This document shows, in pieces, positions 1-64,000 of a stretch of 64,000 bases of DNA. A program made the translations under genes and the position numbers. The DNA comes from a phage. How positions within the stretch are numbered: the stretch's first letter is position 1; the number at the start of each line of letters is the position of its first letter. The notes under the pieces were generated by a model. It saw only the letters and a list, made by a program, of their open reading frames with translations. It was not told the DNA's origin and made no database searches. Location of the stretch: sequence record PX880099.1; one strand, written 5' to 3'.

Positions 1-792
1 TGGCTTTCAATGTCTAACATCACCTGTAATATCTTTGATTGTGTTGGTCAACCTGAATCTGGTCCAGGGACATTTTATGATGGATTCTTCCGTAGAGAAA
101 AATCTGTTCTTGAGATGGTTAACGTAAACTGTTACCCAGATGGCAAGACTATGGTTACTGGTCGCCCACAGTGGAGCCGTTGCCGTTACTCTGATATTCA
201 TCGTGTCAACTGTAATGTTGAAGCTAATATGTATACCAATATCGCAGGTGGTATTGGAGCTATTGTAGGGACAACTGGCAAAGTTTATTACTTAGAGCCT
301 AACCCTAGCCGAAACATTGATGGGATGCATTTCCCAACAGGGAAGGAGTTTGACAAAGGGGATATGATAGTCAAAGCGGATAATACGTTCTTCCTTGTAA
401 CAACAAGTGGGGCATACATTCCAGATATCCCAGCTTTCGGTATTCGAGCTACACAAGCAGGAGATACCTTCCTGACACAGAACTTGACTCCTAATGGGAC
501 AGCAACAAACGCTTCTTGGTTGTATCACTATCCTCTGTCAGCAGGAACACGTATCCGTATTCCTGGTGCTGGTGTAGGTGGAGCAGATTTGGACACAGTT
601 ATTACTCGTGCACCTTATCAAGATAATGATACGTGGACTAACCCAGTTAAAATAGACATTGCAGATCCAATTGTAACGCCTACGAGTGCTGGAGTTAGAA
701 TCAAAACCATACCTAACGATTCTAGTAATGTTTCTGTAGGTAATACTGCGGTTATTCGCCCAACGCCAGTGGTAGATGTGCCAACAACCTAA
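1..792 (+). CDS. tail-fibre or structural protein, C-terminal part (5' end probably outside window)
   Basis: Frame open to window start; no SD before ATG at 10; Thr/Asn/Gly-rich; lies in tail-fibre block; followed by G/C hairpin. Confidence 0.4.
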   Translation, partial: WLSMSNITCNIFDCVGQPESGPGTFYDGFFRREKSVLEMVNVNCYPDGKTMVTGRPQWSRCRYSDIHRVNCNVEANMYTNIAGGIGAIVGTTGKVYYLEPNPSRNIDGMHFPTGKEFDKGDMIVKADNTFFLVTTSGAYIPDIPAFGIRATQAGDTFLTQNLTPNGTATNASWLYHYPLSAGTRIRIPGAGVGGADLDTVITRAPYQDNDTWTNPVKIDIADPIVTPTSAGVRIKTIPNDSSNVSVGNTAVIRPTPVVDVPTT

Positions 793-800
793 TGGAAATA

Positions 801-828
801 GAGAGGGGGGAATCCCCCTCTTCTTCCA
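801..828 (+). terminator. stem-loop GAGGGGGG-aat-CCCCCTC with weak T tail
   Basis: Perfect inverted repeat directly after the stop at 792; T tail interrupted, so may be an attenuator. Confidence 0.4.
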
Positions 829-857
829 ATAGAATGGTCTAATAATAGGAGAGATAA

Positions 858-2882
858 ATGAATTTAACAAGACCTAATAGTGCGATAGCCGATCTAGTAG
901 AAGCTACTTATCGAAAACGTCGCAGTTTTGAGGCAGGTTTTACATTACGTAATTCCCGTGAAGTTTTGCTGTTAGCGGCAGAAGGGAATTATTACCAATG
1001 GAAAGGAACTTTTCCTAAAGTAGTTCCAGCAAACTCTACGCCAGCCACCACAGGTGGTATTTCTTCCCTTGCATGGCAAAGTGTTGGGACCGCTGATGAT
1101 ATAGCAATTATCAATGCCAAGTTTACGGCAATGCAGCAACAGATTGATGATCTGTCGGAAACAATACCTGAAGCTGGTAAATCGGCTTATCAGATCGCAC
1201 TTGATAATGGTTTTGTTGGAACAGAAGCACAATGGCTTGCTTCTTTGAAAGGGGATACTGGTGCTCAACTTAATATTAAAGGATCATTAGCAAGCACTAG
1301 TGAACTACCATCTACAGGTAACGTTGCAGGGGATGGTTATATCGTAGGTGATGTGATTTACGCTTGGGATGGTTCTGTTTGGAAACTTATTTCTTCTCTT
1401 GGGCCAGAAGGTAAATCAGCTTATGAGGTATGGTTGGCAGATGGTAATACAGGATCTGTTTATGATTTTCTTACCTCTATAAAAGGTGATAAAGGCGATG
1501 TTGGTCCTACAGGGCCACAGGGAGCACCTGGTGTTAACGCCAACGGTTTTGATTATCGTGGGGATTTGCCTTCTACAAGTAACTTACCACAACCTAACTC
1601 TGAAAACGTAAGCCAAGCTTATTCTATCAATGGTAATCTTTATGTCTCCAATGGGACAGCTTGGGTCAACATGGGTAATATTGTTGGTCCTCAAGGTCCA
1701 CAAGGTGAGGCAGGTAAAGACGGTCTAGATGGAACAGATGGAGATGAAGGGAAATCTGCATATCAAAGTTGGCTGGATGCTGGTAATGAAGGGACAGAAG
1801 TAGATTTTATTGCCTCGCTTAAAGGTCCAAAAGGAGACAAGGGAGAGCAAGGAGAACGAGGACCACAAGGCGAATTAGGTCCACAAGGACCAGTGGGTGC
1901 AACAGGATCAGGTTTAGAGATTATCGGGGTTCTGAACAGCGAAGCTGAACTTCCTCCGACTGGAGAAGTAGGTGATGCATATAAAATTAATAATGATTTG
2001 TATGTTTGGGTTCAAGATGCTACGGAATGGATGAATGTTGGCAGTCTTGGAGGAACATCAATTACAGCTAAAGGTCATGTTCCAAACAGTGAAGCTCTCC
2101 CTGTTTACAATAACTATGGCGATGCCTACTTAACTGAAGACACTAGTAATCTTTACATCTATACCTACGATCAAGACACCAATTCCGCATCTTTTGTTGA
2201 CATGGGAAGTATTAAAGGCGACAAAGGTGAAAAAGGGGATAAAGGAGATAAGGGTGATCCTGGAACAAACGGAACCAACGGTACTGATGGGACCAACGGT
2301 AAGGACGGCGCACAGTGGTTTGTAGCAACAACTAATCCAGTCGCAGGAGACGGTGTTATCAATGATTACGCCTTCAATACTACCACTGGAGCAGTGTTTA
2401 AGAAAACAGATTCTTCTACGTGGACACTTATAGGAACTCTTCCTAGTATACCAGAAGCTCCTCAAGACGGCTTGACGTATGGTCGTTCTGATGGAAACTG
2501 GATCGAAATATCAGGATCAGATCCTACGGAAGCTATAACGCCAACTAGAGTTACAGCAGGTTTCATGGAACTTGAAACAACTACTGCCAACTCTGGAGCA
2601 TCTTGGACTCCTTCTGGAACTTCCAATATGTATGTTGTTACAGTAACTGACGCTCTGACAGTTGGAGCATGGCCTGGTGTCACTGGCTCTACAAAACCTA
2701 AAGCGTTTTCAGCAATGATTTATTTGATTCAAGATACAACGGGACACACGGTTACACTAGATGCGTCTTATGGAGCACTAAATGATACAGAAATAGCAAC
2801 TACTGCTAACGCAGTAACAATTTTGCAATTAACGTATCCTGGTGTGGGTGATATCGTGGACATGGTTGTTGTAACACGATAA
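858..2882 (+). CDS. tail fibre protein with collagen-like Gly-X-Y repeats
   Basis: SD AGGAGA before ATG; several Gly-X-Y runs (e.g. GDKGDVGPTGPQGAPG); thrice-repeated module EGKSAY..WL..G..DF..SLKG. Confidence 0.85.
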   Translation: MNLTRPNSAIADLVEATYRKRRSFEAGFTLRNSREVLLLAAEGNYYQWKGTFPKVVPANSTPATTGGISSLAWQSVGTADDIAIINAKFTAMQQQIDDLSETIPEAGKSAYQIALDNGFVGTEAQWLASLKGDTGAQLNIKGSLASTSELPSTGNVAGDGYIVGDVIYAWDGSVWKLISSLGPEGKSAYEVWLADGNTGSVYDFLTSIKGDKGDVGPTGPQGAPGVNANGFDYRGDLPSTSNLPQPNSENVSQAYSINGNLYVSNGTAWVNMGNIVGPQGPQGEAGKDGLDGTDGDEGKSAYQSWLDAGNEGTEVDFIASLKGPKGDKGEQGERGPQGELGPQGPVGATGSGLEIIGVLNSEAELPPTGEVGDAYKINNDLYVWVQDATEWMNVGSLGGTSITAKGHVPNSEALPVYNNYGDAYLTEDTSNLYIYTYDQDTNSASFVDMGSIKGDKGEKGDKGDKGDPGTNGTNGTDGTNGKDGAQWFVATTNPVAGDGVINDYAFNTTTGAVFKKTDSSTWTLIGTLPSIPEAPQDGLTYGRSDGNWIEISGSDPTEAITPTRVTAGFMELETTTANSGASWTPSGTSNMYVVTVTDALTVGAWPGVTGSTKPKAFSAMIYLIQDTTGHTVTLDASYGALNDTEIATTANAVTILQLTYPGVGDIVDMVVVTR

Positions 2883-2884
2883 CA

Positions 2885-2910
2885 GAAGCCCCGAAAGGGG
2901 CTTTCTTTTT
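2885..2910 (+). terminator. rho-independent terminator
   Basis: AGCCCC-gaaa-GGGGCT hairpin followed by TTTCTTTTT. Confidence 0.65.
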
Positions 2911-2923
2911 ATGGAGGGTTTAA

Positions 2924-5599
2924 ATGTTTCCAATTCCAATATTTACTATTATGACCAGCACTGGTGTCGTTCCTCTGCCAGCAGGTATTGTTAAAAAAGT
3001 AATCACTTTAGATTACCCAGACAATGCTGGTAATTCTAACAGCAGTTTAGCAATTTTGCTTAATGATGGTAGATTGTTTACTCAAGGCGCAAACCTTTTT
3101 GGTGAGATTGCAGATGGAACTCGTAGTGCACGATTCAATAACTTCCACTTAGCTTCTACTGTAGTAGCGGATGTGTTTACCGCAGATCGTTGTTTTGTTA
3201 TTAAAACTAACAGTGGGGGATGGCAATATTCAGGATTGACAGCAGGATTGGTAGGATCTATAGCAGCAGGTGGTACGGACGCATGTGTAACTACTTGGAC
3301 CAGCTTTCCATCTGTAATAACAGGGACTATCTCTTTAGCCAATCTTAAAGAGGTTAAGGGAGGATATAACAACACTCTCTGGTTAATGAATAGTGGTGTT
3401 CTTTATGGATCAGGTCAAAACACAGTAGGTAGTTTAGGTGCAAGTACTACTAACGAAGTTTCTACTCCTCGTCAGATAACAAGTGCAGCAGTTGCTTTTG
3501 ATGCAGGTTACAACCAATGCTCTTATGTCAACAATGTGGGAACCTTGCGTGTTTGTGGAGCTAGTAAAGGTTTAGCAGGTAATAATAACACAACAACAGC
3601 TTTTGTCAATGCCAAGATATCCGCTACTGAAACAGTGTATGTCAAAGATTACATCAATACAGTTTCCCAGACAATAGTTGTAGGAGATACCTCCGGTGGC
3701 ACGGGTACAGTAAACTACTTATATGTTAGATCTAATACAGAAACAACCTACACTAAACTGGATACCTTTGCAGCAGGTTTCTCAACATGGAAGTTTCCAC
3801 CAAGCCGCCACTCTTTTTTCGTTGGGATCAATAATTCCTTGTGGGCTATTGGTAAGAACTACACTGCAAACTTAGGTTTGGGGTATGATTCTGCGAGCGG
3901 AGATCCACTCCAAGTGGGAAAACCAGTTAAACCTGAAGGAGTGGGTTCTTGGGATATAAACAAGCTCACAAGCGTTCATACGCTGAATATGGATGTTACT
4001 AACCAATTAGGTTATCAAGGAACCTTTTTCGTTTATAATGGAGATATGTATTATTCCGGTATTTGGAAAGATGGGAAAGCCTCGTATCTGTTCAATAGTG
4101 GTCTAAACTATAATAAATTCACACCAATAGCAAGCTCCGTGATTACGGGTGATATTCTGGCAACTGGCTTAACTACAGATTCTTTAGGAATTTGTATTGT
4201 AGGCGGAACTAAACAGTTGACACATTCTGTTAGCCCAGAAGGAGGTAAACTTTTCAATATTAAATACACTTCTTCTGCCCCTGCAAACATGACAATATCA
4301 TCTACTGGTTTAATGACTTTCCATGCAGAAGGTGGTTTTGATGCAGGTATGACAGCCTTAAACGCTGAAGGAACAACTTTATCAGATACCTCTGGAGGAT
4401 ATGCTTCAACATTGAGCGTTTACACTCCTAGCTTATCTGCAATGGATGTAGGAACAACACAAACAATGGTAGCAGAAATAACGCCAACAGGGGCAGCAAG
4501 CTTACCTGGTATGGTTGTTGAGTATTTCTCTAATGACCCTACGGTAGCAACAGTTGACCCCGTTACAGGCGTTATTACAGCAGTTGCTGATGGGGATTGT
4601 CGTATCGGTTGTAGAGCAACTTATCAAGGTGTGGTAACTGCCGAAGATAGTTCTTATCTCGCAGTGAATGCTGTGGTGATTGTGATGGACTATGATTTGA
4701 CGCAAGAAACTATTCCGGCGGATGTAAAGGTCAACAGGAGTAACCGTTATGCCAGGGCTTCTGGAGATATCCTTGTACCTACGGAGAGTTCTGCTCCCGT
4801 AGCACCTTTAGAATATGTTGGTACAACTCCACAAGGTAGACGTGTTGTAGCAGCCAACCGTACACATATCTTTATCAACAACAACTTGACAACAGCTTCC
4901 CCGTGGTTGAAGACGAACTTGACAGTCACGGCATCAACAATCAACTCTCCGGTTGGAACTACGGCTAACACTTACAAGTTAACACCTTCTACAACTTCAG
5001 GACAACATATTTTATCAGCAGTGAATACAGCTTCTGATATTACAGCAGGTAAGCACTGGGCGGCATCCGTATTCTTGAAGCCAGACGGGATCACTAAAGT
5101 GAAACTCAAATTGACTTCAGGAGATGAGATTAACGAAGGGACTTATGATCTTGTAGCTGGAACATTTACAGGTGCAGATGCAAACATAATCGATATGGGG
5201 AATGGTTGGTATCGTGTAATTCTACACAAAGTGACAGTTGCCAAACAAGCATCTATAACCTATGAGATTATAGCTTTGAATGCAAGTGGATCAGACACTT
5301 TCGCAGGAGATGGTACGGCAGGTCTTATTGCTTGGGTTCCACAGCTTGAGATGGGTGATATGACAAATCCAGTTTGGGCGGGGACACCATTTGTTTGTTC
5401 TTATGCACGAGACACTACCAGTGCTGTTACCTTCACTATTCCTAAGAATGGACATACTGGCGTGGACATTTACCACACTGATGGTACTGTGCAACGAGAG
5501 GTCTTCACTGGTACAGCTACAACTTGGATGTTGACGTTCACCGCCGCAAGTGCGGATTGGGGATCGAAGTTCATTACAGGTTTGAAATATTACGACTAA
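2924..5599 (+). CDS. large tail fibre or tail spike protein with Ig-like (Big_2-type) domain
   Basis: SD GGAGGG; 891 aa; Gly/Ser/Thr-rich repeats; motif SNDPTVATVDPVTGVITAVADG typical of bacterial Ig-like group 2 domains. Confidence 0.8.
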   Translation: MFPIPIFTIMTSTGVVPLPAGIVKKVITLDYPDNAGNSNSSLAILLNDGRLFTQGANLFGEIADGTRSARFNNFHLASTVVADVFTADRCFVIKTNSGGWQYSGLTAGLVGSIAAGGTDACVTTWTSFPSVITGTISLANLKEVKGGYNNTLWLMNSGVLYGSGQNTVGSLGASTTNEVSTPRQITSAAVAFDAGYNQCSYVNNVGTLRVCGASKGLAGNNNTTTAFVNAKISATETVYVKDYINTVSQTIVVGDTSGGTGTVNYLYVRSNTETTYTKLDTFAAGFSTWKFPPSRHSFFVGINNSLWAIGKNYTANLGLGYDSASGDPLQVGKPVKPEGVGSWDINKLTSVHTLNMDVTNQLGYQGTFFVYNGDMYYSGIWKDGKASYLFNSGLNYNKFTPIASSVITGDILATGLTTDSLGICIVGGTKQLTHSVSPEGGKLFNIKYTSSAPANMTISSTGLMTFHAEGGFDAGMTALNAEGTTLSDTSGGYASTLSVYTPSLSAMDVGTTQTMVAEITPTGAASLPGMVVEYFSNDPTVATVDPVTGVITAVADGDCRIGCRATYQGVVTAEDSSYLAVNAVVIVMDYDLTQETIPADVKVNRSNRYARASGDILVPTESSAPVAPLEYVGTTPQGRRVVAANRTHIFINNNLTTASPWLKTNLTVTASTINSPVGTTANTYKLTPSTTSGQHILSAVNTASDITAGKHWAASVFLKPDGITKVKLKLTSGDEINEGTYDLVAGTFTGADANIIDMGNGWYRVILHKVTVAKQASITYEIIALNASGSDTFAGDGTAGLIAWVPQLEMGDMTNPVWAGTPFVCSYARDTTSAVTFTIPKNGHTGVDIYHTDGTVQREVFTGTATTWMLTFTAASADWGSKFITGLKYYD

Positions 5600-5638
5600 T
5601 AAAAAAGGGAACCCGCAAAGGTTCCCTTTTCTTTTATA
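5598..5638. terminator. bidirectional rho-independent terminator between convergent genes
   Basis: AAGGGAACC-cgcaa-AGGTTCCCTT hairpin flanked by A-run upstream and T-run downstream; sits between + strand stop at 5599 and - strand stop at 5663. Confidence 0.7.
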
Positions 5639-5662
5639 AAAACTCTTTATAAATCAATAAGA

Positions 5663-6544
5663 TCAGAATGGAATATCATCATCGAAGTCCATTGGAGGTT
5701 CTTCTTGATTACTTGGTTCTGGTTGTGGTTCAGGTTTCTTCTCTTCTTTCTTCTCTTCTTTCTTAGGTTGTTCTGCGGAACCACGAATGGCAGCAGCAAC
5801 TTTATCAGACAGAGCCAGAACTTTACGAGCAGAGTCGATCAGATCTTCTACAGATACAGTCTTAATGGTATGGTCTTTACAAGCATTGAGGATAGCGTGA
5901 CCAACAGATGCCCCAAGATCATAATCATTAATATCAACACCACGAGATTCAGCAATTTCCGATTTCAGCGTGACAGTTGCAGATTGAACAACCCCAGCGA
6001 TATCGAAAGCATCGCCTTTAACACCATTACGAATCAGTTCCAGTGCACCATTTACTGCGTGACCAGTTTCCAGACCTACAGTATCACGTTTTTTATAGGA
6101 TTGCTTAGGAGCAGCATCGTTGGAACCCTTATTGCCAGAAGATTTGTTAGACTTCTGAACACCATCGGTAGACAATACTGTAATACGAGATTTTTTAGTA
6201 TTGTAGTAAGTTTTACCGCCTTTATTATCAACGCGATCAATATCAATACTTACTTCTACACCTTTTTCAATAGTGATCCAGTTATCACCTTCTTTGACTT
6301 GCAGGTTTTCATAACCTTCTTTCAGTTCAATGTCACCAAGAGAAATCCAAACACCTTTCTCATCTGGTTTAGCACCTTTCTCTTTCAGAACAAGAGAAGC
6401 TCGGTGAGTTGAAACAATCGTTTTTCCTTCCCAATGAAAAGTTTTAGGTTCAGCGAATTTATCCAGTTTAACGTAGTCTACGATACCAGTTGCATAAGTT
6501 ACGGTTTTGCCTTTACGATCAGTTTCAGTATTAATTACGGACAT
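5663..6544 (-). CDS. putative ssDNA-binding or replication protein with SSB-type C-terminal tip
   Basis: C-terminus EPPMDFDDDIPF matches the E. coli SSB C-terminal tip as I recall it; Lys/Glu/Pro-rich linker precedes it; N-terminal fold not recognised. Confidence 0.65.
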   Translation of the reverse strand: MSVINTETDRKGKTVTYATGIVDYVKLDKFAEPKTFHWEGKTIVSTHRASLVLKEKGAKPDEKGVWISLGDIELKEGYENLQVKEGDNWITIEKGVEVSIDIDRVDNKGGKTYYNTKKSRITVLSTDGVQKSNKSSGNKGSNDAAPKQSYKKRDTVGLETGHAVNGALELIRNGVKGDAFDIAGVVQSATVTLKSEIAESRGVDINDYDLGASVGHAILNACKDHTIKTVSVEDLIDSARKVLALSDKVAAAIRGSAEQPKKEEKKEEKKPEPQPEPSNQEEPPMDFDDDIPF

Positions 6545-6560
6545 TATTATCTCCTCTACA

Positions 6561-6953
6561 TTACATTAATTTTGCACAGAAAGAGCGGAGTCTTTCCATA
6601 TCATCTTGCTCTAACAGGTATTTACCTTTACCTATTCCAACTCCAATTTCACCATTAGGAAAATGAACTATTTGCACTGGGAAACCTCCGAGTTTAATTG
6701 TGGCAGCTTTGCCTTCTTCGTCTATAACGTTTCGGATTGTATCTTGCAGTGAAATGAATTCTTTGTTTGTAACAGTGGTTTCAATTATTTCAGATGTTTC
6801 AACACGAGCAGTTAGCTTCTTGTTTCCACCTTGAATAACCAAAATTTGAAAATAAAAAGAGTTGTCAAGACCTACAACATTTTTCTCAACTAGTGTCAAA
6901 CTGGTATAGTTTCCATAAACAGTTTCAACAGCTATCTTAGAACGTTCAGTCAT
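6561..6953 (-). CDS. hypothetical protein
   Basis: 130 aa ORF in co-oriented replication block; no family recognised. Confidence 0.5.
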   Translation of the reverse strand: MTERSKIAVETVYGNYTSLTLVEKNVVGLDNSFYFQILVIQGGNKKLTARVETSEIIETTVTNKEFISLQDTIRNVIDEEGKAATIKLGGFPVQIVHFPNGEIGVGIGKGKYLLEQDDMERLRSFCAKLM

Positions 6954-6998
6954 TGAATGCTATCCTATCATAAAATGTTTAATATTGTCAAGCTTTAA

Positions 6999-7595
6999 TT
7001 ACCAAGGAATATCATCTTCTTCTTCCGATTTGGTATCTACTTGAGGTGGACGTGGAACCTTAACCTCTTTAACAAAGCGAAGATATGGGAAACGCGTAGC
7101 GATTTTAATAACATGTTTGGCATCTTCTCTAACATCTTTGTGCAAGAAGCAGATCCCTGTTTCCAAAGTTGTTTCAAAATCTTTAGAGTAATAACAATCC
7201 TTTCCATCAAATGCAGCCTGGCAGATGGACAGATCAAACTCATTCAGAAAGGTTGTCATTACATTTGGGTCCATAATCATAAGGTTGCAAAGCTGACCAT
7301 CACGTTCAAATTCAAAAACGTGTTTAAGACCAGTAACACCCTCGTAGTTATCAGAAGCCTCTTTGTTTCCTAGTTTACGAATATTAGTTCCCATCAAAGC
7401 AGATGCAATCAAGTCTTGTATTTGCTCTTCTGATCGATGTGCAGGAAGAGACGTGTAAAAATCCAGATCACGTCCAGCAATATCAAGAATACGCCAATCA
7501 CGAACAGCACCGCCAGCCAAGACAGAATTAGGATCAGCGATCTTTAATACAGTAAGAATTTCTTTGGCAATATTGATTTGTTTTGATTTAGTCAT
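6999..7595 (-). CDS. putative Pol-beta-superfamily nucleotidyltransferase with SSB-tip-like acidic tail
   Basis: GGAVRD..DLDF motif resembles CCA-adding/poly(A) polymerase head domain; C-terminus EEEDDIPW resembles the SSB tip. Confidence 0.5.
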   Translation of the reverse strand: MTKSKQINIAKEILTVLKIADPNSVLAGGAVRDWRILDIAGRDLDFYTSLPAHRSEEQIQDLIASALMGTNIRKLGNKEASDNYEGVTGLKHVFEFERDGQLCNLMIMDPNVMTTFLNEFDLSICQAAFDGKDCYYSKDFETTLETGICFLHKDVREDAKHVIKIATRFPYLRFVKEVKVPRPPQVDTKSEEEDDIPW

Positions 7596-7806
7596 TGATA
7601 CGCTCCACAGTTACTTTAACAATATCGTCCATATTAATCTCATCTCCCAAGACTTCAATAACACCTTCCTCATAAAGTCGAGCACATTCTTCCCATACTT
7701 CTGCTTCCGTCATTCCACCTTCAATCTTATTTGCAAGACCTTTAATAACATCTTCATTTTGTTCATCAATAAGAATTGAAACATTAAAGCTCACTAGTTT
7801 ACGCAT
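7588..7806 (-). CDS. hypothetical small acidic protein
   Basis: 72 aa; SD GGAGAA before ATG; overlaps upstream gene by 8 nt. Confidence 0.5.
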   Translation of the reverse strand: MRKLVSFNVSILIDEQNEDVIKGLANKIEGGMTEAEVWEECARLYEEGVIEVLGDEINMDDIVKVTVERIND

Positions 7807-7816
7807 TGTTTTCTCC

Positions 7817-7984
7817 TTATACCTCTAAACGGAAAGTTTCTTTAGATACAAAATCGTATCCACCTTTTTCAAGCCAGCCATTGTAAACCTCATCGGCTTG
7901 AGACTCTATCATAAAATACCGAGTGGTAACTTCGTCTCCGACAATACGCACAATTTTATAGCAAATCATGATACCATTTCCCAT
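7817..7984 (-). CDS. hypothetical small protein (55 aa, below ORF-track cutoff)
   Basis: ATG overlaps stop of upstream gene (TAATG); fills an otherwise empty gap in a tightly packed operon. Confidence 0.35.
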   Translation of the reverse strand: MGNGIMICYKIVRIVGDEVTTRYFMIESQADEVYNGWLEKGGYDFVSKETFRLEV

Positions 7985-8175
7985 TAATCTTCCTCCAGAT
8001 CAATTTCATTATAACAATGTATGCAGAAACCATCATTGTGCATATGTTGTTCATAAGACATATCTTTACCACAAGACCAACAACGGATATCCCCATCGTC
8101 CCATTCACGTTCTTCTTCACCTTCAAATTCATCTGGTAGGTAAGGCATACCAAGACAATCTAAATCGTAATGCAT
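7984..8175 (-). CDS. small Cys-rich (zinc-ribbon-like) protein
   Basis: 63 aa with CWSCG and CIHC pairs; SD AGGAGG before ATG. Confidence 0.5.
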   Translation of the reverse strand: MHYDLDCLGMPYLPDEFEGEEEREWDDGDIRCWSCGKDMSYEQHMHNDGFCIHCYNEIDLEED

Positions 8176-8188
8176 ATCTCCTCCTATA

Positions 8189-8206
8189 AAGGGGCAGAAG
8201 CCCCTT
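8189..8206 (-). other. intercistronic stem-loop AAGGGGC-agaa-GCCCCTT
   Basis: Perfect hairpin between polymerase stop and next gene's SD; no T-run, so attenuator or processing site rather than full terminator. Confidence 0.4.
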
Positions 8207-8223
8207 ATAAAACAATGAGTTAA

Positions 8224-10815
8224 CTAGTGACAGGACGCCCAGGAGTTACCCACATCATATCCGGCAGTAAGCTGAACGTTAAGATTGTAAAATTCTCCAG
8301 CCTTAGTAACAGCTAAAGCAGCAAGTTCACCTGCCCGACTATAGGCTGTAAACCATCCACCTTTGGGAGATTCATGAATGTTAGCCCAAATTTGCCCTGT
8401 CTCTTTTTCCTTATTATGCTTCCATTCTTCGACTTTAGCAAGGCATTCTTTATCAATTTTCTTTTGTTCTTCAGGATCGTCTACTTTTTTCCAACCTAAT
8501 GATTCGGGTGAAAACCATTTAAATTCTACAAGGTTACGAGAAACTTCAAGCTGGGCTTCATCGTGATATGCAATCATTTGTTGTACGAAGTCTTTATTCT
8601 TCCAGTCATCTTTAAAGAAGTCAACACTTAGTCCTTCTTCTTCGATCATATCATCATAAATAACCATTGCACGTTTAGCACAGATAACCCCACCGCTTTG
8701 GAACAGAGAGTTAAGAATCGCATGAGCAGAACGAGTAGGAACCTTACGACCGTCAATACCCAAAACATATTGTTTACCAGTCTTAACCCAGAAATCGTTT
8801 AAACGTTCTTTAAGACGCGCCAATGGGAATGCAGCTTCCCAGAAAGCATCGAACACCAATTGACCTGTAAACTTATCGCTACCAATTGTTTTAGCAACCT
8901 TGTCGGCTTGTGCACCATAGGTAATACCATACTTAACAGATTTAGCAGGACTACGTTCAAATTTACGTCCAATAGTTTCAGTGATACGTTTTGCCATCAT
9001 TGTGTGAACATCATTAGGTTTCTCTAACAACAGAGCGTTACAATATTCGTGTGGCTCCGGCTCGTATCGCCAACAGTAGTGTGATTCAATTTTTGCTTCC
9101 AAAGAGTCGAAGTCGTAGCCAATCTGGAAGTATTTAGGAACCTCTACACCAAACAAGTTACGCATCTCCCATCCAAACAAAGATGTGACACGAGGAATAT
9201 TAGCTACAGACCTATGCTTCATACGAGAGGTTGCAGCATCACATGTAGCGGCTGGTGTAGGAATACGCCCATCCGCCCTTACTGCGGCTAAGAAACCTTT
9301 ATCATATTCTTGGTCTTCTTCATCTTCTTCCCAATCAGCACCACCACCTAAAATAGAGTTCCTACGATGCTTATACGTTAAGTATTCTACAATCTGTGTA
9401 GCATAAGGGAATTTCTCACCCAAAGCTTGCAGGTTAGGACAGATTTCTTTTTCCTGACCTTTGGTAAAACATGGGTTAGTCAATACTTTAAGACCGCGAC
9501 CTTTTGCTATACGCTCTTGAATCTTCCTTTCCAAGGTTTCCGGTGTGCACTCCAGATGATCACAACGGTCCTGACAAAAATTAGAAGATAAAGTTTGCTC
9601 AACGTAAGCTCGAATACCTTTCTGAAGTTCTTCCTCGCTCTTTTTAATCTTGGTGCCAGATTTAAGAGTCAAATCTTTATCTTTATATTCCGATGGTACC
9701 CAACCTAATCCTACAAGCCAGTTTTTAATATGGGTTGTATCGTTTAATGTTGCAGGGATGTGAGGATCACATAAAGGCTCATCTGCTGCAACTGGCAGTT
9801 TCCACTCTTTCCCCAACATAACTAACCACCAATCTCCATCCCTCTCTTCCAAATGACCATCATGTTTCTTAGCAAAATTGATCATATGGTTAGTTGGTTC
9901 TAAGTTCTTTTTAATTTGCAACTTAGGTGGAATAAAAGCTTTAAGATAACCTTTTGTTGCTGGTTTAGGTGGCAAAATAGGCTCAACGAGTAAACGAAGA
10001 CGCTCCATTTCTGCATCCAAAAAAGCAAGGTTCTCTTCTGCTTGCTTCATGTTAAAAGCAAACCCACGGTGTTCCTGGCGCGTGATAATGTCTGCTACAC
10101 GTTGTTCAAGTTCAAATGGACCTTCCCATTTATCATAATCACCCCATTCTTCCATGAGGTAATTATATACACTTGTGTTGGCTTTGTTATCATAGATACA
10201 GTAATAAAGCATATCCGCAGCAAAAGTCTTAAATCGATCTTCTTCTGGAATCTCTTTACGGAAATCTATTTTTACATCACCGCCTGCTTTTCGAGAAAGT
10301 GCTGCCAAGCTATGTCCTGATTTGCCCTCAATCTTTCGATCTGGGTTTAACACTTTACTCAAAATCAAAGAGTCAATAAGTTTTACCTTATTTTTGCCCC
10401 ACGTGTTATATTTAACACTGTAATCTAATCCATAAAACAGTTTTGTAGCCAACCAGTCATAGTTGATACCGTTGTGTGCCACAGCCATTTCAACCAAATA
10501 TTCAGGCTTGTCTTTAAAATAACCTTCATGATTAATAAAGTCTGGGAAATCTTTTAATTGAAAATGTGTGTAATCTTGCGCCACATATTCTTTAAGAACA
10601 TACGTGTATTTACCATCTGATTCTTCATAAGGACGCCCGTCAAAAATATACTTAGGGCCATCGTGGAAAGCTACTATCTCTCCTGTTTCATGGTTCTCTA
10701 AGACAATACAGTGCATTTGAAATGTGTCTTTGAGACGATAAGGGCTAGCTAAATAATCGATAGTGTCATTATTCAACAATCCGTTTGCTTCAATATCCCA
10801 TGTAAACTTACTCAC
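8224..10815 (-). CDS. DNA polymerase, family A (PolI/T7-like) with 3'-5' exonuclease domain
   Basis: 863 aa; N-terminal WDIEANGL exo-like motif; GYDFDSLEAKI (motif A-like); KSVKYGITYG (motif B); YHDE (motif C). Confidence 0.9.
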   Translation of the reverse strand: MSKFTWDIEANGLLNNDTIDYLASPYRLKDTFQMHCIVLENHETGEIVAFHDGPKYIFDGRPYEESDGKYTYVLKEYVAQDYTHFQLKDFPDFINHEGYFKDKPEYLVEMAVAHNGINYDWLATKLFYGLDYSVKYNTWGKNKVKLIDSLILSKVLNPDRKIEGKSGHSLAALSRKAGGDVKIDFRKEIPEEDRFKTFAADMLYYCIYDNKANTSVYNYLMEEWGDYDKWEGPFELEQRVADIITRQEHRGFAFNMKQAEENLAFLDAEMERLRLLVEPILPPKPATKGYLKAFIPPKLQIKKNLEPTNHMINFAKKHDGHLEERDGDWWLVMLGKEWKLPVAADEPLCDPHIPATLNDTTHIKNWLVGLGWVPSEYKDKDLTLKSGTKIKKSEEELQKGIRAYVEQTLSSNFCQDRCDHLECTPETLERKIQERIAKGRGLKVLTNPCFTKGQEKEICPNLQALGEKFPYATQIVEYLTYKHRRNSILGGGADWEEDEEDQEYDKGFLAAVRADGRIPTPAATCDAATSRMKHRSVANIPRVTSLFGWEMRNLFGVEVPKYFQIGYDFDSLEAKIESHYCWRYEPEPHEYCNALLLEKPNDVHTMMAKRITETIGRKFERSPAKSVKYGITYGAQADKVAKTIGSDKFTGQLVFDAFWEAAFPLARLKERLNDFWVKTGKQYVLGIDGRKVPTRSAHAILNSLFQSGGVICAKRAMVIYDDMIEEEGLSVDFFKDDWKNKDFVQQMIAYHDEAQLEVSRNLVEFKWFSPESLGWKKVDDPEEQKKIDKECLAKVEEWKHNKEKETGQIWANIHESPKGGWFTAYSRAGELAALAVTKAGEFYNLNVQLTAGYDVGNSWASCH

Positions 10816-11609
10816 TATTCCTCCTTTCTAATGTTCTCCAGAACCCACTGAAGTTCTTTTAAACTTAAACTTCTTACTCCCGCAGTTTTACTAGCTTCGG
10901 CTTTAAGTAACGGGTAAGCCTCAATGATACGCGTTTTAAGATCAGAAGTCAAGGCTTTTAAAAAATAGGTAGATGCTTCAGATAAAGAATCTTCTTCTGA
11001 TAACACTTTACCTGCACTTGCTCCCGCTCTCCTAACAGCTATGTCGTAGTCTTTACTGTTGCCTAATACGAATAGTCGATTTTCTCCTAAAACAACGGGA
11101 GAACGCTTCTCGTTGCGTTTAATCCATACCTGGAATACACAAGGAACATCCCAAGGTTCTCCATGAAGAATAAAAGATCCTTTTGGACATTCTTCTTCGT
11201 AAAGAAGATGCATGTGGGGATTTAGTTTGTGTGCAAAAAAGATTTTTTGAAATGTGCGAGGCAAGATAAAACAAATACCACCTTCGTTATCCAACATTTC
11301 AGCACAATGGTTAAAGAATTTAATGGCAAGACTAGCATTTTTTCCAAACGGAGGATTACCGACAAAAGCAGTTACACTGCCAACAGACTCAACAGATTGA
11401 GCTAAAAAATCTGCCTCAATACAATCTTCAAACTTAGGGTCAATATCAAAAGAAGTTATGTTTTTAAAACAAGAAGAGAAAGCTCCTTCTCCCGCAGATG
11501 GTTCTACGTAGTTAGCTTCCTCTCCAAAAATTTCTTTGATCTTATCACATAAGAACCCCGCATAAGCGGGGTTAGTGTAATATTGATCAAGTGTATTCAA
11601 CTTGCTCAA
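10815..11609 (-). CDS. N6-adenine DNA methyltransferase
   Basis: SAM-binding-like VEPSAGEGAF followed by catalytic NPPF; stop overlaps polymerase start by 1 nt. Confidence 0.7.
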   Translation of the reverse strand: MSKLNTLDQYYTNPAYAGFLCDKIKEIFGEEANYVEPSAGEGAFSSCFKNITSFDIDPKFEDCIEADFLAQSVESVGSVTAFVGNPPFGKNASLAIKFFNHCAEMLDNEGGICFILPRTFQKIFFAHKLNPHMHLLYEEECPKGSFILHGEPWDVPCVFQVWIKRNEKRSPVVLGENRLFVLGNSKDYDIAVRRAGASAGKVLSEEDSLSEASTYFLKALTSDLKTRIIEAYPLLKAEASKTAGVRSLSLKELQWVLENIRKEE

Positions 11610-11618
11610 TAGTCCTCC

Positions 11619-12050
11619 TTAGTTGTTAGCGAACTCAATAGTGAGGTCAACTTTACCATCGTCAGAAATAACCATGTTTTTGGTATTTTTAAAGATGATA
11701 TCTACTTTACCTTCACTTACACGACAGAATGCAACACCATCTGCAACTTTATCAATATAATATTTGTAAGAAAGAATACCCACTTTACTACGACCAGCAC
11801 CTTTTGTGAAAGAAGGGCTTACATCGAAACGGAAACCTTTAGAAGAAACAACACGGTAAGAACGTCCAGTTGGGATATGCTCAATAACAGAGACATTGTT
11901 CTCAACAACTTTTACAGCAAACTCTTCAGGATGATCCTCAACAATCATGTGTGGGATGGCAAATGCCAACGCTTGTTTGTGTTTAATAACACCAGCACCC
12001 AGAGCACCAGCAGCTTTAACTTTTGCATTCAGATCGATTGTCATACGCAT
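11619..12050 (-). CDS. hypothetical protein
   Basis: 143 aa ORF in replication operon; no family recognised. Confidence 0.5.
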   Translation of the reverse strand: MRMTIDLNAKVKAAGALGAGVIKHKQALAFAIPHMIVEDHPEEFAVKVVENNVSVIEHIPTGRSYRVVSSKGFRFDVSPSFTKGAGRSKVGILSYKYYIDKVADGVAFCRVSEGKVDIIFKNTKNMVISDDGKVDLTIEFANN

Positions 12051-12111
12051 TTTTACTTCTCCTCTTGTTTGGTTGATGAGACAAGTATAAGTCCCTTCCG
12101 CAAAGTTGTCA

Positions 12112-12146
12112 ACAGGTATTTTTAATAAAAGGGCCGAAGCCCTTAG
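12112..12146 (-). terminator. rho-independent terminator
   Basis: AAGGGC-cgaa-GCCCTT hairpin overlapping the helicase stop, followed on - strand by TTTTATTAAAAA. Confidence 0.55.
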
Positions 12147-13921
12147 TAGTTGCTATCCGTAGGTAAGTTAGCAGGGTTGTTAAAATACTGCTCTTTGTCG
12201 TGAAGAGTTGCAGTTCTAATGTCATAGTAAAACTGCCCTGCTGGACCAGTCTCCGAGAACTCACGGTTTTTTAGGATAAAGCAATGAGTTGTATTACGTT
12301 CTACAGGATCTTCAGCAGCCTTATCTCGTTCCAAAGCCAAGGTAATACCAGCACCTTTAGCCAAGAAACTACTACCCATTGCATCGTCCTCTGTTAAGTG
12401 CTCATTGCCACCGTTAGCTGACTTCTTAACGTGTGAGATGACGATAATAGTTATAGCATACTCTTTCATGATTCGCTTCAACCATGTTGCTAACTCTTCC
12501 TGGGCTTGAACATCCATACCAGAAAGCAAATCAGAATAAGGGTCGATAACAAGAATTGTTACTCCAAAATAGATGATCATCTCCAAAACTTTTTCTTTGA
12601 TAGACTCCACATCTGCTCCACGATCATCACACACGTAAAAACGTGGTGATCCATCTTCTCTTTCGTAAAAATCTAGGATTTTTTCTTTATTCTCTTCCAA
12701 GATTTGAAATTTCTCTTCCGGTGTTTTCCTGTGTAGAGGAATGTGTAGGAAAGAGGATAACAGGTTACGAGAATACTTTTTATAAGTCGCTTCCAAGGAC
12801 AGAATACCTAGGGTATGTTCTGGGTGTGCAACAATAATATGTTTGGTGATCTCGTTCACCATCAAAGTTTTACCGATACTGGTCTTTGCCAGGATGACTG
12901 TAATCTCTTCCTCTACTAAACCACCACCCAACATGTTTGCAGCAACACGCATAAAAGGAGGCAAGGTAATCATCTTGGATTCCAAGCATTCCAATGCAGC
13001 TTCATACAAGACATTAGAAGCATAAACACCTGCGGGAGTGTATAGACGAGCACTCCAAAAAGCTTTTACGAAATCCTTTGCACGACCTTCTTCCAGATAC
13101 TGATTGGCATCCTTAAGATCCATCTGCATACGGTAGACTTTGTTACGAGGTAACACCTTAACAATATTTTCAAATGCCTCATTACCTGCTTTGTCGTTAT
13201 CCATGCAAACAATAATCTTCTTAAATTTTTCAAAGAAAGGATATTGTGCCTGAACTTGTTTATACATACTGGTTTCACCAGTTGTGCCACTTACTACGGC
13301 TGGAAGCTCATATTTACTGTCCAAGTTTTCAGATAGCATTTGATAAGCTGCCAGAGCATCGTGTTCACCACCTGTAATTACAACAGTATGAGAACGATCT
13401 GCAAAACGAATTTGTCCAAAAAGATCTACATCTTTACCTACTTGACCAATAGGTTTACTGAAATCTTTAGGATGAATACGACGCTTAAAACCGACCAATT
13501 CTTTACCGATGGTAGTTGGATATAAACAACTTTCTACTACCATCTGATCCCCTTCCTGACGGTATTCATAACGAACACCATAGAAAGATGAAACTTTTTC
13601 TTTAATGCCTCGATAACCACGTGGGTTGGTTGATGTTTCTTGAACAATTTTACGATGAATCTGTTTATTAAATTCCGAACCCACAATCTCCTCCTCTTCT
13701 TCTAAAACTTCACCATTTTCTCGTAACCATTCTACGCTAGGAATAGTGTATTCACACGCAAAGCACTTAGCACCTTTATGCTCTCCATTAGAATCTAATC
13801 CGTAAACCATCAGGTTATTACGAGAGCGATCCTTGCCATTTTTCATGCAGCGCGGACAACCTGTATGTCCTTCCTTGCTAAGATCAACATCAAATCCATA
13901 TTTAGTTATAATGTGCGACAC
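12143..13921 (-). CDS. bifunctional primase-helicase (T7 gp4-like: zinc finger, TOPRIM, DnaB-type helicase)
   Basis: N-terminal CPRC..CFAC zinc-binding motif; C-terminal Walker A AKTSIGKT and Walker B-like VLVIDPYSD. Confidence 0.85.
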   Translation of the reverse strand: MSHIITKYGFDVDLSKEGHTGCPRCMKNGKDRSRNNLMVYGLDSNGEHKGAKCFACEYTIPSVEWLRENGEVLEEEEEIVGSEFNKQIHRKIVQETSTNPRGYRGIKEKVSSFYGVRYEYRQEGDQMVVESCLYPTTIGKELVGFKRRIHPKDFSKPIGQVGKDVDLFGQIRFADRSHTVVITGGEHDALAAYQMLSENLDSKYELPAVVSGTTGETSMYKQVQAQYPFFEKFKKIIVCMDNDKAGNEAFENIVKVLPRNKVYRMQMDLKDANQYLEEGRAKDFVKAFWSARLYTPAGVYASNVLYEAALECLESKMITLPPFMRVAANMLGGGLVEEEITVILAKTSIGKTLMVNEITKHIIVAHPEHTLGILSLEATYKKYSRNLLSSFLHIPLHRKTPEEKFQILEENKEKILDFYEREDGSPRFYVCDDRGADVESIKEKVLEMIIYFGVTILVIDPYSDLLSGMDVQAQEELATWLKRIMKEYAITIIVISHVKKSANGGNEHLTEDDAMGSSFLAKGAGITLALERDKAAEDPVERNTTHCFILKNREFSETGPAGQFYYDIRTATLHDKEQYFNNPANLPTDSNY

Positions 13922-13933
13922 TTTGTTCTCCTG

Positions 13934-14212
13934 TTAAAATGGTTCGTTAGTCTCCATCATATATTCTGCTTCTAGTTCTTCCATGTGCTTTCTAAATTGG
14001 AAAGCAATTTCTGCTACAGTTACATTTAAATCTTTTTCAAAAACTTCTGTAGATCCTTCATAAAAACGAATACCGTCAATTAAAAGCCCTCCGTGGTAAT
14101 CCCAATCGCTTTCACGAGAAAGTGGATTAGGTTCTTCATAATAGTAATCCACCTCCACGACCAAGGCTTTCCCGTTACGAGTGGTGTATTCAAAATCAAA
14201 AGTGTTAATCAT
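13934..14212 (-). CDS. hypothetical protein
   Basis: 92 aa; ATGA-type overlap with downstream gene. Confidence 0.5.
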   Translation of the reverse strand: MINTFDFEYTTRNGKALVVEVDYYYEEPNPLSRESDWDYHGGLLIDGIRFYEGSTEVFEKDLNVTVAEIAFQFRKHMEELEAEYMMETNEPF

Positions 14213-15156
14213 TATAGCTCCTCAAATAAAAGTCTACGACGCTCATTCAACACATCAATGTGATAATGAGTCCTGACATACTTAGCTAATGCTAATCCTT
14301 TCTCCATGCAAACATCGGGAGCACTTAATAAGTATTCCGTAATATCTTTCCACTCGGAAGGTGTTTCAGCAAAGAATAACAAATCTTTAAACTCTTGTGT
14401 ATGATAATTCTCACGAGGAGAGCAGATTAAAGGTAAACCCTTAGCACCCGCCTCAAGAATTTTAAGATTGCTTTTTGCATTATTAAACACGTTATCGATC
14501 AATGGTGCAAGACTGATTTGATGACCATCGTAAGATTCCATGTAGTTGGCATATGGTCTTACACCTTCATAAACACAAGTTGGTGCTACATTTTCTCTGA
14601 TTAAAGACCATTCACGACTACTTAAAACTTCAGAATCCCTACGAAAACCACATATTGTAAGATCTTTACCAAAATCGGGCAAGATAGCCAAATCTTGTTT
14701 ATGTGTTTCACTTCCAGCCCAGACTAATGGAGTTTTGGAGTAGCGATCACGGGTCAACACAAATTGACCTTCATCGTAAGGAAGTCCATTAGGGATTATG
14801 TGCACATTATCATTGTATTGTGAAAGTTCAACTTGCAAGGCAGGTGTCGTAGTTGTAACAAGATCACTGTGCTCTAAAAACCATTTTAAATGTTCACGAA
14901 TACCTGATTCAAAAATACCTTCTAACATGTGTCCTTTTGGAATAACTAAAGAGTCATCCAAATCCATAACCATTTTAAAGCCTAGGTTTTTAAGGGCTAA
15001 AAAGCCCTCTTTACCTTTTGTTGGCACTCCGTTAAAAACGAAAACGTTGTGTTTAGGTTGTGAAGAGAACTGCCTTGAGTAAGGCAGCACTACCCTATGG
15101 AAATCGCAGACACTATAATTGATTCCGTTACGATTGTCAAGAATTATTTGTCCCAT
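14212..15156 (-). CDS. putative glycosyltransferase, GT-B (family 1-like), paralog A
   Basis: C-terminal ILEAGAKGLPLICS..LLFFAETPSEW resembles GT1 C-terminal domain; paralogous to 15164-16111. Confidence 0.5.
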   Translation of the reverse strand: MGQIILDNRNGINYSVCDFHRVVLPYSRQFSSQPKHNVFVFNGVPTKGKEGFLALKNLGFKMVMDLDDSLVIPKGHMLEGIFESGIREHLKWFLEHSDLVTTTTPALQVELSQYNDNVHIIPNGLPYDEGQFVLTRDRYSKTPLVWAGSETHKQDLAILPDFGKDLTICGFRRDSEVLSSREWSLIRENVAPTCVYEGVRPYANYMESYDGHQISLAPLIDNVFNNAKSNLKILEAGAKGLPLICSPRENYHTQEFKDLLFFAETPSEWKDITEYLLSAPDVCMEKGLALAKYVRTHYHIDVLNERRRLLFEEL

Positions 15157-15163
15157 ACTTCAC

Positions 15164-16111
15164 CTACAAACTTTCAATAACCTGGCGTCGCAATTCGTTT
15201 GCATCTGCCAGATTATAATGTGTTCGAACATGTTCCGCTAAGAACAAGCCGCGATCTTCCCGATAGTTCGGATTACGAAGAAGCTTAACAATTTCGTAAT
15301 GCCATTCTGCTTTATTCTCTGCGTAAGCAACAGCGCGAGCATCTACAGGGTTAAAATAAGGTAATACCTTAGAACAAACAATCGGAATACCTTTTGCCCC
15401 AGCTTCAAGGATTTTGAGATTACTTTTACAATTATTAAAATCATTATCTACCAAAGGAGCTATAGCAATAGCATGACTTTCGTAAACACTCATGTAGTTA
15501 TCTAAATCTTTTACAGCAGCTTTATATTTGGCATTTGGTAAATTTCTACGGATCTTAATCCACTCTTGCCCTGTGATACTCTGCGAAGCTTCATACCCCG
15601 CAATAGTAAGAAGTTCATCATCAAAAGTATTAGAGACTAGTCGTAAATCGGGTTCGTGACTAGCACCGCCAGCCCATACAACAGGGGCACCGGATGAACG
15701 ATCATTTGACAAAGTGAATTGTCCGCTATCAAAAGGAAGTGCATTTCGGATCACAACAACATTCCTATTTAAGTGACGGATCTTATATGCCAAATATTCC
15801 GTAGTCACAATGACCACATCGGCAAGCTTAACCATAGCTACAATAGCATGAGTGTTTGACTCATATAAACTTGCTAAATAATGTTCTGGATTAAGTTGGT
15901 AGAAATCATCTAAATCTACAACAATCTTAACACCTTGACGTTTCAGGGACAGAACATATTCTGCCCCTTTAGAATGAATACGGTTAAACACGACAACATC
16001 TTTCTTAGGCTGAAAATTATTGTTGTTAAATGGTATAACAATACGATGATAATCACAACCACTGTGAGGTTTTGCATCAATTTTCAGTTTAGTCCATTTT
16101 TTATTTGACAT
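15164..16111 (-). CDS. putative glycosyltransferase, GT-B (family 1-like), paralog B
   Basis: Start moved to ATG with SD GAGGAGG (MSNKKW); C-terminus ILEAGAKGIPIVCS..VAYAENKAEW parallels neighbour. Confidence 0.5.
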   Translation of the reverse strand: MSNKKWTKLKIDAKPHSGCDYHRIVIPFNNNNFQPKKDVVVFNRIHSKGAEYVLSLKRQGVKIVVDLDDFYQLNPEHYLASLYESNTHAIVAMVKLADVVIVTTEYLAYKIRHLNRNVVVIRNALPFDSGQFTLSNDRSSGAPVVWAGGASHEPDLRLVSNTFDDELLTIAGYEASQSITGQEWIKIRRNLPNAKYKAAVKDLDNYMSVYESHAIAIAPLVDNDFNNCKSNLKILEAGAKGIPIVCSKVLPYFNPVDARAVAYAENKAEWHYEIVKLLRNPNYREDRGLFLAEHVRTHYNLADANELRRQVIESL

Positions 16112-16784
16112 GTGCCAGTGCCTCCTCATAAGAAATTCGGATTTTCCCATTTTTAATATCTTCTAAAGACGCTTTATATTCTTCCCAGTTAATGCCAATA
16201 GCAGCTTCTTTCTCTTCTTTTGTCAGATTAGCAAAAGGCATAGGATTATTTCCAAAAACATCGTCTGGGTGGATATAAGCCATGATACGAAGTGGACAAG
16301 GTATTGCCTGAATACCCTGATTCAAACCAGCAGCTTTCAAACGGTGTACCCATTCAGCATCTTCAAAACCATAGCCGTGAGTGTAAGGGCGGAAATAACC
16401 CATCTTCTCAACAACGGCACGAGAATACATTGCAAATTGACACATTGCAAGTTCCCAGAGAATAACTTCTCCTTTACTCCCAACAACTTTATCTTTGAAA
16501 TACTCCGGCATACCAAAGAAATCCCATCCTCCAGAGACAGCTTGATCTACAAAATATGTTTCCCATCCCTCCATGATTGGGTAGCAATCGTCGTCAAAAA
16601 TAAACCAATAATCATAACCTTCTTCATAAAACTGGTGCATAAGTTCATTCCTGGCATAAGCTACACCTTTACGATCTGGATCGTTGAATACTCGAAAATC
16701 TGCGTGTGGATCTGTTACAAGGTAGTCTTTAAGTGGACGGACACCTACAGTGATAACACCCACTCCGATTTTAATATTTTCCAT
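16101..16784 (-). CDS. putative glycosyltransferase, GT-A-like (DxD motif)
   Basis: FIFDDDCYP acidic motif after a hydrophobic strand. Confidence 0.45.
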   Translation of the reverse strand: MENIKIGVGVITVGVRPLKDYLVTDPHADFRVFNDPDRKGVAYARNELMHQFYEEGYDYWFIFDDDCYPIMEGWETYFVDQAVSGGWDFFGMPEYFKDKVVGSKGEVILWELAMCQFAMYSRAVVEKMGYFRPYTHGYGFEDAEWVHRLKAAGLNQGIQAIPCPLRIMAYIHPDDVFGNNPMPFANLTKEEKEAAIGINWEEYKASLEDIKNGKIRISYEEALAHVK

Positions 16785-16792
16785 TTTCTCTC

Positions 16793-17356
16793 CTAAATAG
16801 TTTTACTGTGATCGTGACAGTGTAATAAATGATGTATAGACCGTTGAGGATTTGTTTGACCTAATCTGTAAATGTGAAACAGATACATTCCCCGCATCAA
16901 TCCTAACCTCTTTCCTTTTTCATGTAAAGTGCGAGAGAAAATTAAGTCGAATTGGATAGATTTTTCTTCGAAAGGAATTTCATTCCACAATGATTTTCTA
17001 AAAAGCAAAAAGAAACCTGCTAGAGGTGTTCCGAAAGGAACTTCTTCAACACTCACTTTATGATAGTCTCTTGCAACCTTAGCATATTCTATATGGTTTA
17101 GAATATCTGGATCATCGTTAATTTGGTTAGAGAAAAGCTGATAACCACTACCTAACCTGTTACAAGTTGCACCTATTACATCAAAAGGTGGGTTTGACAT
17201 AACAAGCTCTTCAAGCATAGATGGTTGATCAGGCAGGAGGAACATCGTATCGGTATCTCTTAAACACACCCAACTATCATCTGGAAGAACGGCAATAGCT
17301 TCATTGATAGCCTTGCCGATATTTCCTGTCAGATAGGGAGTAATATAATAAATCAT
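16793..17356 (-). CDS. putative glycosyltransferase-like protein
   Basis: VCLRDTDTMF DxD-like motif; adjacent to three other glycosyltransferase candidates. Confidence 0.4.
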   Translation of the reverse strand: MIYYITPYLTGNIGKAINEAIAVLPDDSWVCLRDTDTMFLLPDQPSMLEELVMSNPPFDVIGATCNRLGSGYQLFSNQINDDPDILNHIEYAKVARDYHKVSVEEVPFGTPLAGFFLLFRKSLWNEIPFEEKSIQFDLIFSRTLHEKGKRLGLMRGMYLFHIYRLGQTNPQRSIHHLLHCHDHSKTI

Positions 17357-17372
17357 TCTCCCCTCCGTTATA

Positions 17373-17564
17373 TTAACTGTCAGCTACAATCCCACGTTTA
17401 ATCATTTCTTGTTGGATTTGGATGACACGATCTCGTGCTTCCATATATTCTTTAAAAGATTCTTGGAGATGGTCACGAGCTACATCCCGTAGTTTAATCA
17501 GTTTGTCGTTTGTCACTTCTTGAAGAGAGATCTCGCCAGTTTCATTGGTCCCAAGCGTTTTCAT
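17373..17564 (-). CDS. hypothetical small protein
   Basis: 63 aa, charged, coiled-coil-like. Confidence 0.45.
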   Translation of the reverse strand: MKTLGTNETGEISLQEVTNDKLIKLRDVARDHLQESFKEYMEARDRVIQIQQEMIKRGIVADS

Positions 17565-17772
17565 TTACAACCTCCTTAATAGCTACTGCACAGTTCTTAC
17601 AAATACATTGACCTTTGTTCTTAGAAATTTCAATGTAAGGTTCATTTTCGTTTTCTCCGCGTCGTGAATCGTATATTACAGTATTGAAGCAGACAACGCA
17701 AATGTTTTTAATAACGACATATTTTTGCACTTTTTGTTTAGTGCGAAAATTGACTTCAATAACTTCTCCCAT
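17542..17772 (-). CDS. small zinc-ribbon-like protein
   Basis: Start set at ATG after SD GGGGAG (TGATG overlap); CVVC and CICKNC pairs. Confidence 0.45.
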   Translation of the reverse strand: MGEVIEVNFRTKQKVQKYVVIKNICVVCFNTVIYDSRRGENENEPYIEISKNKGQCICKNCAVAIKEVVNENAWDQ

Positions 17773-18056
17773 CAGTGAATCTCCCCTAAAATGTTGTTTT
17801 GAGACATTACTGCGGAGCATTCTACAGCATCATGAGTCCTTGCAAAACGCTCCCACAACACAGCATCTACTTTAAGAACCATACAAGGATAAATACTGTC
17901 GTTGATCATATCAATACTGTATTTATCTACATCCTTTTCATCTTCCATAAACAAAGTAGCGTATGCTTCCAAATGCTTACGGGTGTAGTATACGTCCTCT
18001 TCGGTAAGACCGACAACCAGGTAACTTGCTACAACAACAGTATTATCTTCTTGCAT
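17772..18056 (-). CDS. hypothetical protein
   Basis: Start set at ATG after SD GGGGAG (MQEDNTVV). Confidence 0.45.
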   Translation of the reverse strand: MQEDNTVVVASYLVVGLTEEDVYYTRKHLEAYATLFMEDEKDVDKYSIDMINDSIYPCMVLKVDAVLWERFARTHDAVECSAVMSQNNILGEIH

Positions 18057-18057
18057 T

Positions 18058-18579
18058 TTAACTCCCCTTTGGTAGATAGAAACCATGCACTTTATCTCGA
18101 TAAACAAGACGCATATCACGCTCCCAGTGTGTCTTTATATTCCGCTTCTTGAAGTATAGAGCACCTTTAGTAACATCTAAAACAGACCGCAATTCAGGAA
18201 AATGTTTCTCTAAATAAAGTAAACGCTCCGCTATTGCTTTTGCTTCCTGCCACTTATCTTTCTCTGTTACGTTAAAAGTTTTCGCATATGAGAATTGCCC
18301 TTTCTGGAACAAGACTCCTCTGACTGTGTTAGGAAAGTAGGCATCATTTCTTCTATTGATTACCACATTCCCAACGGCATTCATTCCTTTTTTACCCAGA
18401 CCGCGACCTTCTGCGTAAATTGCACAAGCTAATAGAATTTTATCATTATATTGCTTTGTACATTTGTGAACTACTTTAGCGGTTTTTACGTTTGCAGCTT
18501 CGGCTTTCGCCACAACAGGTGTAAATGTAAAAGCAGTTAAGGATAGTAACGCAACTGTTACAAAGTTTTTTATCAGCAA
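18058..18579 (-). CDS. secreted cell-wall hydrolase, SleB/CwlJ family (endolysin candidate)
   Basis: TTG start after SD AGGAGG; N-terminal signal peptide; AIYAEGRG..VINR core resembles the SleB hydrolase family. Confidence 0.65.
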   Translation of the reverse strand: MLIKNFVTVALLSLTAFTFTPVVAKAEAANVKTAKVVHKCTKQYNDKILLACAIYAEGRGLGKKGMNAVGNVVINRRNDAYFPNTVRGVLFQKGQFSYAKTFNVTEKDKWQEAKAIAERLLYLEKHFPELRSVLDVTKGALYFKKRNIKTHWERDMRLVYRDKVHGFYLPKGS

Positions 18580-18611
18580 ATTTTGCCTCCTTTTTAAGTT
18601 AACGAACTTCT

Positions 18612-18640
18612 AGTATAACACGATAGAGGCTTTATTGCAA
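18612..18640 (-). promoter_or_regulatory. sigma70-like promoter for the hydrolase operon
   Basis: On - strand TTGCAA-17 bp-TATACT about 30 nt upstream of the SD. Confidence 0.4.
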
Positions 18641-18660
18641 GAGGGGGATTTCTCCCCCTC
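18641..18660 (-). terminator. stem-loop GAGGGGGA-gaaa-TCCCCCTC after the TerD gene
   Basis: Perfect G/C hairpin 19 nt past the TerD-family stop; weak U tail; resembles the hairpin at 801-828. Confidence 0.4.
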
Positions 18661-18678
18661 AAAATCATTTGTTAATTA

Positions 18679-19281
18679 TTATGGACATTCATACCATTCT
18701 TTTTTACCACCGAAGGCCATCACCACATCGCAAATATCCAGACCAGCTTTACCTACACCATATGCTTTCAGTTTCCATTCCCCATCTTCACGAACCAAGG
18801 AAGCCACGTGGCAGATTGTGTTGCCAGCTACTTCAGGAGCCAGGAAGTCAAAATCCAGAATTTCCACATTGCGCTCGGAGTCGAAGATTTTAAGCATACC
18901 TTCAGAAGCATGACCAAAACGTTTCAGACCTGTATCATCATCAATGGTCAGAACAAAGGCAATCTCTTGTGCATCAGGAGAGATTTTAGCCAGAGTAATA
19001 TCAATCTGCTCCATGCTGCCAGTTCCATCACGAACATCGTCACCAGCGAAGGTAGAACGTTCAGGATCAAACTTGTTAGCATAGCAAACTAGATGACGTG
19101 CAGACAGCATTTCAGGATTGCCAGCGGCATTGTGACGACAAACCAGTGCACTTACATCCAGATCCAGTTTAGAATCAGATTTCCAAGAGAATTCCAGGCG
19201 CAGTTCTTTCAGAGCCGGAGCAACTTTCTTCAGGGAAATTTTTTCGCTAGAGCCTTTTTTCAGAGAAATTTTATCAGTCAT
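18679..19281 (-). CDS. TerD-family protein (tellurite-resistance/stress TerD domain)
   Basis: N-terminal KISLKK, LDLDVSALV and GDD..DG motifs typical of TerD; SD GGAGA before ATG. Confidence 0.75.
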   Translation of the reverse strand: MTDKISLKKGSSEKISLKKVAPALKELRLEFSWKSDSKLDLDVSALVCRHNAAGNPEMLSARHLVCYANKFDPERSTFAGDDVRDGTGSMEQIDITLAKISPDAQEIAFVLTIDDDTGLKRFGHASEGMLKIFDSERNVEILDFDFLAPEVAGNTICHVASLVREDGEWKLKAYGVGKAGLDICDVVMAFGGKKEWYECP

Positions 19282-19296
19282 CTTTTGTCTCCTCTA

Positions 19297-19566
19297 TTAT
19301 TTAAGTGTAATACCAGTTACAGTCAATTCTACTTCCAAAAGCTTAGATGTGTTTTGGATTGCTACTAATTGTGCATGATGGTTTAGTTCTACAGCAGAAT
19401 AATCATTTTCCCCATCATCTACTTTTAAATAAACAATAACTTCACTAAGGTCTAAACCATTTTCGTCAAATGCATTTTCATAGACGAAAGTATCTCCTAC
19501 ATCCAAATCTTTAATGGTAAGGCATCGTTTATTTACTTTTTGCTCATCAATTTCGAAGTTTAACAC
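19297..19566 (-). CDS. hypothetical protein, paralog of 20588-20866
   Basis: Shares GDTF..Y..A.DE.GLD and C-terminal E.EL.VT.ITLK with the paralog. Confidence 0.5.
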   Translation of the reverse strand: MLNFEIDEQKVNKRCLTIKDLDVGDTFVYENAFDENGLDLSEVIVYLKVDDGENDYSAVELNHHAQLVAIQNTSKLLEVELTVTGITLK

Positions 19567-19795
19567 TTCTTCCTCCTAATGTTATCTCCGGTTTGTATAT
19601 ACGAAGAATTATAGCATTTTCATTTTCTTTGTCAACCCATTCTTCATAATCGGGCCATACATGAATCTCTACTCTACTTACAATATCTTCCATCCGCACA
19701 GTCCCAATGAAATATTCTTTGAGACTGCGCATAATGAAAGCTTCTCTCTCGCGCCAATAATTTTCTACGACTTGAGAGGCAAGCTCGTCGATCAT
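19547..19795 (-). CDS. hypothetical protein
   Basis: 82 aa ORF in co-oriented block. Confidence 0.45.
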   Translation of the reverse strand: MIDELASQVVENYWREREAFIMRSLKEYFIGTVRMEDIVSRVEIHVWPDYEEWVDKENENAIILRIYKPEITLGGRSVKLRN

Positions 19796-20586
19796 TTTTT
19801 AGCACCTACCTTAACAACCCACTCTCCGAACTCTTCAGATAAGAGTTTGTCATAAAGCTCTGAATCTGTCAAGTCTAAATCTTTAATGCCAATAAAACCA
19901 ACATTGTCATAAGCATTTGCCAGTTCTTTCAGGAAGCTGAACTTCTCATTACCAACGCCAACCATGAACCAATAGATAGGCTTATTCTTATTCTCTTCAA
20001 TAAGACGACGAACAGCACTAGGATCACCATTCTCACCATCTGTCTGGAAGAATACAACACCAGGAGTAACGTCAGCACCTGGTTCAGATACAGCTACAAC
20101 TTTTTCACGCTCTACCGATACTGTTTCAGTTTTACCCAGCAGACGATTAAAGAAGCCTTTCTTTGGAGCCTCCTCTTGTACCACTTGTTTAGTGGTAACA
20201 TATTTGGTAACAGTGCCAAAATACTCATCGTAGATATCTGCCATTACAGGGGCGTAATTTGTTCCACCTCCGATACGAACATTACGCATACATTTACCAA
20301 CATAGTCATCGTAAACGTCTGCTGTTGCTGGAGTAAGCTCTTGAGAACTCGTATTGAAGGCCCACATGTCAATTTGTTCATTATCGTCGAACAGCATACC
20401 AAAAGGAAGCAGTTTGCCTACAAAATCACTCACTACCCCACGAGTATATAGACCATGCATACTACCAGAAATATCTAGAGCACATGCTACACGAAGAACA
20501 ATCTTACCTTCATTCAGGTTCTTATTCTTTTTCAGAGAGAAAGCAAGGTTTTCTTGACGTTTTTTCAGGCTGATTTTCTCGGACAT
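19792..20586 (-). CDS. TerD-like N-terminus plus vWA-domain protein (TerY/TerF-like)
   Basis: N-terminal KISLKK as in TerD; ALDISGSM fits a vWA MIDAS DxSxS motif. Confidence 0.55.
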   Translation of the reverse strand: MSEKISLKKRQENLAFSLKKNKNLNEGKIVLRVACALDISGSMHGLYTRGVVSDFVGKLLPFGMLFDDNEQIDMWAFNTSSQELTPATADVYDDYVGKCMRNVRIGGGTNYAPVMADIYDEYFGTVTKYVTTKQVVQEEAPKKGFFNRLLGKTETVSVEREKVVAVSEPGADVTPGVVFFQTDGENGDPSAVRRLIEENKNKPIYWFMVGVGNEKFSFLKELANAYDNVGFIGIKDLDLTDSELYDKLLSEEFGEWVVKVGAKK

Positions 20587-20587
20587 A

Positions 20588-20866
20588 TTATTTCTCCTTC
20601 TTAAGTGTAATATTGGTAACTTCTAAATCTACTTCCACCATATTTGTATCTGGTGGGATGCAATGAGTATAGCCTCGTTGTGCTAGTGATCCATTAATAC
20701 AGATCGCACTGTTTGTGGAATTTTTAATGAACACCAAGTTACGGTAGGTATCCAACCCTGCGTCTTCATAGGCATCATAATACATGAATGTGTCCCCTAT
20801 GCCAAGGTCTTCGAAAGCAATAGGTAAATCCTGACACTTTTCTTCTTGAATATTGAATCTAAACAC
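20588..20866 (-). CDS. hypothetical protein, paralog of 19297-19566
   Basis: Start set at GTG after SD GAGGAGG, giving MFRFNIQEEK parallel to MLNFEIDEQK of the paralog. Confidence 0.45.
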   Translation of the reverse strand: MFRFNIQEEKCQDLPIAFEDLGIGDTFMYYDAYEDAGLDTYRNLVFIKNSTNSAICINGSLAQRGYTHCIPPDTNMVEVDLEVTNITLKKEK

Positions 20867-21422
20867 GCATACCTCCTCTACCAATTTTGAAGCCCAAATC
20901 GTAAGCTTCCTTAGTGATCTTTTGTAACTCACTTATAGGAAGTGTTACAAGAGGATCATCTTCTTCAATTTCCATCTTGTCATCTTCTGTTTCAATGAGA
21001 GTATTATGCACTTTGTGATAAGGGTTGTCAACACGTTTAAACTTATTCTTTTCTGTGCTGAAAAAACAATCTGGATCTTCTTCACCATCACCCCAACCTT
21101 GGTTAGGATCTCCGTCAGATTGTTCTGTAGGGATTTCACCTGTAAAATACTCTTCCAGCACCATAGCGATACCGTCCCTTGGATTCGAGGAATGCATTAA
21201 ATCACAAACCTTACCCCAATCCATAGCCCATTCGAACCGTTCACGAACGCCATTTTCATTCTCCTTTCCAGAGAAAACACAACCATAACTATCATAGTTG
21301 CCATACATCTCTTCAATAACAACACCATCCTTCAAAAGAAAGAGATAGCAAGGTGATCCGTCGAAAGAAGTAGAAAGGGCAGCTTTGCCCGATTCCTTAC
21401 ACAAAAAGCTAAAACAACCCAT
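20859..21422 (-). CDS. hypothetical acidic protein
   Basis: 187 aa ORF; no family recognised. Confidence 0.5.
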   Translation of the reverse strand: MGCFSFLCKESGKAALSTSFDGSPCYLFLLKDGVVIEEMYGNYDSYGCVFSGKENENGVRERFEWAMDWGKVCDLMHSSNPRDGIAMVLEEYFTGEIPTEQSDGDPNQGWGDGEEDPDCFFSTEKNKFKRVDNPYHKVHNTLIETEDDKMEIEEDDPLVTLPISELQKITKEAYDLGFKIGRGGMRV

Positions 21423-21619
21423 TACAAACCCTCCTTCAGATTATCAAGAGCTACAGTGGTTTCACAAAATTCTCCATATGCTTTATGATGTTCTAGAAAA
21501 GCTTCAGGTCCACCCCAATCATTATCGTGTGTATTCCAACCATCAATAAAAGCATCTTCAATGATTGTGATCAGTTCCTGTCGAGTCAACGTAATGGTAT
21601 CAGGTTTTGGATTATGCAT
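21422..21619 (-). CDS. hypothetical small protein
   Basis: 65 aa; SD GAGGAG before ATG. Confidence 0.5.
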   Translation of the reverse strand: MHNPKPDTITLTRQELITIIEDAFIDGWNTHDNDWGGPEAFLEHHKAYGEFCETTVALDNLKEGL

Positions 21620-21785
21620 CTTCTTTCTCCTCTAAAATATGAAACCCATAGCTACAATAGTCCTGAAAGGTTTCGTGTGCAAGATCTTCTATATCCTCTT
21701 GAGACATATCATCTTCAATTTCGATATCCACAACCTCATTGCATCCACACCAAGCAGTTTCAATATTCACTCGTAAAGTTTTCAT
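21612..21785 (-). CDS. hypothetical small acidic protein (57 aa, below ORF-track cutoff)
   Basis: SD GAGGAAG before ATG; 8-nt overlaps with both neighbours; contains CGC..C. Confidence 0.35.
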   Translation of the reverse strand: MKTLRVNIETAWCGCNEVVDIEIEDDMSQEDIEDLAHETFQDYCSYGFHILEEKEDA

Positions 21786-21988
21786 TCTTCTTCCTCATTA
21801 AATTCCACATCAGAAATAACTTTAAATCTACCAAAGTTACGACAACCTTCATAGATATATCCATCACGACAAGCTGCAAAAATATCTGGAGTTTGTAGCT
21901 GGGTCATTGGGGCAAAGCGTTTCTCTTCGTCATAACGAACACCTATTTCTCCAGCTTGTTCGTCAAGCATGTATACACGGATTCTCAT
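21782..21988 (-). CDS. hypothetical small protein
   Basis: 68 aa; ATGA-type overlaps with neighbours. Confidence 0.45.
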   Translation of the reverse strand: MRIRVYMLDEQAGEIGVRYDEEKRFAPMTQLQTPDIFAACRDGYIYEGCRNFGRFKVISDVEFNEEEE

Positions 21989-23097
21989 TTACCCAACCCC
22001 TTCTTAACAGCGTCAACCATCCCATCTTCGAGAGATTGAACTTCATTGATGTAATCAACACGGGCAGCACGGGCTTCCGTATTGATGCGGTTAGTTTCTT
22101 CCAACATTTTAACCAAGTTTTCCTGATCGTGACGCAGAGTTTCAATATCCAACACTTGACGGTTAGCCAGTGCTGCTGCTTCGATCTGATTCTGTGTGGC
22201 AAGATCGCTACCCAGTTTAATTGCCAGGTTAAATTCATCAAGAACGTTATTCTGTGTCTCTGCGGCTTTCATTTGACGTAAGCTTTCAATATACATTGAG
22301 AAGTTAGCAGAGTAAGCAGGAATAACATTATTTACTATGTTACGCGCAGATCGCATTAAGCTTGCAGAAACTTTTTGCATACCTTGCACACGTGGTCCCA
22401 TTTGGACACACAGTAGGCGCAATGCTTTTAAATCCGCAATACGAATCTCCAGAAGATCCAAGGTATCTCGGATCGCTTGTCGCTGTTCTACCGCATCTTC
22501 TGGAAGAGCAGCCAAAGCTTGTTCTTCTTTTTCATAGGTCGCTGTTAGAAGCTGCATATCTCGGTTCAAACTTGCAGCATATTGTCCAATAGCTTGATGT
22601 AGCTTTTCAAGGTATACCAAAGAATCTTCTTCTTTGCGAATATCCATTTGAAGGTTCTTTACCAACTCTTCAATACGGTTATTAACATTATCAAACTCCC
22701 CAAACAGATCTTCTTTCATACCCATAACTTTTTTAATGAGTTTAGTAATACCTTTGCTTTGTTTAATAGAGTTTGGATCAAGTTGTTTTGCCTGTTTAAT
22801 CAAAGCTGTGAGTCGTTCACTCATCTGATCGCCTTGATTACTACGTTGATGTTTTAATACCTCGGCATTCAAGGAACGCAAGGTTGTTCCTGCCTCTGCC
22901 CCGATCTCTTCGATCTCTTGTCGTGTCATAGAAGGCAAAACTGGGACTTCTTGCGGTGCGGCTGGTGCATAAACAGGACTGGCATCTAACACGCTTGGAG
23001 CAAATACAGATTTACTTGCATCTGTTGTTGCAGTGAATACACTCATTTCAGACTTCTTCTGACCACCAGTAGCTGCTTTTAAAAACGGACTTGTCAT
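21985..23097 (-). CDS. TelA-like toxic-anion-resistance protein
   Basis: 370 aa, long predicted coiled-coil, overall resemblance to TelA/KlaA; sits between TerD-like and TerC genes. Confidence 0.65.
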   Translation of the reverse strand: MTSPFLKAATGGQKKSEMSVFTATTDASKSVFAPSVLDASPVYAPAAPQEVPVLPSMTRQEIEEIGAEAGTTLRSLNAEVLKHQRSNQGDQMSERLTALIKQAKQLDPNSIKQSKGITKLIKKVMGMKEDLFGEFDNVNNRIEELVKNLQMDIRKEEDSLVYLEKLHQAIGQYAASLNRDMQLLTATYEKEEQALAALPEDAVEQRQAIRDTLDLLEIRIADLKALRLLCVQMGPRVQGMQKVSASLMRSARNIVNNVIPAYSANFSMYIESLRQMKAAETQNNVLDEFNLAIKLGSDLATQNQIEAAALANRQVLDIETLRHDQENLVKMLEETNRINTEARAARVDYINEVQSLEDGMVDAVKKGLGK

Positions 23098-23684
23098 TCT
23101 TCATTCTCCTCTTCTGCATCTCTTATGTATGGTGAAACACCGTATTCTTTAGCTACTTTAACCCAATCGTCCCATTTATACAACCATAATTTTCCTTCTG
23201 TTCCTTCTTTATCTGATTTTAACCACATATTAGGTTGCTTACCTGGATACATGCGATTAGGTTTACGATTATAACCTCTAATACATCTTGTCGCAAACCT
23301 ATCTACCAGAACAAGAACATATTTATATTCGTGGTTCAACGGCTCTTTGGAAGTAGCTTTAGGGTTTGCCCCTAATTCTGCTGCCAGTTTTTGCCAATGA
23401 GCACCGTGCCGACTAAACTTACCCATACAACCATCAATAGCATGAGCAATTTCGTGCTTCATTGTATCCACGATCATATCTCTTGTAGAGTTCTTATGCA
23501 AGTGCCAATTTACAACAACAATTTTATCTCGGTAGTTGCACCAACCGAAAGAGTTATTCACTTTGTTTCTAACGCAAGCTTTATATCCTGCTTCACGTAA
23601 CATGTTGTAGTAAACAGGAAAATCTTCTTTTATTTCCTGCATCACTTCCCACCACAAGAGTTGCAAGTCTCTCTCGGTATACAT
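23094..23684 (-). CDS. SprT-like zinc metallopeptidase domain protein
   Basis: HEIAHAID (HExxH) with downstream His/Cys-containing segment. Confidence 0.5.
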   Translation of the reverse strand: MYTERDLQLLWWEVMQEIKEDFPVYYNMLREAGYKACVRNKVNNSFGWCNYRDKIVVVNWHLHKNSTRDMIVDTMKHEIAHAIDGCMGKFSRHGAHWQKLAAELGANPKATSKEPLNHEYKYVLVLVDRFATRCIRGYNRKPNRMYPGKQPNMWLKSDKEGTEGKLWLYKWDDWVKVAKEYGVSPYIRDAEEENEE

Positions 23685-23687
23685 AAC

Positions 23688-24281
23688 TTACACCTTAAAA
23701 GTGAAATGCGTGGTCGTGGCTTCAAAATCAGGGCCAGATAAACGTGCACTGAAATCTGAAATATTTGTAATTAAAAAGCTTTTATGCATACCTAACACAG
23801 CCACGCTTTCAATATCTTCTACTAACATTTCAATCATGTTAGAAACATGGCTGAACGTAGTGTTTTGTTTTTTGATGGTGTAGAAAGAAAGATTCCCACC
23901 TGCTGTATAAGATACTTCTTCAAAATCTTTAATCGTATACTGTGTCCCATCAGTAAAGAAAATGGTAGCTTTATTAGTAGCACGTTTCTTGTTTTTTGGT
24001 CCTTTTTTACGTTTACTGCGAGTAGGAAAACCATTTGGGAATACCGTAGCTACAAATTCTTCAGGAGAAACCTCCTTACCGAAATCATAACCATAAGAAA
24101 CAGCATCTATAAACTCATCGTCCTCATTTTTAAAATAATGAAAATAGGGCCAATTTGACAGATTATCAAGCATCTTATGCTCATCCACAGCAGAGAACGT
24201 ATCCCTCAAAGCACGTGTGATTTGCAAAGCATTAGGCAACCTTTTAACACCTACGATGGAAGTACGAATAGAAATTGTCAT
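23688..24281 (-). CDS. hypothetical protein
   Basis: 197 aa with basic KRKKGPKNKKR patch. Confidence 0.5.
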   Translation of the reverse strand: MTISIRTSIVGVKRLPNALQITRALRDTFSAVDEHKMLDNLSNWPYFHYFKNEDDEFIDAVSYGYDFGKEVSPEEFVATVFPNGFPTRSKRKKGPKNKKRATNKATIFFTDGTQYTIKDFEEVSYTAGGNLSFYTIKKQNTTFSHVSNMIEMLVEDIESVAVLGMHKSFLITNISDFSARLSGPDFEATTTHFTFKV

Positions 24282-24295
24282 TATTTTTCTCCTTA

Positions 24296-24733
24296 TTAAC
24301 GTCGCTTGCTACGAGATGAACTCTTTTTACTTAAAGGGCTATTGTAAGATTTACGAGTTGTATAGCTGCTATTTGTTTTAAAAGTTTGTCTCGGCTTTTC
24401 ATAAGTTTTTATCTCTTGTTTAGGCTTACCATAAAAATTAGTTTTCGGTTTAGGTGTGTTATAATGTTTATTAATAATCGTTCTGTTATCGTTATAATCC
24501 CCGCCGCTACGATTACTGCCACCGCTCATCATATGTCCTAACAACATACCTGTAGCAAACTCACCAACACCGCTACTACTAGAACCGCCACCATTGTTGA
24601 TAATAGTTGTATCTCCGTCAGATCCTTGTTGAGCGTATTGTTGAGGAGGTTGTTGATATTGTGTAGGATTTGTTTCATCCTCGCAAGCTGTTAAAAAGAT
24701 ACAACCAATTAAAATCAGGGCTAGTTTTTTCAT
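24296..24733 (-). CDS. putative lipoprotein, Gly/Ser/Gln-rich with basic C-terminal tail
   Basis: Start set at ATG after SD GAGGAAAG; signal peptide ending in lipobox LTAC. Confidence 0.55.
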   Translation of the reverse strand: MKKLALILIGCIFLTACEDETNPTQYQQPPQQYAQQGSDGDTTIINNGGGSSSSGVGEFATGMLLGHMMSGGSNRSGGDYNDNRTIINKHYNTPKPKTNFYGKPKQEIKTYEKPRQTFKTNSSYTTRKSYNSPLSKKSSSRSKRR

Positions 24734-24920
24734 ATTTGCTTTCCTCGTTTTGACTATTAATACATCTGTGTTTGAAATCTCCAGAGAAGCAATAAAGCTG
24801 CTCTCCATCTCGGTATAAACTCACTTTACTGCCGTTGATTACGCTTGTCAATACAAAAATTACAACAAACAACCCTATTGCAAAACAAATATTTTCAAAC
24901 ACAACCAACAAGTATTTCAT
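24675..24920 (-). CDS. small membrane protein overlapping the lipoprotein gene start
   Basis: One predicted N-terminal TM helix; ATGA overlap with upstream gene; 59-nt out-of-frame overlap with lipoprotein gene. Confidence 0.4.
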   Translation of the reverse strand: MKYLLVVFENICFAIGLFVVIFVLTSVINGSKVSLYRDGEQLYCFSGDFKHRCINSQNEESKYEKTSPDFNWLYLFNSLRG

Positions 24921-25267
24921 TTTAAAAATACCTCATCATCAGTTTCATTATCCCAGAAGAACAAATCCCAACCATTAGGATCATTCCACTTGGCGGCTGG
25001 AGAAGTCCAGATTTGTTCGATATCAATATTCAAAACTTCGCCGTTTCGTTTTGAAACAGCCTTGGTTAATTCCCAACGAGATACAGGTTCTACCTCTCCT
25101 GAACCACTTCCACAACAAACTACTACGTTAGGAGGAAGGTTAATTGGATCTTTGGTCACAATCATAACGCTTACCCCAGGGTAAACTTTTGAAAGATAAT
25201 CTGAAACGTAATCAACATCACCAGGTAAATCCCAAACAAGTTTTTGAATTTCATCAAAATTGCTCAT
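24917..25267 (-). CDS. hypothetical protein
   Basis: 116 aa; first gene after the TerC terminator. Confidence 0.5.
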   Translation of the reverse strand: MSNFDEIQKLVWDLPGDVDYVSDYLSKVYPGVSVMIVTKDPINLPPNVVVCCGSGSGEVEPVSRWELTKAVSKRNGEVLNIDIEQIWTSPAAKWNDPNGWDLFFWDNETDDEVFLK

Positions 25268-25269
25268 AA

Positions 25270-25296
25270 GTCTCTCCTATAAAATAGCCTCCCGAA
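25270..25296 (-). terminator. rho-independent terminator after TerC gene
   Basis: AGCCTCC-cgaa-GGAGGCT hairpin followed on - strand by ATTTTAT. Confidence 0.55.
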
Positions 25297-25309
25297 GGAG
25301 GCTCATCTA

Positions 25310-26284
25310 TTAAACAGCAGCTTCTTCTTTTTCAGGGAAGATAAAGCTTGCAATAACGCCAAGAGCTAATGTGCCTAGAACAATCATCAGACTTACGTTA
25401 GGGGAAATATCATGCGGGAGGAATGACCACTTGGCATGAAGTGTTTCACCGAACGGGTGATACATAAGTTTAGCACCAACAAACACCAGAACCACAGCAA
25501 CAGCTTTCTCTAAGTGAACCAAATATTTCACAGCTACACTTAACACAAAGAAAAGTGCACGTAAACCAAGAACAGCCATCAGCATTGCAGAATAAACTAG
25601 CAGAGGTTCTTGTGTCACACCGATCACAGCCGGAACTGAATCAAAAGAGAAGACAATATCTGTAAGCTCAATAACAAACACACAAAGAAGAGCAGGAGTT
25701 GCATATTTAATACCATTCTTAATGGTAATGAACTTTTCACCATCCAGTGCATTGTGCACAGGCAGGATTTTACCTACTAAACGAACAGCCCAATGTTTAG
25801 AGTAATCGATATCCTCTTCTTCATCACCACCTTTGATGATAGCCACGGCAGACCAAGCTACAATCAAACCGAACAACACTTGGACCGACCAATGAAGGTT
25901 AAACAGAGCGGTGCCTGCTGCAACAAAAATACCTCGGAAGACAATGGCTCCTGCAATCCCCCAAAGTAAAATCTTATGTTGGAGATGTGTGCTCTTAATT
26001 CCAAAGCTTGCAAAAATTGCCATGAACACCATTAGGTTATCTACAGAAAGACTCTTTTCCAACACATAGCCACTTAGGAAAAGCGCGGCAAACTCTTTAC
26101 CATGTTCTACCCAAATGAATGCGTAATATCCTAAAGCTAAAGCAATCCAAAAAACAGACCAAAGCAAAGCAGATTTAATTCCAATTTCTTTATTCTCTTT
26201 ATGACCAAAGAAATCGATACCAATAGACAATGCTAAAATACCAACTAAAACAACTACATCAATGATTGGGAAACCAAGTTGCAT
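25310..26284 (-). CDS. TerC-family integral membrane protein
   Basis: Multiple TM helices; signature LSVDNLMVF; SD AAGGAG before ATG. Confidence 0.8.
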   Translation of the reverse strand: MQLGFPIIDVVVLVGILALSIGIDFFGHKENKEIGIKSALLWSVFWIALALGYYAFIWVEHGKEFAALFLSGYVLEKSLSVDNLMVFMAIFASFGIKSTHLQHKILLWGIAGAIVFRGIFVAAGTALFNLHWSVQVLFGLIVAWSAVAIIKGGDEEEDIDYSKHWAVRLVGKILPVHNALDGEKFITIKNGIKYATPALLCVFVIELTDIVFSFDSVPAVIGVTQEPLLVYSAMLMAVLGLRALFFVLSVAVKYLVHLEKAVAVVLVFVGAKLMYHPFGETLHAKWSFLPHDISPNVSLMIVLGTLALGVIASFIFPEKEEAAV

Positions 26285-26303
26285 TATTTTCTCCTTTCTC
26301 TTT

Positions 26304-26362
26304 GCGGGGAACCACTCCCCGCCTCATGTGATACATCTTACTCTTTTTTAAAACCTTGTCAA
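26304..26362 (-). promoter_or_regulatory. promoter plus 5' stem-loop cassette (same type as the 48-59 kb array) driving TerC
   Basis: On - strand TTGACA-16 bp-TAAGAT-GTATCAC then GGCGGGGA-gtgg-TTCCCCGC hairpin, then SD and ATG. Confidence 0.6.
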
Positions 26363-26365
26363 CAC

Positions 26366-26587
26366 TTATTTTGAAGAACTGGAGGAAAAGATTCCACGCA
26401 GCACTGCCATAATGAACGCTACGCACACCACGGTCCAGAATGTAACAGGAACAGTGATATCTGTGTGACCCATCATTTCAACAACGTAGTTGTAAGCCAG
26501 CAGCAGAAGCCACGCTGGAATCATACTGATCAGGAAAGCCAGAACAAACACGATAACTACTGCCAGAACACCTGCAACAACACCCAT
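26366..26587 (-). CDS. small membrane protein (two TM helices)
   Basis: 73 aa, strongly hydrophobic. Confidence 0.5.
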   Translation of the reverse strand: MGVVAGVLAVVIVFVLAFLISMIPAWLLLLAYNYVVEMMGHTDITVPVTFWTVVCVAFIMAVLRGIFSSSSSK

Positions 26588-26600
26588 ATTATTTCTCCTC

Positions 26601-27083
26601 TTAAAGTTTATAAATAGTCACATCGTGACCTGCTTTTACTAAAGTTTCTTCAATCATCACTTCAATGATAGCCCAATTACCTCCTGCCAACCCTGCTCCA
26701 ATCATAGGTAAACCAATCTTATGTTCGGCAGATGTGTTCACCCATTTGTGGAGATCCTTTGCCATAGCCTCAAGAGCATCATACAGGGCATCATAGTCCA
26801 ACTGACGACCTTTACCGTTATACCCGTAACGGTACTGTCCGTATAGGTTATAAACCAGTGGGTCAGACACCTCCTCCGGCACCCCTAAACTAAAAGAACC
26901 CAGCTTACTTTGATCACCTGCGGCTGTGTCCAAGTCGGCTGCATATGCATAAGGAAATGCTCGTTTAATTTGCGGAGCAATCCCTGCACCCATATTACAC
27001 ATACAGTTACAACAGTGGGCTATAACGTTCACTTCCCCGTTCTTCGCTGCATCGATCAGATTCCCAGTAACAACCTTCAACAT
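26601..27083 (-). CDS. macro-domain protein (ADP-ribose binding/processing)
   Basis: GNLIDA..VNVIAHCCNC..GAGIA resembles the macro-domain N-terminal core. Confidence 0.65.
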   Translation of the reverse strand: MLKVVTGNLIDAAKNGEVNVIAHCCNCMCNMGAGIAPQIKRAFPYAYAADLDTAAGDQSKLGSFSLGVPEEVSDPLVYNLYGQYRYGYNGKGRQLDYDALYDALEAMAKDLHKWVNTSAEHKIGLPMIGAGLAGGNWAIIEVMIEETLVKAGHDVTIYKL

Positions 27084-27092
27084 TTTTCCTCC

Positions 27093-27920
27093 TTACAGAA
27101 TATGTTGTTTTGTGTAACGATCCAAGAACTCAAAGTTTTCAGTATACTTTGCAATTCGATTGTAGCCTTCAGCTAAACAGCCGAAGAAAAGTTGTTCCAC
27201 ATAGTAGTGTGGCAATTGGCTAAGAATGATTTTGAAGTCTTCATGATTTTGGCCCATAAGGTACTTAATAGGACGAACAAGACACTGTGCATCACGTTCT
27301 TCATTAATCATTTTAACAAACGCTTCTGGTGTATTAATATAGTTAAAATTCAGCTTAGCTTCGGTATCTGCTTGATTACCTTCATATTTTGCAAAATACA
27401 AGAAGTAAACATCATTTTTAACTTGATTTTCATCAAGAATCTCAATCAGTTTGTCTTCATGAGTTCCAGTGATATTTACATCATCAATGAACACAAGCTT
27501 CTTATCACCCCAGAATTCTTTGTTGCAGTAGAATGTATCCCCATCAATAAGTTTCTTACGACTAGCTTTATCTAAGAAACCATAATCGTTGATATAGCTA
27601 ACTTTACGATGAATAATATCCAGTTCTGCTGAACGACCTTGATCATATTGTGCTTGCAACATATTAAAGTAATTAATAAAATGATCTGTCATCATTGTTG
27701 CAGCATTATGCACATGGTTATAAGGAGAAGGAATGATAACAAATTGTTCCCCAATATGTTTCATTGCCACTTGAGCAAAAAACTGAAGTGCCAATTCTTT
27801 ACCCATACGACGCGCAGCTTGGTTACTGCCAAATTTCAATTTTGAATAATCTTTGATATCAAAAGTAGCAGTTTCCAGGTCATCAAATTTATTTGCAAAA
27901 ATTTGAGTTTGATTACGCAT
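27093..27920 (-). CDS. phosphoribosyltransferase (PRTase)-like protein
   Basis: KLVFIDDVNITGTHE fits the PRTase PRPP-binding motif (hydrophobic-DD-x-x-TG-x-T). Confidence 0.55.
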   Translation of the reverse strand: MRNQTQIFANKFDDLETATFDIKDYSKLKFGSNQAARRMGKELALQFFAQVAMKHIGEQFVIIPSPYNHVHNAATMMTDHFINYFNMLQAQYDQGRSAELDIIHRKVSYINDYGFLDKASRKKLIDGDTFYCNKEFWGDKKLVFIDDVNITGTHEDKLIEILDENQVKNDVYFLYFAKYEGNQADTEAKLNFNYINTPEAFVKMINEERDAQCLVRPIKYLMGQNHEDFKIILSQLPHYYVEQLFFGCLAEGYNRIAKYTENFEFLDRYTKQHIL

Positions 27921-28569
27921 TTACAATTTCTCCTCTTTTAAGTTTCTCTAGTAAGTCGTTAGGGTTCTTAATATGACAGAAGTTAATCCCTATGTCAACA
28001 CATTTTCCATCAAATTCTTCGCTGTCCCCAACATGTAAAATCTCTTCAGCCTTCAAAGGAATGCTTGAATATGTGGCGGTCCTAACAAAGAATCTAGGAT
28101 CTGGTTTACACAACAGATGTTCGTCTGAAAAATGCATAAATTCAAAACAATTCCAACTGTCAAACATACAAGCACGACGCAAAATATCCCCAGATATGAA
28201 ATTAGTATTGCTTTTAATACTAAGATCATATTTACCAGACAAGTATAGCAAACAAACTGGCAAATCTAAAGCAATATGTGGAGGAAATTTAAGAAACCAT
28301 TGTTCACACTCAAAACGCATTTGTGCAGATTCTACAGGGGTTAAACCTATCTTTCTTCCCAACATGTTCCATGCATATGCTACGCCTTCTGCACACCCAT
28401 TTAGTGCAGCATTATCCATAATTTCTTTGGCATCTTTATATGCTTCTTTTGCCGCACGTTCAGACATTCTACCATATGTAGCAATAGTGTGCGTACGTGC
28501 ATCTGCATAGTTTTGATTGGCAGAAATAAGAGTATTCCATACATCAAAAGAAATATGTTTTATTGTCAT
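27913..28569 (-). CDS. HAD-superfamily hydrolase-like protein
   Basis: ISFDVWNTL (motif I-like), LCKPDPRFF and HVGDSEEFD (motifs III/IV-like); start set at MTIKH. Confidence 0.5.
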   Translation of the reverse strand: MTIKHISFDVWNTLISANQNYADARTHTIATYGRMSERAAKEAYKDAKEIMDNAALNGCAEGVAYAWNMLGRKIGLTPVESAQMRFECEQWFLKFPPHIALDLPVCLLYLSGKYDLSIKSNTNFISGDILRRACMFDSWNCFEFMHFSDEHLLCKPDPRFFVRTATYSSIPLKAEEILHVGDSEEFDGKCVDIGINFCHIKNPNDLLEKLKRGEIVNA

Positions 28570-28570
28570 A

Positions 28571-29176
28571 CTAGGCCCACCACGCATCAAGATTTAAGTT
28601 ACTGTCTACCACAACTTGTTCTATGTGGTAGCCTTTTATCTGTATCCCACTGTTCAAGAGCATATCATATGCTTCATTGAAACGCAACTTATCTTCTGCG
28701 GAATATAAGCGAGCATTGTAAAATCGGTAATCAAGTTCTTCAGCATTAGAAGAAATACGGAAGAAGTTTGTTTCTACTTCAGGATCACTTGCTGAAGTTT
28801 TAATGTGAACTTCTCCGTAATTTTCTTTGCTTAGATCCATGAAAAGAACACAGGCAACATGTTTAAACATTCGTTCCAGTTTGTAACGAACAACATTGAA
28901 ACCTGCGTTCTCAAGTTTTTCTACACATTGCAACATTAACGTAGTGTCGAGATCGCTTTGATACTTTGTTAACATACGATCACGTTGAGACTTTGTATCC
29001 CGATGTAAATCAATTGTTGTGCATTTGGCACCAATGATCTTAGCTGCTTTCATCAACTCTTCAGAACTAACGTTAGATAAAGTAAGATGAAAATGGGCTT
29101 TCCACACTTTTTTAGCAGGGACACCAAAAGATTTATCCCCACTATTCGGCATGTTGACTACTACACTATGTTGCAT
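28571..29176 (-). CDS. hypothetical protein
   Basis: 201 aa; HFHLTL resembles one H-x-T-x motif of 2H phosphoesterases but the second motif is unclear. Confidence 0.45.
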   Translation of the reverse strand: MQHSVVVNMPNSGDKSFGVPAKKVWKAHFHLTLSNVSSEELMKAAKIIGAKCTTIDLHRDTKSQRDRMLTKYQSDLDTTLMLQCVEKLENAGFNVVRYKLERMFKHVACVLFMDLSKENYGEVHIKTSASDPEVETNFFRISSNAEELDYRFYNARLYSAEDKLRFNEAYDMLLNSGIQIKGYHIEQVVVDSNLNLDAWWA

Positions 29177-29191
29177 TACTTATCTCCTCAC

Positions 29192-29416
29192 TTAAAATGG
29201 AAGTCTTTGAAGTTCATCTCCTCCGATATCAAGTAATTTAGCAACATCTCGATCAGAAAGCAACTCTTTTCTTTGTAAAATATCCACAAGGGTTGCAAGA
29301 ATGTCCTTAACGTCCCGATCACTGTTCTTCAAAAGTTCTCCTGCCGTCCCTACCCTATCTCCTACAGCAAAATATGTAACCATAAAACCTCCTACGCTAA
29401 TCTGATTGCCAACCAC
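29192..29416 (-). CDS. hypothetical small protein
   Basis: 74 aa ORF overlapping nrdG start region. Confidence 0.4.
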   Translation of the reverse strand: MVGNQISVGGFMVTYFAVGDRVGTAGELLKNSDRDVKDILATLVDILQRKELLSDRDVAKLLDIGGDELQRLPF

Positions 29417-29867
29417 TCGCCGTTTTGGTCCATAATCTTTGATTATCTGACCCTCTGAAAGGTTTTGTGGTTGGATTGTTTATTTCATACTTTCCGTCTA
29501 CAATAATGTCAACAAGATTTTTAATATACAAAGGCACTTCCTCAAAAGTATATCCTGTATACACCATTATATCTTTGCTTGACCCATAAACGTCTCTAAC
29601 CTTTTCTATAAGGTTTTTAACATTGTAAATATTCTGCGGATCTAATGGTTCTCCTCCTAAAATTGTTAAACCTTTTACAAACGGTCTTGACAAATCTTTT
29701 AAAACTTGCTCTACATTTTCGTTAGTGAACGGTTTCCCATAAGAATAAGACCAGGCTTTCTGGTTAAAACAGCCACGACAACCGTGGCTACAACCACTAA
29801 CCCAGAGGGAGCACCTAACTCCCTCACCATTAATAAGATCTACAGGTTCATATCCTGCAAAATTCAA
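29397..29867 (-). CDS. nrdG: anaerobic ribonucleotide reductase activating protein (radical SAM)
   Basis: CSHGCRGC radical-SAM-type cysteine motif; immediately downstream of nrdD with 4-nt overlap. Confidence 0.85.
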   Translation of the reverse strand: MNFAGYEPVDLINGEGVRCSLWVSGCSHGCRGCFNQKAWSYSYGKPFTNENVEQVLKDLSRPFVKGLTILGGEPLDPQNIYNVKNLIEKVRDVYGSSKDIMVYTGYTFEEVPLYIKNLVDIIVDGKYEINNPTTKPFRGSDNQRLWTKTASGWQSD

Positions 29868-31678
29868 AGATGTTTCTCCCTTTGCAAAACTTCCTGCATT
29901 TTACCTTTGTTATAAGGCCGTGAATTAGGGGCAGAAAGATACCCTGATACACGTCTAACTACAGAAATAGTTTCTTCTTCATGGTTGCCACAATTAGGAC
30001 ACTCAAACCCTTTAGCCGTTGCCTTAAATTCTCCATGAAAACCACACTTAAAGCATTGATCCACGGGCTGATTAATACCAAAATAGTGAATATGTTCATA
30101 AGCGTAGTCTACTAAAGTCTCCAAAGCTTCTAAGTTATTCTTTAAGTTTGGTGTTTCGACATAACTTATGTTACCACCATTGCTAATCTGTGCAAAACCT
30201 GCTTCATAATCCCATTTTTCAAAAGGATTTGTTACCAACCATACAGGTTGATGAAAAGAATTAGTAAGATAGTCTCTTTCTACCAGACCTGGATATTTTT
30301 CATTTAAAGCTGTTGCAAATTTATAGCACAAGGATTCTGCTGGAGTTCCATAAAGACTAAATGCCAACTTAGATCGTTCTTTAAACACAGCACACACATC
30401 TTTCATATGTTGCAGAATGTTTTTACCTAGTTCCTTTTTATCTTTTTCCTCTGGATAAAGGATTTCCAAAGCTTCGGCAAGACCTACATAACCAATACTA
30501 ATAGAAGCATAACCACCTTCAAACAAAGCACCAATTTCATCGTTGGCATTTAAACGCGCTAAAGCCCCTTCCATGAAAAGAATAGGGTTTTCAGATGCTT
30601 TGGTATGTCTGATACGGTTTACACGTAGCATGTGAGCATCGTAGGCTATCTCCATATGTTTATTAAGAAGATCGGTGAAAGATTCTCCTTTACTTCTCGC
30701 TTCCGCAGCAATCAGAGGCAAGTTGATAGAAACTACTCCAAGGTTGAATCGTCCATCATATTTTTCTCCTTGTTCGGTGGCATAGTACGACAAAAAGGAA
30801 CGACAACCCATACTCGTAACGGTACCATCTGCTGATCCCGTAACTTCTTTGTTCAAAGGAACAGAAATAAAATCTGGATAAATACGATCAGCACAACATG
30901 CCAAAGCTTGTTGCTTAAGGTCGTAGTTAGGATCACTAGGTTTCATGTTAACACCTTCTTGTAAAAAGAAAATAACTTTAGGGAATACAGGCGTTACATG
31001 ATCTTTACCTAGACCGTTACTATGCACTTTAAGATAGTTAGCTGTGATCATTCTGCCAAAAACAGAGGTATCCAGACCCATACTGATTGTAATAAAAGGA
31101 GATTGTCCATTAACACTCATTAAAGTGTTAACCTGATACAAAAGAGTTTGCATAGCGTCATATACATCTTGTTCGGTCATTTCTAGGGCTTCTTTCCTTG
31201 CATAACAACCGTAGCGACGTTTGGTTATCTCCATGTTTTTAAGGAAACTGGCTTCAACATAAGGACTAAGACCTTTATCAATGTGCGCACACGTCTGACC
31301 TCCATACTGACTGGAGGCAACAGCTTGGATGATTTGAGTTAGCACTGTAGTAGCTACTCCAATAGATTTTGGTTTTTCTATCTGTGCAGCACCGATCTTA
31401 AAACCATTCTCTAACATATCTTGATAATTAACAAGACAACAGTTTGTAAGAGGAGAGAGCAGATAATCCAAGTCGTGAATATGTCCAAAACCTTCTGTAT
31501 GCCATTCTGACAAGTTTTTTGGCAGTATCTGTGTCATTGCCATATGTTTGCTTAAAATCCCCGCCAAGAGATCCCTGTGCGTGTTAACAAGGTGGGAAGG
31601 TTTGTTTGCATTCTCTCTAGTGTATGTTTCTGAAGTGCGATCTAAAAAAGAAAAAACATCTTGGTACAAATCTTTCAT
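29864..31678 (-). CDS. nrdD: anaerobic ribonucleoside-triphosphate reductase
   Basis: 604 aa; C-terminal CFKCG..CPNCG zinc ribbon and glycyl-radical motif RRVSGYL. Confidence 0.9.
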   Translation of the reverse strand: MKDLYQDVFSFLDRTSETYTRENANKPSHLVNTHRDLLAGILSKHMAMTQILPKNLSEWHTEGFGHIHDLDYLLSPLTNCCLVNYQDMLENGFKIGAAQIEKPKSIGVATTVLTQIIQAVASSQYGGQTCAHIDKGLSPYVEASFLKNMEITKRRYGCYARKEALEMTEQDVYDAMQTLLYQVNTLMSVNGQSPFITISMGLDTSVFGRMITANYLKVHSNGLGKDHVTPVFPKVIFFLQEGVNMKPSDPNYDLKQQALACCADRIYPDFISVPLNKEVTGSADGTVTSMGCRSFLSYYATEQGEKYDGRFNLGVVSINLPLIAAEARSKGESFTDLLNKHMEIAYDAHMLRVNRIRHTKASENPILFMEGALARLNANDEIGALFEGGYASISIGYVGLAEALEILYPEEKDKKELGKNILQHMKDVCAVFKERSKLAFSLYGTPAESLCYKFATALNEKYPGLVERDYLTNSFHQPVWLVTNPFEKWDYEAGFAQISNGGNISYVETPNLKNNLEALETLVDYAYEHIHYFGINQPVDQCFKCGFHGEFKATAKGFECPNCGNHEEETISVVRRVSGYLSAPNSRPYNKGKMQEVLQREKHL

Positions 31679-31740
31679 TATTAATCCTTATTTTGTGAGT
31701 AGAACTATTATTCTACCTCTTTCAACCGAAAAAAGCTTTG

Positions 31741-31774
31741 AGGGAAATCAAAAAAGGCGCAAAGTGCGCCTTTA
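31741..31774 (-). terminator. rho-independent terminator
   Basis: AAAGGCGCA-aag-TGCGCCTTT hairpin followed on - strand by TTTTTT. Confidence 0.6.
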
Positions 31775-31781
31775 AGTTTTA

Positions 31782-33167
31782 TCATTTGGAGAGGAATTGT
31801 CTTCCCATGATCTTACCGTTCTTCACAGCGGTCCCATCGTGTCCATTGTAATCCCAGGTTCCATCGATATTACGCAAGAAGCTATCACGAACAGTATAGG
31901 CTTTACCGTTCTCTACTTTACTTTCTTCCACAATGATTGCCATAACAAGCTTATTTTCAATTTCGGTAGTAACCGATTCTTTGATACCCTCTGTAACTTC
32001 ACGATCATATTGGATATAAACTCGCTCCTCGGTTACTTGCACGTCTACCACATTTTTAAATGTGTAGGTCTGTTGCGTAGTGTAGAGGACACGAACGACA
32101 CTCTTCTTACCTACCGGAGGCTTCTTACGAGGCTTACGGTAACGTGGTTTAGGGTTGTTAGTTGGAAGCCAACCAACAATATCCCGATCATATCCAACAT
32201 GACCCCAAGTGAAATGCGTAGCCGATCCACTATCCGTAGTTCCGTCACGAAAGAGAACTTCTACGTGACCACCACAAGGGCGGTGTCCACCATTATTATA
32301 GTTGTATTTTGCCGTGCGCGGGAGAATGAAGTATTCTTTAATCGCCCACTCTTCCAGATTGTCGATATTCCAAGTGAATACTGTTCCCTTAGCAACATCT
32401 GTTTGACCATTGTTGAAGCGAACCTGCACGAAATCTTCCGAAGGCATAACACCTGTGTTCGGCAGATATTCAAATGCAGTATCTTCCGCTACAAACTGTT
32501 CTTCCTCTTGCTCCTCAATACTTGGCACAGGCGCAGCTTCATCGTATTTCGCAGCAAACATATTTTTAAATTCTTGAGCCGTGACTTCTACAAGGCCGCG
32601 ATCACCAGTAGCAGCAGAGTGTGGGCGTGGTAAATCCCCAACTTCAATATGCATTGCATCTAAGCCTGCTTGACGATCAAAGAAGATAACCTTGCGGAAT
32701 TGTTTATCTTTATATTGTGGCAGTTCATACATACTTGGATCGATTGTCTTCAAACGTTCAGCATCTTCTGGCTTCCAGAAGCTTTTACCTGTTGCAAATC
32801 TAAAGTCTACCAGTAGTTTAACAACATCTCCTAATGATAAACTATCTGCATCTACGAAAACGTCTTCGATTCCCAATAACCCTGATTTCTTAAGAATCAA
32901 ATCTAACATGTAACCTCCTGTGGTTTGTTCTGCGTCTGGATAACGATCAACACTGGTGCTGGTTACACCGTTTATTTCACCAGTGGAGGCATTGTAGGAA
33001 ATATATGGGAAGGTCATATCGTTCATTGCAAAATCACCTGAACAGGTTGGATCATCTTCTCCCTCCCAGCCATACACCTTCACAATACCTTCACACAATT
33101 TGTCATACACACCAGCGCGACGTGCTGCTTCAGCAACTTCCTGTTTACGGGCAAATTTATTAATCAT
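31782..33167 (-). CDS. hypothetical protein with basic KPRYRKPRKKPP segment
   Basis: Start set at ATG after SD AGGAGG (MINKFARK); about 461 aa; no family recognised. Confidence 0.5.
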   Translation of the reverse strand: MINKFARKQEVAEAARRAGVYDKLCEGIVKVYGWEGEDDPTCSGDFAMNDMTFPYISYNASTGEINGVTSTSVDRYPDAEQTTGGYMLDLILKKSGLLGIEDVFVDADSLSLGDVVKLLVDFRFATGKSFWKPEDAERLKTIDPSMYELPQYKDKQFRKVIFFDRQAGLDAMHIEVGDLPRPHSAATGDRGLVEVTAQEFKNMFAAKYDEAAPVPSIEEQEEEQFVAEDTAFEYLPNTGVMPSEDFVQVRFNNGQTDVAKGTVFTWNIDNLEEWAIKEYFILPRTAKYNYNNGGHRPCGGHVEVLFRDGTTDSGSATHFTWGHVGYDRDIVGWLPTNNPKPRYRKPRKKPPVGKKSVVRVLYTTQQTYTFKNVVDVQVTEERVYIQYDREVTEGIKESVTTEIENKLVMAIIVEESKVENGKAYTVRDSFLRNIDGTWDYNGHDGTAVKNGKIMGRQFLSK

Positions 33168-33717
33168 GATTCCTCCTGTTAATTGCCATAGATGCACGAG
33201 GTTCGGCTATGGCTGTTGCATAAATATATGGATGACCTTGTGGGGACAATCTTGTTCCGAATGACCCTAATTCTAAACCATTCATGTCTTCCACGTCAAG
33301 CCCTATTTCTGTTTCTACAATTCTTGTTTGGACTTTGTAGTAGGTCCAGAAGAAGTATCGCATTTCTTCGGCATACTCTTTCACTTCACCAAAGCTGGGA
33401 TAGAACTCAATCAACTCCAGCTTCAAGAAGATGTTGAAGTGAGAATCATCCAACACTTCCTCTGTGCGGTAACATGGTGTCAGGGCCATGTAGGGATGAC
33501 CAGCGATAAACTCGTAGCCATCCTTTTCCATTTGCAAGAATGATTGCTCGGCACTGGCAACATAAAACTTCCCATTAGGATGCCCCAAAGGAGCATCTTC
33601 TTTGCCAGGTGGCAGTGTGAATGCCAAAATATCTGCATCCACTAAATAAGGAACATCTAACATTTCAGCAAAGCGTCCATAACTCTGGATGGCTTCGGCA
33701 ATCACACCTGTGTTCAT
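33160..33717 (-). CDS. hypothetical protein
   Basis: 185 aa; 8-nt overlap with downstream gene. Confidence 0.5.
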   Translation of the reverse strand: MNTGVIAEAIQSYGRFAEMLDVPYLVDADILAFTLPPGKEDAPLGHPNGKFYVASAEQSFLQMEKDGYEFIAGHPYMALTPCYRTEEVLDDSHFNIFLKLELIEFYPSFGEVKEYAEEMRYFFWTYYKVQTRIVETEIGLDVEDMNGLELGSFGTRLSPQGHPYIYATAIAEPRASMAINRRNHD

Positions 33718-33965
33718 GACCTTCCTCCTGTGCGGAAAGCGCGTTTAGTAATGTTGGACATAATGATTAAATCTTGTAAAGTCATATCTGGGAACTGTTG
33801 TTCTAAAACTCCCTCGACAGCCCCTATAATATCTGACAATTCAACAAGTTGCATTATTTTGCAATCCTGCTCAACAGCATCAAAAAGTTCTTCTACTTCC
33901 TCTTTAATCTTTTCTATGCTGCCATAAGGTTGTTTCTTAATGTCTGTTATGTGATACCCTGCCAT
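33714..33965 (-). CDS. putative MazG-like nucleotide pyrophosphohydrolase (small)
   Basis: EEVEELFDAVEQ..LVELSDIIGAVEGV resembles the MazG/HisE helical motif; weak. Confidence 0.35.
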   Translation of the reverse strand: MAGYHITDIKKQPYGSIEKIKEEVEELFDAVEQDCKIMQLVELSDIIGAVEGVLEQQFPDMTLQDLIIMSNITKRAFRTGGRS

Positions 33966-35558
33966 TTAACGATCCTCTCTGATTTGATTAATCTTACGAG
34001 CAAGGGCAGCTATAAGCTTATCTTCTTCAGATACAGGAGCCGTGCTCTTACCTAAACGATGCATGTCTAAAATCTCTTGAACAGTTCGGTTCCATTGCAG
34101 ACATTTAATACAACGTGTATGTGCAACATACAGAAGATTTCGTTCTGATTCTTCAAGACCTACCCACTCACCCTTCTTATCGTAATTAGAAGGGAAGTCA
34201 TTTGCAACAATAACCTGATCCCATTCCAAACCTTTTGATTTGTGGGCTGTAGTTAAAGTAACTTTAGCCGTTGGAGAGTTACGGTGCATACGTAAAGTGT
34301 ATGCAATATTATTAGCTTTACCAGAAACAACAATGTTTAAAAGTCGTTTTGCATCAGGATCTGATTCTGCACACTCTACAAATTCTTCCCAAGAAGTGTA
34401 AGGTAGAACTGTCTCATGCTTAACTTTGTCCAAATCACCTCTACGTAAAGCATTAACACTATCAACCATAGAAATGAAATCTTTGGTATCTACGTTAATA
34501 ATAATCTCTTCTCCGTTAGCGATTCGGTCCATAGCTTCGAGCAACAGGGTCAAATTCTTACGGAAAATAATGGTGTAAGGTTTACTATAATCTACCACAT
34601 CAGAATGAAAACTTCCAGTGACAGTATCATAACCTTTCCCTACCAGCGGATGCTTCAGAGGTGAGCGATCAGAAAGGATCGCATTAGCAATGTCCGCAAC
34701 TTTAGGACCAAAGCGAAAACAAGCTGTCAGAGGCAACTCAACCCCATATGTAGCCGTTTGCTTCATCATGTTCTGGCTTCCACGGAACTGATAAATACTC
34801 TGAAACTCATCACCCACAACAACAATACGTTTAGCCGATTTAGCATTGCGAAGGATAGACAGGAATGCAGGGTTAACATCCTGGAATTCATCTCCAAAAA
34901 TAATATCGTATCCTAAATCTTCTTTACTCAATTCAAAGAGTTTCACATAGGTGTCATGAGTCATAATGGTTTCTGATTTAGGATCAATACGCTCACGCCA
35001 AAGTTGCTTCGCATATTTAACAACTTCGTTAATAAGTTTTTGTTCGTTGATGTTCTTACGTTTAAGATCTGACATATGCACTTTAGGAAAATGTTTATGT
35101 CCAATATGTTCATCGTCAGAAAACTCGTATTTAGCTAAAGTTTGTTTTACCATTAACCCGATCATTGCACGAGTCAGTAGCACTTTACCATTCTTATCAA
35201 TCAAGTTCTGAATCTTGAATTTTTTGGCAATCTCACTACCAGTTCCAGCTACGTTAACATATTGACCTTCTGGACGAGACAATTTGTGTCGAAGGTTTTG
35301 TGGAAGACGCTGGTAACAGATTGAATGTAGCGTTCGGCACATAACATTAGGCGGCATTTTACGTCGAGCTTCCTCTGCCATACTTTTGTTAAACGCCAAG
35401 TATAGAATACTATCATTTGTGCCATTAGCCAACATATACAGCGTTGACGTTTTACCTGATCCAGATTTAGCTTGAATTGTAACGAAACGATTTTCTTGAT
35501 ACCCACTTTCAATAGCGTATTGTTCGTCGGTAGGTGTAAAACTCAATTGTGTAGACAC
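33966..35558 (-). CDS. UvrD/PcrA-like superfamily 1 DNA helicase
   Basis: Walker A AKSGSGKTS; DEFQD; VVVGDEFQSIYQFRGS; TAHKSKGLEWDQV. Confidence 0.85.
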   Translation of the reverse strand: MSTQLSFTPTDEQYAIESGYQENRFVTIQAKSGSGKTSTLYMLANGTNDSILYLAFNKSMAEEARRKMPPNVMCRTLHSICYQRLPQNLRHKLSRPEGQYVNVAGTGSEIAKKFKIQNLIDKNGKVLLTRAMIGLMVKQTLAKYEFSDDEHIGHKHFPKVHMSDLKRKNINEQKLINEVVKYAKQLWRERIDPKSETIMTHDTYVKLFELSKEDLGYDIIFGDEFQDVNPAFLSILRNAKSAKRIVVVGDEFQSIYQFRGSQNMMKQTATYGVELPLTACFRFGPKVADIANAILSDRSPLKHPLVGKGYDTVTGSFHSDVVDYSKPYTIIFRKNLTLLLEAMDRIANGEEIIINVDTKDFISMVDSVNALRRGDLDKVKHETVLPYTSWEEFVECAESDPDAKRLLNIVVSGKANNIAYTLRMHRNSPTAKVTLTTAHKSKGLEWDQVIVANDFPSNYDKKGEWVGLEESERNLLYVAHTRCIKCLQWNRTVQEILDMHRLGKSTAPVSEEDKLIAALARKINQIREDR

Positions 35559-35572
35559 GTATTTCTCCTCTC

Positions 35573-36082
35573 TTAATAAAAACTCTTGACAATCCTCATC
35601 ATTTCCTTAGCTCTGCTGGCATAAGGTTCTTTTAGATTAGGTGGCAAATGTGCATTAATGTATCCCATTTGTTTTTCCCATGTCCACTTATCTTTAAATC
35701 TTGGCATGGTATCTCCTGCTAAACTGTTTTCTTTTCGTGTTTGAATAATCCAATTACATGGAAAATGCACACCACCTTTACGGAAGGGAATATAATGTCC
35801 CAATGTGAATGCCTTATTGTTCTTTAAACGTCCAGCTAAATTAAGATTAACAATAAGACTACGAAACACATAGTATTGATAAAGATTGTCAACAGTATAT
35901 ACAGAGTAGTATGCTCTAAGTGCATTATCTCTACTAAGATTACCAACATCCAAACTGCACCAGTTTAAATTACTTGGATCATAGTTGTGATTATCAATCC
36001 ATTCTTCTCTTTCCTCAAATTCTGCATTAACAGCAGATTGCCCTGCTGTAGATACAAAAAGAGAATTTGCATCAAAGAACAT
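35573..36082 (-). CDS. hypothetical protein, possible HNH-like nuclease
   Basis: GHYIPFRKGG..NWIIQTRKEN loosely resembles the HNH motif; weak. Confidence 0.4.
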   Translation of the reverse strand: MFFDANSLFVSTAGQSAVNAEFEEREEWIDNHNYDPSNLNWCSLDVGNLSRDNALRAYYSVYTVDNLYQYYVFRSLIVNLNLAGRLKNNKAFTLGHYIPFRKGGVHFPCNWIIQTRKENSLAGDTMPRFKDKWTWEKQMGYINAHLPPNLKEPYASRAKEMMRIVKSFY

Positions 36083-36092
36083 ACTCCCTCCT

Positions 36093-36446
36093 TTAGTTTA
36101 CATCGTTTAGAGCATTACCAATCTTTAAGATAATAACATCGTTAAGGGCTTCTTCTCCATTAAGGCCAGAGAAAGCAGGAGTAACGAAAGTTACCATATA
36201 ATAATGGTCTTCTTGTAGGATTGCGATAACGCCGTCTAGTTTAACATCTCCTGTGAAACGAAAAACTTTCAACTTTTGTTCTAAAGGAAGATCTCCTTCA
36301 ACATTTAAAACCATATCTCCAACACCAAACTTTTCTGCCCCGATGTAGATGTAAGCTTGGTCCTCTTTTTTATGATAATACAGTGTTGCTTGTTTGTCTT
36401 GTAGTGTTGTGATACCAAACACATCTACATCAATAATATTTTTCAA
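36093..36446 (-). CDS. hypothetical protein
   Basis: Start probably TTG after SD GGAGGAG; longer ORF-track version overlaps upstream gene by 61 nt. Confidence 0.4.
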   Translation of the reverse strand: MKNIIDVDVFGITTLQDKQATLYYHKKEDQAYIYIGAEKFGVGDMVLNVEGDLPLEQKLKVFRFTGDVKLDGVIAILQEDHYYMVTFVTPAFSGLNGEEALNDVIILKIGNALNDVN

Positions 36447-36811
36447 AAATTCTCCTCCCAAATCCAATAATTGTCTACATAAGTAGGATGCCTTTTGTCC
36501 CACTCTTTTCTAGCCCAAGCCACGGCTGCTATCAATACATCTCCATGACAAGGTTGAGGGGAGCAGAAGCAAACTAAATCTTTCCCTTCTAGCTCTAATA
36601 AATCTTCAAGAGTGATCTTACCACAACGAATTTGCTCCCACAACCACTCTTTATACCTTTGTATAGTTGATCCTCGTGGTTCATCATCTTTTAACTTAAA
36701 AGGGTTTGCAAACTTGGAGGCTTTTAGTCCCATATGTGGCATTGCTCTACCAATATAAACAGCACCTTCTGGGATTGTTTTGCCTAAATGGTAAAAGTTT
36801 AATACCTTCAT
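36443..36811 (-). CDS. hypothetical protein with NPF..C.C.P..CHGD motif
   Basis: 122 aa; conserved-looking Cys/His cluster CFCSPQPCHGD; family assignment from memory, unverified. Confidence 0.45.
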   Translation of the reverse strand: MKVLNFYHLGKTIPEGAVYIGRAMPHMGLKASKFANPFKLKDDEPRGSTIQRYKEWLWEQIRCGKITLEDLLELEGKDLVCFCSPQPCHGDVLIAAVAWARKEWDKRHPTYVDNYWIWEENF

Positions 36812-36812
36812 A

Positions 36813-37175
36813 TTAACCTAAACACATACGTGCGATCAGACCTTGAATTAGTTTATCTGCTTCTTCTCGATCATAGTCGGTATCTTCTATACCACCATCT
36901 TCGTCACGATAAACTTTACCTTCCAGGTACCCAGCATCGATCAAACCAATAATCAAATCGAACTGCCAACAAGAATTACCGAAAGGACGTTTTCCACTGA
37001 AACTGTCTTCTTCTTCCCAAAGTGTAGAGAGCAGTCGTCTGAAATATTCACGCACAGTAACAGTGCCAAGATCATCGTCTTCAAAAACAACATCTAAAGC
37101 ATCTGGTTCAGCTTTATCTACAACAGGCACATAACGTTGACCATTAATAACAACATCTACAATCGTTTCTCTCAT
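36813..37175 (-). CDS. hypothetical acidic protein
   Basis: 120 aa. Confidence 0.5.
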   Translation of the reverse strand: MRETIVDVVINGQRYVPVVDKAEPDALDVVFEDDDLGTVTVREYFRRLLSTLWEEEDSFSGKRPFGNSCWQFDLIIGLIDAGYLEGKVYRDEDGGIEDTDYDREEADKLIQGLIARMCLG

Positions 37176-37534
37176 TTTTCCTCCTTCTTGTATTCTAAGA
37201 ACATGTCAACTTCATAAGCTGCCCGTTCATTAAATTTACTAGGATCTACTAAAATAAAAAGTTGTTTATTTATATCTTGAAACTCTTTTACTACAATGTA
37301 AAGGTGTTTCTTACAAGAGAAGCCTGTTGCTTGATAAGCATCGCCCCAATCATCCACACCTTTTAATGTTTCTACATACTTACATTTTATTTTATCTTTA
37401 CCGTCTTGGTAAAGTGCTTCACCTCCGAACCATGTGAAGAATTTAGTGCGATCTGCCCCAACCTTAAAGCCGTCACGAGCAAAAACACCAGTAGAGGCTA
37501 ATAACAGCAAGGCAAACAGCACTTTTCTCATCAC
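37172..37534 (-). CDS. secreted protein (signal peptide)
   Basis: N-terminal MMRKVLFALLLLASTGVFA signal peptide. Confidence 0.5.
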   Translation of the reverse strand: MMRKVLFALLLLASTGVFARDGFKVGADRTKFFTWFGGEALYQDGKDKIKCKYVETLKGVDDWGDAYQATGFSCKKHLYIVVKEFQDINKQLFILVDPSKFNERAAYEVDMFLEYKKEEK

Positions 37535-37842
37535 ATCTCCTCGTCGGACTTCAAGGCTTTAGAGAATACTACATTAAACATTTCACCGCAACCATTATTA
37601 ACATAATACATGATGTAATTATCATCTTCGTCTACAGGCGCACGATACTCCAATTCATAACTATACAGATTAGAATTACTTGTGCAACCTTGTGGATACC
37701 AAAAGTAAAGTTCACCACAAGATTCTACCCATTTAAGACCAGTCCGATCTTCAAACACCAATGTAGAAGGGTTTTCTGAATCTTTCACAGCTTCTTCATA
37801 CTGTTGATGTACCATAACTGCTAATGATAATGTACTCATCAC
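37531..37842 (-). CDS. hypothetical protein
   Basis: 103 aa; ATGA-type overlap. Confidence 0.45.
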   Translation of the reverse strand: MMSTLSLAVMVHQQYEEAVKDSENPSTLVFEDRTGLKWVESCGELYFWYPQGCTSNSNLYSYELEYRAPVDEDDNYIMYYVNNGCGEMFNVVFSKALKSDEEM

Positions 37843-38055
37843 GCCTCCAAATAGTGTTTACAAATGACAAAACGCCATGTTTGTTTATAATAGTCTCTTT
37901 TTTCAAGAGCCTCTTTGTAAGAGGGTATACGTTGCGACAGAAGCATCCATTCACAATCTGCACCCATTCTTCCATAAAGCGCGTAACGGATGTTACTTTG
38001 TTTATCTCCCATAAATGCCTCCTTAATCTTGTTTACAAGTATACCCTCTAATTAG

Positions 38056-38253
38056 TTACACTTTTTCCCAAGTACCAAAAGCACAGGAAGGGTAGATTCC
38101 AACTTGAGGGTTTCCGTTATCATCTTTGAAAGTAAAACTGTTGTTGTCTTTATCAAGAACTGTAGAATAAATCTTACCAACAGTAACGCAGTTGGAAGCT
38201 TGACCCAGTTCAGTAAGAGTAAGACATTTCATTTTCTGTTTCTTTGTAGCCAT
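38056..38253 (-). CDS. hypothetical small protein
   Basis: 65 aa; SD GGAGA before ATG. Confidence 0.45.
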   Translation of the reverse strand: MATKKQKMKCLTLTELGQASNCVTVGKIYSTVLDKDNNSFTFKDDNGNPQVGIYPSCAFGTWEKV

Positions 38254-38335
38254 TTATAAAGTCTCCTTAGTAAGTGAATCTTTATTCTCCACAAAGAGCT
38301 TTGCACATGTCAAGTAACTCTTTGTGAGATTAATC

Positions 38336-38605
38336 TTAATGATTGATGATGTTGATGACGATCTTAGTTTCAACCTTAGCCCAACAGGAATCTGCTTCAT
38401 TAAAACGACTATTTGCAATGTATTCTCCTGCACGAGAACCTGTTAAGCAAACTGCACCTGTATCTGTAGCTAAGTAGTAGTCCCGTTCTTGTTCATTTAC
38501 TTCTGAGTTGTAGTAATAGAAAACAGACATAGGTTCAATTTCAGATAAACGGTATAACTTTGGAACAGGGGATTTCTCGATAAACTCAACAGAAGTTTTA
38601 CTCAT
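38336..38605 (-). CDS. hypothetical protein
   Basis: 89 aa; SD AGGAGA before ATG. Confidence 0.45.
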   Translation of the reverse strand: MSKTSVEFIEKSPVPKLYRLSEIEPMSVFYYYNSEVNEQERDYYLATDTGAVCLTGSRAGEYIANSRFNEADSCWAKVETKIVINIINH

Positions 38606-38838
38606 TTGTTTTCTCCTAGATCTAAACTAATTAAGAAGTCACGAAGGATGATCATTTGTTCTGTAGACAATGATAATACACCTTCTCCATAAATATCACC
38701 AGACCATTCAGCAGTTAGATCTAGTGTACCAGTACCAGGAAACCAATCAATAGTGATCTGATTACCATTAGAGTCAGGTAGTATTTCACTGACTAACATA
38801 ACACACTCTCCTATTATTGTTCTTGATCTTACGATCAT
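38602..38838 (-). CDS. hypothetical protein
   Basis: 78 aa; SD AGGAGAG before ATG. Confidence 0.45.
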   Translation of the reverse strand: MIVRSRTIIGECVMLVSEILPDSNGNQITIDWFPGTGTLDLTAEWSGDIYGEGVLSLSTEQMIILRDFLISLDLGENK

Positions 38839-38968
38839 CTACCGATAAGAACAAGTACTTAAATCTCTGTTCTTCGAACATCTAACGATAGAGATTAATC
38901 TATTACATAATCTATACTCGCTATCGCTCGACCCTTCGGGGTTAGGGTAGCATATTTTTTGAAAAAAG

Positions 38969-39292
38969 TCAACACTTATTTTTGGTAAGTAGATAAATCA
39001 ATTGTTCACCTGCTTCTGGTGCATATAGTGCTTTAGTATCGAAGTCAAAGAAGTGAGTGACTCCTGTTACTTTGGATGCCTGAATAGATAATCGTGCAAG
39101 CTTAAGCAGATTATCCATTTCTGCAATCTTTGCACGAAACACTGCACGTGTAGCGTCAAAAGCTGCATGTGGCATGTATTTACGATTTAGACTACTACGT
39201 TTAAATTTACGATAATCTGCAATGATCTTGTTACGTTCTTTGTTCAAGTGCTTTACCAGTGCAGTGTATACATGTGGTTCTTTGTTAGCCAT
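38969..39292 (-). CDS. hypothetical protein
   Basis: Start set at ATG after SD GAGGAG (MANKEPH). Confidence 0.45.
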   Translation of the reverse strand: MANKEPHVYTALVKHLNKERNKIIADYRKFKRSSLNRKYMPHAAFDATRAVFRAKIAEMDNLLKLARLSIQASKVTGVTHFFDFDTKALYAPEAGEQLIYLLTKNKC

Positions 39293-39497
39293 TGTTAATC
39301 TCCTCTTCATATGTTGGTAGTGCATGGTATGCGATCACAGGTGCCAAGTCAAAATAAAAATGACCATTGATAACAGCTATCGTGCCATTGCGTGTTTTGT
39401 TAACTTCACAAAATCCCTTCTTGCCGTTTGCCATGATTACAAGCCACTCTCCGATAGGAACATCCTCGGTACCAGATACTTTAATCCATCCACTCAC
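39285..39497 (-). CDS. hypothetical small protein
   Basis: 70 aa. Confidence 0.45.
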   Translation of the reverse strand: MSGWIKVSGTEDVPIGEWLVIMANGKKGFCEVNKTRNGTIAVINGHFYFDLAPVIAYHALPTYEEEINNG

Positions 39498-39751
39498 TTT
39501 ACTTCCCCTTTGTAATCGGACACTATACCAGGTCTTACTTTTGCCTTAAGATGTTTCAACTCTACCATAGGAGTTGCCACTTGTATAGGGCTAACTTCAA
39601 CCTTGTAGATAGTATATTCATAAGTCGCATATTTACCGATGGAATGCAAATACTTAATTGCGTGTTCAGGGGAATCTGCTTCAACATACCCTAAATCTTT
39701 CGTAGTACGACCTTCGGTATCGCCTTCAGTGGTTACGTGATAAAGTGTCAT
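39494..39751 (-). CDS. hypothetical protein
   Basis: 85 aa; ATGA-type overlap. Confidence 0.45.
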   Translation of the reverse strand: MTLYHVTTEGDTEGRTTKDLGYVEADSPEHAIKYLHSIGKYATYEYTIYKVEVSPIQVATPMVELKHLKAKVRPGIVSDYKGEVK

Positions 39752-40071
39752 AAAACCTCCTTCTGGTTGGCTGCTTCAATCATAACGTTAAGAGTCTCCA
39801 TACCGCTTTCAACTGCTTGAGCAATCTCTTGGAACACTGTTTTCTTAAAGATGTATAAAGATCCTGCCTGTAAGCGTTGCACACAGCATAAGAGGGTTTG
39901 GTGATCCATAACAAAGTCTCCATAAGCACAATCAATTTTCCCTGTGATTGGGTTGTCTCGTGAGCGAGGATCGTATTCTAATGTGATATGCGTTACACCA
40001 GGTAAAGTAACAAACTGACAACGGATGTTGACACGTGGTGCAATTGACACGCTAAACAAACTGTTTGACAT
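39748..40071 (-). CDS. hypothetical protein
   Basis: 107 aa. Confidence 0.45.
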   Translation of the reverse strand: MSNSLFSVSIAPRVNIRCQFVTLPGVTHITLEYDPRSRDNPITGKIDCAYGDFVMDHQTLLCCVQRLQAGSLYIFKKTVFQEIAQAVESGMETLNVMIEAANQKEVL

Positions 40072-40214
40072 TTAAACCTCCTCGTAGTAAGGCAAAGTTT
40101 TGATCAGCTGTTCTGAAGTGCCATTCTCTGTCCATGTAACCCCGTTGTCAAGAGAAACATACCCTTTCTTATCGATAAATTTACGGAGACAACCAGTGAA
40201 CTTGTTTTTGTAGA

Positions 40215-40649
40215 TCATTTCTTCTTTCCTTTCTTTAATTTGTTGTGACCTTTACCCTTATAAAGCTTGTGATTACGAGCAGATGGGTTATTTTGGTTCT
40301 CCAGTCGGCTAACAGGTGTATTCCAAAGATTTCCTGCTACAAAAGATGCTGCCACAAGTTCTTCCAGGTATACAAAATCCAAAGCAGGTATCTTTGTTTC
40401 CCTCATCTTGCGTTCTACATTAGACAACACGCCTTCTTCCTTACTGTCTTCTTTTTCAATTACAGACCAACCCTCTTCCTGCCAAGCTTCCCCTCTGAAC
40501 CAAGTTTCCATGTTATAACCTTGTTCGTCGAGAATAACACCATCTCGCATCTCAAACCATTCACCACCGCAAAAATAACTGTGCTCAACACGTCTACCTT
40601 CCTTCATTGCTTCTTTAGCTTCGGTCCAAGTCAGTTTGATGTTTTGCAT
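40215..40649 (-). CDS. hypothetical protein with basic C-terminus; first gene of the - strand block
   Basis: 144 aa; ends KGKGHNKLKKGKKK; upstream region holds divergent promoters. Confidence 0.5.
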   Translation of the reverse strand: MQNIKLTWTEAKEAMKEGRRVEHSYFCGGEWFEMRDGVILDEQGYNMETWFRGEAWQEEGWSVIEKEDSKEEGVLSNVERKMRETKIPALDFVYLEELVAASFVAGNLWNTPVSRLENQNNPSARNHKLYKGKGHNKLKKGKKK

Positions 40650-40710
40650 TTGTTTTCTCCTCTTGTTTTGTATGAGTTGATCTTAACAGGACTAAAAAGC
40701 ATGTCAATAC

Positions 40711-40738
40711 TTGATCTGAAATTATTTTCAGGTATCAT
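40711..40738 (+). promoter_or_regulatory. sigma70-like promoter for the + strand block
   Basis: TTGATC-16 bp-TATCAT about 25 nt before the first + strand start in the divergent intergenic region. Confidence 0.35.
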
Positions 40739-40766
40739 ATATGAACATTAACAAGAGAGGTAGATG

Positions 40767-41057
40767 ATGAACATTACTTTAGCAACTAAGAATATTTCTG
40801 AGACAATTAACGGTTTTGGTGTCATTGTAGCCTTACACGGTAACAACGAGAAATGGTTGGCTTCTTTTGAAGAGGATCGTCAGCACAACATTATTTTAGA
40901 TGCTCCTATAAAAGTTATGCATATCGTTGGTGAAAGCAAAGTGCTCACTTCCTCCCGTTCAAAAGAACAAATTACAAATGAATTAGTAAAACTGCTTGAC
41001 AATGTTCTTAACATGTTTGATAATGCACCCATCGATACAAAACGTGTCTTAATGTGA
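40767..41057 (+). CDS. hypothetical protein
   Basis: SD GAGAGG before second ATG. Confidence 0.45.
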   Translation: MNITLATKNISETINGFGVIVALHGNNEKWLASFEEDRQHNIILDAPIKVMHIVGESKVLTSSRSKEQITNELVKLLDNVLNMFDNAPIDTKRVLM

Positions 41058-41069
41058 GAGGAGAACCAA

Positions 41070-41357
41070 ATGTATTATTCACAAAATGAAGTAGCAAACA
41101 TTAAACTGGCAGTTGGCGATCTTATTGTGTCACCTAACTACCATTGGGATAACACAGACTTGGTTGAAGTAGTAACTCATGTTGGGTTTGAGGGTGTTGT
41201 GCTCTACACCCTGGGTGGAGGTGTTGTTGGGGAAATGGAACGTTATACAACGACCAAGAAACTGGTAAGTTCTTATCGTATGTTCTTGCATCAAGGCTCA
41301 GAAGAGTATGCAACCTTCTTGTTGAAATTGGACGCAGATCGGGAGAAGGCACGATGA
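41070..41357 (+). CDS. hypothetical protein
   Basis: SD GAGGAGAA before ATG. Confidence 0.5.
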   Translation: MYYSQNEVANIKLAVGDLIVSPNYHWDNTDLVEVVTHVGFEGVVLYTLGGGVVGEMERYTTTKKLVSSYRMFLHQGSEEYATFLLKLDADREKAR

Positions 41358-41710
41358 AAATTGTACACGATGAAATTCAAATAGAAGAAAGTGACCTGAT
41401 GGATTTGGATGCAGCTTTGGGGAAGGTAATCTATGCAGGAATTAAAGCCTTCCGTGAGAAGGCAAACAATAGCACGTTTGTCATGATCCCCACTAAACTG
41501 ATGCGTGTTTTGTATCCAAATAGAAGTGCGCCGTATACAGATGAAGAAGAGGAGACAGGTAGAAGAGAGTGGTTAAATATTTTAGAAAAGATGGAGAATG
41601 CTTTTATTGATAGTGGTAATCCAGAAATCGTGTATACTGAAGATCAAAGGAAGGCACGGTTAGAGGGCCGTCTTTTATTCGCTAGTTATTTTGATAATCT
41701 TTGGAGCTAA
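41354..41710 (+). CDS. hypothetical protein
   Basis: 118 aa; ATGA overlap. Confidence 0.5.
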   Translation: MKIVHDEIQIEESDLMDLDAALGKVIYAGIKAFREKANNSTFVMIPTKLMRVLYPNRSAPYTDEEEETGRREWLNILEKMENAFIDSGNPEIVYTEDQRKARLEGRLLFASYFDNLWS

Positions 41711-41712
41711 AT

Positions 41713-41889
41713 ATGTCTGAATTCTTCACAATGGCTTTCTTAGGGATCTATCTGATTATTAGTGCTGTTGGCTTAATCATGTCTCTAATAGAGGAAATGG
41801 GAATTAAGTGGAATTGTGCATTCGGTATAGCTCTTATGCTCACTCCGGTTTGGATCTACATCTGCAAAGCAGTTGAACTCATTGGTTAA
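41713..41889 (+). CDS. small membrane protein
   Basis: Start set at ATG after GGAG; two hydrophobic segments. Confidence 0.45.
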   Translation: MSEFFTMAFLGIYLIISAVGLIMSLIEEMGIKWNCAFGIALMLTPVWIYICKAVELIG

Positions 41890-41899
41890 TGGAGGTAAT

Positions 41900-42238
41900 A
41901 TGTTTAGTAAAGAAATGAGAGAGGTGATCGCTACTCTGGTAGTAGATCATGGTGTTGAAGTTGAGCGTCACGTTTGGAAAGATGAGCCTCCTTTCTTTGA
42001 TTTGGCATCACGGGCTAAAAGTCACATGTATCTCCTTGAAGATGATAAGGATTTTATTCTGCGTATGCGTTATGATCGAGAGTTTAGAATTCCTCTTGAC
42101 ACAGATCCTGATGATGTAGTATTGTGGTTGGCAGAGCATTTCGCATTTAACGCTCTACATGGAAGAAGTTTTGGTAATGAACGTTGGGATACCATTTGTC
42201 GTAAACATAATATTGAACCAGAATACGGGAGTATGTAA
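41900..42238 (+). CDS. hypothetical protein
   Basis: Start set at ATG after SD GGAGGT. Confidence 0.5.
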   Translation: MFSKEMREVIATLVVDHGVEVERHVWKDEPPFFDLASRAKSHMYLLEDDKDFILRMRYDREFRIPLDTDPDDVVLWLAEHFAFNALHGRSFGNERWDTICRKHNIEPEYGSM

Positions 42239-42489
42239 TGTTAAGTATCAAACCTAAAATGATTACTGAAGATCAAAAAGATTACATTTATAAATGTGGT
42301 CGGGTGTGGAAAGAATACACTAAAGGTAATGAAGTTATTGTAGTTACGGAACATGCTATTTCTTTATCAGATCTTTTTGGTGATTATTTGCAAGTCATTA
42401 AAATTGGTATTGACAGAGGTTTGGTGCAGGTGTTAACATTATCCCAAGTTGAAGCAGAACACTTAGACAAAATCATTGTCGAGTTCTAA
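42238..42489 (+). CDS. hypothetical protein
   Basis: 83 aa; overlapping start/stop with neighbour. Confidence 0.5.
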   Translation: MLSIKPKMITEDQKDYIYKCGRVWKEYTKGNEVIVVTEHAISLSDLFGDYLQVIKIGIDRGLVQVLTLSQVEAEHLDKIIVEF

Positions 42490-42502
42490 GAGGAGAAAGA
42501 AT

Positions 42503-42667
42503 ATGATCTCTTTAGAATCAATAGCTTTTAAGAAGGGGTATACCGCAGGGTTCAAGTTTGGTATGTTTAATAAAGTAAATCCATATTGTCCAATGACACA
42601 CAAAAAGGAATTCGAAGAATGGGAAGATGGATTTTCTAAAGGCTATCAGGCAAAAGGTTGGTTGTAA
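42503..42667 (+). CDS. hypothetical small protein
   Basis: Start set at ATG after SD AAGAGGAGAAAG. Confidence 0.45.
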   Translation: MISLESIAFKKGYTAGFKFGMFNKVNPYCPMTHKKEFEEWEDGFSKGYQAKGWL

Positions 42668-42676
42668 GGAGAGAAT

Positions 42677-42841
42677 ATGATTTTAAACTTCATCATCAAC
42701 TTGTGTTTGACATTGGGGTTACTCTGTGCAATAGTATCCCCTTTGGTTGGTGAATATTGTTCTGAACTGGCGATGTTTATAGTTCTTGGTGCGGCTATTG
42801 CTAATATGTTTGTCGCTGCGATTTGTATGTTGTGGGAATAG
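42677..42841 (+). CDS. small membrane protein (54 aa, below ORF-track cutoff)
   Basis: SD AAGGAGAG before ATG; two hydrophobic segments. Confidence 0.35.
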   Translation: MILNFIINLCLTLGLLCAIVSPLVGEYCSELAMFIVLGAAIANMFVAAICMLWE

Positions 42842-42852
42842 GAGGGAAGTTT

Positions 42853-43209
42853 ATGAAAAAACTAATCTTAGCCACATTGCTGGCTACCGTAAGCTTCACC
42901 ACTTACGCTCAAAAATTTGTAGCAGTTAAAACAGATATTGGTAAAGATGTTGTGATCACAGGCAACAAGTTTTACTATACACCTGGGAATGGTGTTCTAG
43001 AAGAGTGTAAAGATGTTGAGGCATATACGGGAAAAGAAGATAACACGGAACGTCCTTTTTATTCGATTATAGCTACTTGCAAAAATGAAATAGTAGCTAT
43101 TAAACAATACAAAGATGCCCCTGGAGGAGAATACTTATTAGTCAAGAATATTAAGAGTGAAAAAACTGCAAAGTTTACAGTAATTATTTTAAAAGGAGAA
43201 ACGTTCTAA
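42853..43209 (+). CDS. secreted protein (signal peptide)
   Basis: Start set at ATG after SD GGAGGGAAG; MKKLILATLLATVSFTTYA signal peptide. Confidence 0.5.
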   Translation: MKKLILATLLATVSFTTYAQKFVAVKTDIGKDVVITGNKFYYTPGNGVLEECKDVEAYTGKEDNTERPFYSIIATCKNEIVAIKQYKDAPGGEYLLVKNIKSEKTAKFTVIILKGETF

Positions 43210-44348
43210 TGAAATACACTATTTTTGGAGATGTAGCTGTTGTAAATAAGGAATATGGCGTTGAAGCTAATAAACTTCCTGCTGGAGTTTGGGTTGTCAA
43301 CTGCGATCCGCACGGTAACTACTCTTTAGTGCGTGGTGAAAGTTTCTCTCTTCCGAACACTCTTTATGGGGAAACTAAAGATCGCGCCGCACATGTTATT
43401 AAAACATTTGCTCGTCGTAGTAAAGAAGGTAAAAATACTGGGGTGTTACTGACAGGGACAAAAGGCAGTGGTAAGACGATGTTAGCTAAACTTATTAGCA
43501 TGTCTCTAATGTCCACAGAAGGTTTAGGTATTCCAACCATTTTGGTTACACAGCCTTACACAGATGCTGGCTTCTTAGAATTTATGAGTAAAATTACAGA
43601 TCGTGCTGTTGTTTTATTTGACGAATTTGATAAAGTGTACGCTAAGAAAGAAGATCAGGAAGCACTGTTGACCTTGTTGGATGGAACAGGAAGTGGGAAT
43701 AAACTTTACATCCTCACTAAAAATAGTGGTTATATCTCGGAATATTTTGTAAACCGTCCTAGTCGTATCTACTACAGTTTCAATTACGATAAACTGTCTA
43801 GTGAAACTATGTTAGATTACTTGGATAAGAACTTGGTAAATAAAAAGCACGTAGATAACTTCCAACGTTTATGGGATGTTAGCACAGAGTTGTCTTTCGA
43901 TGTTATTCAAGGCATTGTAGAAGAATTGAATTTCTATCCAAAAATGACTTTTAAAGAATGTCTTGAAATGATGGGTATTTCTTTAGGGAACGATGCTAAA
44001 TGGAATGTGGCTTCTATCGTAGCTAATGGCAAAACCTTGAAGGTGAATTGGATCAATAACTGGCACGACTTCACCCCTACTAAGTTTTTGTCGGGCGCTT
44101 GTTCCCTGAACATCTATCTACAAAGTTTGAAAGATGATGAAGTGGAAGCAATGGAAACCAACAGTTATGTTATCCTGGATGAAGATGGTGATCCACATAT
44201 TGATCTATGTGCAACGGCTGATGGTCTAACTTGTGATCTGATTGAAGGTGGTAAGATTCTGGTTATGAGCACTACACCAGGAAACACTTTGCGAGTGGTG
44301 CTGGAGCCTGTAACACAACGTTCCACTACACTTGGTAGCGTGTTCTAA
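43209..44348 (+). CDS. AAA+ family ATPase
   Basis: Walker A LLTGTKGSGKT; Walker B VVLFDEFDK. Confidence 0.65.
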   Translation: MKYTIFGDVAVVNKEYGVEANKLPAGVWVVNCDPHGNYSLVRGESFSLPNTLYGETKDRAAHVIKTFARRSKEGKNTGVLLTGTKGSGKTMLAKLISMSLMSTEGLGIPTILVTQPYTDAGFLEFMSKITDRAVVLFDEFDKVYAKKEDQEALLTLLDGTGSGNKLYILTKNSGYISEYFVNRPSRIYYSFNYDKLSSETMLDYLDKNLVNKKHVDNFQRLWDVSTELSFDVIQGIVEELNFYPKMTFKECLEMMGISLGNDAKWNVASIVANGKTLKVNWINNWHDFTPTKFLSGACSLNIYLQSLKDDEVEAMETNSYVILDEDGDPHIDLCATADGLTCDLIEGGKILVMSTTPGNTLRVVLEPVTQRSTTLGSVF

Positions 44349-44353
44349 TAAAG

Positions 44354-44380
44354 ATGCCCCGCAAGGGGCATTTGTTATGG
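44354..44380 (+). terminator. rho-independent terminator
   Basis: ATGCCCC-gcaa-GGGGCAT hairpin followed by TTGTTAT. Confidence 0.5.
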
Positions 44381-44438
44381 AGGGATTTTAGTTATTCTTT
44401 TGTTGTAGGCTCGCACTAATAGCTAAAGGGGGGGAGGT

Positions 44439-45899
44439 GTGCCAAAAATAGTCACTTGGGAACAATATAAAACAGATATAAAACAAGCTTATCAAGGTAA
44501 GTCTTGGACTGTTGTAGATTATATTGAGCCGTGGAACGGCAATAAAACTAAACTTAGATGCATCTGTGCTCTGCATGGAGAATGGAAAACAACAAGCATA
44601 AATACCGCTAAACTAGGGAGGGGTTGTCCAGAATGCGGTAGGGAGATTATAAGTAAAGCAGTATCTATAAACAAATCAAAAACCTGGGAGCAATATAAAG
44701 AAGAAGTGCAAACCACTTACAATCAGGCAGGTAAGTTTTGGACTGTTACAGGATGGCACGGAGAATGGAAAGGATGGAATACTAAACTGGTTTGTTGTTG
44801 TGCTTTACATGGGGAGTGGAGGTCTACTTCTATATCTTCTGCGAAAAACGGGAGTGGATGCAGGAAGTGTATGGGAGAAGCAAACAGAGAAAGAACATCG
44901 ATTGCATGGGAGCAATATAAAGAAGAAGTAGAAGAAGCTTATAAAGAAAAACCCTGGATTGTTAGAGGCTATGTGGAACCGTGGAACGGTTCCCGCACTA
45001 AGTTGATTTGTGAGTGTAAGGTTCATGGTCAATGGTGCACTACCACTGTAAACAGTGCTAAACAAGGGACTGGATGCTACAGTTGTCAAAGAGAAATGAC
45101 GAAACAAAGGAATACAATGGAGGATAAACAACATGTTGAAGATTTTATAAAAGCTTGTCCTGATAATGTAGAGCGTAAATATTATCGTAGCGATAGAGTA
45201 GATAGATTAGGTCGTCAGGTTTACTGGATTGTAGAATGTCCTATATGTGCAGAGGATGATTATTGTAAAGAAGGCTTATGCGATAATAAATTTGAGATGA
45301 AGATGAGTCATTTGAAAAGGGGTGGCCTTCCTTGCCGTTGTTCTAAATATTATCATTACACTCCTGAACAATGGGCCTACCGTATGACCAAAGCTTGCCA
45401 GGAACGAGGGGATCAATTTATAGGATTCATTGATAAGGTAAGCAATAACAGCAAGTTTAAATATCTATGTAGGGAGCATGGAGAGCAAACGATCACACCT
45501 ACCGATTATCTCAATGGGAAAGGTTGTCCAGGCTGTAAGAACAGAAATATGCAAGAATTTTACATCAATATTATTCTTGATGAGTACGGAGAAGACACGG
45601 GAGCTTACAAGTTGGGGATTGCAAAGGACAGTGATATCAGGATCAAAGGGCAGAATGCAAACAACAATTACTCTATGCGCCGTATAGCATTGTTCGATCT
45701 GCCGTCCTACCAAGCTTGCAGGGCGTTAGAGAGTAAGCTAAAGTCTAAGACTGATCAGATTCTACCGTCTATTGGCTGTGTAGAACGCTTGCACATGAAA
45801 GATGGTCATAGTGAAACCTTCCTGCGCGAGGATTTGGCTATCGTCTTAAGTGCTATCAACCAAGCAGGTGGAATAATGAGAGAGGAGGAAACATGTTAG
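44439..45899 (+). CDS. Cys-rich protein with three tandem zinc-ribbon-like repeats
   Basis: GTG start after G-rich SD; module W.G..TKL.C.C..HGEW.T.S......G.GC..C repeated three times, then a Cys/His-rich C-terminal domain. Confidence 0.55.
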   Translation: MPKIVTWEQYKTDIKQAYQGKSWTVVDYIEPWNGNKTKLRCICALHGEWKTTSINTAKLGRGCPECGREIISKAVSINKSKTWEQYKEEVQTTYNQAGKFWTVTGWHGEWKGWNTKLVCCCALHGEWRSTSISSAKNGSGCRKCMGEANRERTSIAWEQYKEEVEEAYKEKPWIVRGYVEPWNGSRTKLICECKVHGQWCTTTVNSAKQGTGCYSCQREMTKQRNTMEDKQHVEDFIKACPDNVERKYYRSDRVDRLGRQVYWIVECPICAEDDYCKEGLCDNKFEMKMSHLKRGGLPCRCSKYYHYTPEQWAYRMTKACQERGDQFIGFIDKVSNNSKFKYLCREHGEQTITPTDYLNGKGCPGCKNRNMQEFYINIILDEYGEDTGAYKLGIAKDSDIRIKGQNANNNYSMRRIALFDLPSYQACRALESKLKSKTDQILPSIGCVERLHMKDGHSETFLREDLAIVLSAINQAGGIMREEETC

Positions 45900-46258
45900 T
45901 TGACGTTCAAATTATGCGCAACGAAAGAATGGACTTCTTTGAAGCAGTAGAGAAACATCTGATCAGATGGGACTATGAATTTGTTCCTGCTGGATGTGGA
46001 CCAGTAGAGCATTTAGCGGAAGACGACGATGTATACATGATCATTCGTCAAGTGTACCAGACAGACCAGTGTGAAGAAACTCCCGAACTGATTTTGTTTG
46101 AGTGTAAAGATCTTGCAAAATATTTTGACTATGGCGGAAAAGAGGGTCATAATCTCTCCAGATACAATAAACGTCTACTTATCTTAGACTACATGCGGAA
46201 CAACAAACACAAACTCATCGACGCAGACGCAGTTTATGGCTACTGGTGGATGGACTAA
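45893..46258 (+). CDS. hypothetical protein
   Basis: 121 aa; SD GAGGAGGAAA before ATG. Confidence 0.5.
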   Translation: MLVDVQIMRNERMDFFEAVEKHLIRWDYEFVPAGCGPVEHLAEDDDVYMIIRQVYQTDQCEETPELILFECKDLAKYFDYGGKEGHNLSRYNKRLLILDYMRNNKHKLIDADAVYGYWWMD

Positions 46259-46271
46259 CAAAGGAGAAACT

Positions 46272-46451
46272 ATGGCACGTTTAGCAGATCATGAAATCTT
46301 TAAACCTATTCTGAACCACTATGATGAACTTAAAGCAGTGTTGGATTGTTATAGAGAGGATGAAGAACGTTTGGAAGTCAATCTTAAGATAGTTCTGATG
46401 AAAGCTTTTCAAGACGGGCAAGCTAAAGTTTTAGAAGGCATGAAAAAATGA
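46272..46451 (+). CDS. hypothetical small protein
   Basis: Start set at ATG after SD AAAGGAGA. Confidence 0.45.
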   Translation: MARLADHEIFKPILNHYDELKAVLDCYREDEERLEVNLKIVLMKAFQDGQAKVLEGMKK

Positions 46452-46990
46452 GAATAACTGATGAATATGTATTCTTCTTTTCACATAAAGATGTGTTTAG
46501 TAATTGGTATATTGCACCCTTTACAGAAACTGAACCAGGTTACAATGAGACTTTCTGTTGTGTTGAGCAATATATGATGTGGCGTAAGGCTTTGCTGTTC
46601 AAGGATCATGCGATTGCAGCAGCTATCCTTGATCACTCAACTATACGTGACAACGAGAGGAAACAAGCATACTACAAACGTATGGGTCGAGCGGTATCTG
46701 GTTTTAATAATGATATGTGGGAAGAGAACCGTGAGCGTATTGTTATGCGAGGCTTATGCTTGAAATATGTACAGAATCCAGATTTGTATGCAGACTTACA
46801 CCTTTACCAATACAAAACGTTTGTTGAAGCAAATCCTTACGATAAGGTTTACGGTATTGGAATGGGAATGTATGAACCAGGGGTGCTAAACCCTGCTACC
46901 TGGAAAGGGCAGAATCTTTTAGGCAAATATCATAATAAACTGATCGAAATACTTTTCCCAGACAAAATACCGCAAAGACGATATTTGTGA
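46448..46990 (+). CDS. NADAR-family (YbiA-like, DUF1768) protein
   Basis: FFFSHKDVFSNWY..FCCVEQYMMWRKA..RKQAYYKRMGR..YGIGMG resembles the NADAR/YbiA domain. Confidence 0.6.
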   Translation: MRITDEYVFFFSHKDVFSNWYIAPFTETEPGYNETFCCVEQYMMWRKALLFKDHAIAAAILDHSTIRDNERKQAYYKRMGRAVSGFNNDMWEENRERIVMRGLCLKYVQNPDLYADLHLYQYKTFVEANPYDKVYGIGMGMYEPGVLNPATWKGQNLLGKYHNKLIEILFPDKIPQRRYL

Positions 46991-47042
46991 TATTTTAACT
47001 TTTTTCATTTTTAGAACAAAGGTGTCACTTTGTAGCACAGAA

Positions 47043-47078
47043 ATAAGGCTCCTACAGCACCGTAGAGAGCCTGTTATT
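47043..47078 (+). terminator. rho-independent terminator
   Basis: GGCTCCTAC-agcacc-GTAGAGAGCC hairpin followed by TGTTATTTTG. Confidence 0.55.
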
Positions 47079-47234
47079 TTGTCCTATACAAACCCTTGTC
47101 TTTTTCAGTTTGCATCACTAGGATTCGATCTGAGTGGGTTCCTGAAGGTTTACCAATAAGATTAAAGGTTATATCAAATTCCCACTATCTTTTATCTCAA
47201 AAATCCCTCAAATTATTTAAACTTTTTAAGAATT

Positions 47235-47420
47235 TACAAAAGTGAAAGTTGAAAACCAAAATTTAAAGTTTAGGAAAATTATCTTAAAATGTTAGATACA
47301 AAACAAAACTCAAAAGTCAAGGAAAATTTTAAAAATTTTGCGCGCCCACAGTATTTAAAGTTTTTTTGCTTTTACAAAAATGAAAGTACAAAAGCAAAAT
47401 TTAAAGTTTACAAAAATTTT
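47235..47420. repeat. two copies of a ~46-bp AT-rich direct repeat
   Basis: TACAAAAgtGAAAGTtgaAAAccAAAATTTAAAGTTTAggAAAATT at 47235-47280 repeated with few changes at 47374-47420. Confidence 0.6.
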
Positions 47421-47461
47421 TATGCAGGTGAAAATGAGAAGAGTTCTCATATGGAAATGCA

Positions 47462-47480
47462 AATGATAATGATTCGCATT
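47462..47480. promoter_or_regulatory. Fur-box-like palindrome
   Basis: TGATAATgATTcgCA versus 7-1-7 consensus TGATAATnATTATCA; flanked by palindromic AAATGC..GCATTT. Confidence 0.3.
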
Positions 47481-47519
47481 TAAGTTTATAAATGAGATTG
47501 ATTCTTATTTAATAAGGTA

Positions 47520-47538
47520 AATGACAATCATTCTCATT
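47520..47538. promoter_or_regulatory. Fur-box-like palindrome
   Basis: TGAcAATcATTcTCA, two mismatches to 7-1-7 consensus. Confidence 0.3.
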
Positions 47539-47798
47539 TAGAGAATGACGCGCAGGGGCGGTGTTTGTCTCGCGCTCCCGTGTCCACTCGCCATGTAATA
47601 AGAATAACAGATCCAGCCAGGAAAGCAAGCGATTATTTTATCTTTACATTTCTTTACAAATATATAGCACCCAGCCTACCGGCGATCAACCTTCCAACCA
47701 GTGCCCCCTGGTATGTTAGCCCCGCCTTTACGCCGTGGGGTGGCGCTTCCTCTTCTGTATGTAAAACAGTATAAGCCCGATCCCTGGGCTTGTCAAGA

Positions 47799-48065
47799 TT
47801 ATTTTTTGTTTTCTTGCCAGGATAGGACACCTAACCAAAAATACATATCGCCCCGCGCCCCTGGTGGTATCTTGCTTTCCCCGCCGCCACTGCAAGCCCA
47901 TAGATAACCATTTGCGAACGTATCAAAATGATCTATCTCTTCCACCTTATGATCGCCCAGGTTGAGAACGGTTTCAACCTTTAAGCCCGTTGCGCTTGCT
48001 ACCTGGTGCACCGTGCCGCCTTGCCAGCCCAATGAGTGCATAAGGTGTAATGTAGTATTTGTCAT
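47799..48065 (-). CDS. hypothetical protein on opposite strand in GC-richer island
   Basis: 88 aa ORF; only - strand gene between two + strand blocks; real C-terminus may be shorter. Confidence 0.4.
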   Translation of the reverse strand: MTNTTLHLMHSLGWQGGTVHQVASATGLKVETVLNLGDHKVEEIDHFDTFANGYLWACSGGGESKIPPGARGDMYFWLGVLSWQENKK

Positions 48066-48173
48066 GATATCGCCCTTTCTTTGTTGTGCGCCCTGGTTGG
48101 CGCGGTAGAAAGATAATAGCCCTTTTCTTTATATATAGCAAGCAAAAAGAAAATAAAAAAGATTGAAAAATGG

Positions 48174-48231
48174 TTGACGTTAACCAGGCGGCGGCGTAGT
48201 ATTCATCTTGTAGGGCGGCAATGGTGCCGCT
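48174..48231 (+). promoter_or_regulatory. promoter plus 5' stem-loop cassette 1
   Basis: TTGACG-17 bp-TAGTAT, then GGCGGCA-atgg-TGCCGCT hairpin at predicted transcript 5' end. Confidence 0.6.
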
Positions 48232-48251
48232 CACTATTTGGAGTTAAGATC

Positions 48252-48449
48252 ATGGCAACATTGCACATTGTGGCGAAAGCTGGACAAATCAACGTAGTGG
48301 TAAACGGTTTTACTGAGTTCAGTCACCCCCAGGATGATCATGAAACGGTTTTATCTTTCATTGATTCCCTGTTAGAAATGGGAGTCATTACAGAAGACCA
48401 GCACGCTACAAAATGCAAGCGCGTTAATCAAATTGTAGGAATAGAATAA
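48252..48449 (+). CDS. hypothetical small protein (cassette gene)
   Basis: Start set at ATG after GGAG; 65 aa. Confidence 0.5.
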   Translation: MATLHIVAKAGQINVVVNGFTEFSHPQDDHETVLSFIDSLLEMGVITEDQHATKCKRVNQIVGIE

Positions 48450-48456
48450 AAAGTAT

Positions 48457-48516
48457 TGACAACAAACAACAACCTGATAAGATGTATCACATAGGGCGGC
48501 GGAATGGTCCACCGCT
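48457..48516 (+). promoter_or_regulatory. promoter plus 5' stem-loop cassette 2
   Basis: TTGACA, -10-like TAAGAT/ATAGAT, GTATCAC, then GGCGGCGGA-atgg-TCCACCGCT hairpin. Confidence 0.6.
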
Positions 48517-48540
48517 CACAACAGAAGAGAGATTATCATC

Positions 48541-48813
48541 ATGGCATCATATAGCGCAACAATGATCGTAGCTGGCACCACTGGTAAACCTATGCGCGGT
48601 GGCGGATCTTTCGCTAATATCAATATTGACGGGCGTTTATCCCTGGACGCAGCGATCACCGTGGCGCGGGAAACATTTAAGAAAGAATGTAAATTCAATA
48701 AACAAGATTATCTCGGTTTTGCTATTGAAAAAACCGCGCGCTTTGTTGATTATAAAAGCCCGAAAATGGTTGACACTACATTAAAAGCGCAAGATGTAGC
48801 GTTTTTGCTTTAA
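48541..48813 (+). CDS. hypothetical small protein (cassette gene)
   Basis: 90 aa; purine-rich SD before ATG. Confidence 0.55.
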   Translation: MASYSATMIVAGTTGKPMRGGGSFANINIDGRLSLDAAITVARETFKKECKFNKQDYLGFAIEKTARFVDYKSPKMVDTTLKAQDVAFLL

Positions 48814-48816
48814 GGC

Positions 48817-48872
48817 TTGACATTAACGAATAATTTGTTAATATGTTACATAAAGCGGGAATAGTTCCCGCT
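48817..48872 (+). promoter_or_regulatory. promoter plus 5' stem-loop cassette 3
   Basis: TTGACA-16 bp-TAATAT then AGCGGGAA-tag-TTCCCGCT hairpin. Confidence 0.55.
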
Positions 48873-48889
48873 ATTTGTAAGGTGGTAGA

Positions 48890-49147
48890 ATGTTTTACAT
48901 CAAATTAAAAGGTCACGTGATCGCGTTCAAAGATAACGCTTTTTACAGATTAGCAAAATATGCGTTAATACATCCCCACTATGTTTATATAAGGGGGCGT
49001 GATGAAATAAATATCTTTGATCAAACAACATGCGAGAACATCGAGATCCGCAAGGTTGGCGTACGTGATTATCGTACATCTTTCTACCCTTGCAAGGATT
49101 CAGCAAGTCTTTTTAAAGTATGCCAATTGTTGAAAAAAGGTGGTTAA
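48890..49147 (+). CDS. hypothetical small protein (cassette gene)
   Basis: 85 aa; SD AAGGTGG before ATG. Confidence 0.55.
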   Translation: MFYIKLKGHVIAFKDNAFYRLAKYALIHPHYVYIRGRDEINIFDQTTCENIEIRKVGVRDYRTSFYPCKDSASLFKVCQLLKKGG

Positions 49148-49148
49148 T

Positions 49149-49706
49149 ATGGGCCGCGAATATGTGATCCAGTCTTGGGTAAAACATGAAGCAGATGATC
49201 CGCGCATCATTCCCGATCATCTTATCGATGAATCCACGGGATATAGTGGTGAGCAAATAGGTAACAGATTAGCACGTAGTAACGGCAACGTAAAAGCGCG
49301 TTATGTGCGCCCTGGCTGGCTGGCAAATGGTAACGCTGATTTATCCAGTGCGGAAGATGCGAGCGACGGCGCGAAAGATAATCCTTTGTACAAAGTTGAT
49401 CCAGCTTTTCGTGTCCTGGATGAATACCCCAGCAAGATAGCGGCGCTCGATCAGGCCCTGGAAAGTAAGCGCATCACCTGGACCGCTTACAACATGGCAA
49501 AAAACGTACTTGATGGTAAATTGATTCAAGCTGAAAGAAAATTAGCCAAAATTGCAGCCATAGCCCAGGAGGAAGACGAGGAGACAACGGAAGAGGAAGA
49601 GTACGAAGAGATCCCGCCGTTGTTGTGTGTTGATGCTTTTCCTGATTATCAGCCGACAGAGGAAGAAAAAAGGATCGCACTAGAAAACTTTGAAAATAGT
49701 CTTTGA
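49149..49706 (+). CDS. hypothetical protein with acidic C-terminal region (second gene of cassette 3 operon)
   Basis: Start set at ATG after SD AAAGGTGG; no promoter between it and the upstream gene. Confidence 0.55.
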   Translation: MGREYVIQSWVKHEADDPRIIPDHLIDESTGYSGEQIGNRLARSNGNVKARYVRPGWLANGNADLSSAEDASDGAKDNPLYKVDPAFRVLDEYPSKIAALDQALESKRITWTAYNMAKNVLDGKLIQAERKLAKIAAIAQEEDEETTEEEEYEEIPPLLCVDAFPDYQPTEEEKRIALENFENSL

Positions 49707-49761
49707 CATATCGCCGCCACTGGCATAATATTTACCACGTAGGGCGGCAATGGTGCCGCTC
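49703..49761 (+). promoter_or_regulatory. promoter plus 5' stem-loop cassette 4
   Basis: TTGACA-17 bp-TAATAT-TTACCAC then GGCGGCA-atgg-TGCCGCT hairpin. Confidence 0.6.
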
Positions 49762-49788
49762 ATAGTGAAATTATGCAAGAGGCTTACA

Positions 49789-49884
49789 ATGATTAATAAA
49801 GAAAATAGCTTGACGGTTGGAACGATTAACGCTATCATTCTAGCCGTTCCATTTTGGGTTGTAGTAGCGGCTATTATTTTCTAA
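49789..49884 (+). CDS. possible 31-aa hydrophobic peptide
   Basis: ATG after AAGAGG; single predicted TM segment; only ORF between cassettes 4 and 5. Confidence 0.3.
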   Translation: MINKENSLTVGTINAIILAVPFWVVVAAIIF

Positions 49885-49892
49885 AAATATTC

Positions 49893-49952
49893 TTGACAAC
49901 GTTTTTTAATCTGATAAGATGTATCACGTAGGGCGGCGGAATACTTCCCCGC
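49893..49952 (+). promoter_or_regulatory. promoter plus 5' stem-loop cassette 5
   Basis: TTGACA-16 bp-TAAGAT-GTATCAC then GGCGGCGGAA-tac-TTCCCCGCC hairpin with one bulge. Confidence 0.6.
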
Positions 49953-49974
49953 CAAAACAAAAAAGGGTAACACA

Positions 49975-50337
49975 ATGAGCAAGCAAATCAATACTATCAT
50001 GTTTAATCTGGTATCTTTCCGCGATGATATGAAAAATTTACCACGTGAAACGGTTGATATTCATGTTTCAGCTTATCGCGCCCTTATTGACATGTTACCG
50101 CTAAAACGTGATCAACATGCCGCTAATATGATGCTTAATGCTATGCTTAAAAAGATGATTCAAACGGATCTTACTCTGGCGTATGAGTATCAAGGGCGCT
50201 TATATGCGACTTACAACAAAGCGGTACCTGGTCTGGGAAGTACCGAAGAGTTGCACGGCTTAAACCTGGATCAAAACACTTGGGATAGTATGCGCCGCGT
50301 TATGGTATGGGCCGAAAGCGGTAAAATTTACGAATAA
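49975..50337 (+). CDS. hypothetical protein (cassette gene)
   Basis: 120 aa; SD AAAGGG before ATG. Confidence 0.55.
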   Translation: MSKQINTIMFNLVSFRDDMKNLPRETVDIHVSAYRALIDMLPLKRDQHAANMMLNAMLKKMIQTDLTLAYEYQGRLYATYNKAVPGLGSTEELHGLNLDQNTWDSMRRVMVWAESGKIYE

Positions 50338-50343
50338 AAACGG

Positions 50344-50401
50344 TTGACACTGTTTAAACTTCTGGTATAGTTTATCACGTAGGGCGGCAATGGTGCCGCC
50401 A
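50344..50401 (+). promoter_or_regulatory. promoter plus 5' stem-loop cassette 6
   Basis: TTGACA-16 bp-TATAGT-TTATCAC then GGCGGCA-atgg-TGCCGCC perfect hairpin. Confidence 0.65.
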
Positions 50402-50420
50402 ACAATAAAAGGTTAACATC

Positions 50421-50600
50421 ATGGCTATCATTGCAAAAACTGAGATTATAGGTTTAGATTCGATCCTCCTGGCTTATGAGGAAACTTTAAAAATGTATGT
50501 AGTGACCTATGGTGATTATGTGCGTGAATACGAATACATTGATCTTGCTTTCGAATGTTACATTCGCCAGGTCAATAAAGCCTATAATGATTATCGTTAA
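50421..50600 (+). CDS. hypothetical small protein (59 aa, below ORF-track cutoff)
   Basis: ATG after AAAAGG; only ORF between cassettes 6 and 7. Confidence 0.45.
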   Translation: MAIIAKTEIIGLDSILLAYEETLKMYVVTYGDYVREYEYIDLAFECYIRQVNKAYNDYR

Positions 50601-50619
50601 AAGTTTTAGTCTTATACTA

Positions 50620-50670
50620 TTGACAATGAGTGATAGTATAAGCATAATAACTTTTATCGGGAATACTTCC
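50620..50670 (+). promoter_or_regulatory. promoter plus short 5' stem-loop cassette 7
   Basis: TTGACA-17 bp-CATAAT then GGGAA-tac-TTCCC hairpin. Confidence 0.5.
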
Positions 50671-50697
50671 CACTAACCAAAAAGAGAGAGTGACACC

Positions 50698-51063
50698 ATG
50701 GCTATTAATATCAATGTTTCCGCTTATGCTACCCTGGCTAACACGGCTAAAATTGAATTATCCAGCATTGAGGCGGTGCATATTAGCGCCCGTCGCTGGT
50801 TTCAACAGTCCTACGGTAACACATATTTTTCTTTAATGGTTGACGTTGAGATCGGCGGTAAACTGATCGAGGTGGTTAACGTTCCGTTTCAATATGGCTA
50901 TGGTGATCATTTTGATACCGTCGCCCTGGAAGAATTTAGCAAGGTTATCAACCTTGAGGGCAAGGAATTTTCACGCGGCGCGTATCTTTCCCGTTTTTGC
51001 CGTGACAATGGGATCACTGTATACAGTCATGCAAGCGATGTAAAACGTAAAAAAGATTTATAA
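50698..51063 (+). CDS. hypothetical protein (cassette gene)
   Basis: 121 aa; SD GAGAGAG before ATG. Confidence 0.55.
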   Translation: MAININVSAYATLANTAKIELSSIEAVHISARRWFQQSYGNTYFSLMVDVEIGGKLIEVVNVPFQYGYGDHFDTVALEEFSKVINLEGKEFSRGAYLSRFCRDNGITVYSHASDVKRKKDL

Positions 51064-51069
51064 AAAGCA

Positions 51070-51129
51070 TTGACAGCACGAATAAAAAGAGTAAACTGTA
51101 TTACATAGAGAGCGGGAATAGTTCCCGCC
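51070..51129 (+). promoter_or_regulatory. promoter plus 5' stem-loop cassette 8
   Basis: TTGACA-16 bp-TAAACT-GTATTAC then GCGGGAA-tag-TTCCCGC hairpin. Confidence 0.6.
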
Positions 51130-51152
51130 TCATTCAAAGAGAGATTATCATC

Positions 51153-51392
51153 ATGGCTATTACTAAAACTTACAACGGTCACAAAAACAAAACTCACTGG
51201 AATGTAAGCCTTTGGATTAATAACGACGAATCATTATATCGGTTGGCGAAAGAATTTATCGCCGCTAATACTAATCGTAATGATGCTGCCCGTGATATGA
51301 TGTTATTCCTGGAACAAACTGGACAAGATAAAACTCCAGACGGTTTCAAGTATAGCACTACAGCGATCCGCGCCGCGATGGTTGGAATGTAA
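51153..51392 (+). CDS. hypothetical small protein (cassette gene)
   Basis: 79 aa; SD AGAGAG before ATG. Confidence 0.55.
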   Translation: MAITKTYNGHKNKTHWNVSLWINNDESLYRLAKEFIAANTNRNDAARDMMLFLEQTGQDKTPDGFKYSTTAIRAAMVGM

Positions 51393-51401
51393 TAAAAACA
51401 G

Positions 51402-51461
51402 TTGACAACGTTTAAAATTAGTGTAAGATGTATCACATAGGGCGGGAAGTGGTTTCCCGCC
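51402..51461 (+). promoter_or_regulatory. promoter plus 5' stem-loop cassette 9
   Basis: TTGACA-16 bp-TAAGAT-GTATCAC then GGCGGGAA-gtggt-TTCCCGCC hairpin. Confidence 0.6.
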
Positions 51462-51483
51462 AACAACAGAGAGATTAAAGATT

Positions 51484-51711
51484 ATGGCTATCAATATTGT
51501 TCGCGTATCCGGCACCGTTGGCACTTCCCAGGTTATTGCAGTTGTAACAAACAAAAAGATTAATGATGTATGTGAGATCTTGAATAAGTGGGCTATTGCT
51601 AATTTTGGGGAATATGCAAGCGTCGAGTACATCGAATCCTACCAGGTGCCAACCATCAGCCTGACCGATCTCAACGTTGATCGCCTGTTATGCCTGGATG
51701 AATTAATCTGA
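51484..51711 (+). CDS. hypothetical small protein (cassette gene)
   Basis: 75 aa; SD GAGAG before ATG. Confidence 0.55.
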   Translation: MAINIVRVSGTVGTSQVIAVVTNKKINDVCEILNKWAIANFGEYASVEYIESYQVPTISLTDLNVDRLLCLDELI

Positions 51712-51720
51712 AAAAGATTG

Positions 51721-51777
51721 TTGACACGGGAAAGAAAAAGAGTAAACTGTATTACGTAGGGCGGCAATAGTGCCGCT
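51721..51777 (+). promoter_or_regulatory. promoter plus 5' stem-loop cassette 10
   Basis: TTGACA-16 bp-TAAACT-GTATTAC then GGCGGCA-atag-TGCCGCT hairpin. Confidence 0.6.
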
Positions 51778-51801
51778 CACAACAGAAGAGAGATTATCAC
51801 G

Positions 51802-52014
51802 ATGGCTAATATCCGCACACTGTTAAAAAATGCAAGTCAAGTTTTATTTTCTGATCACGATCATTTTAATAAAGATATTACAGGCGTGAAGAATATCAAA
51901 GATGTAAAAAGTGTTATGGGTATATATTGCAATGTTAAACGTGTTGGAACGTTCGGTGATAAAGTATTGTACCAATCAGGTGATTACAATTTTACTTTGA
52001 CGATTATTTCATAA
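51802..52014 (+). CDS. hypothetical small protein (cassette gene)
   Basis: 70 aa; SD AGAGAG before ATG. Confidence 0.55.
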   Translation: MANIRTLLKNASQVLFSDHDHFNKDITGVKNIKDVKSVMGIYCNVKRVGTFGDKVLYQSGDYNFTLTIIS

Positions 52015-52019
52015 AACGC

Positions 52020-52081
52020 TTGCAATACTGCAAAAATAAAGTAAACTGTATTACATCAAGGCGGCGGAATGGTCCACCGCC
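52020..52081 (+). promoter_or_regulatory. promoter plus 5' stem-loop cassette 11
   Basis: TTGCAA-16 bp-TAAACT-GTATTAC then GGCGGCGGA-atgg-TCCACCGCC hairpin. Confidence 0.55.
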
Positions 52082-52105
52082 TAACAAAGAGAAGAGGAAA
52101 ATATT

Positions 52106-52273
52106 ATGATCACTTTCGCTACCCGTGAAGCCGCTCGCAACGTTGCACGTAAAGTTAACGCCGCCAACCTGGGCGCTACGCTTAAAGCCCCTGTAAAAGA
52201 TGAATCAGGAAAATGGATCTTCCCTGGTCTACGTCATGCTGACAAGTTAGGTACTTTAAGCCTTAAAAAATAA
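52106..52273 (+). CDS. hypothetical small basic protein (55 aa, below ORF-track cutoff)
   Basis: ATG after SD GAAGAGGAAA; N-terminus MITFA shared with 52526-52747. Confidence 0.45.
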   Translation: MITFATREAARNVARKVNAANLGATLKAPVKDESGKWIFPGLRHADKLGTLSLKK

Positions 52274-52276
52274 TCG

Positions 52277-52314
52277 TTGACTTTTCGTTATAGCGCCTTA
52301 TAATGGGCGCTATA
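52277..52314 (+). promoter_or_regulatory. promoter with palindrome straddling the -10 (variant cassette 12)
   Basis: TTGACT-16 bp-TATAAT with inverted repeat TATAGCGCC..GGCGCTATA enclosing the -10 hexamer. Confidence 0.5.
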
Positions 52315-52350
52315 GAGAAGAGAAACCAGTCACAACAGAGAGAAAATATC

Positions 52351-52512
52351 ATGACCAATAAAGAAAAAGCCATCATTAAAGCACATTATCCACATCTAAC
52401 ATTACGTTTTAAAGCCGATGGATCTGTTATGGCCTCCAGTGGGCGCGGGTATGCTTACGGTTTACTTTACACCGCACAACAAGCGCAAGATCATTTAAAC
52501 GCAGTAAAATAA
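52351..52512 (+). CDS. hypothetical small protein (cassette gene)
   Basis: Start set at ATG after AGAGAGAA (MTNKEK); 53 aa. Confidence 0.45.
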   Translation: MTNKEKAIIKAHYPHLTLRFKADGSVMASSGRGYAYGLLYTAQQAQDHLNAVK

Positions 52513-52525
52513 CAAGGAAACCATT

Positions 52526-52747
52526 ATGATCACTTTCGCTATTGTCGCCGTTGTTGCTGGTCAAGTTTACGTAAATGAGACATTTACTACAGAAGACAAG
52601 GCAGCAGGAGATATAACCGCCGTTTACAATGAGTGCAAGGCAGTAGAAAGGATGTTAGCGCCTTGTATGCTAATGAGTGAACGCCAGGACGGAATAACAG
52701 TATTTACTAACATTGGAACAGGGTACCAAATGGTAGTAACAAAATAA
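52526..52747 (+). CDS. hypothetical small protein (second gene of cassette 12 operon)
   Basis: 73 aa; SD AAGGAAA before ATG; hydrophobic N-terminus. Confidence 0.5.
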   Translation: MITFAIVAVVAGQVYVNETFTTEDKAAGDITAVYNECKAVERMLAPCMLMSERQDGITVFTNIGTGYQMVVTK

Positions 52748-52750
52748 AGC

Positions 52751-52808
52751 TTGACACCGATTTAATTTTTAGTAAACTGTTACAGGTAGGGCGGGAATAG
52801 TTCCCGCT
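52751..52808 (+). promoter_or_regulatory. promoter plus 5' stem-loop cassette 13
   Basis: TTGACA-16 bp-TAAACT then GCGGGAA-tag-TTCCCGC hairpin. Confidence 0.6.
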
Positions 52809-52826
52809 CAAAAAGAGAGAAAGACC

Positions 52827-53180
52827 ATGAAAGCACAAAATGCAATTAAAGAGTACATCCTTGCCGCTATCGATTTTAATGATTACGGTATTACAACCGA
52901 AAAAGAGAAGATCGCGGAATTGATGCGCCGTTTTAATTCCGAGTACTGGTACCCTGATAACCAATCACGTTTTAATTATAGTATTGTTAAAGCACTTGCA
53001 TCATGGTTACAAGGTTTGCCATCAGATATCAATATCGCTTTCGAATATTGGGAAATTGATCGCTTGTTAACATCCTGGGGATACATTAAAGAGAATAGCA
53101 GCGATGATAAAATCCAACGAGAAAGGGAAAATTATTGGCTTTATATTGCAGGCGTGATCCTTGCTTGCTCTTATGAATGA
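52827..53180 (+). CDS. hypothetical protein (cassette gene)
   Basis: 117 aa; SD AGAGAGAAAG before ATG. Confidence 0.55.
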   Translation: MKAQNAIKEYILAAIDFNDYGITTEKEKIAELMRRFNSEYWYPDNQSRFNYSIVKALASWLQGLPSDINIAFEYWEIDRLLTSWGYIKENSSDDKIQRERENYWLYIAGVILACSYE

Positions 53181-53186
53181 TAAACC

Positions 53187-53240
53187 TTGACAATTTTACA
53201 AAACAGTTTAAATTAACAATATAGCGGCAATGGTGCCGCT
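53187..53240 (+). promoter_or_regulatory. promoter plus 5' stem-loop cassette 14
   Basis: TTGACA, weak -10, then AGCGGCA-atgg-TGCCGCT hairpin. Confidence 0.5.
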
Positions 53241-53259
53241 CATATGAAGAGGAAACAAA

Positions 53260-53406
53260 ATGAATACATCTAATCGCGCAGAAAAAATTCAATCTTCCAA
53301 GATCCGCAAAGCCTGGAACGAGGAAGTGATCCGCAAAGGCGACAAGCGTAATAAAACAAAGCGCGGGAAGAGTGACAAATATAATTGGATGGATTTAGAG
53401 GATTAA
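53260..53406 (+). CDS. hypothetical small basic protein (48 aa, below ORF-track cutoff)
   Basis: ATG after SD GAAGAGGAAA; Lys/Arg-rich. Confidence 0.4.
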   Translation: MNTSNRAEKIQSSKIRKAWNEEVIRKGDKRNKTKRGKSDKYNWMDLED

Positions 53407-53413
53407 CATAACA

Positions 53414-53441
53414 AGGGCGCATCAAGCGCCCTTTCTTTTTA
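53414..53441 (+). terminator. rho-independent terminator (module AAGGGCGCAYCAAGCGCCCTTT)
   Basis: AGGGCGC-atcaa-GCGCCCT hairpin followed by TTCTTTTT. Confidence 0.7.
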
Positions 53442-53461
53442 CATGTAGAGGATAAACAAAA

Positions 53462-53647
53462 ATGACTTTAAACGAGCTTAAAACAGCCTACAACGCAACA
53501 TTAAAAATAGCCGTGCGTTACCGTGATGCGTATGGTTTTATCGCGCAGGGCGTGATCCTGGGCTTTTCTGACGATGGTTTGATCTATGTTGATGCACATC
53601 ACAACAAGGTTAAACCTGAAAACGTCATTAGCATAAAATATCTTTAA
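53462..53647 (+). CDS. hypothetical small protein
   Basis: 61 aa; SD GAGGA before ATG; no cassette promoter directly upstream. Confidence 0.5.
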   Translation: MTLNELKTAYNATLKIAVRYRDAYGFIAQGVILGFSDDGLIYVDAHHNKVKPENVISIKYL

Positions 53648-53653
53648 AAACGG

Positions 53654-53710
53654 TTGACAGCATAACCAAGTATGATAAGATGTATCACATAGGGCGGGAA
53701 TAGTTCCCGA
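53654..53710 (+). promoter_or_regulatory. promoter plus 5' stem-loop cassette 15
   Basis: TTGACA-16 bp-TAAGAT-GTATCAC then GGGCGGGAA-tag-TTCCCGACC hairpin. Confidence 0.6.
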
Positions 53711-53732
53711 CCACATAAAAGAGAAAAACATT

Positions 53733-53945
53733 ATGACCACTATCACAACAAAACAAGAAAAAATTATTACAGACATTGCCGCAGTAGCCGCTATTGCTAT
53801 TATTGGTACCTACTATGACACCGCGCGACCTTCCTCCTTACATGAGATCGCCGCCGTTGCATCAGTTGGCGTACTGTTTTACGTTGGTAAACGCTATTTA
53901 TCACCAATGATTAACAAGCTGACACCGTGGAAAAATAAAGGTTGA
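53733..53945 (+). CDS. small membrane protein (cassette gene)
   Basis: 70 aa with two hydrophobic segments; SD AGAGAAAAA before ATG. Confidence 0.5.
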   Translation: MTTITTKQEKIITDIAAVAAIAIIGTYYDTARPSSLHEIAAVASVGVLFYVGKRYLSPMINKLTPWKNKG

Positions 53946-53997
53946 TCCTGTTTTATATTGTGTTATAGTTATCGTGTAGGGCGGCAATGGTGCCGCG
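53942..53997 (+). promoter_or_regulatory. promoter plus 5' stem-loop cassette 16
   Basis: TTGATC-16 bp-TATAGT then GGCGGCA-atgg-TGCCGCG hairpin. Confidence 0.55.
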
Positions 53998-54016
53998 CCC
54001 CTTTGAGGATGCAATC

Positions 54017-54301
54017 ATGCGTAAAGCTAACACCGTGCTAATGTTTTCCCTGATTAATAATGCCGCTTACTTGTCCAACATGACGCAGGAGGGTAACACA
54101 TTAACGGCAACATTCACCAATAAGCTTGACCGAGTGATCATAATCTCACTGAAAACAGTTAGTAAAGGCTTTTACTCGTTAGCTTATCATTGTATCACTG
54201 ACACCGACGAGACAAGCCAGGACTATAGCGCCCCTTTCCCTGAATCAATGGCACGGGAGATCATCGCCGCCGTTGTAAATGATGGTTTGTTTACTGCATA
54301 A
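54017..54301 (+). CDS. hypothetical protein (cassette gene)
   Basis: Start set at ATG after SD GAGGA (MRKANTVL); 94 aa. Confidence 0.5.
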   Translation: MRKANTVLMFSLINNAAYLSNMTQEGNTLTATFTNKLDRVIIISLKTVSKGFYSLAYHCITDTDETSQDYSAPFPESMAREIIAAVVNDGLFTA

Positions 54302-54318
54302 AATAATTCAGAAAAGGC

Positions 54319-54378
54319 TTGCAATAATTTTCAGACCGTGTATATTTAATTCATAGGGCGGCGGGAATAGTTTCCTAA
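54319..54378 (+). promoter_or_regulatory. promoter plus degenerate 5' stem-loop cassette 17
   Basis: TTGCAA-16 bp-TATATT then partially decayed GGCGGGAATAGTTTCC element. Confidence 0.4.
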
Positions 54379-54398
54379 GCAAACGAGAGGATTACACG

Positions 54399-54518
54399 AT
54401 GAGCAAGTATACAGTAGAATACACGGTAGAAAATCCGGCAGTATCCGAAGGTAAAAAGATGACATTTGCCATCAGTATAATCGCTTTCGTTATCACTATC
54501 TTATCAATCATCTTATAA
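54399..54518 (+). CDS. possible 39-aa membrane peptide
   Basis: ATG after GAGAGG; hydrophobic C-terminal half. Confidence 0.3.
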   Translation: MSKYTVEYTVENPAVSEGKKMTFAISIIAFVITILSIIL

Positions 54519-54528
54519 GGTGCGTACT

Positions 54529-54690
54529 ATGAAAACAACAGACATTATCAAAGAGATCGCCCTTGCCGCTGACGTTGAGATCGAGGAAGTGATCGCGCTC
54601 AACCTTACAGAAAACGATCTGCGCAACTATGAAGCGGAAAGCGTGAAAGCAAGCGGCGCGGTCCTGGCATATAATCCGGCTAACAAGTAA
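54529..54690 (+). CDS. hypothetical small acidic protein (53 aa, below ORF-track cutoff)
   Basis: ATG after SD AAGGTG. Confidence 0.4.
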   Translation: MKTTDIIKEIALAADVEIEEVIALNLTENDLRNYEAESVKASGAVLAYNPANK

Positions 54691-54699
54691 GGGGATAAC

Positions 54700-54810
54700 A
54701 TGAATCCAAAAGATATGCAAGCATGGAAAGGGTACGACGATCTAAGCGCCTTGCGCAATAAGTCAAGCCGTAACCTTAGACGGTTGGAAGCAAAGAAAAA
54801 GAAAAAATAG
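54700..54810 (+). CDS. possible 36-aa basic peptide
   Basis: ATG after AAGGGG; ends in a Lys run. Confidence 0.3.
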   Translation: MNPKDMQAWKGYDDLSALRNKSSRNLRRLEAKKKKK

Positions 54811-54811
54811 T

Positions 54812-54868
54812 TTGACAAGTCCGCCTAGTCTGATAATATGTATCTTGTAGGGCGGCAATGGTGCCGCT
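54812..54868 (+). promoter_or_regulatory. promoter plus 5' stem-loop cassette 18
   Basis: TTGACA-16 bp-TAATAT then GGCGGCA-atgg-TGCCGCT hairpin. Confidence 0.6.
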
Positions 54869-54888
54869 CACAAGAAGAGAGAAAAATC

Positions 54889-55173
54889 ATGAAAATCACA
54901 AAAAGCCTAACTAATTATGCAGCACGTCGCGGATTATGTTTAACCGTTGAAAACTTAGGGAAAGAAGACTTTTTGTGTTTTTGGGAGCTTGAAAATGATT
55001 GCGAGTGGATGTTTTCTTATTCTATCTGCGAAGATCAAAACGGTTGTTTGTTAACCTGGCGCGGTAATATCTATTTACCGGAAGAAATTAAAGAAGAGTT
55101 ACCAGGTACGATCATGACAGAGAGACAGCTTAAGGAAGTGATCAATTTTGTAGGGCAAAACATTAAAAAATAA
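54889..55173 (+). CDS. hypothetical protein (cassette gene)
   Basis: Start set at ATG after AGAGAGAAAAA (MKITKSL); 94 aa. Confidence 0.5.
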   Translation: MKITKSLTNYAARRGLCLTVENLGKEDFLCFWELENDCEWMFSYSICEDQNGCLLTWRGNIYLPEEIKEELPGTIMTERQLKEVINFVGQNIKK

Positions 55174-55174
55174 T

Positions 55175-55236
55175 TTGACAGTAGGCAAACAACGTAGTAA
55201 AGTTTATTACATAGAGCGGCGGAATGGTCCACCGCT
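55175..55236 (+). promoter_or_regulatory. promoter plus 5' stem-loop cassette 19
   Basis: TTGACA-17 bp-TAAAGT-TTATTAC then AGCGGCGGA-atgg-TCCACCGCT hairpin. Confidence 0.6.
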
Positions 55237-55258
55237 CACAACAGAAGAGAAACAAATC

Positions 55259-55429
55259 ATGATCCCGACTATGTTTTATGTATCGCGCAAAGGTCACAAT
55301 ATTTTTTGGTCTGAAGATTTAAATGAAGCTATGACGTTTGCCCGTGATCGTGTTGCTATCGGTGGCGTTAATATCACCGTGACCGATGAAAACGGCATTG
55401 AATACTATAACGGCGATGATGAAGAGTAA
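55259..55429 (+). CDS. hypothetical small protein (cassette gene)
   Basis: Start set at ATG after AGAGAAACAA (MIPTMFYV); 56 aa. Confidence 0.45.
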   Translation: MIPTMFYVSRKGHNIFWSEDLNEAMTFARDRVAIGGVNITVTDENGIEYYNGDDEE

Positions 55430-55436
55430 TCAACAA

Positions 55437-55455
55437 GGCGGGATTAATTCCGCCT
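55437..55455 (+). other. promoter-less intercistronic stem-loop GGCGGGA-ttaa-TTCCGCC
   Basis: Hairpin right after the stop at 55429 with no -35/-10 upstream and no T-run. Confidence 0.4.
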
Positions 55456-55473
55456 ATATTAAAGGGTAATACA

Positions 55474-55611
55474 ATGAAAACTTTCAACGCAACAGCCTCG
55501 ACAATTGGTTATATTATTACAGTGCAAGCCGTGGATCTGGTAGCAGCAGCAAACAAGATTAAAAAGATGATCCCGCCAGGTAGTGAATTTTCCGTTTGGG
55601 AAGTAAAATAA
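55474..55611 (+). CDS. hypothetical small protein (45 aa, below ORF-track cutoff)
   Basis: ATG after AAAGGG. Confidence 0.35.
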   Translation: MKTFNATASTIGYIITVQAVDLVAAANKIKKMIPPGSEFSVWEVK

Positions 55612-55614
55612 ACC

Positions 55615-55676
55615 TTGACAATAATTTGTTATCTGGTAAAGTGTATTACGTAGGGCGGGGCAATGGTGCAACGCCC
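55615..55676 (+). promoter_or_regulatory. promoter plus 5' stem-loop cassette 20
   Basis: TTGACA-16 bp-TAAAGT-GTATTAC then GGGCGGGGCA-atgg-TGCAACGCCC hairpin with internal mismatch. Confidence 0.55.
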
Positions 55677-55694
55677 ATTAATGAGGGTAGAATC

Positions 55695-55799
55695 ATGTTA
55701 GAGAAAATTTTCACGGTTGTAATAGTGGGCCTGGCGTTATCGGTTGGAGTGGTTGCAACTATGGCTAACATGATCCTATCTTCCCACGGTATCGGTTAA
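55695..55799 (+). CDS. possible 34-aa membrane peptide
   Basis: ATG after SD GAGGGTAG; single hydrophobic helix. Confidence 0.3.
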   Translation: MLEKIFTVVIVGLALSVGVVATMANMILSSHGIG

Positions 55800-55809
55800 G
55801 GTGAAACAA

Positions 55810-55971
55810 ATGATCACGAACAAAACAGGCAAAACGGAATTTTTACGCGGCTTACAAGTTGGTAAGCCTGAGATCTGGCATTGCACGAAGTCCGCGCATA
55901 ATGAAATGAAAGATTTCACCGCTACTTTACAACGTGTTAAAATATCTATTACGCAGAAAAAGCCTTATTAG
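55810..55971 (+). CDS. hypothetical small basic protein (53 aa, below ORF-track cutoff)
   Basis: ATG after AAGGTGAAACAA. Confidence 0.4.
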   Translation: MITNKTGKTEFLRGLQVGKPEIWHCTKSAHNEMKDFTATLQRVKISITQKKPY

Positions 55972-56020
55972 TAGTAGAAAACGAGATCCCGCAAACCATT
56001 ATTATTGTCGAGCGTACAGC

Positions 56021-56407
56021 ATGAAAACAGAAATCATTAACGAAATCATCAACGGCTATAAAGAAGCCTTTATTTTTGCTGAATCAGCAAGGGATCATGA
56101 AGGTAATTTTATAGATGACATGACTGATTATGATTTTTCAGATCAAGCCCATCAACGGATCGCCCAGGATGTAACAGCCTTTATTAATGCTAATCTTGCC
56201 GCTATCTCTGAGGCAATGAGCGACGGCGCAACAGCCAACCAGATCGGGAATGATTTACATTTTACCCGTAACGGTCACGGCGTAGGATTTTGGGATCGCC
56301 CTGAAATATACACCACTAACACGGCGAACCGCCTAACAAATGCAGCTAAGTTTATGCCGAACGTGTCGGCTTACATTGGTGAAGATAATTTGATTTATAT
56401 TGAATAA
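56021..56407 (+). CDS. hypothetical protein
   Basis: Start set at MKTEIINEI; weak SD, possibly translationally coupled; 128 aa. Confidence 0.45.
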   Translation: MKTEIINEIINGYKEAFIFAESARDHEGNFIDDMTDYDFSDQAHQRIAQDVTAFINANLAAISEAMSDGATANQIGNDLHFTRNGHGVGFWDRPEIYTTNTANRLTNAAKFMPNVSAYIGEDNLIYIE

Positions 56408-56413
56408 AAAGTA

Positions 56414-56470
56414 TTGACACAGATCGCCAGTGTGCTAATATTTACCACGTAGGGCGGCAATGGTGCCGCC
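56414..56470 (+). promoter_or_regulatory. promoter plus 5' stem-loop cassette 21
   Basis: TTGACA-16 bp-TAATAT-TTACCAC then GGCGGCA-atgg-TGCCGCC perfect hairpin. Confidence 0.65.
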
Positions 56471-56488
56471 GATAATGAGGAAAATAAA

Positions 56489-56788
56489 ATGGAAACTATC
56501 GCTATTGTTACCGTAGAAAAACTGGTTGTTGGTGATGTGTTCGCGTTAATGGTGCCTAACAGCAGCAAACTGGGCGCTTATGAAGTGATGGACCATAAAA
56601 ATGAATCATTTGGCGACGGTTGCACAATGGCGGTAAAATCCTTAAAGGATGGAATCATCCGCCAGGCTAACTGGCACAAAGGGAATCAAGTCGGTTTAAT
56701 ATCAGCTAATTTCTTGCCAGAAGAGCAAACGTTAGACCAACTATCAGGCGGTAAGACGTTAGCCGAACTACTGGAAACAGCGATCTAA
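56489..56788 (+). CDS. hypothetical protein (cassette gene)
   Basis: 99 aa; SD GAGGAAAATAAA before ATG. Confidence 0.55.
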   Translation: METIAIVTVEKLVVGDVFALMVPNSSKLGAYEVMDHKNESFGDGCTMAVKSLKDGIIRQANWHKGNQVGLISANFLPEEQTLDQLSGGKTLAELLETAI

Positions 56789-56802
56789 TCAACAAAGGGG
56801 CG
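56787..56802 (+). other. promoter-less stem-loop GGGGCG-gcaa-CGCCCC
   Basis: Perfect hairpin overlapping the stop at 56788; near-identical copy at 57079-57094. Confidence 0.45.
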
Positions 56803-56832
56803 GCAACGCCCCACATCAGAAAGGAAAAGATT

Positions 56833-57069
56833 ATGAGTATTGCAACAGTATTAAACGCCGTTAAAACCGCTGAATCATCCGGCTTGCATGTTGAGCTTAT
56901 AGATCAACCAGGTGGCGATCTCCTTGTCCAGGTTTACCCGCCGAAAGTAGGGGATGATTATTATTGGGCTTATTCTGATACGTTCGAACAAGTAGACACG
57001 AAAGCGATCACGGCTTTTATTTTAAAAGCTATTGAAGAAAATAACTTTCATCATAACATCAATCAATAA
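56833..57069 (+). CDS. hypothetical small acidic protein
   Basis: 78 aa; SD AAAGGAAAAGA before ATG. Confidence 0.55.
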   Translation: MSIATVLNAVKTAESSGLHVELIDQPGGDLLVQVYPPKVGDDYYWAYSDTFEQVDTKAITAFILKAIEENNFHHNINQ

Positions 57070-57078
57070 ACCATAAGC

Positions 57079-57094
57079 GGGGCGGTAACGCCCC
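57079..57094 (+). other. promoter-less stem-loop GGGGCG-gtaa-CGCCCC
   Basis: Second copy of the 56787 hairpin, immediately after the stop at 57069. Confidence 0.45.
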
Positions 57095-57123
57095 ATTAAA
57101 CGCAATAGGAAGAGGATAGACGC

Positions 57124-57414
57124 ATGAAAAACATGATCGCAGTAGTTGCCCTAGTTGTTGGTATTAACGCGCCTGTACTGGCTAATGAGTTGTCAGAATC
57201 CATCACGCTAACCGATATCAACGCAATAAACCGGATCGGCGTTAATTATCGCCTATGCCTTGCCGCTAAAACTTTCCAGGACGGCACGACAGAATACCAC
57301 GGATTCGAGGGTATCCGCTGCGGTGAGCTTGCACGCGACCTTAAAGAAGATCCAGACCTTGAGGCCATACCGATGACCGTAAACGGTAAAGCTTACGTAA
57401 ACCGCCAACAATGA
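57124..57414 (+). CDS. secreted small protein (signal peptide)
   Basis: MKNMIAVVALVVGINAPVLA signal peptide; SD AGGAAGAGGA before ATG. Confidence 0.55.
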   Translation: MKNMIAVVALVVGINAPVLANELSESITLTDINAINRIGVNYRLCLAAKTFQDGTTEYHGFEGIRCGELARDLKEDPDLEAIPMTVNGKAYVNRQQ

Positions 57415-57545
57415 GAAAGGTAATCATCACAATGGGGATCGTAGTAGCAACGCTGGCGCTTATCCCCTTCATGGTTGAACATGTGCTGATCAGTGTTGTC
57501 CTTGTAGTCAGTGACCTATTGGAAACGGTTGGCACCTGGTTTTAA
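57411..57545 (+). CDS. possible 44-aa membrane peptide
   Basis: ATGA overlap with upstream stop; two hydrophobic stretches. Confidence 0.3.
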   Translation: MRKVIITMGIVVATLALIPFMVEHVLISVVLVVSDLLETVGTWF

Positions 57546-57550
57546 GATAA

Positions 57551-57580
57551 TAAATAGGGCTTGCAATAGTCCTATTTTTT
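57551..57580 (+). terminator. terminator-like hairpin with T6 run
   Basis: TAGGGC-ttgcaata-GTCCTA imperfect stem followed by TTTTTTG. Confidence 0.4.
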
Positions 57581-57620
57581 GTTATACTTATTGAACGGGC
57601 GGCACCTGGGAGCAGGTGAA
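57561..57620 (+). promoter_or_regulatory. promoter followed by CACCTG-ggag-CAGGTG palindrome (variant element)
   Basis: TTGCAA-16 bp-TATACT; then GGGCGG and a perfect CACCTG/CAGGTG inverted repeat; about 100 nt ORF-free leader follows. Confidence 0.4.
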
Positions 57621-57719
57621 GATAATCACCGGAAGATCCCGCTATATATCGATAGCTAATACCTATCAAACAACAAAACATCAAAGAGATAAACTATCAA
57701 ATCTTTACAATCCTACCTA

Positions 57720-57778
57720 TTGACACCGGATCACGCTTACATTATTATTTATCACGTAGGGCGGGAATGTTTCCCGCC
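57720..57778 (+). promoter_or_regulatory. promoter plus 5' stem-loop cassette 22
   Basis: TTGACA, AT-rich -10 region, TTATCAC, then GGCGGGAA-tgt-TTCCCGCC perfect hairpin. Confidence 0.6.
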
Positions 57779-57796
57779 TGATTTAGGAGTCATATC

Positions 57797-58030
57797 ATGA
57801 TCGAACAAATTAAAAGCACTAAACCAAATGTTAACGGTAATGTTTCTCACTTTATCGGGGATAATGAAAGAGGTACACCGTACGCCGCCGTAACCGTTCA
57901 ACCGAACGGGGATTATTGGTTTACCGTGTACGGATCTTACTCTTTTGGACGTTCGGCACATGATAAGATCTTGCAAGTGGTTAAGCCTACTGGGAAGAAT
58001 ATCACAGCAGAAAAATTTTATAAAAAATAG
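57797..58030 (+). CDS. hypothetical small protein (cassette gene)
   Basis: 77 aa; SD AGGAG before ATG. Confidence 0.55.
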   Translation: MIEQIKSTKPNVNGNVSHFIGDNERGTPYAAVTVQPNGDYWFTVYGSYSFGRSAHDKILQVVKPTGKNITAEKFYKK

Positions 58031-58032
58031 CT

Positions 58033-58091
58033 TGCTTTATATACCCTGTTAACTTATAGTTATTGCGTAGGGCGAGCAATACAGCAAGCCC
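58033..58091 (+). promoter_or_regulatory. promoter plus degenerate 5' stem-loop cassette 23
   Basis: TTGCTT-16 bp-TTATAG/TATAGT then GGGCGAGCAATACAGCAAGCCC imperfect inverted repeat. Confidence 0.45.
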
Positions 58092-58108
58092 ACAAAGAGG
58101 AAAATAAA

Positions 58109-58477
58109 ATGAGCAAATCAGCAATTAAAGCACTTGAAAAAGCACAAGAAGTGATCGCAACGTCAACCACTGGCGCAAAGGTTAATCTCGTTTGTTATCT
58201 GACAGATGAAACTATCCGTAAAAATTGGCGTAATGCTGATTTACTGGCTTGCTTATTGATTAATAGTGTCGCTAATGCTTTCCAGTGTGAAACAGCCGAG
58301 AGCCTGGAGGAAAACTTGTTTGATAATATGGATCAAGCCATTGAAACCTATATACAATCAAACCTGGATAGCTGGAACAGTAAAACATGGCCCGACAATT
58401 TACGCGATACAACTGATCAACTGATCCGCCTTGCCCTGATGGTTGAACGCGATAACGTTTACAACAGCACAAAGTAA
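58109..58477 (+). CDS. hypothetical protein (cassette gene)
   Basis: 122 aa; SD AAGAGGAAAA before ATG. Confidence 0.55.
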   Translation: MSKSAIKALEKAQEVIATSTTGAKVNLVCYLTDETIRKNWRNADLLACLLINSVANAFQCETAESLEENLFDNMDQAIETYIQSNLDSWNSKTWPDNLRDTTDQLIRLALMVERDNVYNSTK

Positions 58478-58486
58478 GATTATACA

Positions 58487-58510
58487 AGGGCGCACTAAGC
58501 GCCCTTTAAC
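58487..58510 (+). terminator. terminator-like hairpin (same module as 53414 and 59050)
   Basis: AGGGCGC-actaa-GCGCCCT followed by TTTAAC, weak T tail. Confidence 0.45.
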
Positions 58511-58536
58511 GTAAAGAAATGTAAATAATGCGCTAT

Positions 58537-58571
58537 CCCCTATTGACAGGGGATCGGCGTTATATTATATT
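58537..58571 (+). promoter_or_regulatory. promoter with palindrome around the -35 (variant cassette 24, no 5' hairpin)
   Basis: TCCCCT-aTTGACA-GGGGA inverted repeat enclosing -35 TTGACA; 17 bp; TATATT. Confidence 0.5.
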
Positions 58572-58616
58572 TAACTTACTGGCAGCAAACAACGAAACGA
58601 AACAAAGGACAACATC

Positions 58617-59036
58617 ATGAACATTAAATCAAATAATCCAGCTTACTCCTTCGATAACGCTTTTTGTCACGGTAGCGCCGCCAAAGGCTTCGAAATCGAT
58701 GGTAAATTGGTTATCGTGAACGTTGACGGGGAAGAGGTTGCAGTGTATCCGGTAAACGATGTTAAAAGCCGTTTACAATGCCGCATGGATGTTACCGCAT
58801 ATCAGCTTGATCCGGTCCGTGTAGTTGCCTTGGTGTTAGAGGAAGAGATCAAAGCAATGCATCACAGTAATAAGTTTATTGGTGACGCGCAGGATAATAT
58901 GAACGTTTGCCGCCATAAAGTTAATGAAGCATTGAAAGAATGCGGTTTTAAGGATCTGATGATTAAACGTGATGAAAAATTCCGCTTTCGTAATGACCTG
59001 GCAAACCGGATCTACTCAATCTATGAAGCGTTATAA
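58617..59036 (+). CDS. hypothetical protein (last gene of array)
   Basis: 139 aa; SD AAAGGA before ATG; followed by strong terminator. Confidence 0.55.
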   Translation: MNIKSNNPAYSFDNAFCHGSAAKGFEIDGKLVIVNVDGEEVAVYPVNDVKSRLQCRMDVTAYQLDPVRVVALVLEEEIKAMHHSNKFIGDAQDNMNVCRHKVNEALKECGFKDLMIKRDEKFRFRNDLANRIYSIYEAL

Positions 59037-59049
59037 TTGACAACAAAAC

Positions 59050-59078
59050 AAGGGCGCACCAAGCGCCCTTTCTTTTTG
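59050..59078 (+). terminator. rho-independent terminator (module AAGGGCGCAYCAAGCGCCCTTT)
   Basis: AGGGCGC-accaa-GCGCCCT hairpin followed by TTCTTTTT. Confidence 0.75.
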
Positions 59079-60039
59079 CCCGAACAATATTGATAGCTTT
59101 CGCCTATGAAAAACCGACACAGAACAAAACTGAATAAATCGCGGTATCGAGCTAATCAACCAGCAAACGAATAACCATACCTCCCAGGGTTACAGGCTGT
59201 TAGAGAGCCATTTAGAGCGGTTAAAATCGATCAACAACCAACAACAAACCATCAAAAACACCCTTTTACCTCCTTTCTAGTGCAATGATAACCATTATCA
59301 TCTACCCATGATTATCTATGCAATATAAGCGCATAATTATAATGTTGATAATAGTTCGCAACAACTAACCAACAAACAACATAAAACAATAAGCAAACTA
59401 ATCATAATCAAAGGAATAATAGCAAGATGATTGATAACGACAAACAATCAAACCATGATGAATACTAAGCAAGATAACGATAACACGACAAAACAACCAA
59501 CTAACGAACAATAACAAACGAAACCATTAAAATAATAACTATTAGCAAAATAGTGCATGAATGAAATCATTACAAAACGAATCATTCATAGAGTCATCAT
59601 TAGCACGCTATGCCGGACACATAGCGAGCTAATAATAAGCCAACTACACCCCAACAATCATAACCATCGGTGATGGTTATTTCTTGTTACTGCGTAGCTT
59701 GCAATAATTGCAAGCGTAATGACGCTTACACTTATTGCGCTGGCTTATTATTAGCATTATATGTAATTACCAAGATCATAACATTAGCGCAATAACAATA
59801 ATCATTGTGGTAATTACGTAAGGAAACAATTAGCATGGCAATAATTATGGGGGCAATGGGAGGATGATTATCATCATTCCGATACATTGCACACTATGCA
59901 CATAATAGAATAAAAAGCAATAATTTTGGGGGCGAAATGTTACCGCCACAGGCGGGAATGTTGAGCAAGTTCTCTTAAACGTAAATAAAATCAGAATAAT
60001 CTTGATTTATTTTAGTTTTTATGTTAATAAACGTTTAAA

Positions 60040-60054
60040 TAATAATCATTCTCA
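60040..60054. promoter_or_regulatory. Fur-box-like palindrome
   Basis: TaATAATcATTcTCA, two mismatches to 7-1-7 consensus TGATAATnATTATCA. Confidence 0.3.
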
Positions 60055-60215
60055 TATAAATAATAGTCTGCTTGTCATGAGCGGGATTAGTTGACAATGT
60101 TCCGTCATATGATGAGGTTGCCAAGCCATTGATAAATAAGTGTTTGTGTGATTTATAATCAGGTGGCCCACCTTGTCGCTATGTTGGCATGAGCCTTGCA
60201 TAAGTCATTGAATAC

Positions 60216-60236
60216 GAATGATAATTATTCTCATTC
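60216..60236. promoter_or_regulatory. Fur-box-like palindrome (best match in window)
   Basis: TGATAATtATTcTCA, one mismatch to consensus; embedded in larger palindrome CGAATGA..TCATTCG. Confidence 0.35.
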
Positions 60237-60576
60237 GCATGATATTTGGGAATTGTCGCTGCGTGGACCTGACGGCCCGAAAATTCGCGTTAAGCACTTC
60301 TTACGTATGCACCATGATTTTTGCCATATCATATTGATTCTATTAGATATTCTTGCCATGATTGCCATGAAACAGGGTGTCCCGAAATAATCTCTCCCCG
60401 TAGATATTTTGGGTTACTTTTTATACAAGAGTGGGGTGTCAAAAATAATCGGTATATATGGGATAATTGATAGGAATCCCCTATGATAATTCGATTGTAA
60501 TTCCCTAAGATTGATCGTATGATGTTGGTGATTAATGATTGCCATGAAAGATGGCTAACGATGAGAGGAGATTATC

Positions 60577-60951
60577 ATGCAAGAGAGTAAAAATGTTCCG
60601 TTGAGCAGTGCAACATTGCTTCGCTTCTATAAAGCATGGATTGCCAACTATCCTGCAATGAATCGCACAACGAGTGGCTTATGTGGTTGTCTGGTAGATT
60701 ATGTAGATGATTTTGTTGGTGAGACAACTAGAGAAGAAGATAGAAGATGGCGTGATCATTTGTTGGACCGTTTGAAATATGAAATGAGGAAACAATTTAC
60801 ATGTGCAGGGTTGGACTACAATCTTCCGTTCAATGCAGATTGCATGGATTACCTTTCAGAGTGTATAAACTTGGCGTGTCATACCAACACGTTACGTCTT
60901 CAATGGGTGAAAGACAGAATTGAAGATGCAAATAATGCTTGCATTGAATAA
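60577..60951 (+). CDS. hypothetical protein
   Basis: 124 aa; SD GAGAGGAGA before ATG; first gene after the ORF-free region. Confidence 0.55.
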   Translation: MQESKNVPLSSATLLRFYKAWIANYPAMNRTTSGLCGCLVDYVDDFVGETTREEDRRWRDHLLDRLKYEMRKQFTCAGLDYNLPFNADCMDYLSECINLACHTNTLRLQWVKDRIEDANNACIE

Positions 60952-61000
60952 AGATGTTTGTATAATGGATGACATAACAGATAGCCAATGAGGAGATGAA

Positions 61001-61210
61001 ATGAAGAATTTGAAAACTGTCACAATGTTCTTGACTAATCCTACACGTGTGCAAGCACTGGCTAAAGCCAGCCGTGTAGCTGTAGAATTCCAAAACTTTA
61101 AGCCGTCCGTTGTGACAGGCAGTGAAACGTGTGTTATCGATTTCATTAACGAATACTTCCGAGGGAATCCGGTTGGTCGTTACTTTATTAAGGGTCTGAA
61201 GGATGCATAG
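61001..61210 (+). CDS. hypothetical small protein
   Basis: 69 aa; SD GAGGAGA before ATG. Confidence 0.5.
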   Translation: MKNLKTVTMFLTNPTRVQALAKASRVAVEFQNFKPSVVTGSETCVIDFINEYFRGNPVGRYFIKGLKDA

Positions 61211-61433
61211 CATGAAACGCATGAAAATTCGTATTGAGAATGATGGTGGTTATAAAGGACTTACCCGTGCAAAATTCCCACTTGTGTTGGAAGCTACGGT
61301 GGAATACAGTGGGCTTGCTCATGTGCGATTCTCGAAGATGATGGAAGTGCAGGAATGGTTTTGGGACGAGATAGATGCACGAGAAGGGGAAGATTATGTT
61401 TTCTTTCCTCACGAATATGAAATTGTTTATTAA
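61203..61433 (+). CDS. hypothetical small protein
   Basis: 76 aa; 8-nt overlap with upstream gene. Confidence 0.5.
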   Translation: MHSMKRMKIRIENDGGYKGLTRAKFPLVLEATVEYSGLAHVRFSKMMEVQEWFWDEIDAREGEDYVFFPHEYEIVY

Positions 61434-61436
61434 AGG

Positions 61437-61685
61437 TTGTATGCAATGATCACACCACAACAAAATGAAGCAGCAATGGATCTTCTTGATAGTTTGTATT
61501 TCGATAATTGGTACTCTGAATGTGAATGGATGAATATGCAAACTCTGAAAGAGAAGACAAAAGCGTTGATTACAGTAGATCAATTTCTTGCAGAGACGGA
61601 AAGAATGAATTATGATATGGCATCTCGCGCACGACGCGTTTCCATTTTCAATAAAATGTTAGCATTATGGGGAGGTAGAAAATGA
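61437..61685 (+). CDS. hypothetical small protein
   Basis: 82 aa; start may instead be the internal ATG (MITPQQ). Confidence 0.45.
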   Translation: MYAMITPQQNEAAMDLLDSLYFDNWYSECEWMNMQTLKEKTKALITVDQFLAETERMNYDMASRARRVSIFNKMLALWGGRK

Positions 61686-62143
61686 GACAATTCACTATAC
61701 TGGCAGCTTATGTGCAATGTGTTCACGATTATGTTAGTGCTCATACAGGTTTGCTGGAAGTTACCAGTAAAATTGAAGGTAATATGGGTACTGTCTGTGT
61801 GCAACATACTTTATCCAATGTGCCGTTTAAAGTGTTCACTGTTGTAGCTGCCGATTACAATCGTGTAGATGTGCGTTTCTTGGATCATAATTTTCGTAAC
61901 GCACTAGATAATATCGAAGATTATCTTCCCGTGAAACCTTTGTCATTTCCACCAAGTCGTGCAAATAATGTAGTGACAAATCTTAATGAAAGAAATGTGG
62001 CTATGCACAAAAAAGTCCGTCAACTGAAAATGCTGATGGAAATGCAAGAAGAGATTGAAAAAGAACTGAAAGAAGATTTTGGTATGCTTCCAAAAGACGC
62101 TTTGAAATGGTATGATGAACTAGGAGGAGAAAGTTATGAATAA
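61682..62143 (+). CDS. hypothetical protein
   Basis: 153 aa; ATGA overlap; SD GGAGG before ATG. Confidence 0.5.
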   Translation: MRQFTILAAYVQCVHDYVSAHTGLLEVTSKIEGNMGTVCVQHTLSNVPFKVFTVVAADYNRVDVRFLDHNFRNALDNIEDYLPVKPLSFPPSRANNVVTNLNERNVAMHKKVRQLKMLMEMQEEIEKELKEDFGMLPKDALKWYDELGGESYE

Positions 62144-62330
62144 AGGAACTACTGTATATTTAGTGACTAAGAACACCCCAGGTTGGAATCAGTGCACAAC
62201 GACTCCATATAAGATTTGTGCAACACTGGAACTAGCACAACGTGCAGAAGCGGAAGTTGATGCTATGCGATACAGCTACGGGGAGATCATTCCTTTCACT
62301 CTGGAACAAGAAGGAGCACATAGTGTTTAA
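62136..62330 (+). CDS. hypothetical small protein
   Basis: 64 aa; SD GGAGGAGAAAG before ATG. Confidence 0.5.
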   Translation: MNKGTTVYLVTKNTPGWNQCTTTPYKICATLELAQRAEAEVDAMRYSYGEIIPFTLEQEGAHSV

Positions 62331-62778
62331 GGTAGGGTTTACTTATAAATTCAAAAGCGTTGCTGACCAAGGAGATATGGCAACACATGACAAAGCAAAT
62401 ATTGCTGTTTGCCAAGCGATTGGAAACGAAGTTTTCAAAGTTATGAATACAGATGATAAGTATGGTCATGTTCTTGAGTTTTATATCAATGGTACCCTCT
62501 ATACAGCAGGTGTTACCCCAGGGTTTAATTCGTATACTTATTTGATTGATAACGAAGAATTTAAATATTTTGAAGAAGTAAAGGAGGAAACAATGGGTAA
62601 AGCAGAACCACAATGGCATGTTGTGATCGTAGGATCAGAGTGTGTAGATGTTTGTTCTAGTTTTGAAAAAGCTTCTGAAGTCGCTACAAAAGCTAAGAAG
62701 GACTATCCGTCGAAGACGGTTGAGATTTACGCTCGTGTTGCAGTAGCAAACGCCACAATCACTATTGATAAGGAGTAA
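62323..62778 (+). CDS. hypothetical protein, paralog family member 1
   Basis: Start set at GTG after SD AAGGAG, giving FKVGFTYKFKS parallel to paralogs; shared C-terminal ..YP.KTVEIY.. Confidence 0.5.
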   Translation: MFKVGFTYKFKSVADQGDMATHDKANIAVCQAIGNEVFKVMNTDDKYGHVLEFYINGTLYTAGVTPGFNSYTYLIDNEEFKYFEEVKEETMGKAEPQWHVVIVGSECVDVCSSFEKASEVATKAKKDYPSKTVEIYARVAVANATITIDKE

Positions 62779-62783
62779 AGCCA

Positions 62784-63242
62784 ATGTTCAAAGAAGGTCA
62801 TGTCTACCGTTTCCAGGATGAGGATTATATGCGACTATATTCTACCTTTGATAACAGTATTGCGGCTATCATTGGAGAGAATTTTTTCGAGGTGTTGAGC
62901 ACTGATGCAAATGGTAATATCTTGTCAATGGTTGTAATAGGTATGAGAGATGGTATTATCACTGCTGGTGATGGGGATCGTTACATAATCAATTCTGCTC
63001 ATATAGATTATTTTGTTGACGGTGGTGTTCGTGGTGGTCGTGGAAAACCCCAAGAAGAACCTGTTGATACGACAAAAGAAGAGTGGTATGTTGTAATGAC
63101 TGATGACACCTGTATTTCTGGATTTGAAAGTTATGAAGAAGCTTTGAAAGAAGCAGCAGAGCATAAAATGGCTAATCCTACAGAAGAGGTTGAAGTTTAT
63201 AAACGTCTGGTTGTTGCTACCATCGGCGTATCTTTTGTTTAA
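62784..63242 (+). CDS. hypothetical protein, paralog family member 2
   Basis: N-terminal MFKEGHVYRF and C-terminal PTEEVEVYKRLV parallel the neighbours; SD AAGGAG. Confidence 0.55.
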   Translation: MFKEGHVYRFQDEDYMRLYSTFDNSIAAIIGENFFEVLSTDANGNILSMVVIGMRDGIITAGDGDRYIINSAHIDYFVDGGVRGGRGKPQEEPVDTTKEEWYVVMTDDTCISGFESYEEALKEAAEHKMANPTEEVEVYKRLVVATIGVSFV

Positions 63243-63254
63243 AAGGGGAATGTT

Positions 63255-64000
63255 ATGTTTAAAGTAGGTTTTGTTTATAATTTCAAATCGGAAGATACCA
63301 AAAAGAATTTTGGTAAAGCTAGTATTCGTAACGCTTTCTTTGTAGGTTGCATTCAAGATAGCAAGTTTAAAGTTTTAGATGTTGATTTTCTAGGTTCTGT
63401 GTCAAAGGTGAAGGTATTAGACACAAATAAGATCATCGAAGGTAGTTCTGGGCTTTTTCCTGAAGGCTATAAGCTTGTAAGTTGTATAGATTATAGTCGT
63501 TTTGAAGAACATCCTCCTGAAGATTATGAGGATTCTCCTACAGGAGGTTGTGTCTTTGTAGAAGGTGGTGTCTATAAGTTTGCAAGTGAACAAGATCGTA
63601 AGCTTTTCGCCAATTATATTGACGGCGGACAAACGACAAACAATGTAAACCGAAAAATTTCCGATCTTATTGGAGATGATCCTTTCGTGATCACAAAGAT
63701 GGTTGGACAAGATGTAACAGCAATCCGTAGGCTTGTATGTAATACAAATCATGTAGCAGGTGAAGGTTGGTTCAAAGAAGCTTGTGCACTGCTAATCAAA
63801 AGCGATAACCCTTACTTTAAAAATATTAAAAATGCTGTTGAGCCTAAACAAGAGGAACCCGCAGCGAATTTTAAACACTATGCTATTGTTAAAGGTATGA
63901 ATGTCCAACTGGTGTCACATTCTTACGAAGAGATCGCCACAGAAGCAAAAAAGATGAAGGAAGAATACCCAATTTCTACTGTTGAGATCTATGAGCGTAT
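63255..64000 (+). CDS. hypothetical protein, paralog family member 3 (3' end outside window)
   Basis: ATG after SD AAAGGGGAA; N-terminal MFKVGFVYNFKS matches paralogs; frame open to window end. Confidence 0.5.
   Translation, partial: MFKVGFVYNFKSEDTKKNFGKASIRNAFFVGCIQDSKFKVLDVDFLGSVSKVKVLDTNKIIEGSSGLFPEGYKLVSCIDYSRFEEHPPEDYEDSPTGGCVFVEGGVYKFASEQDRKLFANYIDGGQTTNNVNRKISDLIGDDPFVITKMVGQDVTAIRRLVCNTNHVAGEGWFKEACALLIKSDNPYFKNIKNAVEPKQEEPAANFKHYAIVKGMNVQLVSHSYEEIATEAKKMKEEYPISTVEIYER

What the first reader, a model, noticed from the sequence alone, without database searches (positions are those of the whole stretch)
18058..24920. Secreted SleB-family hydrolase as endolysin candidate, with overlapping lipoprotein and membrane genes
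The only recognisable lysis enzyme is a SleB/CwlJ-type wall hydrolase with an N-terminal signal peptide and a TTG start, implying export by the Sec system rather than a holin. No canonical holin is evident. At 24296-24920 a lipoprotein gene (lipobox LTAC) and a single-TM membrane protein gene overlap out of frame, reminiscent of spanin pairs or of a superinfection-exclusion lipoprotein.
Basis: partly seen in the sequence, partly recalled or inferred. Interest (0 to 1): 0.45.

Follow-up and report, generated by a model that had tools for sequence, protein, structure and literature searches.

The report
Known phage wall hydrolase, not lysis cassette
The flagged genes are real, but they lie in a well-known E. 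coli phage type (phAPEC8-like) that carries a standard T4-type lysozyme and its true outer-membrane-breaking pair outside this window, so the secreted hydrolase is an already annotated second wall enzyme and the lipoprotein/membrane pair is not the spanin.

Summary
The window is a Phapecoctavirus (phAPEC8-like) E. coli myophage, about 98% identical to sequenced isolates.

**What holds up**
- The genes exist as described.
- There is a 173-aa SleB-catalytic-domain (Pfam Hydrolase_2) protein with a TTG start, a strong ribosome-binding site and a textbook cleavable signal peptide.
- About 5.7 kb upstream, an 81-aa single-TM gene overlaps a lipoprotein gene (lipobox LTAC) by 59 nt.

**What does not hold up**
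- The hydrolase is already annotated 'endolysin' in RefSeq.
- The genus is published as having two lytic enzymes. The second is a full-length T4 e-type lysozyme.
- A catalogued overlapped Rz/Rz1-type spanin pair sits next to the large terminase gene.
- The lysozyme and the spanin pair both lie outside the 64-kb window.
- The TM/lipoprotein pair fails the spanin tests, and cultured relatives lack the lipoprotein.
- Most of the interval is a TerC/TelA/vWA-TerF/TerD module that the finding did not mention.

**New but minor**
- The TTG start is conserved in every relative examined.
- Synonymous change is strongly suppressed across the first 44 codons, which include the signal peptide (p = 4e-8). 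This is unexplained.
- The hydrolase gene always follows TerD.

No holin is identified anywhere in the genus. Interest is low.

The parts
18058..18579 (-). Gene for a 173-aa secreted SleB-catalytic-domain (Hydrolase_2) wall hydrolase. It is orthologous to Schickermooser gp228, which RefSeq annotates as 'endolysin'.
   Evidence: Pfam PF07486 E 1.4e-17. PHROG 938 'endolysin'. PDB 4F55/4FET alignment places E57 on the catalytic Glu. 98% identical cluster representative. RefSeq annotation.
18496..18579 (-). Codons 1-28: TTG start plus a predicted cleavable Sec signal peptide (MLIKNFVTVALLSLTAFTFTPVVAKAEA|A). It lies within a nucleotide-level conservation island that runs to about codon 44.
   Evidence: The -3/-1 small-residue rule and Pro21 are conserved in 15 homologues. 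TTG is conserved in all relatives read. Among amino-acid-invariant codons, 7/29 show synonymous variation in codons 2-44 against 50/59 in codons 45-173, Fisher p = 4e-8. Alignment A4.
18586..18660 (-). The hydrolase gene's own control region. It has a GC hairpin after the TerD stop (18660-18641), a sigma70-like promoter (TTGCAA 18640-18635, 17-nt spacer, TG-extended TATACT 18617-12) and the ribosome-binding site AGGAGG (18591-18586).
   Evidence: Sequence read. Promoter scan. The same architecture is present in L006, L009, L010, L011, L012 and L019.
24675..24920 (-). 81-aa single-pass membrane protein (Schickermooser gp214 orthologue). It has an N-terminal TM segment (conserved VFENIC...) and a short tail with two conserved Cys. 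Its ATG overlaps the upstream gene's stop (ATGA).
   Evidence: Hydropathy. Alignment A3 shows C44 and C53 invariant. PHROG 17591, unknown function, matches residues 1-66 only. Sequence.
24296..24733 (-). 145-aa lipoprotein (gp215 orthologue). It has lipobox LTAC, a Gln/Pro-rich linker, a conserved GVGxFATGMLLGHMMSG core, TTIIN, and a Ser/Lys/Arg-rich tail ending RR(R).
   Evidence: PHROGs 32479 and 21570, unknown function. Family of 589 cluster representatives, none of the 10 looked up has a name. No Pfam, NCBIfam or PADLOC match.
18679..19281 (-). TerD-domain protein, always immediately upstream of the hydrolase gene.
   Evidence: Pfam PF02342 E 3e-28. The adjacency holds in all relatives, including L089.
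19792..20586 (-). vWA-TerF-like protein.
   Evidence: Pfam PF10138 E 2.8e-37.
21985..23097 (-). TelA-like protein. Its start overlaps the stop of the SprT-like gene.
   Evidence: Pfam PF05816 E 1.7e-33. Coordinates.
23094..23684 (-). SprT-like zinc metalloprotease-family protein, in the same tightly packed gene string as the TM/lipoprotein pair.
   Evidence: Pfam PF10263 E 4e-9.
25310..26284 (-). TerC-family integral membrane protein. A terminator hairpin follows at 25303-25286.
   Evidence: Pfam PF03741 E 3.6e-40. Terminator, and annotated in the relative.

Best explanation
The interval is part of the replication/metabolism arm of a phAPEC8-like (Phapecoctavirus) E. coli myophage. It is not a lysis cassette.

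**Most of it is a Ter-type envelope-stress module** (TerC, TelA, vWA-TerF, TerD, SprT-like).

**The hydrolase gene.** At the downstream end of the module sits a separately promoted gene for a small SleB-catalytic-domain wall hydrolase.
- Shown: the domain, the conserved catalytic Glu57, the conserved TTG start with a perfect ribosome-binding site, and a conserved signal peptide with an A-x-A cleavage site.
- Also shown: two invariant Cys (C40, C52) in the mature part.
- Inferred: the protein is made at a low rate from TTG, exported by Sec and cleaved after Ala28. It would then fold in the periplasm, probably with a C40-C52 disulfide, and cut peptidoglycan like the SleB lytic-transglycosylase fold.
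- Inferred: it serves as a holin-independent second (accessory) endolysin. Its activity would be held in check until the membrane is de-energised at lysis.

**The main lysis machinery of the genus lies outside the window.** It consists of a cytoplasmic T4 e-type lysozyme, which needs a still unidentified holin, and an overlapped Rz/Rz1-type spanin pair just upstream of terL.

**The 81-aa membrane protein and the overlapping lipoprotein are not spanins.** They form a fast-evolving, dispensable envelope pair. They sit in the same tightly packed gene string as the SprT-like and TelA genes. The most likely role is an accessory envelope or superinfection-related one, but the function is unknown.
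For: **Identity of the phage.** 98.5% identity over 9 kb to AV126, and 64 records at 95-99%. The window maps to vB_Ec-G1 72,995-135,249.

**Hydrolase.** The TTG start, ribosome-binding site and promoter are conserved.

**Signal peptide rather than SAR domain.** There is no Gly in the h-region, and Pro21 is invariant. Small residues sit at -3/-1 in all 15 homologues.

**Second enzyme.** The 166-aa lysozyme matches PF00959 and T4 lysozyme at E 1e-48 across positions 7-165. It is present in 65 records at 95% identity or more. The genus is published as having two lytic proteins (PMC10793346).

**Spanins.**
- In vB_Ec-G1 the i-spanin is at 40035-40427 and the o-spanin at 40336-40662, with lipobox MMTGC.
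- They match PHROGs 4297 and 1267, 'Rz-like spanin'.
- The region is present in 65 records, including AV126.
- The curated spanin catalogue lists phAPEC8 gp121 as an overlapped i-spanin.

**Analogy.** Vequintavirinae have a conserved signal-peptide SleB-like protein that is toxic in E. coli, a separate endolysin, and spanins next to terL (PMC7344957).

**The TM/lipoprotein pair.**
- Synteny and rapid divergence: 35-50% identity where TelA is 74-79%.
- The lipoprotein is deleted in L019, which is 99.5% identical to cultured phiWec179/181/186. There is no tblastn hit outside the 65 close records.
- Tight packing with neighbouring genes: ATGA overlaps and 3-14-nt gaps.
Against: - No experiment shows export, cleavage, activity or a role in lysis for this or any phage Hydrolase_2 enzyme in the literature I could search.
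- Time of expression is unknown. Early, replication-arm and structural genes all carry sigma70-like extended -10 promoters, so promoter type does not place the gene.
- The hydrolase gene is never next to a holin or spanin here. It is always next to TerD, which fits a non-lysis role equally well.
- The signal peptide is far more conserved than signal peptides usually are, in protein and in DNA. It may therefore do more than target the protein.
- The window itself does not contain the lysozyme or the spanins. Their presence in this particular phage is inferred from relatives at 95-99% identity.
- The AlphaFold model was of low confidence (pLDDT 51), so fold and disulfide geometry are not confirmed.
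Confidence: 0.62

Rival explanations
1. The SleB-type hydrolase is the phage's only endolysin and reaches the wall through Sec with no holin. The overlapping TM/lipoprotein pair acts as the spanin.
For: Within the window it is the only muralytic gene. No holin is recognisable. The pair has the order and overlap typical of i-/o-spanin genes.
Against: - A T4-type lysozyme and PHROG- and literature-confirmed spanins exist in 65 near-identical genomes.
- The part of the TM protein after the membrane segment is only about 25-50 aa.
- Asp at +2 in most lipoprotein relatives predicts inner-membrane retention.
- The lipoprotein is absent from cultured relatives.
- Neither protein matches a spanin PHROG.
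Confidence: 0.04
2. The hydrolase is a signal-arrest-release (SAR) endolysin. The N-terminal segment is not cleaved and tethers an inactive enzyme to the inner membrane. Membrane depolarisation by a pinholin then releases it.
For: - The N-terminal segment is unusually conserved, with LLSLTAFTFTP invariant. This would be expected if it were part of a regulated, functional domain.
- 40% of residues 5-24 are Ala, Ser or Thr.
- Conserved Cys lie near the active site, as in P1 Lyz (from my own knowledge).
Against: - There is no Gly in the hydrophobic core.
- The core is only about 14-16 residues and ends at an invariant Pro.
- A conserved A-x-A site follows 5-7 residues later in all homologues.
- No pinholin candidate is adjacent.
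Confidence: 0.1
3. The hydrolase is not a lysis protein. It is a periplasmic wall-remodelling enzyme that works with the Ter envelope module during infection, for example adjusting peptidoglycan while the module buffers envelope stress.
For: - The TerD-to-hydrolase gene order is kept in every relative, down to 38% hydrolase identity (L089), even where other parts of the block are rearranged.
- The gene lies in the replication arm behind a host-type promoter.
- The weak TTG start is conserved, which fits a low, tolerated dose.
- A separate canonical endolysin exists.
Against: - The adjacency occurs in one phage lineage only, so it may be inherited order.
- None of 75 bacterial SleB-like loci has Ter neighbours.
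- In other phages the same domain sits in obvious lysis cassettes or in large virion proteins.
- A relative's homologue was toxic on expression in E. coli (PMC7344957).
Confidence: 0.2
4. The TM/lipoprotein pair is a superinfection-exclusion or receptor-masking system, like T5 Llp, the Cor lipoproteins or T4 Imm/Sp.
For: - The pair evolves fast relative to its neighbours.
- It is dispensable in cultured relatives.
- It is envelope-located by sequence features.
- Distant lipoprotein homologues sit among replication genes rather than in lysis or structural modules.
Against: - No similarity to any known exclusion protein, and no PADLOC, Pfam or NCBIfam match.
- Much of the lipoprotein is low-complexity sequence, which alone can explain the fast divergence.
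- Asp at +2 in most relatives predicts an inner-membrane location, unlike Llp and Cor.
Confidence: 0.25

Closest known systems
Phapecoctavirus 'endolysin' / putative cell wall hydrolase (e.g. Schickermooser gp228, YP_009823853.1; the phAPEC8 and ESCO5 orthologues)
   Same: Same gene: 173 aa, about 98% identical, the same position after TerD, and the same annotated coordinates implying the same TTG start.
   Different: Nothing of substance. This is the already annotated orthologue.
SleB-like signal-peptide hydrolase of Vequintavirinae (Pectobacterium phage CB7_83, Cronobacter phage CR3_087)
   Same: Small Hydrolase_2 protein with a signal peptide. It is conserved across a subfamily of large myophages that also carry a separate endolysin and have their spanins next to terL. 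It was toxic when expressed in E. coli (PMC7344957).
   Different: Only distant sequence similarity. The signal-peptide versions in about 140-kb contigs are 35-38% identical over the domain; I did not identify those contigs taxonomically. In CB7 a 65-aa two-TM holin candidate overlaps the gene, and none does here. There is no Ter neighbourhood there.
Bacillus SleB spore cortex-lytic enzyme (PDB 4FET, 4F55)
   Same: Same catalytic domain, with the catalytic Glu aligned (E57).
   Different: It lacks SleB's N-terminal peptidoglycan-binding domain. It scores 52.5 bits against the 236.5-bit cut-off of the SleB equivalog model. E. coli wall has no muramic delta-lactam, the SleB substrate determinant (from my own knowledge), so the specificity must differ.
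Sec-exported endolysins with cleavable signal peptides (Lys44 of Oenococcus phage fOg44), and SAR endolysins (P1 Lyz, phage 21 R); both recalled from my own knowledge
   Same: Export of the wall enzyme through the host Sec system independently of a canonical holin.
   Different: Different folds and, for Lys44, a Gram-positive host. Unlike SAR domains, the N-terminal segment here has no Gly and has a conserved cleavage site. Here the enzyme coexists with a cytoplasmic T4-type lysozyme.
Two-component spanins (lambda Rz/Rz1; phAPEC8 gp121 and its overlapped o-spanin)
   Same: The TM/lipoprotein pair has the same gene order (membrane protein first), an out-of-frame overlap and a lipobox.
   Different: - The part after the membrane segment is too short (about 25-50 aa) and was not tested for coiled coil.
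- Most relatives carry Asp at +2.
- The overlap varies from 59 nt to none.
- The lipoprotein is absent in cultured relatives.
- There are no spanin PHROG hits.
- The real spanins are elsewhere.
T4 dispersed lysis genes (e, t, pseT.3/pseT.2, rI); from my own knowledge
   Same: The genus has a T4 e-type lysozyme. Its lysis genes are scattered rather than grouped in a cassette.
   Different: No homologue of holin T was recognised. T4 has no secreted SleB-type enzyme.

Membership tests
Hydrolase_2 / SleB-CwlJ catalytic domain (PF07486) | Significant match to the family profile above the curated threshold. | tested here: met
   64.6 bits against a cut-off of 27, E 1.4e-17, covering profile positions 3-100 of 100.
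Hydrolase_2 / SleB-CwlJ catalytic domain (PF07486) | Catalytic glutamate of the SleB active site. | tested here: met
   E57 aligns with the Glu of 'YGESRGE' in 4F55/4FET. It is invariant in 15 homologues.
SleB proper (spore cortex-lytic enzyme, TIGR02869 equivalog) | Full-length architecture with an N-terminal peptidoglycan-binding domain, scoring above the equivalog cut-off. | tested here: not met
   52.5 bits against a cut-off of 236.5. Only the catalytic part (profile positions 79-159) is matched.
Peptidoglycan-degrading enzyme (activity) | Demonstrated cleavage of peptidoglycan. | not testable with these tools
   No biochemical report was found for a phage Hydrolase_2 enzyme. The only hint is toxicity of a relative's homologue, reported as 'data not shown' (PMC7344957).
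Sec-dependent cleavable (SPase I) signal peptide | Basic n-region, a 7-15-residue hydrophobic core, a helix breaker, and small residues at -3/-1. | tested here: met
   K4; FVTVALLSLTAFTF; P21; A26-E27-A28|A29. The -3/-1 positions are A, G or S in all 15 homologues. This was judged by rule, because no SignalP was available.
SAR (signal-arrest-release) endolysin | An uncleaved, weakly hydrophobic, Gly/Ala-rich N-terminal TM domain with no signal-peptidase site. | tested here: not met
   There are 0 Gly in residues 5-24, and a conserved A-x-A site follows the core.
Canonical holin-endolysin cassette | A small membrane protein (holin) gene adjacent to the endolysin gene. | tested here: not met
   The neighbours are TerD upstream and three small soluble proteins downstream. 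No holin family hit was found for any small membrane protein tested.
Two-component spanin: i-spanin | An N-terminal TM domain followed by a long periplasmic, largely coiled-coil domain. | tested here: not met
   A TM segment is present, but the tail is about 50 aa here and 25-35 aa in relatives. The PHROG match is an unknown-function family. Coiled-coil propensity was not computed.
Two-component spanin: o-spanin | An outer-membrane lipoprotein: a lipobox with no Lol-avoidance Asp at +2. | tested here: inconclusive
   The lipobox LTAC is present. The +2 residue is Glu in this genus but Asp in most relatives (CDD, CDE).
Two-component spanin (pair) | Required lysis function, with one spanin system per phage. 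| tested here: not met
   The genuine spanins lie next to terL. The lipoprotein gene is missing from cultured phiWec179-type phages.
Llp/Cor-type exclusion lipoproteins | Sequence or structural similarity to known exclusion lipoproteins, and blocking of a receptor. | not testable with these tools
   No family match in Pfam, PHROGs (function), NCBIfam or PADLOC. The function needs plating assays.
Ter-type stress module | Co-located TerC, TelA, TerD and vWA-TerF domains. | tested here: met
   PF03741, PF05816, PF02342 and PF10138 all score above their cut-offs within 18.7-26.3 kb.

The most novel reading that the evidence does not exclude
The secreted SleB-type enzyme may be a tightly dosed periplasmic enzyme rather than a plain accessory endolysin. 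A conserved nucleotide element would control its synthesis or export. That element spans the TTG start and the first 44 codons, which include the signal peptide, where synonymous change is almost absent. The enzyme's function would be coupled to the adjacent Ter envelope module rather than to the terminal lysis step.
Probability: 0.12. Interest if true: 0.5.

Novelty: already known. Interest (0 to 1): 0.2.

Why it matters
The finding itself adds little. The hydrolase is already annotated as an endolysin, the genus is already reported to have two lytic enzymes, and its spanins are already catalogued.

The useful outcome is corrective:
- The interval should not be read as a holin-less lysis cassette.
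- The TM/lipoprotein pair should not be annotated as spanins.

Three small open points remain for anyone working on these therapeutic-candidate phages:
1. Nobody has shown what the conserved secreted SleB-type enzyme does in phages that also have a standard endolysin.
2. The holin of the genus is still unidentified.
3. The hydrolase's start region shows unusual selection: a conserved TTG start and suppressed synonymous change.

Tried and rejected
1. **Structure prediction.** AlphaFold on the 15-sequence alignment gave pLDDT 50.9. That is too poor for a fold search or for disulfide geometry, so no fold search was run.
2. **RNA structure as the cause of the 5' conservation.**
   - The minimum free energy is no better than for shuffled sequences (z = -0.01).
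   - There is no Rfam match in 17.5-26.7 kb.
   - The weak SD/anti-SD pairing in the predicted fold is broken by a synonymous change in L009 and L011.
3. **An overlapping gene as the cause.**
   - An alternative sense frame is open for about 40 codons in all six lineages but has no start codon.
   - A possible -1 slippery site (A AAA AAC) in the window is not conserved in L006, L009 or L010.
   - The conserved 38-mer occurs once per genome.
4. **Promoter class as a clock.** Early, replication-arm and structural genes all carry sigma70-like TG-extended promoters, so timing cannot be inferred.
5. **Ter-hydrolase linkage in bacteria.** None of 75 bacterial SleB-like loci carried TerD, TelA or vWA. 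One had an incidental TerC 5 kb away.
6. **Naming the lipoprotein and the TM protein.**
   - There is no Pfam, NCBIfam or PADLOC match.
   - A profile search found 589 cluster representatives; the 10 looked up were all unnamed metagenomic singletons.
   - Distant homologues are not linked to Ter genes or to a TM partner.
7. **Holin hunt.** Small membrane proteins are listed for the window and for vB_Ec-G1. None hits a holin family.
8. **Literature.** No biochemical study of a phage SleB-type endolysin turned up.

Full report
**What the window is.** A 9-kb stretch around the finding is 98.5% identical to Escherichia phage AV126 and 98.1% to vB_EcoM_Schickermooser. Sixty-four phage records match at 95-99%, and those whose taxonomy I read are Phapecoctavirus (Stephanstirmvirinae). 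The whole window maps colinearly onto vB_Ec-G1 positions 72,995-135,249. It therefore covers tail-fibre genes, the replication and nucleotide-metabolism arm (minus strand) and part of the early region. It does not cover the packaging, head and tail arm, nor the other end of the replication arm.

**The observation.**
- All the genes concerned are on the minus strand.
- ORF 18058-18579 encodes a 173-aa protein that matches Pfam Hydrolase_2 (PF07486, E 1.4e-17) and PHROG 938 'endolysin'.
- It aligns to the catalytic domain of Bacillus SleB (PDB 4F55, 4FET), with Glu57 on the catalytic Glu.
- It is not an SleB equivalog. It scores 52.5 bits against a cut-off of 236.5, and only the catalytic part is matched.
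- TTG at 18579 is the first start codon after an in-frame stop, and lies 6 nt after AGGAGG.
- ORF 24675-24920 encodes an 81-aa protein with one N-terminal hydrophobic segment.
- The lipoprotein gene, from the annotated start at 24733, begins MKKLALILIGCIFLTAC and overlaps the 81-aa gene by 59 nt in another frame.
- The two flagged items are 5.7 kb apart. The DNA between them encodes TerD, vWA-TerF-like, TelA and SprT-like proteins, with TerC just upstream. The finding did not mention this module.

**The signal peptide.** In an alignment of 15 homologues at 58-98% identity, the N-terminus shows these features:
- a basic n-region (K4);
- a 14-16-residue hydrophobic core with no glycine;
- an invariant Pro21;
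- small residues at -3 and -1 in every sequence (AEA|AN, AKA|AN, GVA|N, ALA|AN, SEA|K and so on).

This is the pattern of a signal-peptidase-I substrate. It is not that of a Gly/Ala-rich, uncleaved SAR domain. Two Cys (C40, C52) in the mature part are invariant, which fits a periplasmic, disulfide-bonded protein. Export and cleavage are inferred, not shown.

**What lies outside the window.** The complete genome of vB_Ec-G1 carries two other sets of lysis genes.
- A 166-aa protein at 11133-11633 has no signal peptide. It matches PF00959 and aligns to T4 lysozyme over positions 7-165 at E 1e-48. The gene is present at 95% identity or more in 65 records.
- An i-spanin gene lies immediately upstream of the large terminase gene (40035-40427; 130 aa; N-terminal TM).
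- An o-spanin gene overlaps it out of frame. Its true start is at 40336 (MQKLILAVCLALPLMMTGC...).
- The two match PHROGs 4297 and 1267, 'Rz-like spanin'.
- This region is present in 65 records at 95% identity or more, including AV126, the closest relative of the window.
- The curated spanin catalogue of Kongari et al. lists exactly this pair for phAPEC8: gp121, 'ovl' (overlapped) architecture, 110-nt overlap (PMC6139136).
- A genome announcement states that a Phapecoctavirus encodes two lytic proteins, PF00959 and PF07486 (PMC10793346).
- None of these genes is in the window: tblastn gives nothing below E 0.4.

The idea that lysis here dispenses with a holin does not hold, because a cytoplasmic T4-type lysozyme needs one. 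No holin is annotated or recognisable, however. The best-looking candidates in vB_Ec-G1 are an 80-aa two-TM protein in the tail module and an adjacent pair of small two-TM proteins. They hit only 'membrane protein' or unknown-function families.

**Comparison with other phages.** In Vequintavirinae the situation is the same and is published. A signal-peptide SleB-like protein is conserved across the subfamily and is toxic when expressed in E. coli. A separate endolysin is present and the spanins sit next to terL. In CB7 a two-TM holin candidate overlaps the SleB-like gene (PMC7344957). No such neighbour exists here.

Across 42 more distant viral loci, the Hydrolase_2 domain occurs in several forms:
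- small cytoplasmic proteins flanked by small membrane proteins (classical cassettes);
- signal-peptide or signal-anchor versions;
- C-terminal domains of roughly 950-aa proteins.

Its use as a phage lysin domain is therefore ordinary.

**The gene's regulatory setting.**
- After the TerD stop there is a GC hairpin (18660-18641).
- A sigma70-like promoter follows: TTGCAA, 17 nt, TG-extended TATACT (18640-18612).
- The ribosome-binding site and TTG come next.
- This layout, and the TTG start itself, recur in L006, L009, L010, L011, L012 and L019.
- The TTG start with a ribosome-binding site also recurs in the more distant L013, L017 and L089.
- A conserved weak start codon behind a perfect ribosome-binding site suggests selection for a limited dose.
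- Promoter type does not date expression. Early, replication-arm and structural genes, including the spanin operon, all carry similar promoters.

**An unexplained feature.**
- From about the -35 element to codon 44 the DNA is nearly invariant among six lineages. Their mature hydrolase domains are only 63-75% identical, and the flanks on both sides have diverged.
- Among codons whose amino acid is invariant, 7 of 29 show any synonymous variation in codons 2-44, against 50 of 59 in codons 45-173 (Fisher p = 4e-8).
- In comparisons with L006 and L009, this is the lowest 25-codon synonymous window of any of the six neighbouring genes compared (0.04-0.10 against 0.15-0.38).
- By contrast, the lipoprotein's signal peptide diverges freely.
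- I found no stable RNA fold, no Rfam match, no overlapping ORF with a start codon and no second copy in the genome.
- A candidate -1 slippery site is not conserved.
- Possible causes are a translational control site or a codon-speed requirement for export. None was tested.

**Link to the Ter genes.**
- The gene order is macro-domain gene, 73-aa membrane protein, TerC, gp213, TM protein, lipoprotein, gp216, SprT-like, TelA, several further genes, vWA-TerF, TerD, hydrolase. This order is kept in relatives down to about 52% hydrolase identity.
- TerD directly followed by the hydrolase gene is kept even in L089. There the hydrolase is 38% identical, and sugar-epimerase genes have been inserted elsewhere in the block.
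- None of 75 bacterial SleB-like loci shows Ter neighbours.
- The link is therefore confined to one phage lineage. It cannot be told apart from inherited gene order, but it keeps a non-lysis role open.

**The TM/lipoprotein pair.**
- The pair recurs in relatives but evolves fast: 35-50% identity where TelA is 74-79%.
- The TM protein is 56-81 aa. It has a conserved VFENIC... membrane segment and two invariant Cys in a tail of about 25-50 aa. This suggests an N-in, C-out topology with a small disulfide-bonded periplasmic tail, which is too short to span the periplasm as an i-spanin must.
- The overlap with the lipoprotein gene varies: 59 nt here, 14 nt from the lipoprotein start I adopted in L006, 8 nt from the upstream in-frame ATG in L009, and none in L013.
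- The lipoprotein has Asp at +2 (CDD, CDE) in most relatives. In E. coli that is the inner-membrane retention signal (from my own knowledge). This genus has Glu at +2.
- Its hallmarks are a Gln/Pro-rich linker, a GVGxFATGMLLGHMMSG core, TTIIN, and a Ser/Arg-rich tail ending RRR.
- A profile search found 589 cluster representatives. The 10 looked up were unnamed metagenomic singletons.
- Distant members sit among replication genes, without Ter genes or a TM partner.
- In L019 the lipoprotein gene is deleted while the TM gene is kept. That stretch is 99.5% identical to the cultured phages phiWec179, 181 and 186. tblastn finds the lipoprotein only in the 65 close records.
- A protein that plaque-forming relatives lack cannot be the essential o-spanin.
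- The pair is tightly packed (ATGA overlaps and 3-14-nt gaps) with gp213, gp216, the SprT-like gene and TelA, downstream of the TerC terminator.
- Its function is unknown. An accessory envelope role or an exclusion role is the best guess.

**Verdict.** The hydrolase part of the interpretation restates an existing annotation. The 'sole endolysin, no holin' and 'spanin' readings are not supported at genome level. The hydrolase is best described as the genus's second, Sec-exported muralytic enzyme, whose role has not been tested by experiment. Novelty: already known. Interest: low. A modest residue remains in the conserved TTG start, the suppressed synonymous change in the first 44 codons, and the constant TerD adjacency.

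Noticed in passing
window 18450-18640 (-): A nucleotide-level conservation island runs from the hydrolase promoter through codon 44. Among amino-acid-invariant codons, 7/29 show synonymous variation against 50/59 in the rest of the gene (p = 4e-8). The TTG start is conserved in every relative read. RNA folding, Rfam, overlapping ORFs and genome repeats do not explain it.
   Followed up: partly
window 18679-26284 (-), continuing to about 28570: A complete Ter-type module fills most of the flagged interval: TerC, TelA, vWA-TerF-like, TerD and SprT-like. Upstream lie macro-domain, PRTase and HAD-hydrolase genes, as annotated in the relative (their window positions are approximate). The hydrolase gene always directly follows TerD in this phage lineage, but never in 75 bacterial SleB-like loci.
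   Followed up: partly
window 48456, 49893, 50344, 51402, 53654, 57720 (+); near-matches at 54812, 55615, 56414: A repeated early-region unit. A consensus TTGACA-N16/17-(TG)nTAAGAT promoter is immediately followed by a conserved leader, GTATCACRTAGGGCGG, that starts a GC hairpin. There are 6 exact pattern matches against 0 expected.
   Followed up: partly
window 19297-19566 (-) and 20588-20866 (-): Two paralogous small genes of unknown function (89 and 92 aa, 33% identity, E 8e-15) lie inside the Ter block. One is near TerD and one is next to the vWA-TerF gene.
   Followed up: partly
window 26366-26587 (-): A 73-aa protein with two or three hydrophobic segments always sits between the macro-domain gene and TerC in relatives. 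It matches PHROG 16065 (unknown function). It is a possible small membrane partner of TerC, or a holin-like protein.
   Followed up: partly
L004 16406-16648 (+) and L003 28458-28831 (-) (vB_Ec-G1, outside the window): Holin candidates for the genus. One is an 80-aa two-TM protein with a charged C-terminus inside the tail module (PHROG 1322, 'membrane protein'). The other is an adjacent pair of 60- and 64-aa two-TM proteins. None is annotated as a holin.
   Followed up: partly
L003 40336-40662 (+) (vB_Ec-G1): The o-spanin in this GenBank record is annotated from an internal start (40480). The lipobox-bearing start is at 40336, which makes the spanin pair overlapped, as in the published catalogue. 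The same record does not call the 81-aa membrane protein gene, although the ORF is intact (L002, about 8880-9120).
   Followed up: yes
window 41701-41889 (+), 42677-42841 (+), 37172-37534 (-), 57124-57414 (+): Several further small membrane or secreted proteins of unknown function are present. Two are two-TM proteins of 62 and 54 aa, and two are proteins with signal peptides (120 and 96 aa). PHROG matches for the first three are unknown-function families; the 96-aa protein was not scanned.
   Followed up: partly
L019 3566-4100; phiWec179/181/186 (LC739533-5): A natural deletion of the lipoprotein gene, with the upstream TM gene retained and a larger gp216 homologue, occurs in a group of cultured E. 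coli phages.
   Followed up: partly

Follow-up and report, generated by a model that had tools for sequence, protein, structure and literature searches.

Profile searches placed eight genes on the minus strand between positions 18679 and 28590 of the window, the 64,000-nt stretch of record PX880099.1 that was analyzed: those for TerD, a vWA-TerF-like protein, TelA, TerC, a 73-aa membrane protein, a macro domain, PRTase_3, and a HAD hydrolase (Table 1). All eight agreed with the initial annotation in family, coordinates, and strand, with a revised start for the HAD gene (see below). The source is a virulent Escherichia coli phage of the phAPEC8/phi92 group, a Phapecoctavirus with 95 to 98% identity to more than 60 phage genomes.

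Table 1. Genes and putative regulatory features of the block and its flanks, in descending order of position
Feature	Position	Strand	Basis or remark
201-aa lineage-specific protein abutting the HAD start	28571..29176	-	Outside the initially annotated span
HAD-superfamily hydrolase, DxWxT subfamily, 218 aa	27913..28569	-	Family profile to PDB 2om6, E 5e-23
PRTase_3 ("ComF-like") type I phosphoribosyltransferase, 275 aa	27093..27920	-	Pfam PF15610, E 2e-41
Stand-alone macro domain, 160 aa	26601..27083	-	Pfam Macro, 22.8 bits versus cutoff of 22 (borderline)
Predicted small membrane protein, 73 aa, two hydrophobic stretches	26366..26587	-	Translation; phrog_16065
Sigma-70-like promoter TTGACA-16-TAAGAT upstream of TerC	26362-26335	-	10/12 hexamer matches
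Stable leader hairpin upstream of TerC	26322-26304	-	-14.3 kcal/mol, z -3.3
TerC/Alx-family integral membrane protein, 324 aa	25310..26284	-	Pfam, E 4e-40
Terminator-like GC hairpin, UUCG loop then AUUUUAU	25286..25303	-	6 nt past TerC stop codon
81-aa protein, N-terminal transmembrane helix	24675..24920	-	Translation
Predicted lipoprotein, 145 aa	24296..24733	-	Translation (MKKLALILIGCIFLTAC...)
197-aa protein	23688..24281	-	phrog_27550; partly conserved in phi92
SprT-like zinc metalloprotease, HEIAH motif	23094..23684	-	Pfam SprT-like, E 4e-9
TelA-family coiled-coil protein, 370 aa	21985..23097	-	Pfam, E 2e-33
187-aa conserved protein between TelA and vWA	20859..21422	-	phrog_14928
92-aa protein directly upstream of vWA gene	20588..20866	-	phrog_11278
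vWA-TerF-like protein, 264 aa	19792..20586	-	Pfam PF10138, E 3e-37
Perfect TTGACA-16-TATAAT promoter consensus upstream of 89-aa gene, within preceding ORF	19635-19608		
89-aa protein directly upstream of TerD	19297..19566	-	Paralogue of 92-aa protein
TerD-domain protein, 200 aa, last gene of block	18679..19281	-	Pfam, E 3e-28
GC hairpin, GAAA loop, just past TerD stop	18641..18660	-	-17.2 kcal/mol, z -2.4
Promoter-like site of endolysin gene, abutted by the preceding hairpin	18640-18612		

Together the genes make up an accessory block that is conserved in Stephanstirmvirinae phages and can be separated into three layers. First, there is a Ter core of four proteins, TerC/Alx, TelA, vWA-TerF-like, and TerD. 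Second, there is an obligate enzyme pair, in which the gene for a DxWxT-subfamily HAD protein immediately precedes that for PRTase_3. The third layer consists of lineage-specific passengers, namely, the macro domain, the SprT-like protease, a membrane-protein/lipoprotein pair, the small membrane protein, and small ORFs. Phapecoctavirus and Justusliebigvirus share the block in synteny, with 47 to 81% amino acid identity; the phi92 locus lacks SprT-like, g201, g116, g82, g89, g68, and g57. The dN/dS values of TerD, HAD, TerC, PRTase_3, TelA, and vWA, between 0 and 0.07, indicate strong purifying selection (0.018, 0.046, 0.053, and 0.069 for the last four, respectively). TerD and HAD show zero nonsynonymous differences from SF1-1, HAD being 100% identical in amino acid sequence, and the listed Phapecoctavirus isolates share one TerD amino acid sequence (100% identity), with 65 records at ≥99% among the matches listed. 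Synteny across genera, low dN/dS, and a near-invariant TerD together mean that the block is maintained by selection.

The Ter core

Each core protein has clear relatives. TerC exceeds the curated cutoff of TIGR03718 (TerC/Alx; E 3e-95) and aligns end to end with bacterial TerC/Alx proteins at 48 to 52% identity. TelA is 79% identical to phi92 gp178, with relatives at 22 to 28% identity in Caulobacter, Brevundimonas, and phiPsa374-like, RaK2-like, and G17-like phages. The vWA-TerF-like protein has the MIDAS motif D-I-S-G-S, and its N terminus shares with TerD the sequence SEKISLKK, which resembles the first strand of TerD. TerD itself matches the structure of Klebsiella pneumoniae TerD (PDB 2kxt, E 1.5e-15), a Ca2+-binding protein whose calcium-binding motif, in an alignment read by eye, is only partly kept in the phage protein. 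The set had been described initially as a complete copy of the bacterial repertoire, but profile searches found one TerD paralogue only and no TerB, ATP-grasp, or other biosynthetic genes. The block is thus a reduced Ter core, and its biosynthetic part consists of two genes. The missing TerB is a domain now tied to membrane-surveillance defense systems.

One reading of these proteins is metal or ion homeostasis, in which TerC/Alx would export Mn2+ or a similar cation while Ca2+ would be buffered by TerD, the block tuning the metals and ions of the infected cell, for example by protecting or supplying phage enzymes, rather than excluding competitors. The TIGR03718 family is the TerC/Alx "metal homeostasis" subfamily, TerD aligns with a Ca2+ binder, and ribonucleotide reductase genes lie directly upstream of the block. 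Moreover, E. coli Alx reportedly exports Mn2+ (PMC10197570), K. pneumoniae terC contributes to zinc resistance (PMC12054061), and in gut jumbo phages terD genes that are highly transcribed occur together with a Ca2+ ATPase (PMC12880540). However, metal tuning leaves TelA, vWA, and the PRTase/HAD pair unexplained, and an Rfam search of the window for riboswitches found none, including the yybP-ykoY Mn riboswitch that is common before bacterial TerC/Alx genes. The host, furthermore, has its own Alx already, which also counts against this reading, and we regard it as unlikely.

The HAD-PRTase_3 pair and nucleotide metabolism

The HAD family assignment made initially was sound, and the protein and PDB 2om6 share the motif FDVWNTL. 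The SF1-1 annotation begins the gene at ATG 28569, which is likely the true start, rather than at TTG 28590. The Pfam score falls under its cutoff, and NCBIfam matches to HAD-IA are partial. Residues D9, W11, T13, S120, K155, G181, D182, and D187 are invariant. HAD phosphatases carry an acid/base Asp at Asp+2, whereas the phage protein has an invariant Trp there, and because of this the scheme in which the PRTase makes a nucleotide and the HAD protein dephosphorylates it is not secure. The first 8 nt of the PRTase_3 gene overlap the end of the HAD gene, and the PRPP loop of PRTase_3, DDVxITGTH, is invariant. A sequence search of the PDB with PRTase_3 gave no match; its AF2 model (pLDDT 93.3) shows a type I PRTase fold plus a C-terminal helical domain, and in Foldseek it matched HGPRT/HGXPRT at E ~3e-6 and Helicobacter pylori ComF at a TMq of 0.43.

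The two genes adjoin in 44 of the 44 loci examined, always with HAD directly upstream. The macro domain, which the initial annotation had grouped with them, adjoins PRTase_3 only in Stephanstirmvirinae loci and does not belong to the proposed PRTase/HAD/macro set as a conserved member. TelA and PRTase_3 each occur in fewer than 0.5% of 50,697 phage records, and TerC, TelA, vWA, or TerD lies within 10 kb of the pair in 8 of the 20 phage loci outside Stephanstirmvirinae, in differing gene orders, which supports a true link between the pair and Ter genes in phages. No Ter genes accompany the pair in Rhizobium phages or in 14 Rhizobiaceae loci (replicons), and near the XaC1 pair there is at most one weak, distant TerD-like match. 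This means that the pair does not require the Ter core.

The neighbors of the pair bring in a second alternative. NrdD/NrdG ribonucleotide reductase genes lie upstream of it in the source phage; in locus L006 it is 4.5 kb downstream of such genes, beyond the Ter genes, and in L004 it sits among other nucleotide-metabolism genes. In RHph_TM30 it is found amid DHFR, NMNAT/Nudix, and PurA-like genes, and the XaC1 region also holds thymidine kinase, Nudix, and glutaredoxin genes. Given such neighbors, a role in the nucleotide pool suits the pair equally well. The PRTase, HAD, and macro proteins would then be nucleotide-metabolism and counter-defense genes functionally untied from the Ter genes, the PRTase salvaging or diverting bases via PRPP, HAD trimming the product, and the macro domain stripping off the ADP-ribose that DarT and other host toxins attach to phage DNA, RNA, or proteins. 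The likeness of the PRTase model to 6-oxopurine salvage enzymes, the many loci that carry the pair alone, and the recurrence of PRTases as effectors in antiphage systems, among them ShosTA, retron type III, and Ophion (10.1101/2025.09.30.679545), all fit. The macro domain fits too: its PDB matches are SCO6735 (5e3b, E 3e-13), BT1257, Thermus aquaticus DarG (5m31), and TARG1, and on these similarities it belongs to the TARG1/SCO6735/DarG-macro class of ADP-ribosyl hydrolases. Yet it matches only the macro part of the PADLOC DarG model (E 5e-12), has no DarG C-terminal domain, and at 42.7 bits falls far short of the DarG equivalog cutoff of 250. In addition, at least seven unrelated phage lineages have the pair embedded in Ter genes, which is hard to get by chance, placing a hydrolase after a salvage PRTase would be futile as a way to supply nucleotides, and HAD, with Trp at Asp+2, is not a canonical nucleotidase. 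This alternative therefore appears rather improbable.

Passengers and transcription

The 73-aa membrane protein is 63% identical to its phi92 counterpart, and the 81-aa protein is 49% identical to phi92 gp181, the 3′ end of its gene overlapping the lipoprotein gene out of frame. The lipoprotein (438-nt gene in the SF1-1 annotation) has a signal peptide and the lipobox LTAC, followed by a mature part rich in G, S, N, P, and K; its phi92 homologue, gp180, also has a predicted signal peptide. The SprT-like gene (dN/dS 0.061) is a lineage-specific insertion, present in loci L012 and L029 and missing from that of phi92. The 187-aa protein (76% identity to phi92 gp175; dN/dS 0.046) had no match in Pfam or the PDB, and a Pfam search with the 197-aa protein likewise found none. 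The 92- and 89-aa paralogues share 33% identity (BLASTP E 8e-15). The 201-aa protein, not in the phi92 locus, had no Pfam match; it hit PADLOC "AbiEi" models at E 5e-13, and its AF2 model (pLDDT 82.5) has a tandem ferredoxin-like fold with only generic structure matches. No PADLOC defense-system model recognized the Ter, PRTase, or HAD proteins.

The block had also been credited with its own cassette promoter and terminators, which the scan did not bear out. Promoter-like sites (46 versus 40.7) and terminator-like sites (13 versus 9.5) were not in excess over shuffled sequences, and the upstream NrdD/NrdG/g74/g201 genes run into the HAD gene without a gap. The perfect promoter consensus is not significant alone, because 21% of shuffles hold at least one such match. 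The terminator-like hairpin after TerC (-17 kcal/mol, z -3.95) was matched in stability by 0 of 200 shuffles, and it divides the block in two. If the hairpins after TerC and TerD split transcription, as is probable, they would favor a mosaic of independently gained accessory genes with no joint function, lying together through the usual packing of nonessential genes in one genome arm. The scan result and the several lineage-specific genes missing from phi92 point the same way. However, the Ter core and the pair stay syntenic across genera, are under strong purifying selection, and co-occur again in unrelated phages with their order shuffled, and a mosaic is in our view very unlikely.

Proposed protection of the infected cell

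The explanation we favor, with a probability of about 0.4, is that the Ter core shields the inner membrane of the infected cell while HAD-PRTase_3 makes a ribosylated small molecule. A membrane location is suggested because the block encodes integral membrane TerC, the two-helix protein, and the membrane-protein/lipoprotein pair. Host RNA polymerase would probably transcribe the genes within a long leftward early/middle array, possibly with breaks after TerC and TerD. The core proteins would then come together at the inner membrane and may render the cell refractory to DNA entry by competing phages, to pore-forming colicins, and to membrane-depolarizing abortive-infection effectors, keeping it productive until programmed lysis. 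HAD-PRTase_3 would use PRPP to form a nucleotide- or nucleoside-like compound that may modulate the Ter core or work beside it. For the macro domain, a separate ADP-ribose-removing activity seems likelier than a role in this pathway. Selection on the block and the recurrent link of the pair with Ter genes support this explanation. Weighing against it are the loci that have the pair but no Ter genes, the Trp at Asp+2 of HAD, the partial calcium-binding motif of TerD, the missing TerB, the lack of PADLOC matches for the Ter, PRTase, and HAD proteins, and the equally good fit of a nucleotide-pool role to the neighbors of the pair.

The initial annotation correctly linked the block to bacterial Ter systems, where PRTase and HAD enzymes are predicted to make a nucleoside-like metabolite, and what it proposed, counter-defense or envelope stabilization, is in essence what earlier papers had put forward for phage Ter systems (PMC7824862; PMC6141743). 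Superinfection exclusion was the role proposed by Iyer et al. 2021 (PMC7824862) for such systems, which they described with PRTase and HAD, and ter genes were noted in this phage lineage in 2018 (ZCKP1). In the literature on phage Ter genes, we found no experiment for any of them. In bacteria, phages are inhibited and pore-forming colicins resisted by means of the IncHI2 ter cluster (Whelan 1995, cited in PMC8386662 and PMC9796965). Finally, 55 bacterial isolate assemblies yielded Phapecoctavirus and Justusliebigvirus as "persistent virulent phages" (10.1101/2024.12.31.630880), a lifestyle that protection of the carrier cell would suit.

The Ter block and its surroundings

The Ter block at 18679-28590 lies entirely on the minus strand as part of a long leftward array, and over its full length it is 95 to 98% identical to more than 60 Phapecoctavirus genomes (phAPEC8, ESCO13, ZCKP1, Schickermooser, SF1-1, and others). 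More distant relatives of it are found in the Justusliebigvirus (phi92-like) phages. At ~150 kb, the genome is not that of a jumbo phage. The block is built of three layers: a Ter core, a HAD-PRTase_3 pair, and lineage-specific passengers. Shared with phi92 are HAD, PRTase_3, the macro domain, a 73-aa membrane protein, TerC, the membrane-protein/lipoprotein pair, TelA, the 187-aa gene, one small paralog, vWA, and TerD, at 47 to 81% amino acid identity and in unchanged order. phi92 lacks the SprT-like metalloprotease gene, the gene for a 201-aa protein upstream of HAD, and a number of small ORFs.

Features of the Ter block and of the adjoining parts of the leftward array
Feature	Coordinates	Strand	Remarks
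Four consecutive glycosyltransferase genes	15164-17356	-	Downstream of endolysin gene
Endolysin gene	18058-18579		Leftward array, past the Ter block
TerD	18679-19281	-	Ter core
Small paralog	19297-19566	-	phrog_11278; 33% identity to the other paralog, E 8e-15
Perfect sigma-70 consensus	19608-19635	-	TTGACA-16-TATAAT with TG
vWA-TerF-like protein	19792-20586	-	Ter core
Small paralog	20588-20866	-	phrog_11278
187-aa gene	20859-21422	-
TelA	21985-23097	-	Ter core
SprT-like metalloprotease	23094-23684	-	Pfam E 4e-9; not mentioned in the initial annotation
81-aa protein and 145-aa lipoprotein	24296-24920	-	N-terminal transmembrane helix (81 aa); lipobox LTAC (145 aa); genes overlap out of frame
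TerC	25310-26284	-	Ter core
Macro domain	26601-27083	-
PRTase_3	27093-27920	-	Pair
HAD hydrolase	27913-28569	-	Pair
201-aa protein	28571-29176	-	Adjoins HAD start
NrdG	29397-29867		Ribonucleotide reductase gene, start of leftward array
NrdD	29864-31678		Ribonucleotide reductase gene, start of leftward array; single uninterrupted 604-aa ORF

Profile searches bore out every gene assignment made in the initial annotation. TerD matches PF02342 (E 3e-28, 98.9 bits against a cut-off of 25.3) and aligns with Klebsiella pneumoniae TerD (PDB 2kxt, E 1.5e-15). TerC matches PF03741 (E 4e-40) and the NCBIfam TerC/Alx subfamily TIGR03718 (E 3e-95, 319 bits against a curated cut-off of 246). Of the sub-membrane components, TelA matches PF05816 (E 2e-33), and the vWA-TerF-like protein matches PF10138 (E 3e-37), with the MIDAS motif DISGS visible in its translation. 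The TerD-like N terminus ascribed to the vWA protein is also present, as SEKISLKK opens both it and TerD. The repertoire had been called complete, which did not hold, since no TerB, second TerD paralog (TerZ/A/D/E), or further biosynthetic enzyme was found in scans covering all but four small ORFs, with Pfam on eleven of the longer block proteins (a subset also with NCBIfam and PADLOC) and with PHROGs only on eight further ORFs. The authors of the ZCKP1 study likewise counted four ter-related genes (PMC6141743). In PADLOC-DB 2.0, which includes TerY-P, none of TerD, vWA, TelA, TerC, PRTase_3, and HAD had a match at E ≤0.01. Compared to SF1-1, dN/dS was 0 for TerD, 0.018 for TerC, 0.053 for TelA, 0.069 for vWA, 0 for HAD, and 0.046 for PRTase_3, and dozens of isolates share one TerD sequence at 100% identity. 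Clearly, these genes are being kept by selection in the phage.

The block had also been credited with its own cassette promoter and terminators. However, promoter- and terminator-like sites are no commoner than in shuffled sequence, and the HAD gene adjoins the upstream genes without a gap. The perfect -35/-10 consensus, the sole such site in the 64-kb window, lies inside an 82-aa ORF, ~40 nt before the start of an 89-aa ORF and TerD, and 21% of shuffles contain at least one such site. A single promoter/terminator cassette was therefore rejected. A hairpin with a U-rich tract 6 nt after TerC (-17 kcal/mol, z -3.95) probably splits the block into one unit running from the Nrd genes to TerC and another from g116, a lineage-specific small ORF, to TerD, and a second hairpin lies 3′ of TerD. 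TerC is preceded by a sigma-70-like promoter and a short leader hairpin. The yybP-ykoY element often precedes bacterial TerC/Alx genes; the Rfam search returned no Mn riboswitch before TerC and no other Rfam family anywhere in the window. A rival explanation of the block is that TerC/Alx and TerD serve metal or ion homeostasis; the TerC/Alx subfamily match speaks for it, and the absence of a Mn riboswitch counts against it.

The HAD-PRTase_3 pair

Searches with tblastn and among proteins, together with scans of viral contigs and genomes, gave 44 loci with a PRTase_3 relative, and in all 44 the HAD gene is immediately upstream of PRTase_3, usually overlapping it. First, outside the Stephanstirmvirinae, Ter genes occur within 10 kb of the pair in 8 of the 20 phage loci, and their orders differ. 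For instance, the arrangements TerC-x-TerD-x-vWA-HAD-PRTase, TelA-vWA ... HAD-PRTase-TerD, and TerC-vWA-TerD-TerD-TelA-HAD-PRTase were all observed. Because TelA and PRTase_3 are rare, each being present in <0.5% of phage records, the repeated linkage in rearranged order speaks for the pair being functionally tied to the Ter genes. Second, 14 loci on Rhizobiaceae plasmids or chromosomes, as well as Rhizobium phages and further phage contigs, have the pair without Ter genes nearby, and in Xanthomonas phage XaC1 it stands alone, the only Ter-like feature being a weak TerD-like match ~165 kb away. The pair is obligate, and it is separable from the Ter core. The recurring linkage of pair and Ter genes counts against a second rival explanation, a mosaic of genes with no joint function. 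Third, cellular copies of this PRTase_3 clade occur almost only in Rhizobiaceae, in a scan that used one genome per species and two strictly conserved motifs and would miss more divergent relatives. The Rhizobiaceae loci, at whose high GC content ORF calling is noisy, showed no conserved neighbors besides the pair itself. An origin from enterobacterial Ter plasmids was rejected; unlike the phage block, these plasmids have no PRTase_3 homolog detectable by tblastn, and the relatives that it found were confined to Rhizobiaceae and one Hymenobacter plasmid.

At two loci without close Ter neighbors, the pair sits amid genes of nucleotide and NAD metabolism. At L004 (Rhizobium phage RHph_TM30, 1-13980), these are DHFR, NMN adenylyltransferase/Nudix, and adenylosuccinate synthetase-like genes, and at L006, a metagenomic phage contig, they are RNR, a PnuC-type NMN transporter, and NadR-like AAA_28 genes. 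This context hints that the pair is linked to pyridine or purine nucleotide metabolism. It would also suit a third rival explanation, in which PRTase, HAD, and macro domain serve a nucleotide-pool and anti-ADP-ribosylation role independent of Ter; the repeated proximity of the pair to Ter genes favors a tie between the two. The metagenomic Ter loci L005 and L006 encode proteins of 311 to 402 aa that had no TelA match in Pfam. On a Sinorhizobium garamanticum plasmid (L008, NZ_CP120375.1, 150506-169285), the pair is flanked on one side by a glycosyltransferase/radical SAM pair and on the other by a UbiA prenyltransferase, a GMC oxidoreductase, an NAD-dependent epimerase, and an SMR transporter. 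The latter set recalls a PRPP-using polyprenyl-phospho-sugar pathway, and this context is not kept in the other Rhizobiaceae loci.

PRTase_3 matches PF15610 (E 2e-41), and its PRPP loop, D146-D147-V-x-I-T-G-T-H, is invariant in 36 sequences. The AF2 model (pLDDT 93.3) has a type I PRTase core and a C-terminal helical domain, and Foldseek gave a probability of 1.0 to HGPRT, ComF, and PyrR. Loop and modeled fold thus predict a type I phosphoribosyltransferase. Some GenBank records annotate it as an orotate PRTase, a label that is unsupported because the nearest solved folds are 6-oxopurine PRTases, Helicobacter pylori ComF, and PyrR and because a PDB sequence search gave no match. HAD is weak in Pfam, and a profile of nine family members matches Pyrococcus horikoshii PH0253 (PDB 2om6) at E 5e-23. 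The nucleophile D9 is invariant, as are S120 (motif II), K155 (motif III), and G181-D182 and D187 (motif IV). However, phosphatase motif I, DxDx(T/V), in which the Asp at +2 is the general acid/base, is replaced by FDVWNT, with Trp at +2 in all nine members and in 2om6. As judged from these motifs, HAD is not a canonical phosphatase. The invariant Trp leaves the scheme in which a nucleotide is made and then dephosphorylated to a nucleoside plausible, not secure. Linked PRTase and HAD genes, expected of a Ter system, are present here, and other phages, too, have them close to Ter genes.

Macro domain and other accompanying genes

The macro domain scored just above the Pfam cut-off and clearly against the solved structures of SCO6735 (5e3b, E 3e-13), BT1257, Thermus aquaticus DarG, and TARG1. 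By these similarities it is best filed in the TARG1/SCO6735/DarG-macro class. It had been counted as part of a biosynthetic set with PRTase and HAD, a grouping that its distribution does not support: adjacency of macro gene and pair is confined to Stephanstirmvirinae, and at two further loci the distance is 6 to 8 kb. It is treated here as a lineage-specific ADP-ribose-processing passenger, possibly in counter-defense. Two specific identities were rejected. For DarG, only the macro part matches: the NCBIfam score was 42.7 bits against an equivalog cut-off of 250, the PADLOC match spans positions 1 to 144 of a 329-position model, the 160-aa protein has no C-terminal domain, and no DarT was found nearby. 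The other candidate, Atd1, is an anti-TIR factor described from these genera; it is MazG-like, and its gene lies elsewhere.

The 201-aa protein matches two PADLOC AbiEi antitoxin models over its full length (E 5e-13 and 4e-12) and no Pfam family. AbiEi hallmarks are an N-terminal winged helix-turn-helix, an AbiEi C-terminal domain, and an AbiEii nucleotidyltransferase partner. In the AF2 model of the 201-aa protein, the fold is a ferredoxin-like one in tandem, and H28/H30/T32 and H124/K126/T127 are invariant; no convincing structural relative was found. The gene might be an anti-defense gene.

Each of the two phrog_11278 paralogs is directly upstream of a gene whose product starts with SEKISLKK (TerD or vWA), and phi92 has one copy. 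The arrangement suggests either duplication of a two-gene unit or a pair of dedicated partners. The 81-aa/145-aa gene arrangement resembles an overlapped i-spanin/o-spanin pair; it is kept in phi92 (gp181/gp180) and lies within the Ter block, whereas the endolysin gene is ~6 kb away.

Known Ter systems, a possible role, and records of relatives

Bacterial ter/tel clusters (IncHI2 R478, Escherichia coli O157 islands, and K. pneumoniae pK2044) have TerD, TerC, vWA-TerF-like, and TelA in common with the phage block. R478 blocks the phages T1, T5, T7, and lambda. The terZABCDEF/telA clusters are also reported to have linked PRTase and HAD genes and a membrane association, as here, and a 14-gene biosynthetic operon, compared to two genes in the phage. 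Unlike them, the block is carried by a virulent phage, has a single TerD, and lacks TerB and the TerA/Z/E series. According to later papers that cite their work, Anantharaman, Iyer, and Aravind described, in 2012, biosynthetic genes associated with bacterial Ter clusters; PF15610 was defined from such neighborhoods. The Bacillus subtilis envelope-stress operon yceCDEFGH has a similarly compact combination, with TerD-like YceCDE, TerC-like YceF, and TelA-like YceH; unlike the block, it is chromosomal, is regulated by stress sigma factors, and has neither a vWA protein nor a PRTase/HAD pair. PRTase anti-phage systems (ShosTA, retron type III effectors, and Ophion, which has rSAM, PHP, and PRTase) likewise join a type I PRTase to a phosphoesterase-type partner, the two forming a short mobile cassette, and bring nucleotide-pool chemistry into phage-host conflict. 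In contrast, the phage pair matches no PADLOC model, its partner is a HAD rather than a PHP or antitoxin, and the cassette is phage carried, not used against phages.

Phage Ter systems were described by Iyer, Anantharaman, Krishnan, Burroughs, and Aravind in 2021 as a "relatively complete" system with PRTases and HAD in Acinetobacter phage vB_AbaM_ME3, as abbreviated TerD/TerC/TerF/TelA operons in Caulobacter jumbo phages, and in "certain other related smaller tailed phages"; they were proposed to compete with superinfecting phages (superinfection exclusion) and to support pseudolysogeny (PMC7824862). The concept and core families are the same here, whereas the genome is a non-jumbo one of ~150 kb, and pair and core form one contiguous stretch to which a macro domain is added; ME3 yielded no PRTase_3 relative. 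The phiPsa374-like Pseudomonas phages and Klebsiella phage phiKp34, also virulent, carry the same four-family core (terC, terD, terF-vWA, telA), whose role was noted as unknown (PMC8386662, PMC9796965). Their gene order differs, their TelA is 21 to 23% identical to that of the window, and no PRTase_3 relative was detected in them. In the present lineage, Ter genes were already reported for ZCKP1, with a superinfection/colicin idea (PMC6141743), and the GenBank records of phi92, ESCO13, and others have matching annotations. The observation is confirmed, and this kind of system and its presence in the lineage were already known. Of the initial interpretation, the gene assignments stand, whereas completeness, a self-contained cassette, and a macro domain within the biosynthetic set do not.

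With the identity, conservation, and linkage of its parts established, the block may be read as follows. The Ter core would act at the infected cell's inner membrane, resisting further membrane insults, and the pair would supply a PRPP-derived small molecule acting on or beside the core. This membrane protection is suggested by the membrane nature of TerC, by the other envelope proteins in the block, and by the ability of bacterial ter clusters to inhibit phages and to confer resistance to pore-forming colicins (Whelan 1995, as cited in PMC8386662 and PMC9796965). We put its probability at about 0.4. Phapecoctavirus and Justusliebigvirus have turned up in assemblies of bacterial isolates as "persistent virulent phages" (10.1101/2024.12.31.630880), which fits a cell-protecting role without proving one. 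The terD genes of gut jumbo phages are highly transcribed (PMC12880540), and no experiment on any phage Ter gene was found in the literature. For these phages, modification of the host surface polysaccharide has been suggested to block superinfection (ZCKP1 study, PMC6141743); on that suggestion, the glycosyltransferases near the Ter block would be a second candidate exclusion function. A bolder and improbable reading makes HAD(Trp)-PRTase_3 an autonomous mobile two-enzyme cassette whose unusual ribosylated small molecule switches on a phage Ter membrane complex, shielding the infected cell. The shield, virus run and messenger gated, would on this long shot be directed at rival phages, colicins, or membrane-targeting suicide defenses, and, were it true, what bacterial Ter systems bind and put out, a matter of long search, would be revealed.

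The function of Ter clusters has been a standing question ever since the 1970s; pathogens and plasmids commonly carry them, they are linked to phage and colicin resistance, and a mechanism is lacking. This phage lineage has a minimal version, four core proteins and a two-enzyme pair, in virulent coliphages. These plate on E. coli K-12, which is not known to have a ter operon of its own; nieznany and anhysbys (Phapecoctavirus) and EmilieFrey and JohannJBalmer (Justusliebigvirus) are K-12-infecting relatives. Clean genetics and biochemistry are therefore feasible, and the locus is a compact, tractable entry to the problem. The obligate separable pair, the noncanonical HAD, and the macro passenger are refinements of a published idea rather than a discovery.

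Several records of relatives look doubtful in their host labels or binning. The proteins of MG065650 (B15), OP562383 (ABPW7), and OR584014 (PsgM04F) are 91 to 100% identical to those of E. coli Justusliebigvirus relatives, and those of MG065656 (C3) and MG065645 (A145) are identical to them; the five are labeled Campylobacter, Acinetobacter, or Pseudomonas phages. Similarly, the PRTase_3 of L030 (JAEZZU010000022.1), a contig binned in a "Proteobacteria bacterium" MAG, is 99% identical to that of the window. Finally, NrdD of phi92 (L002, 6218-8296) is annotated as two pieces with a "spliced variant," compared to an unbroken gene in the window, which suggests an intervening sequence in phi92.
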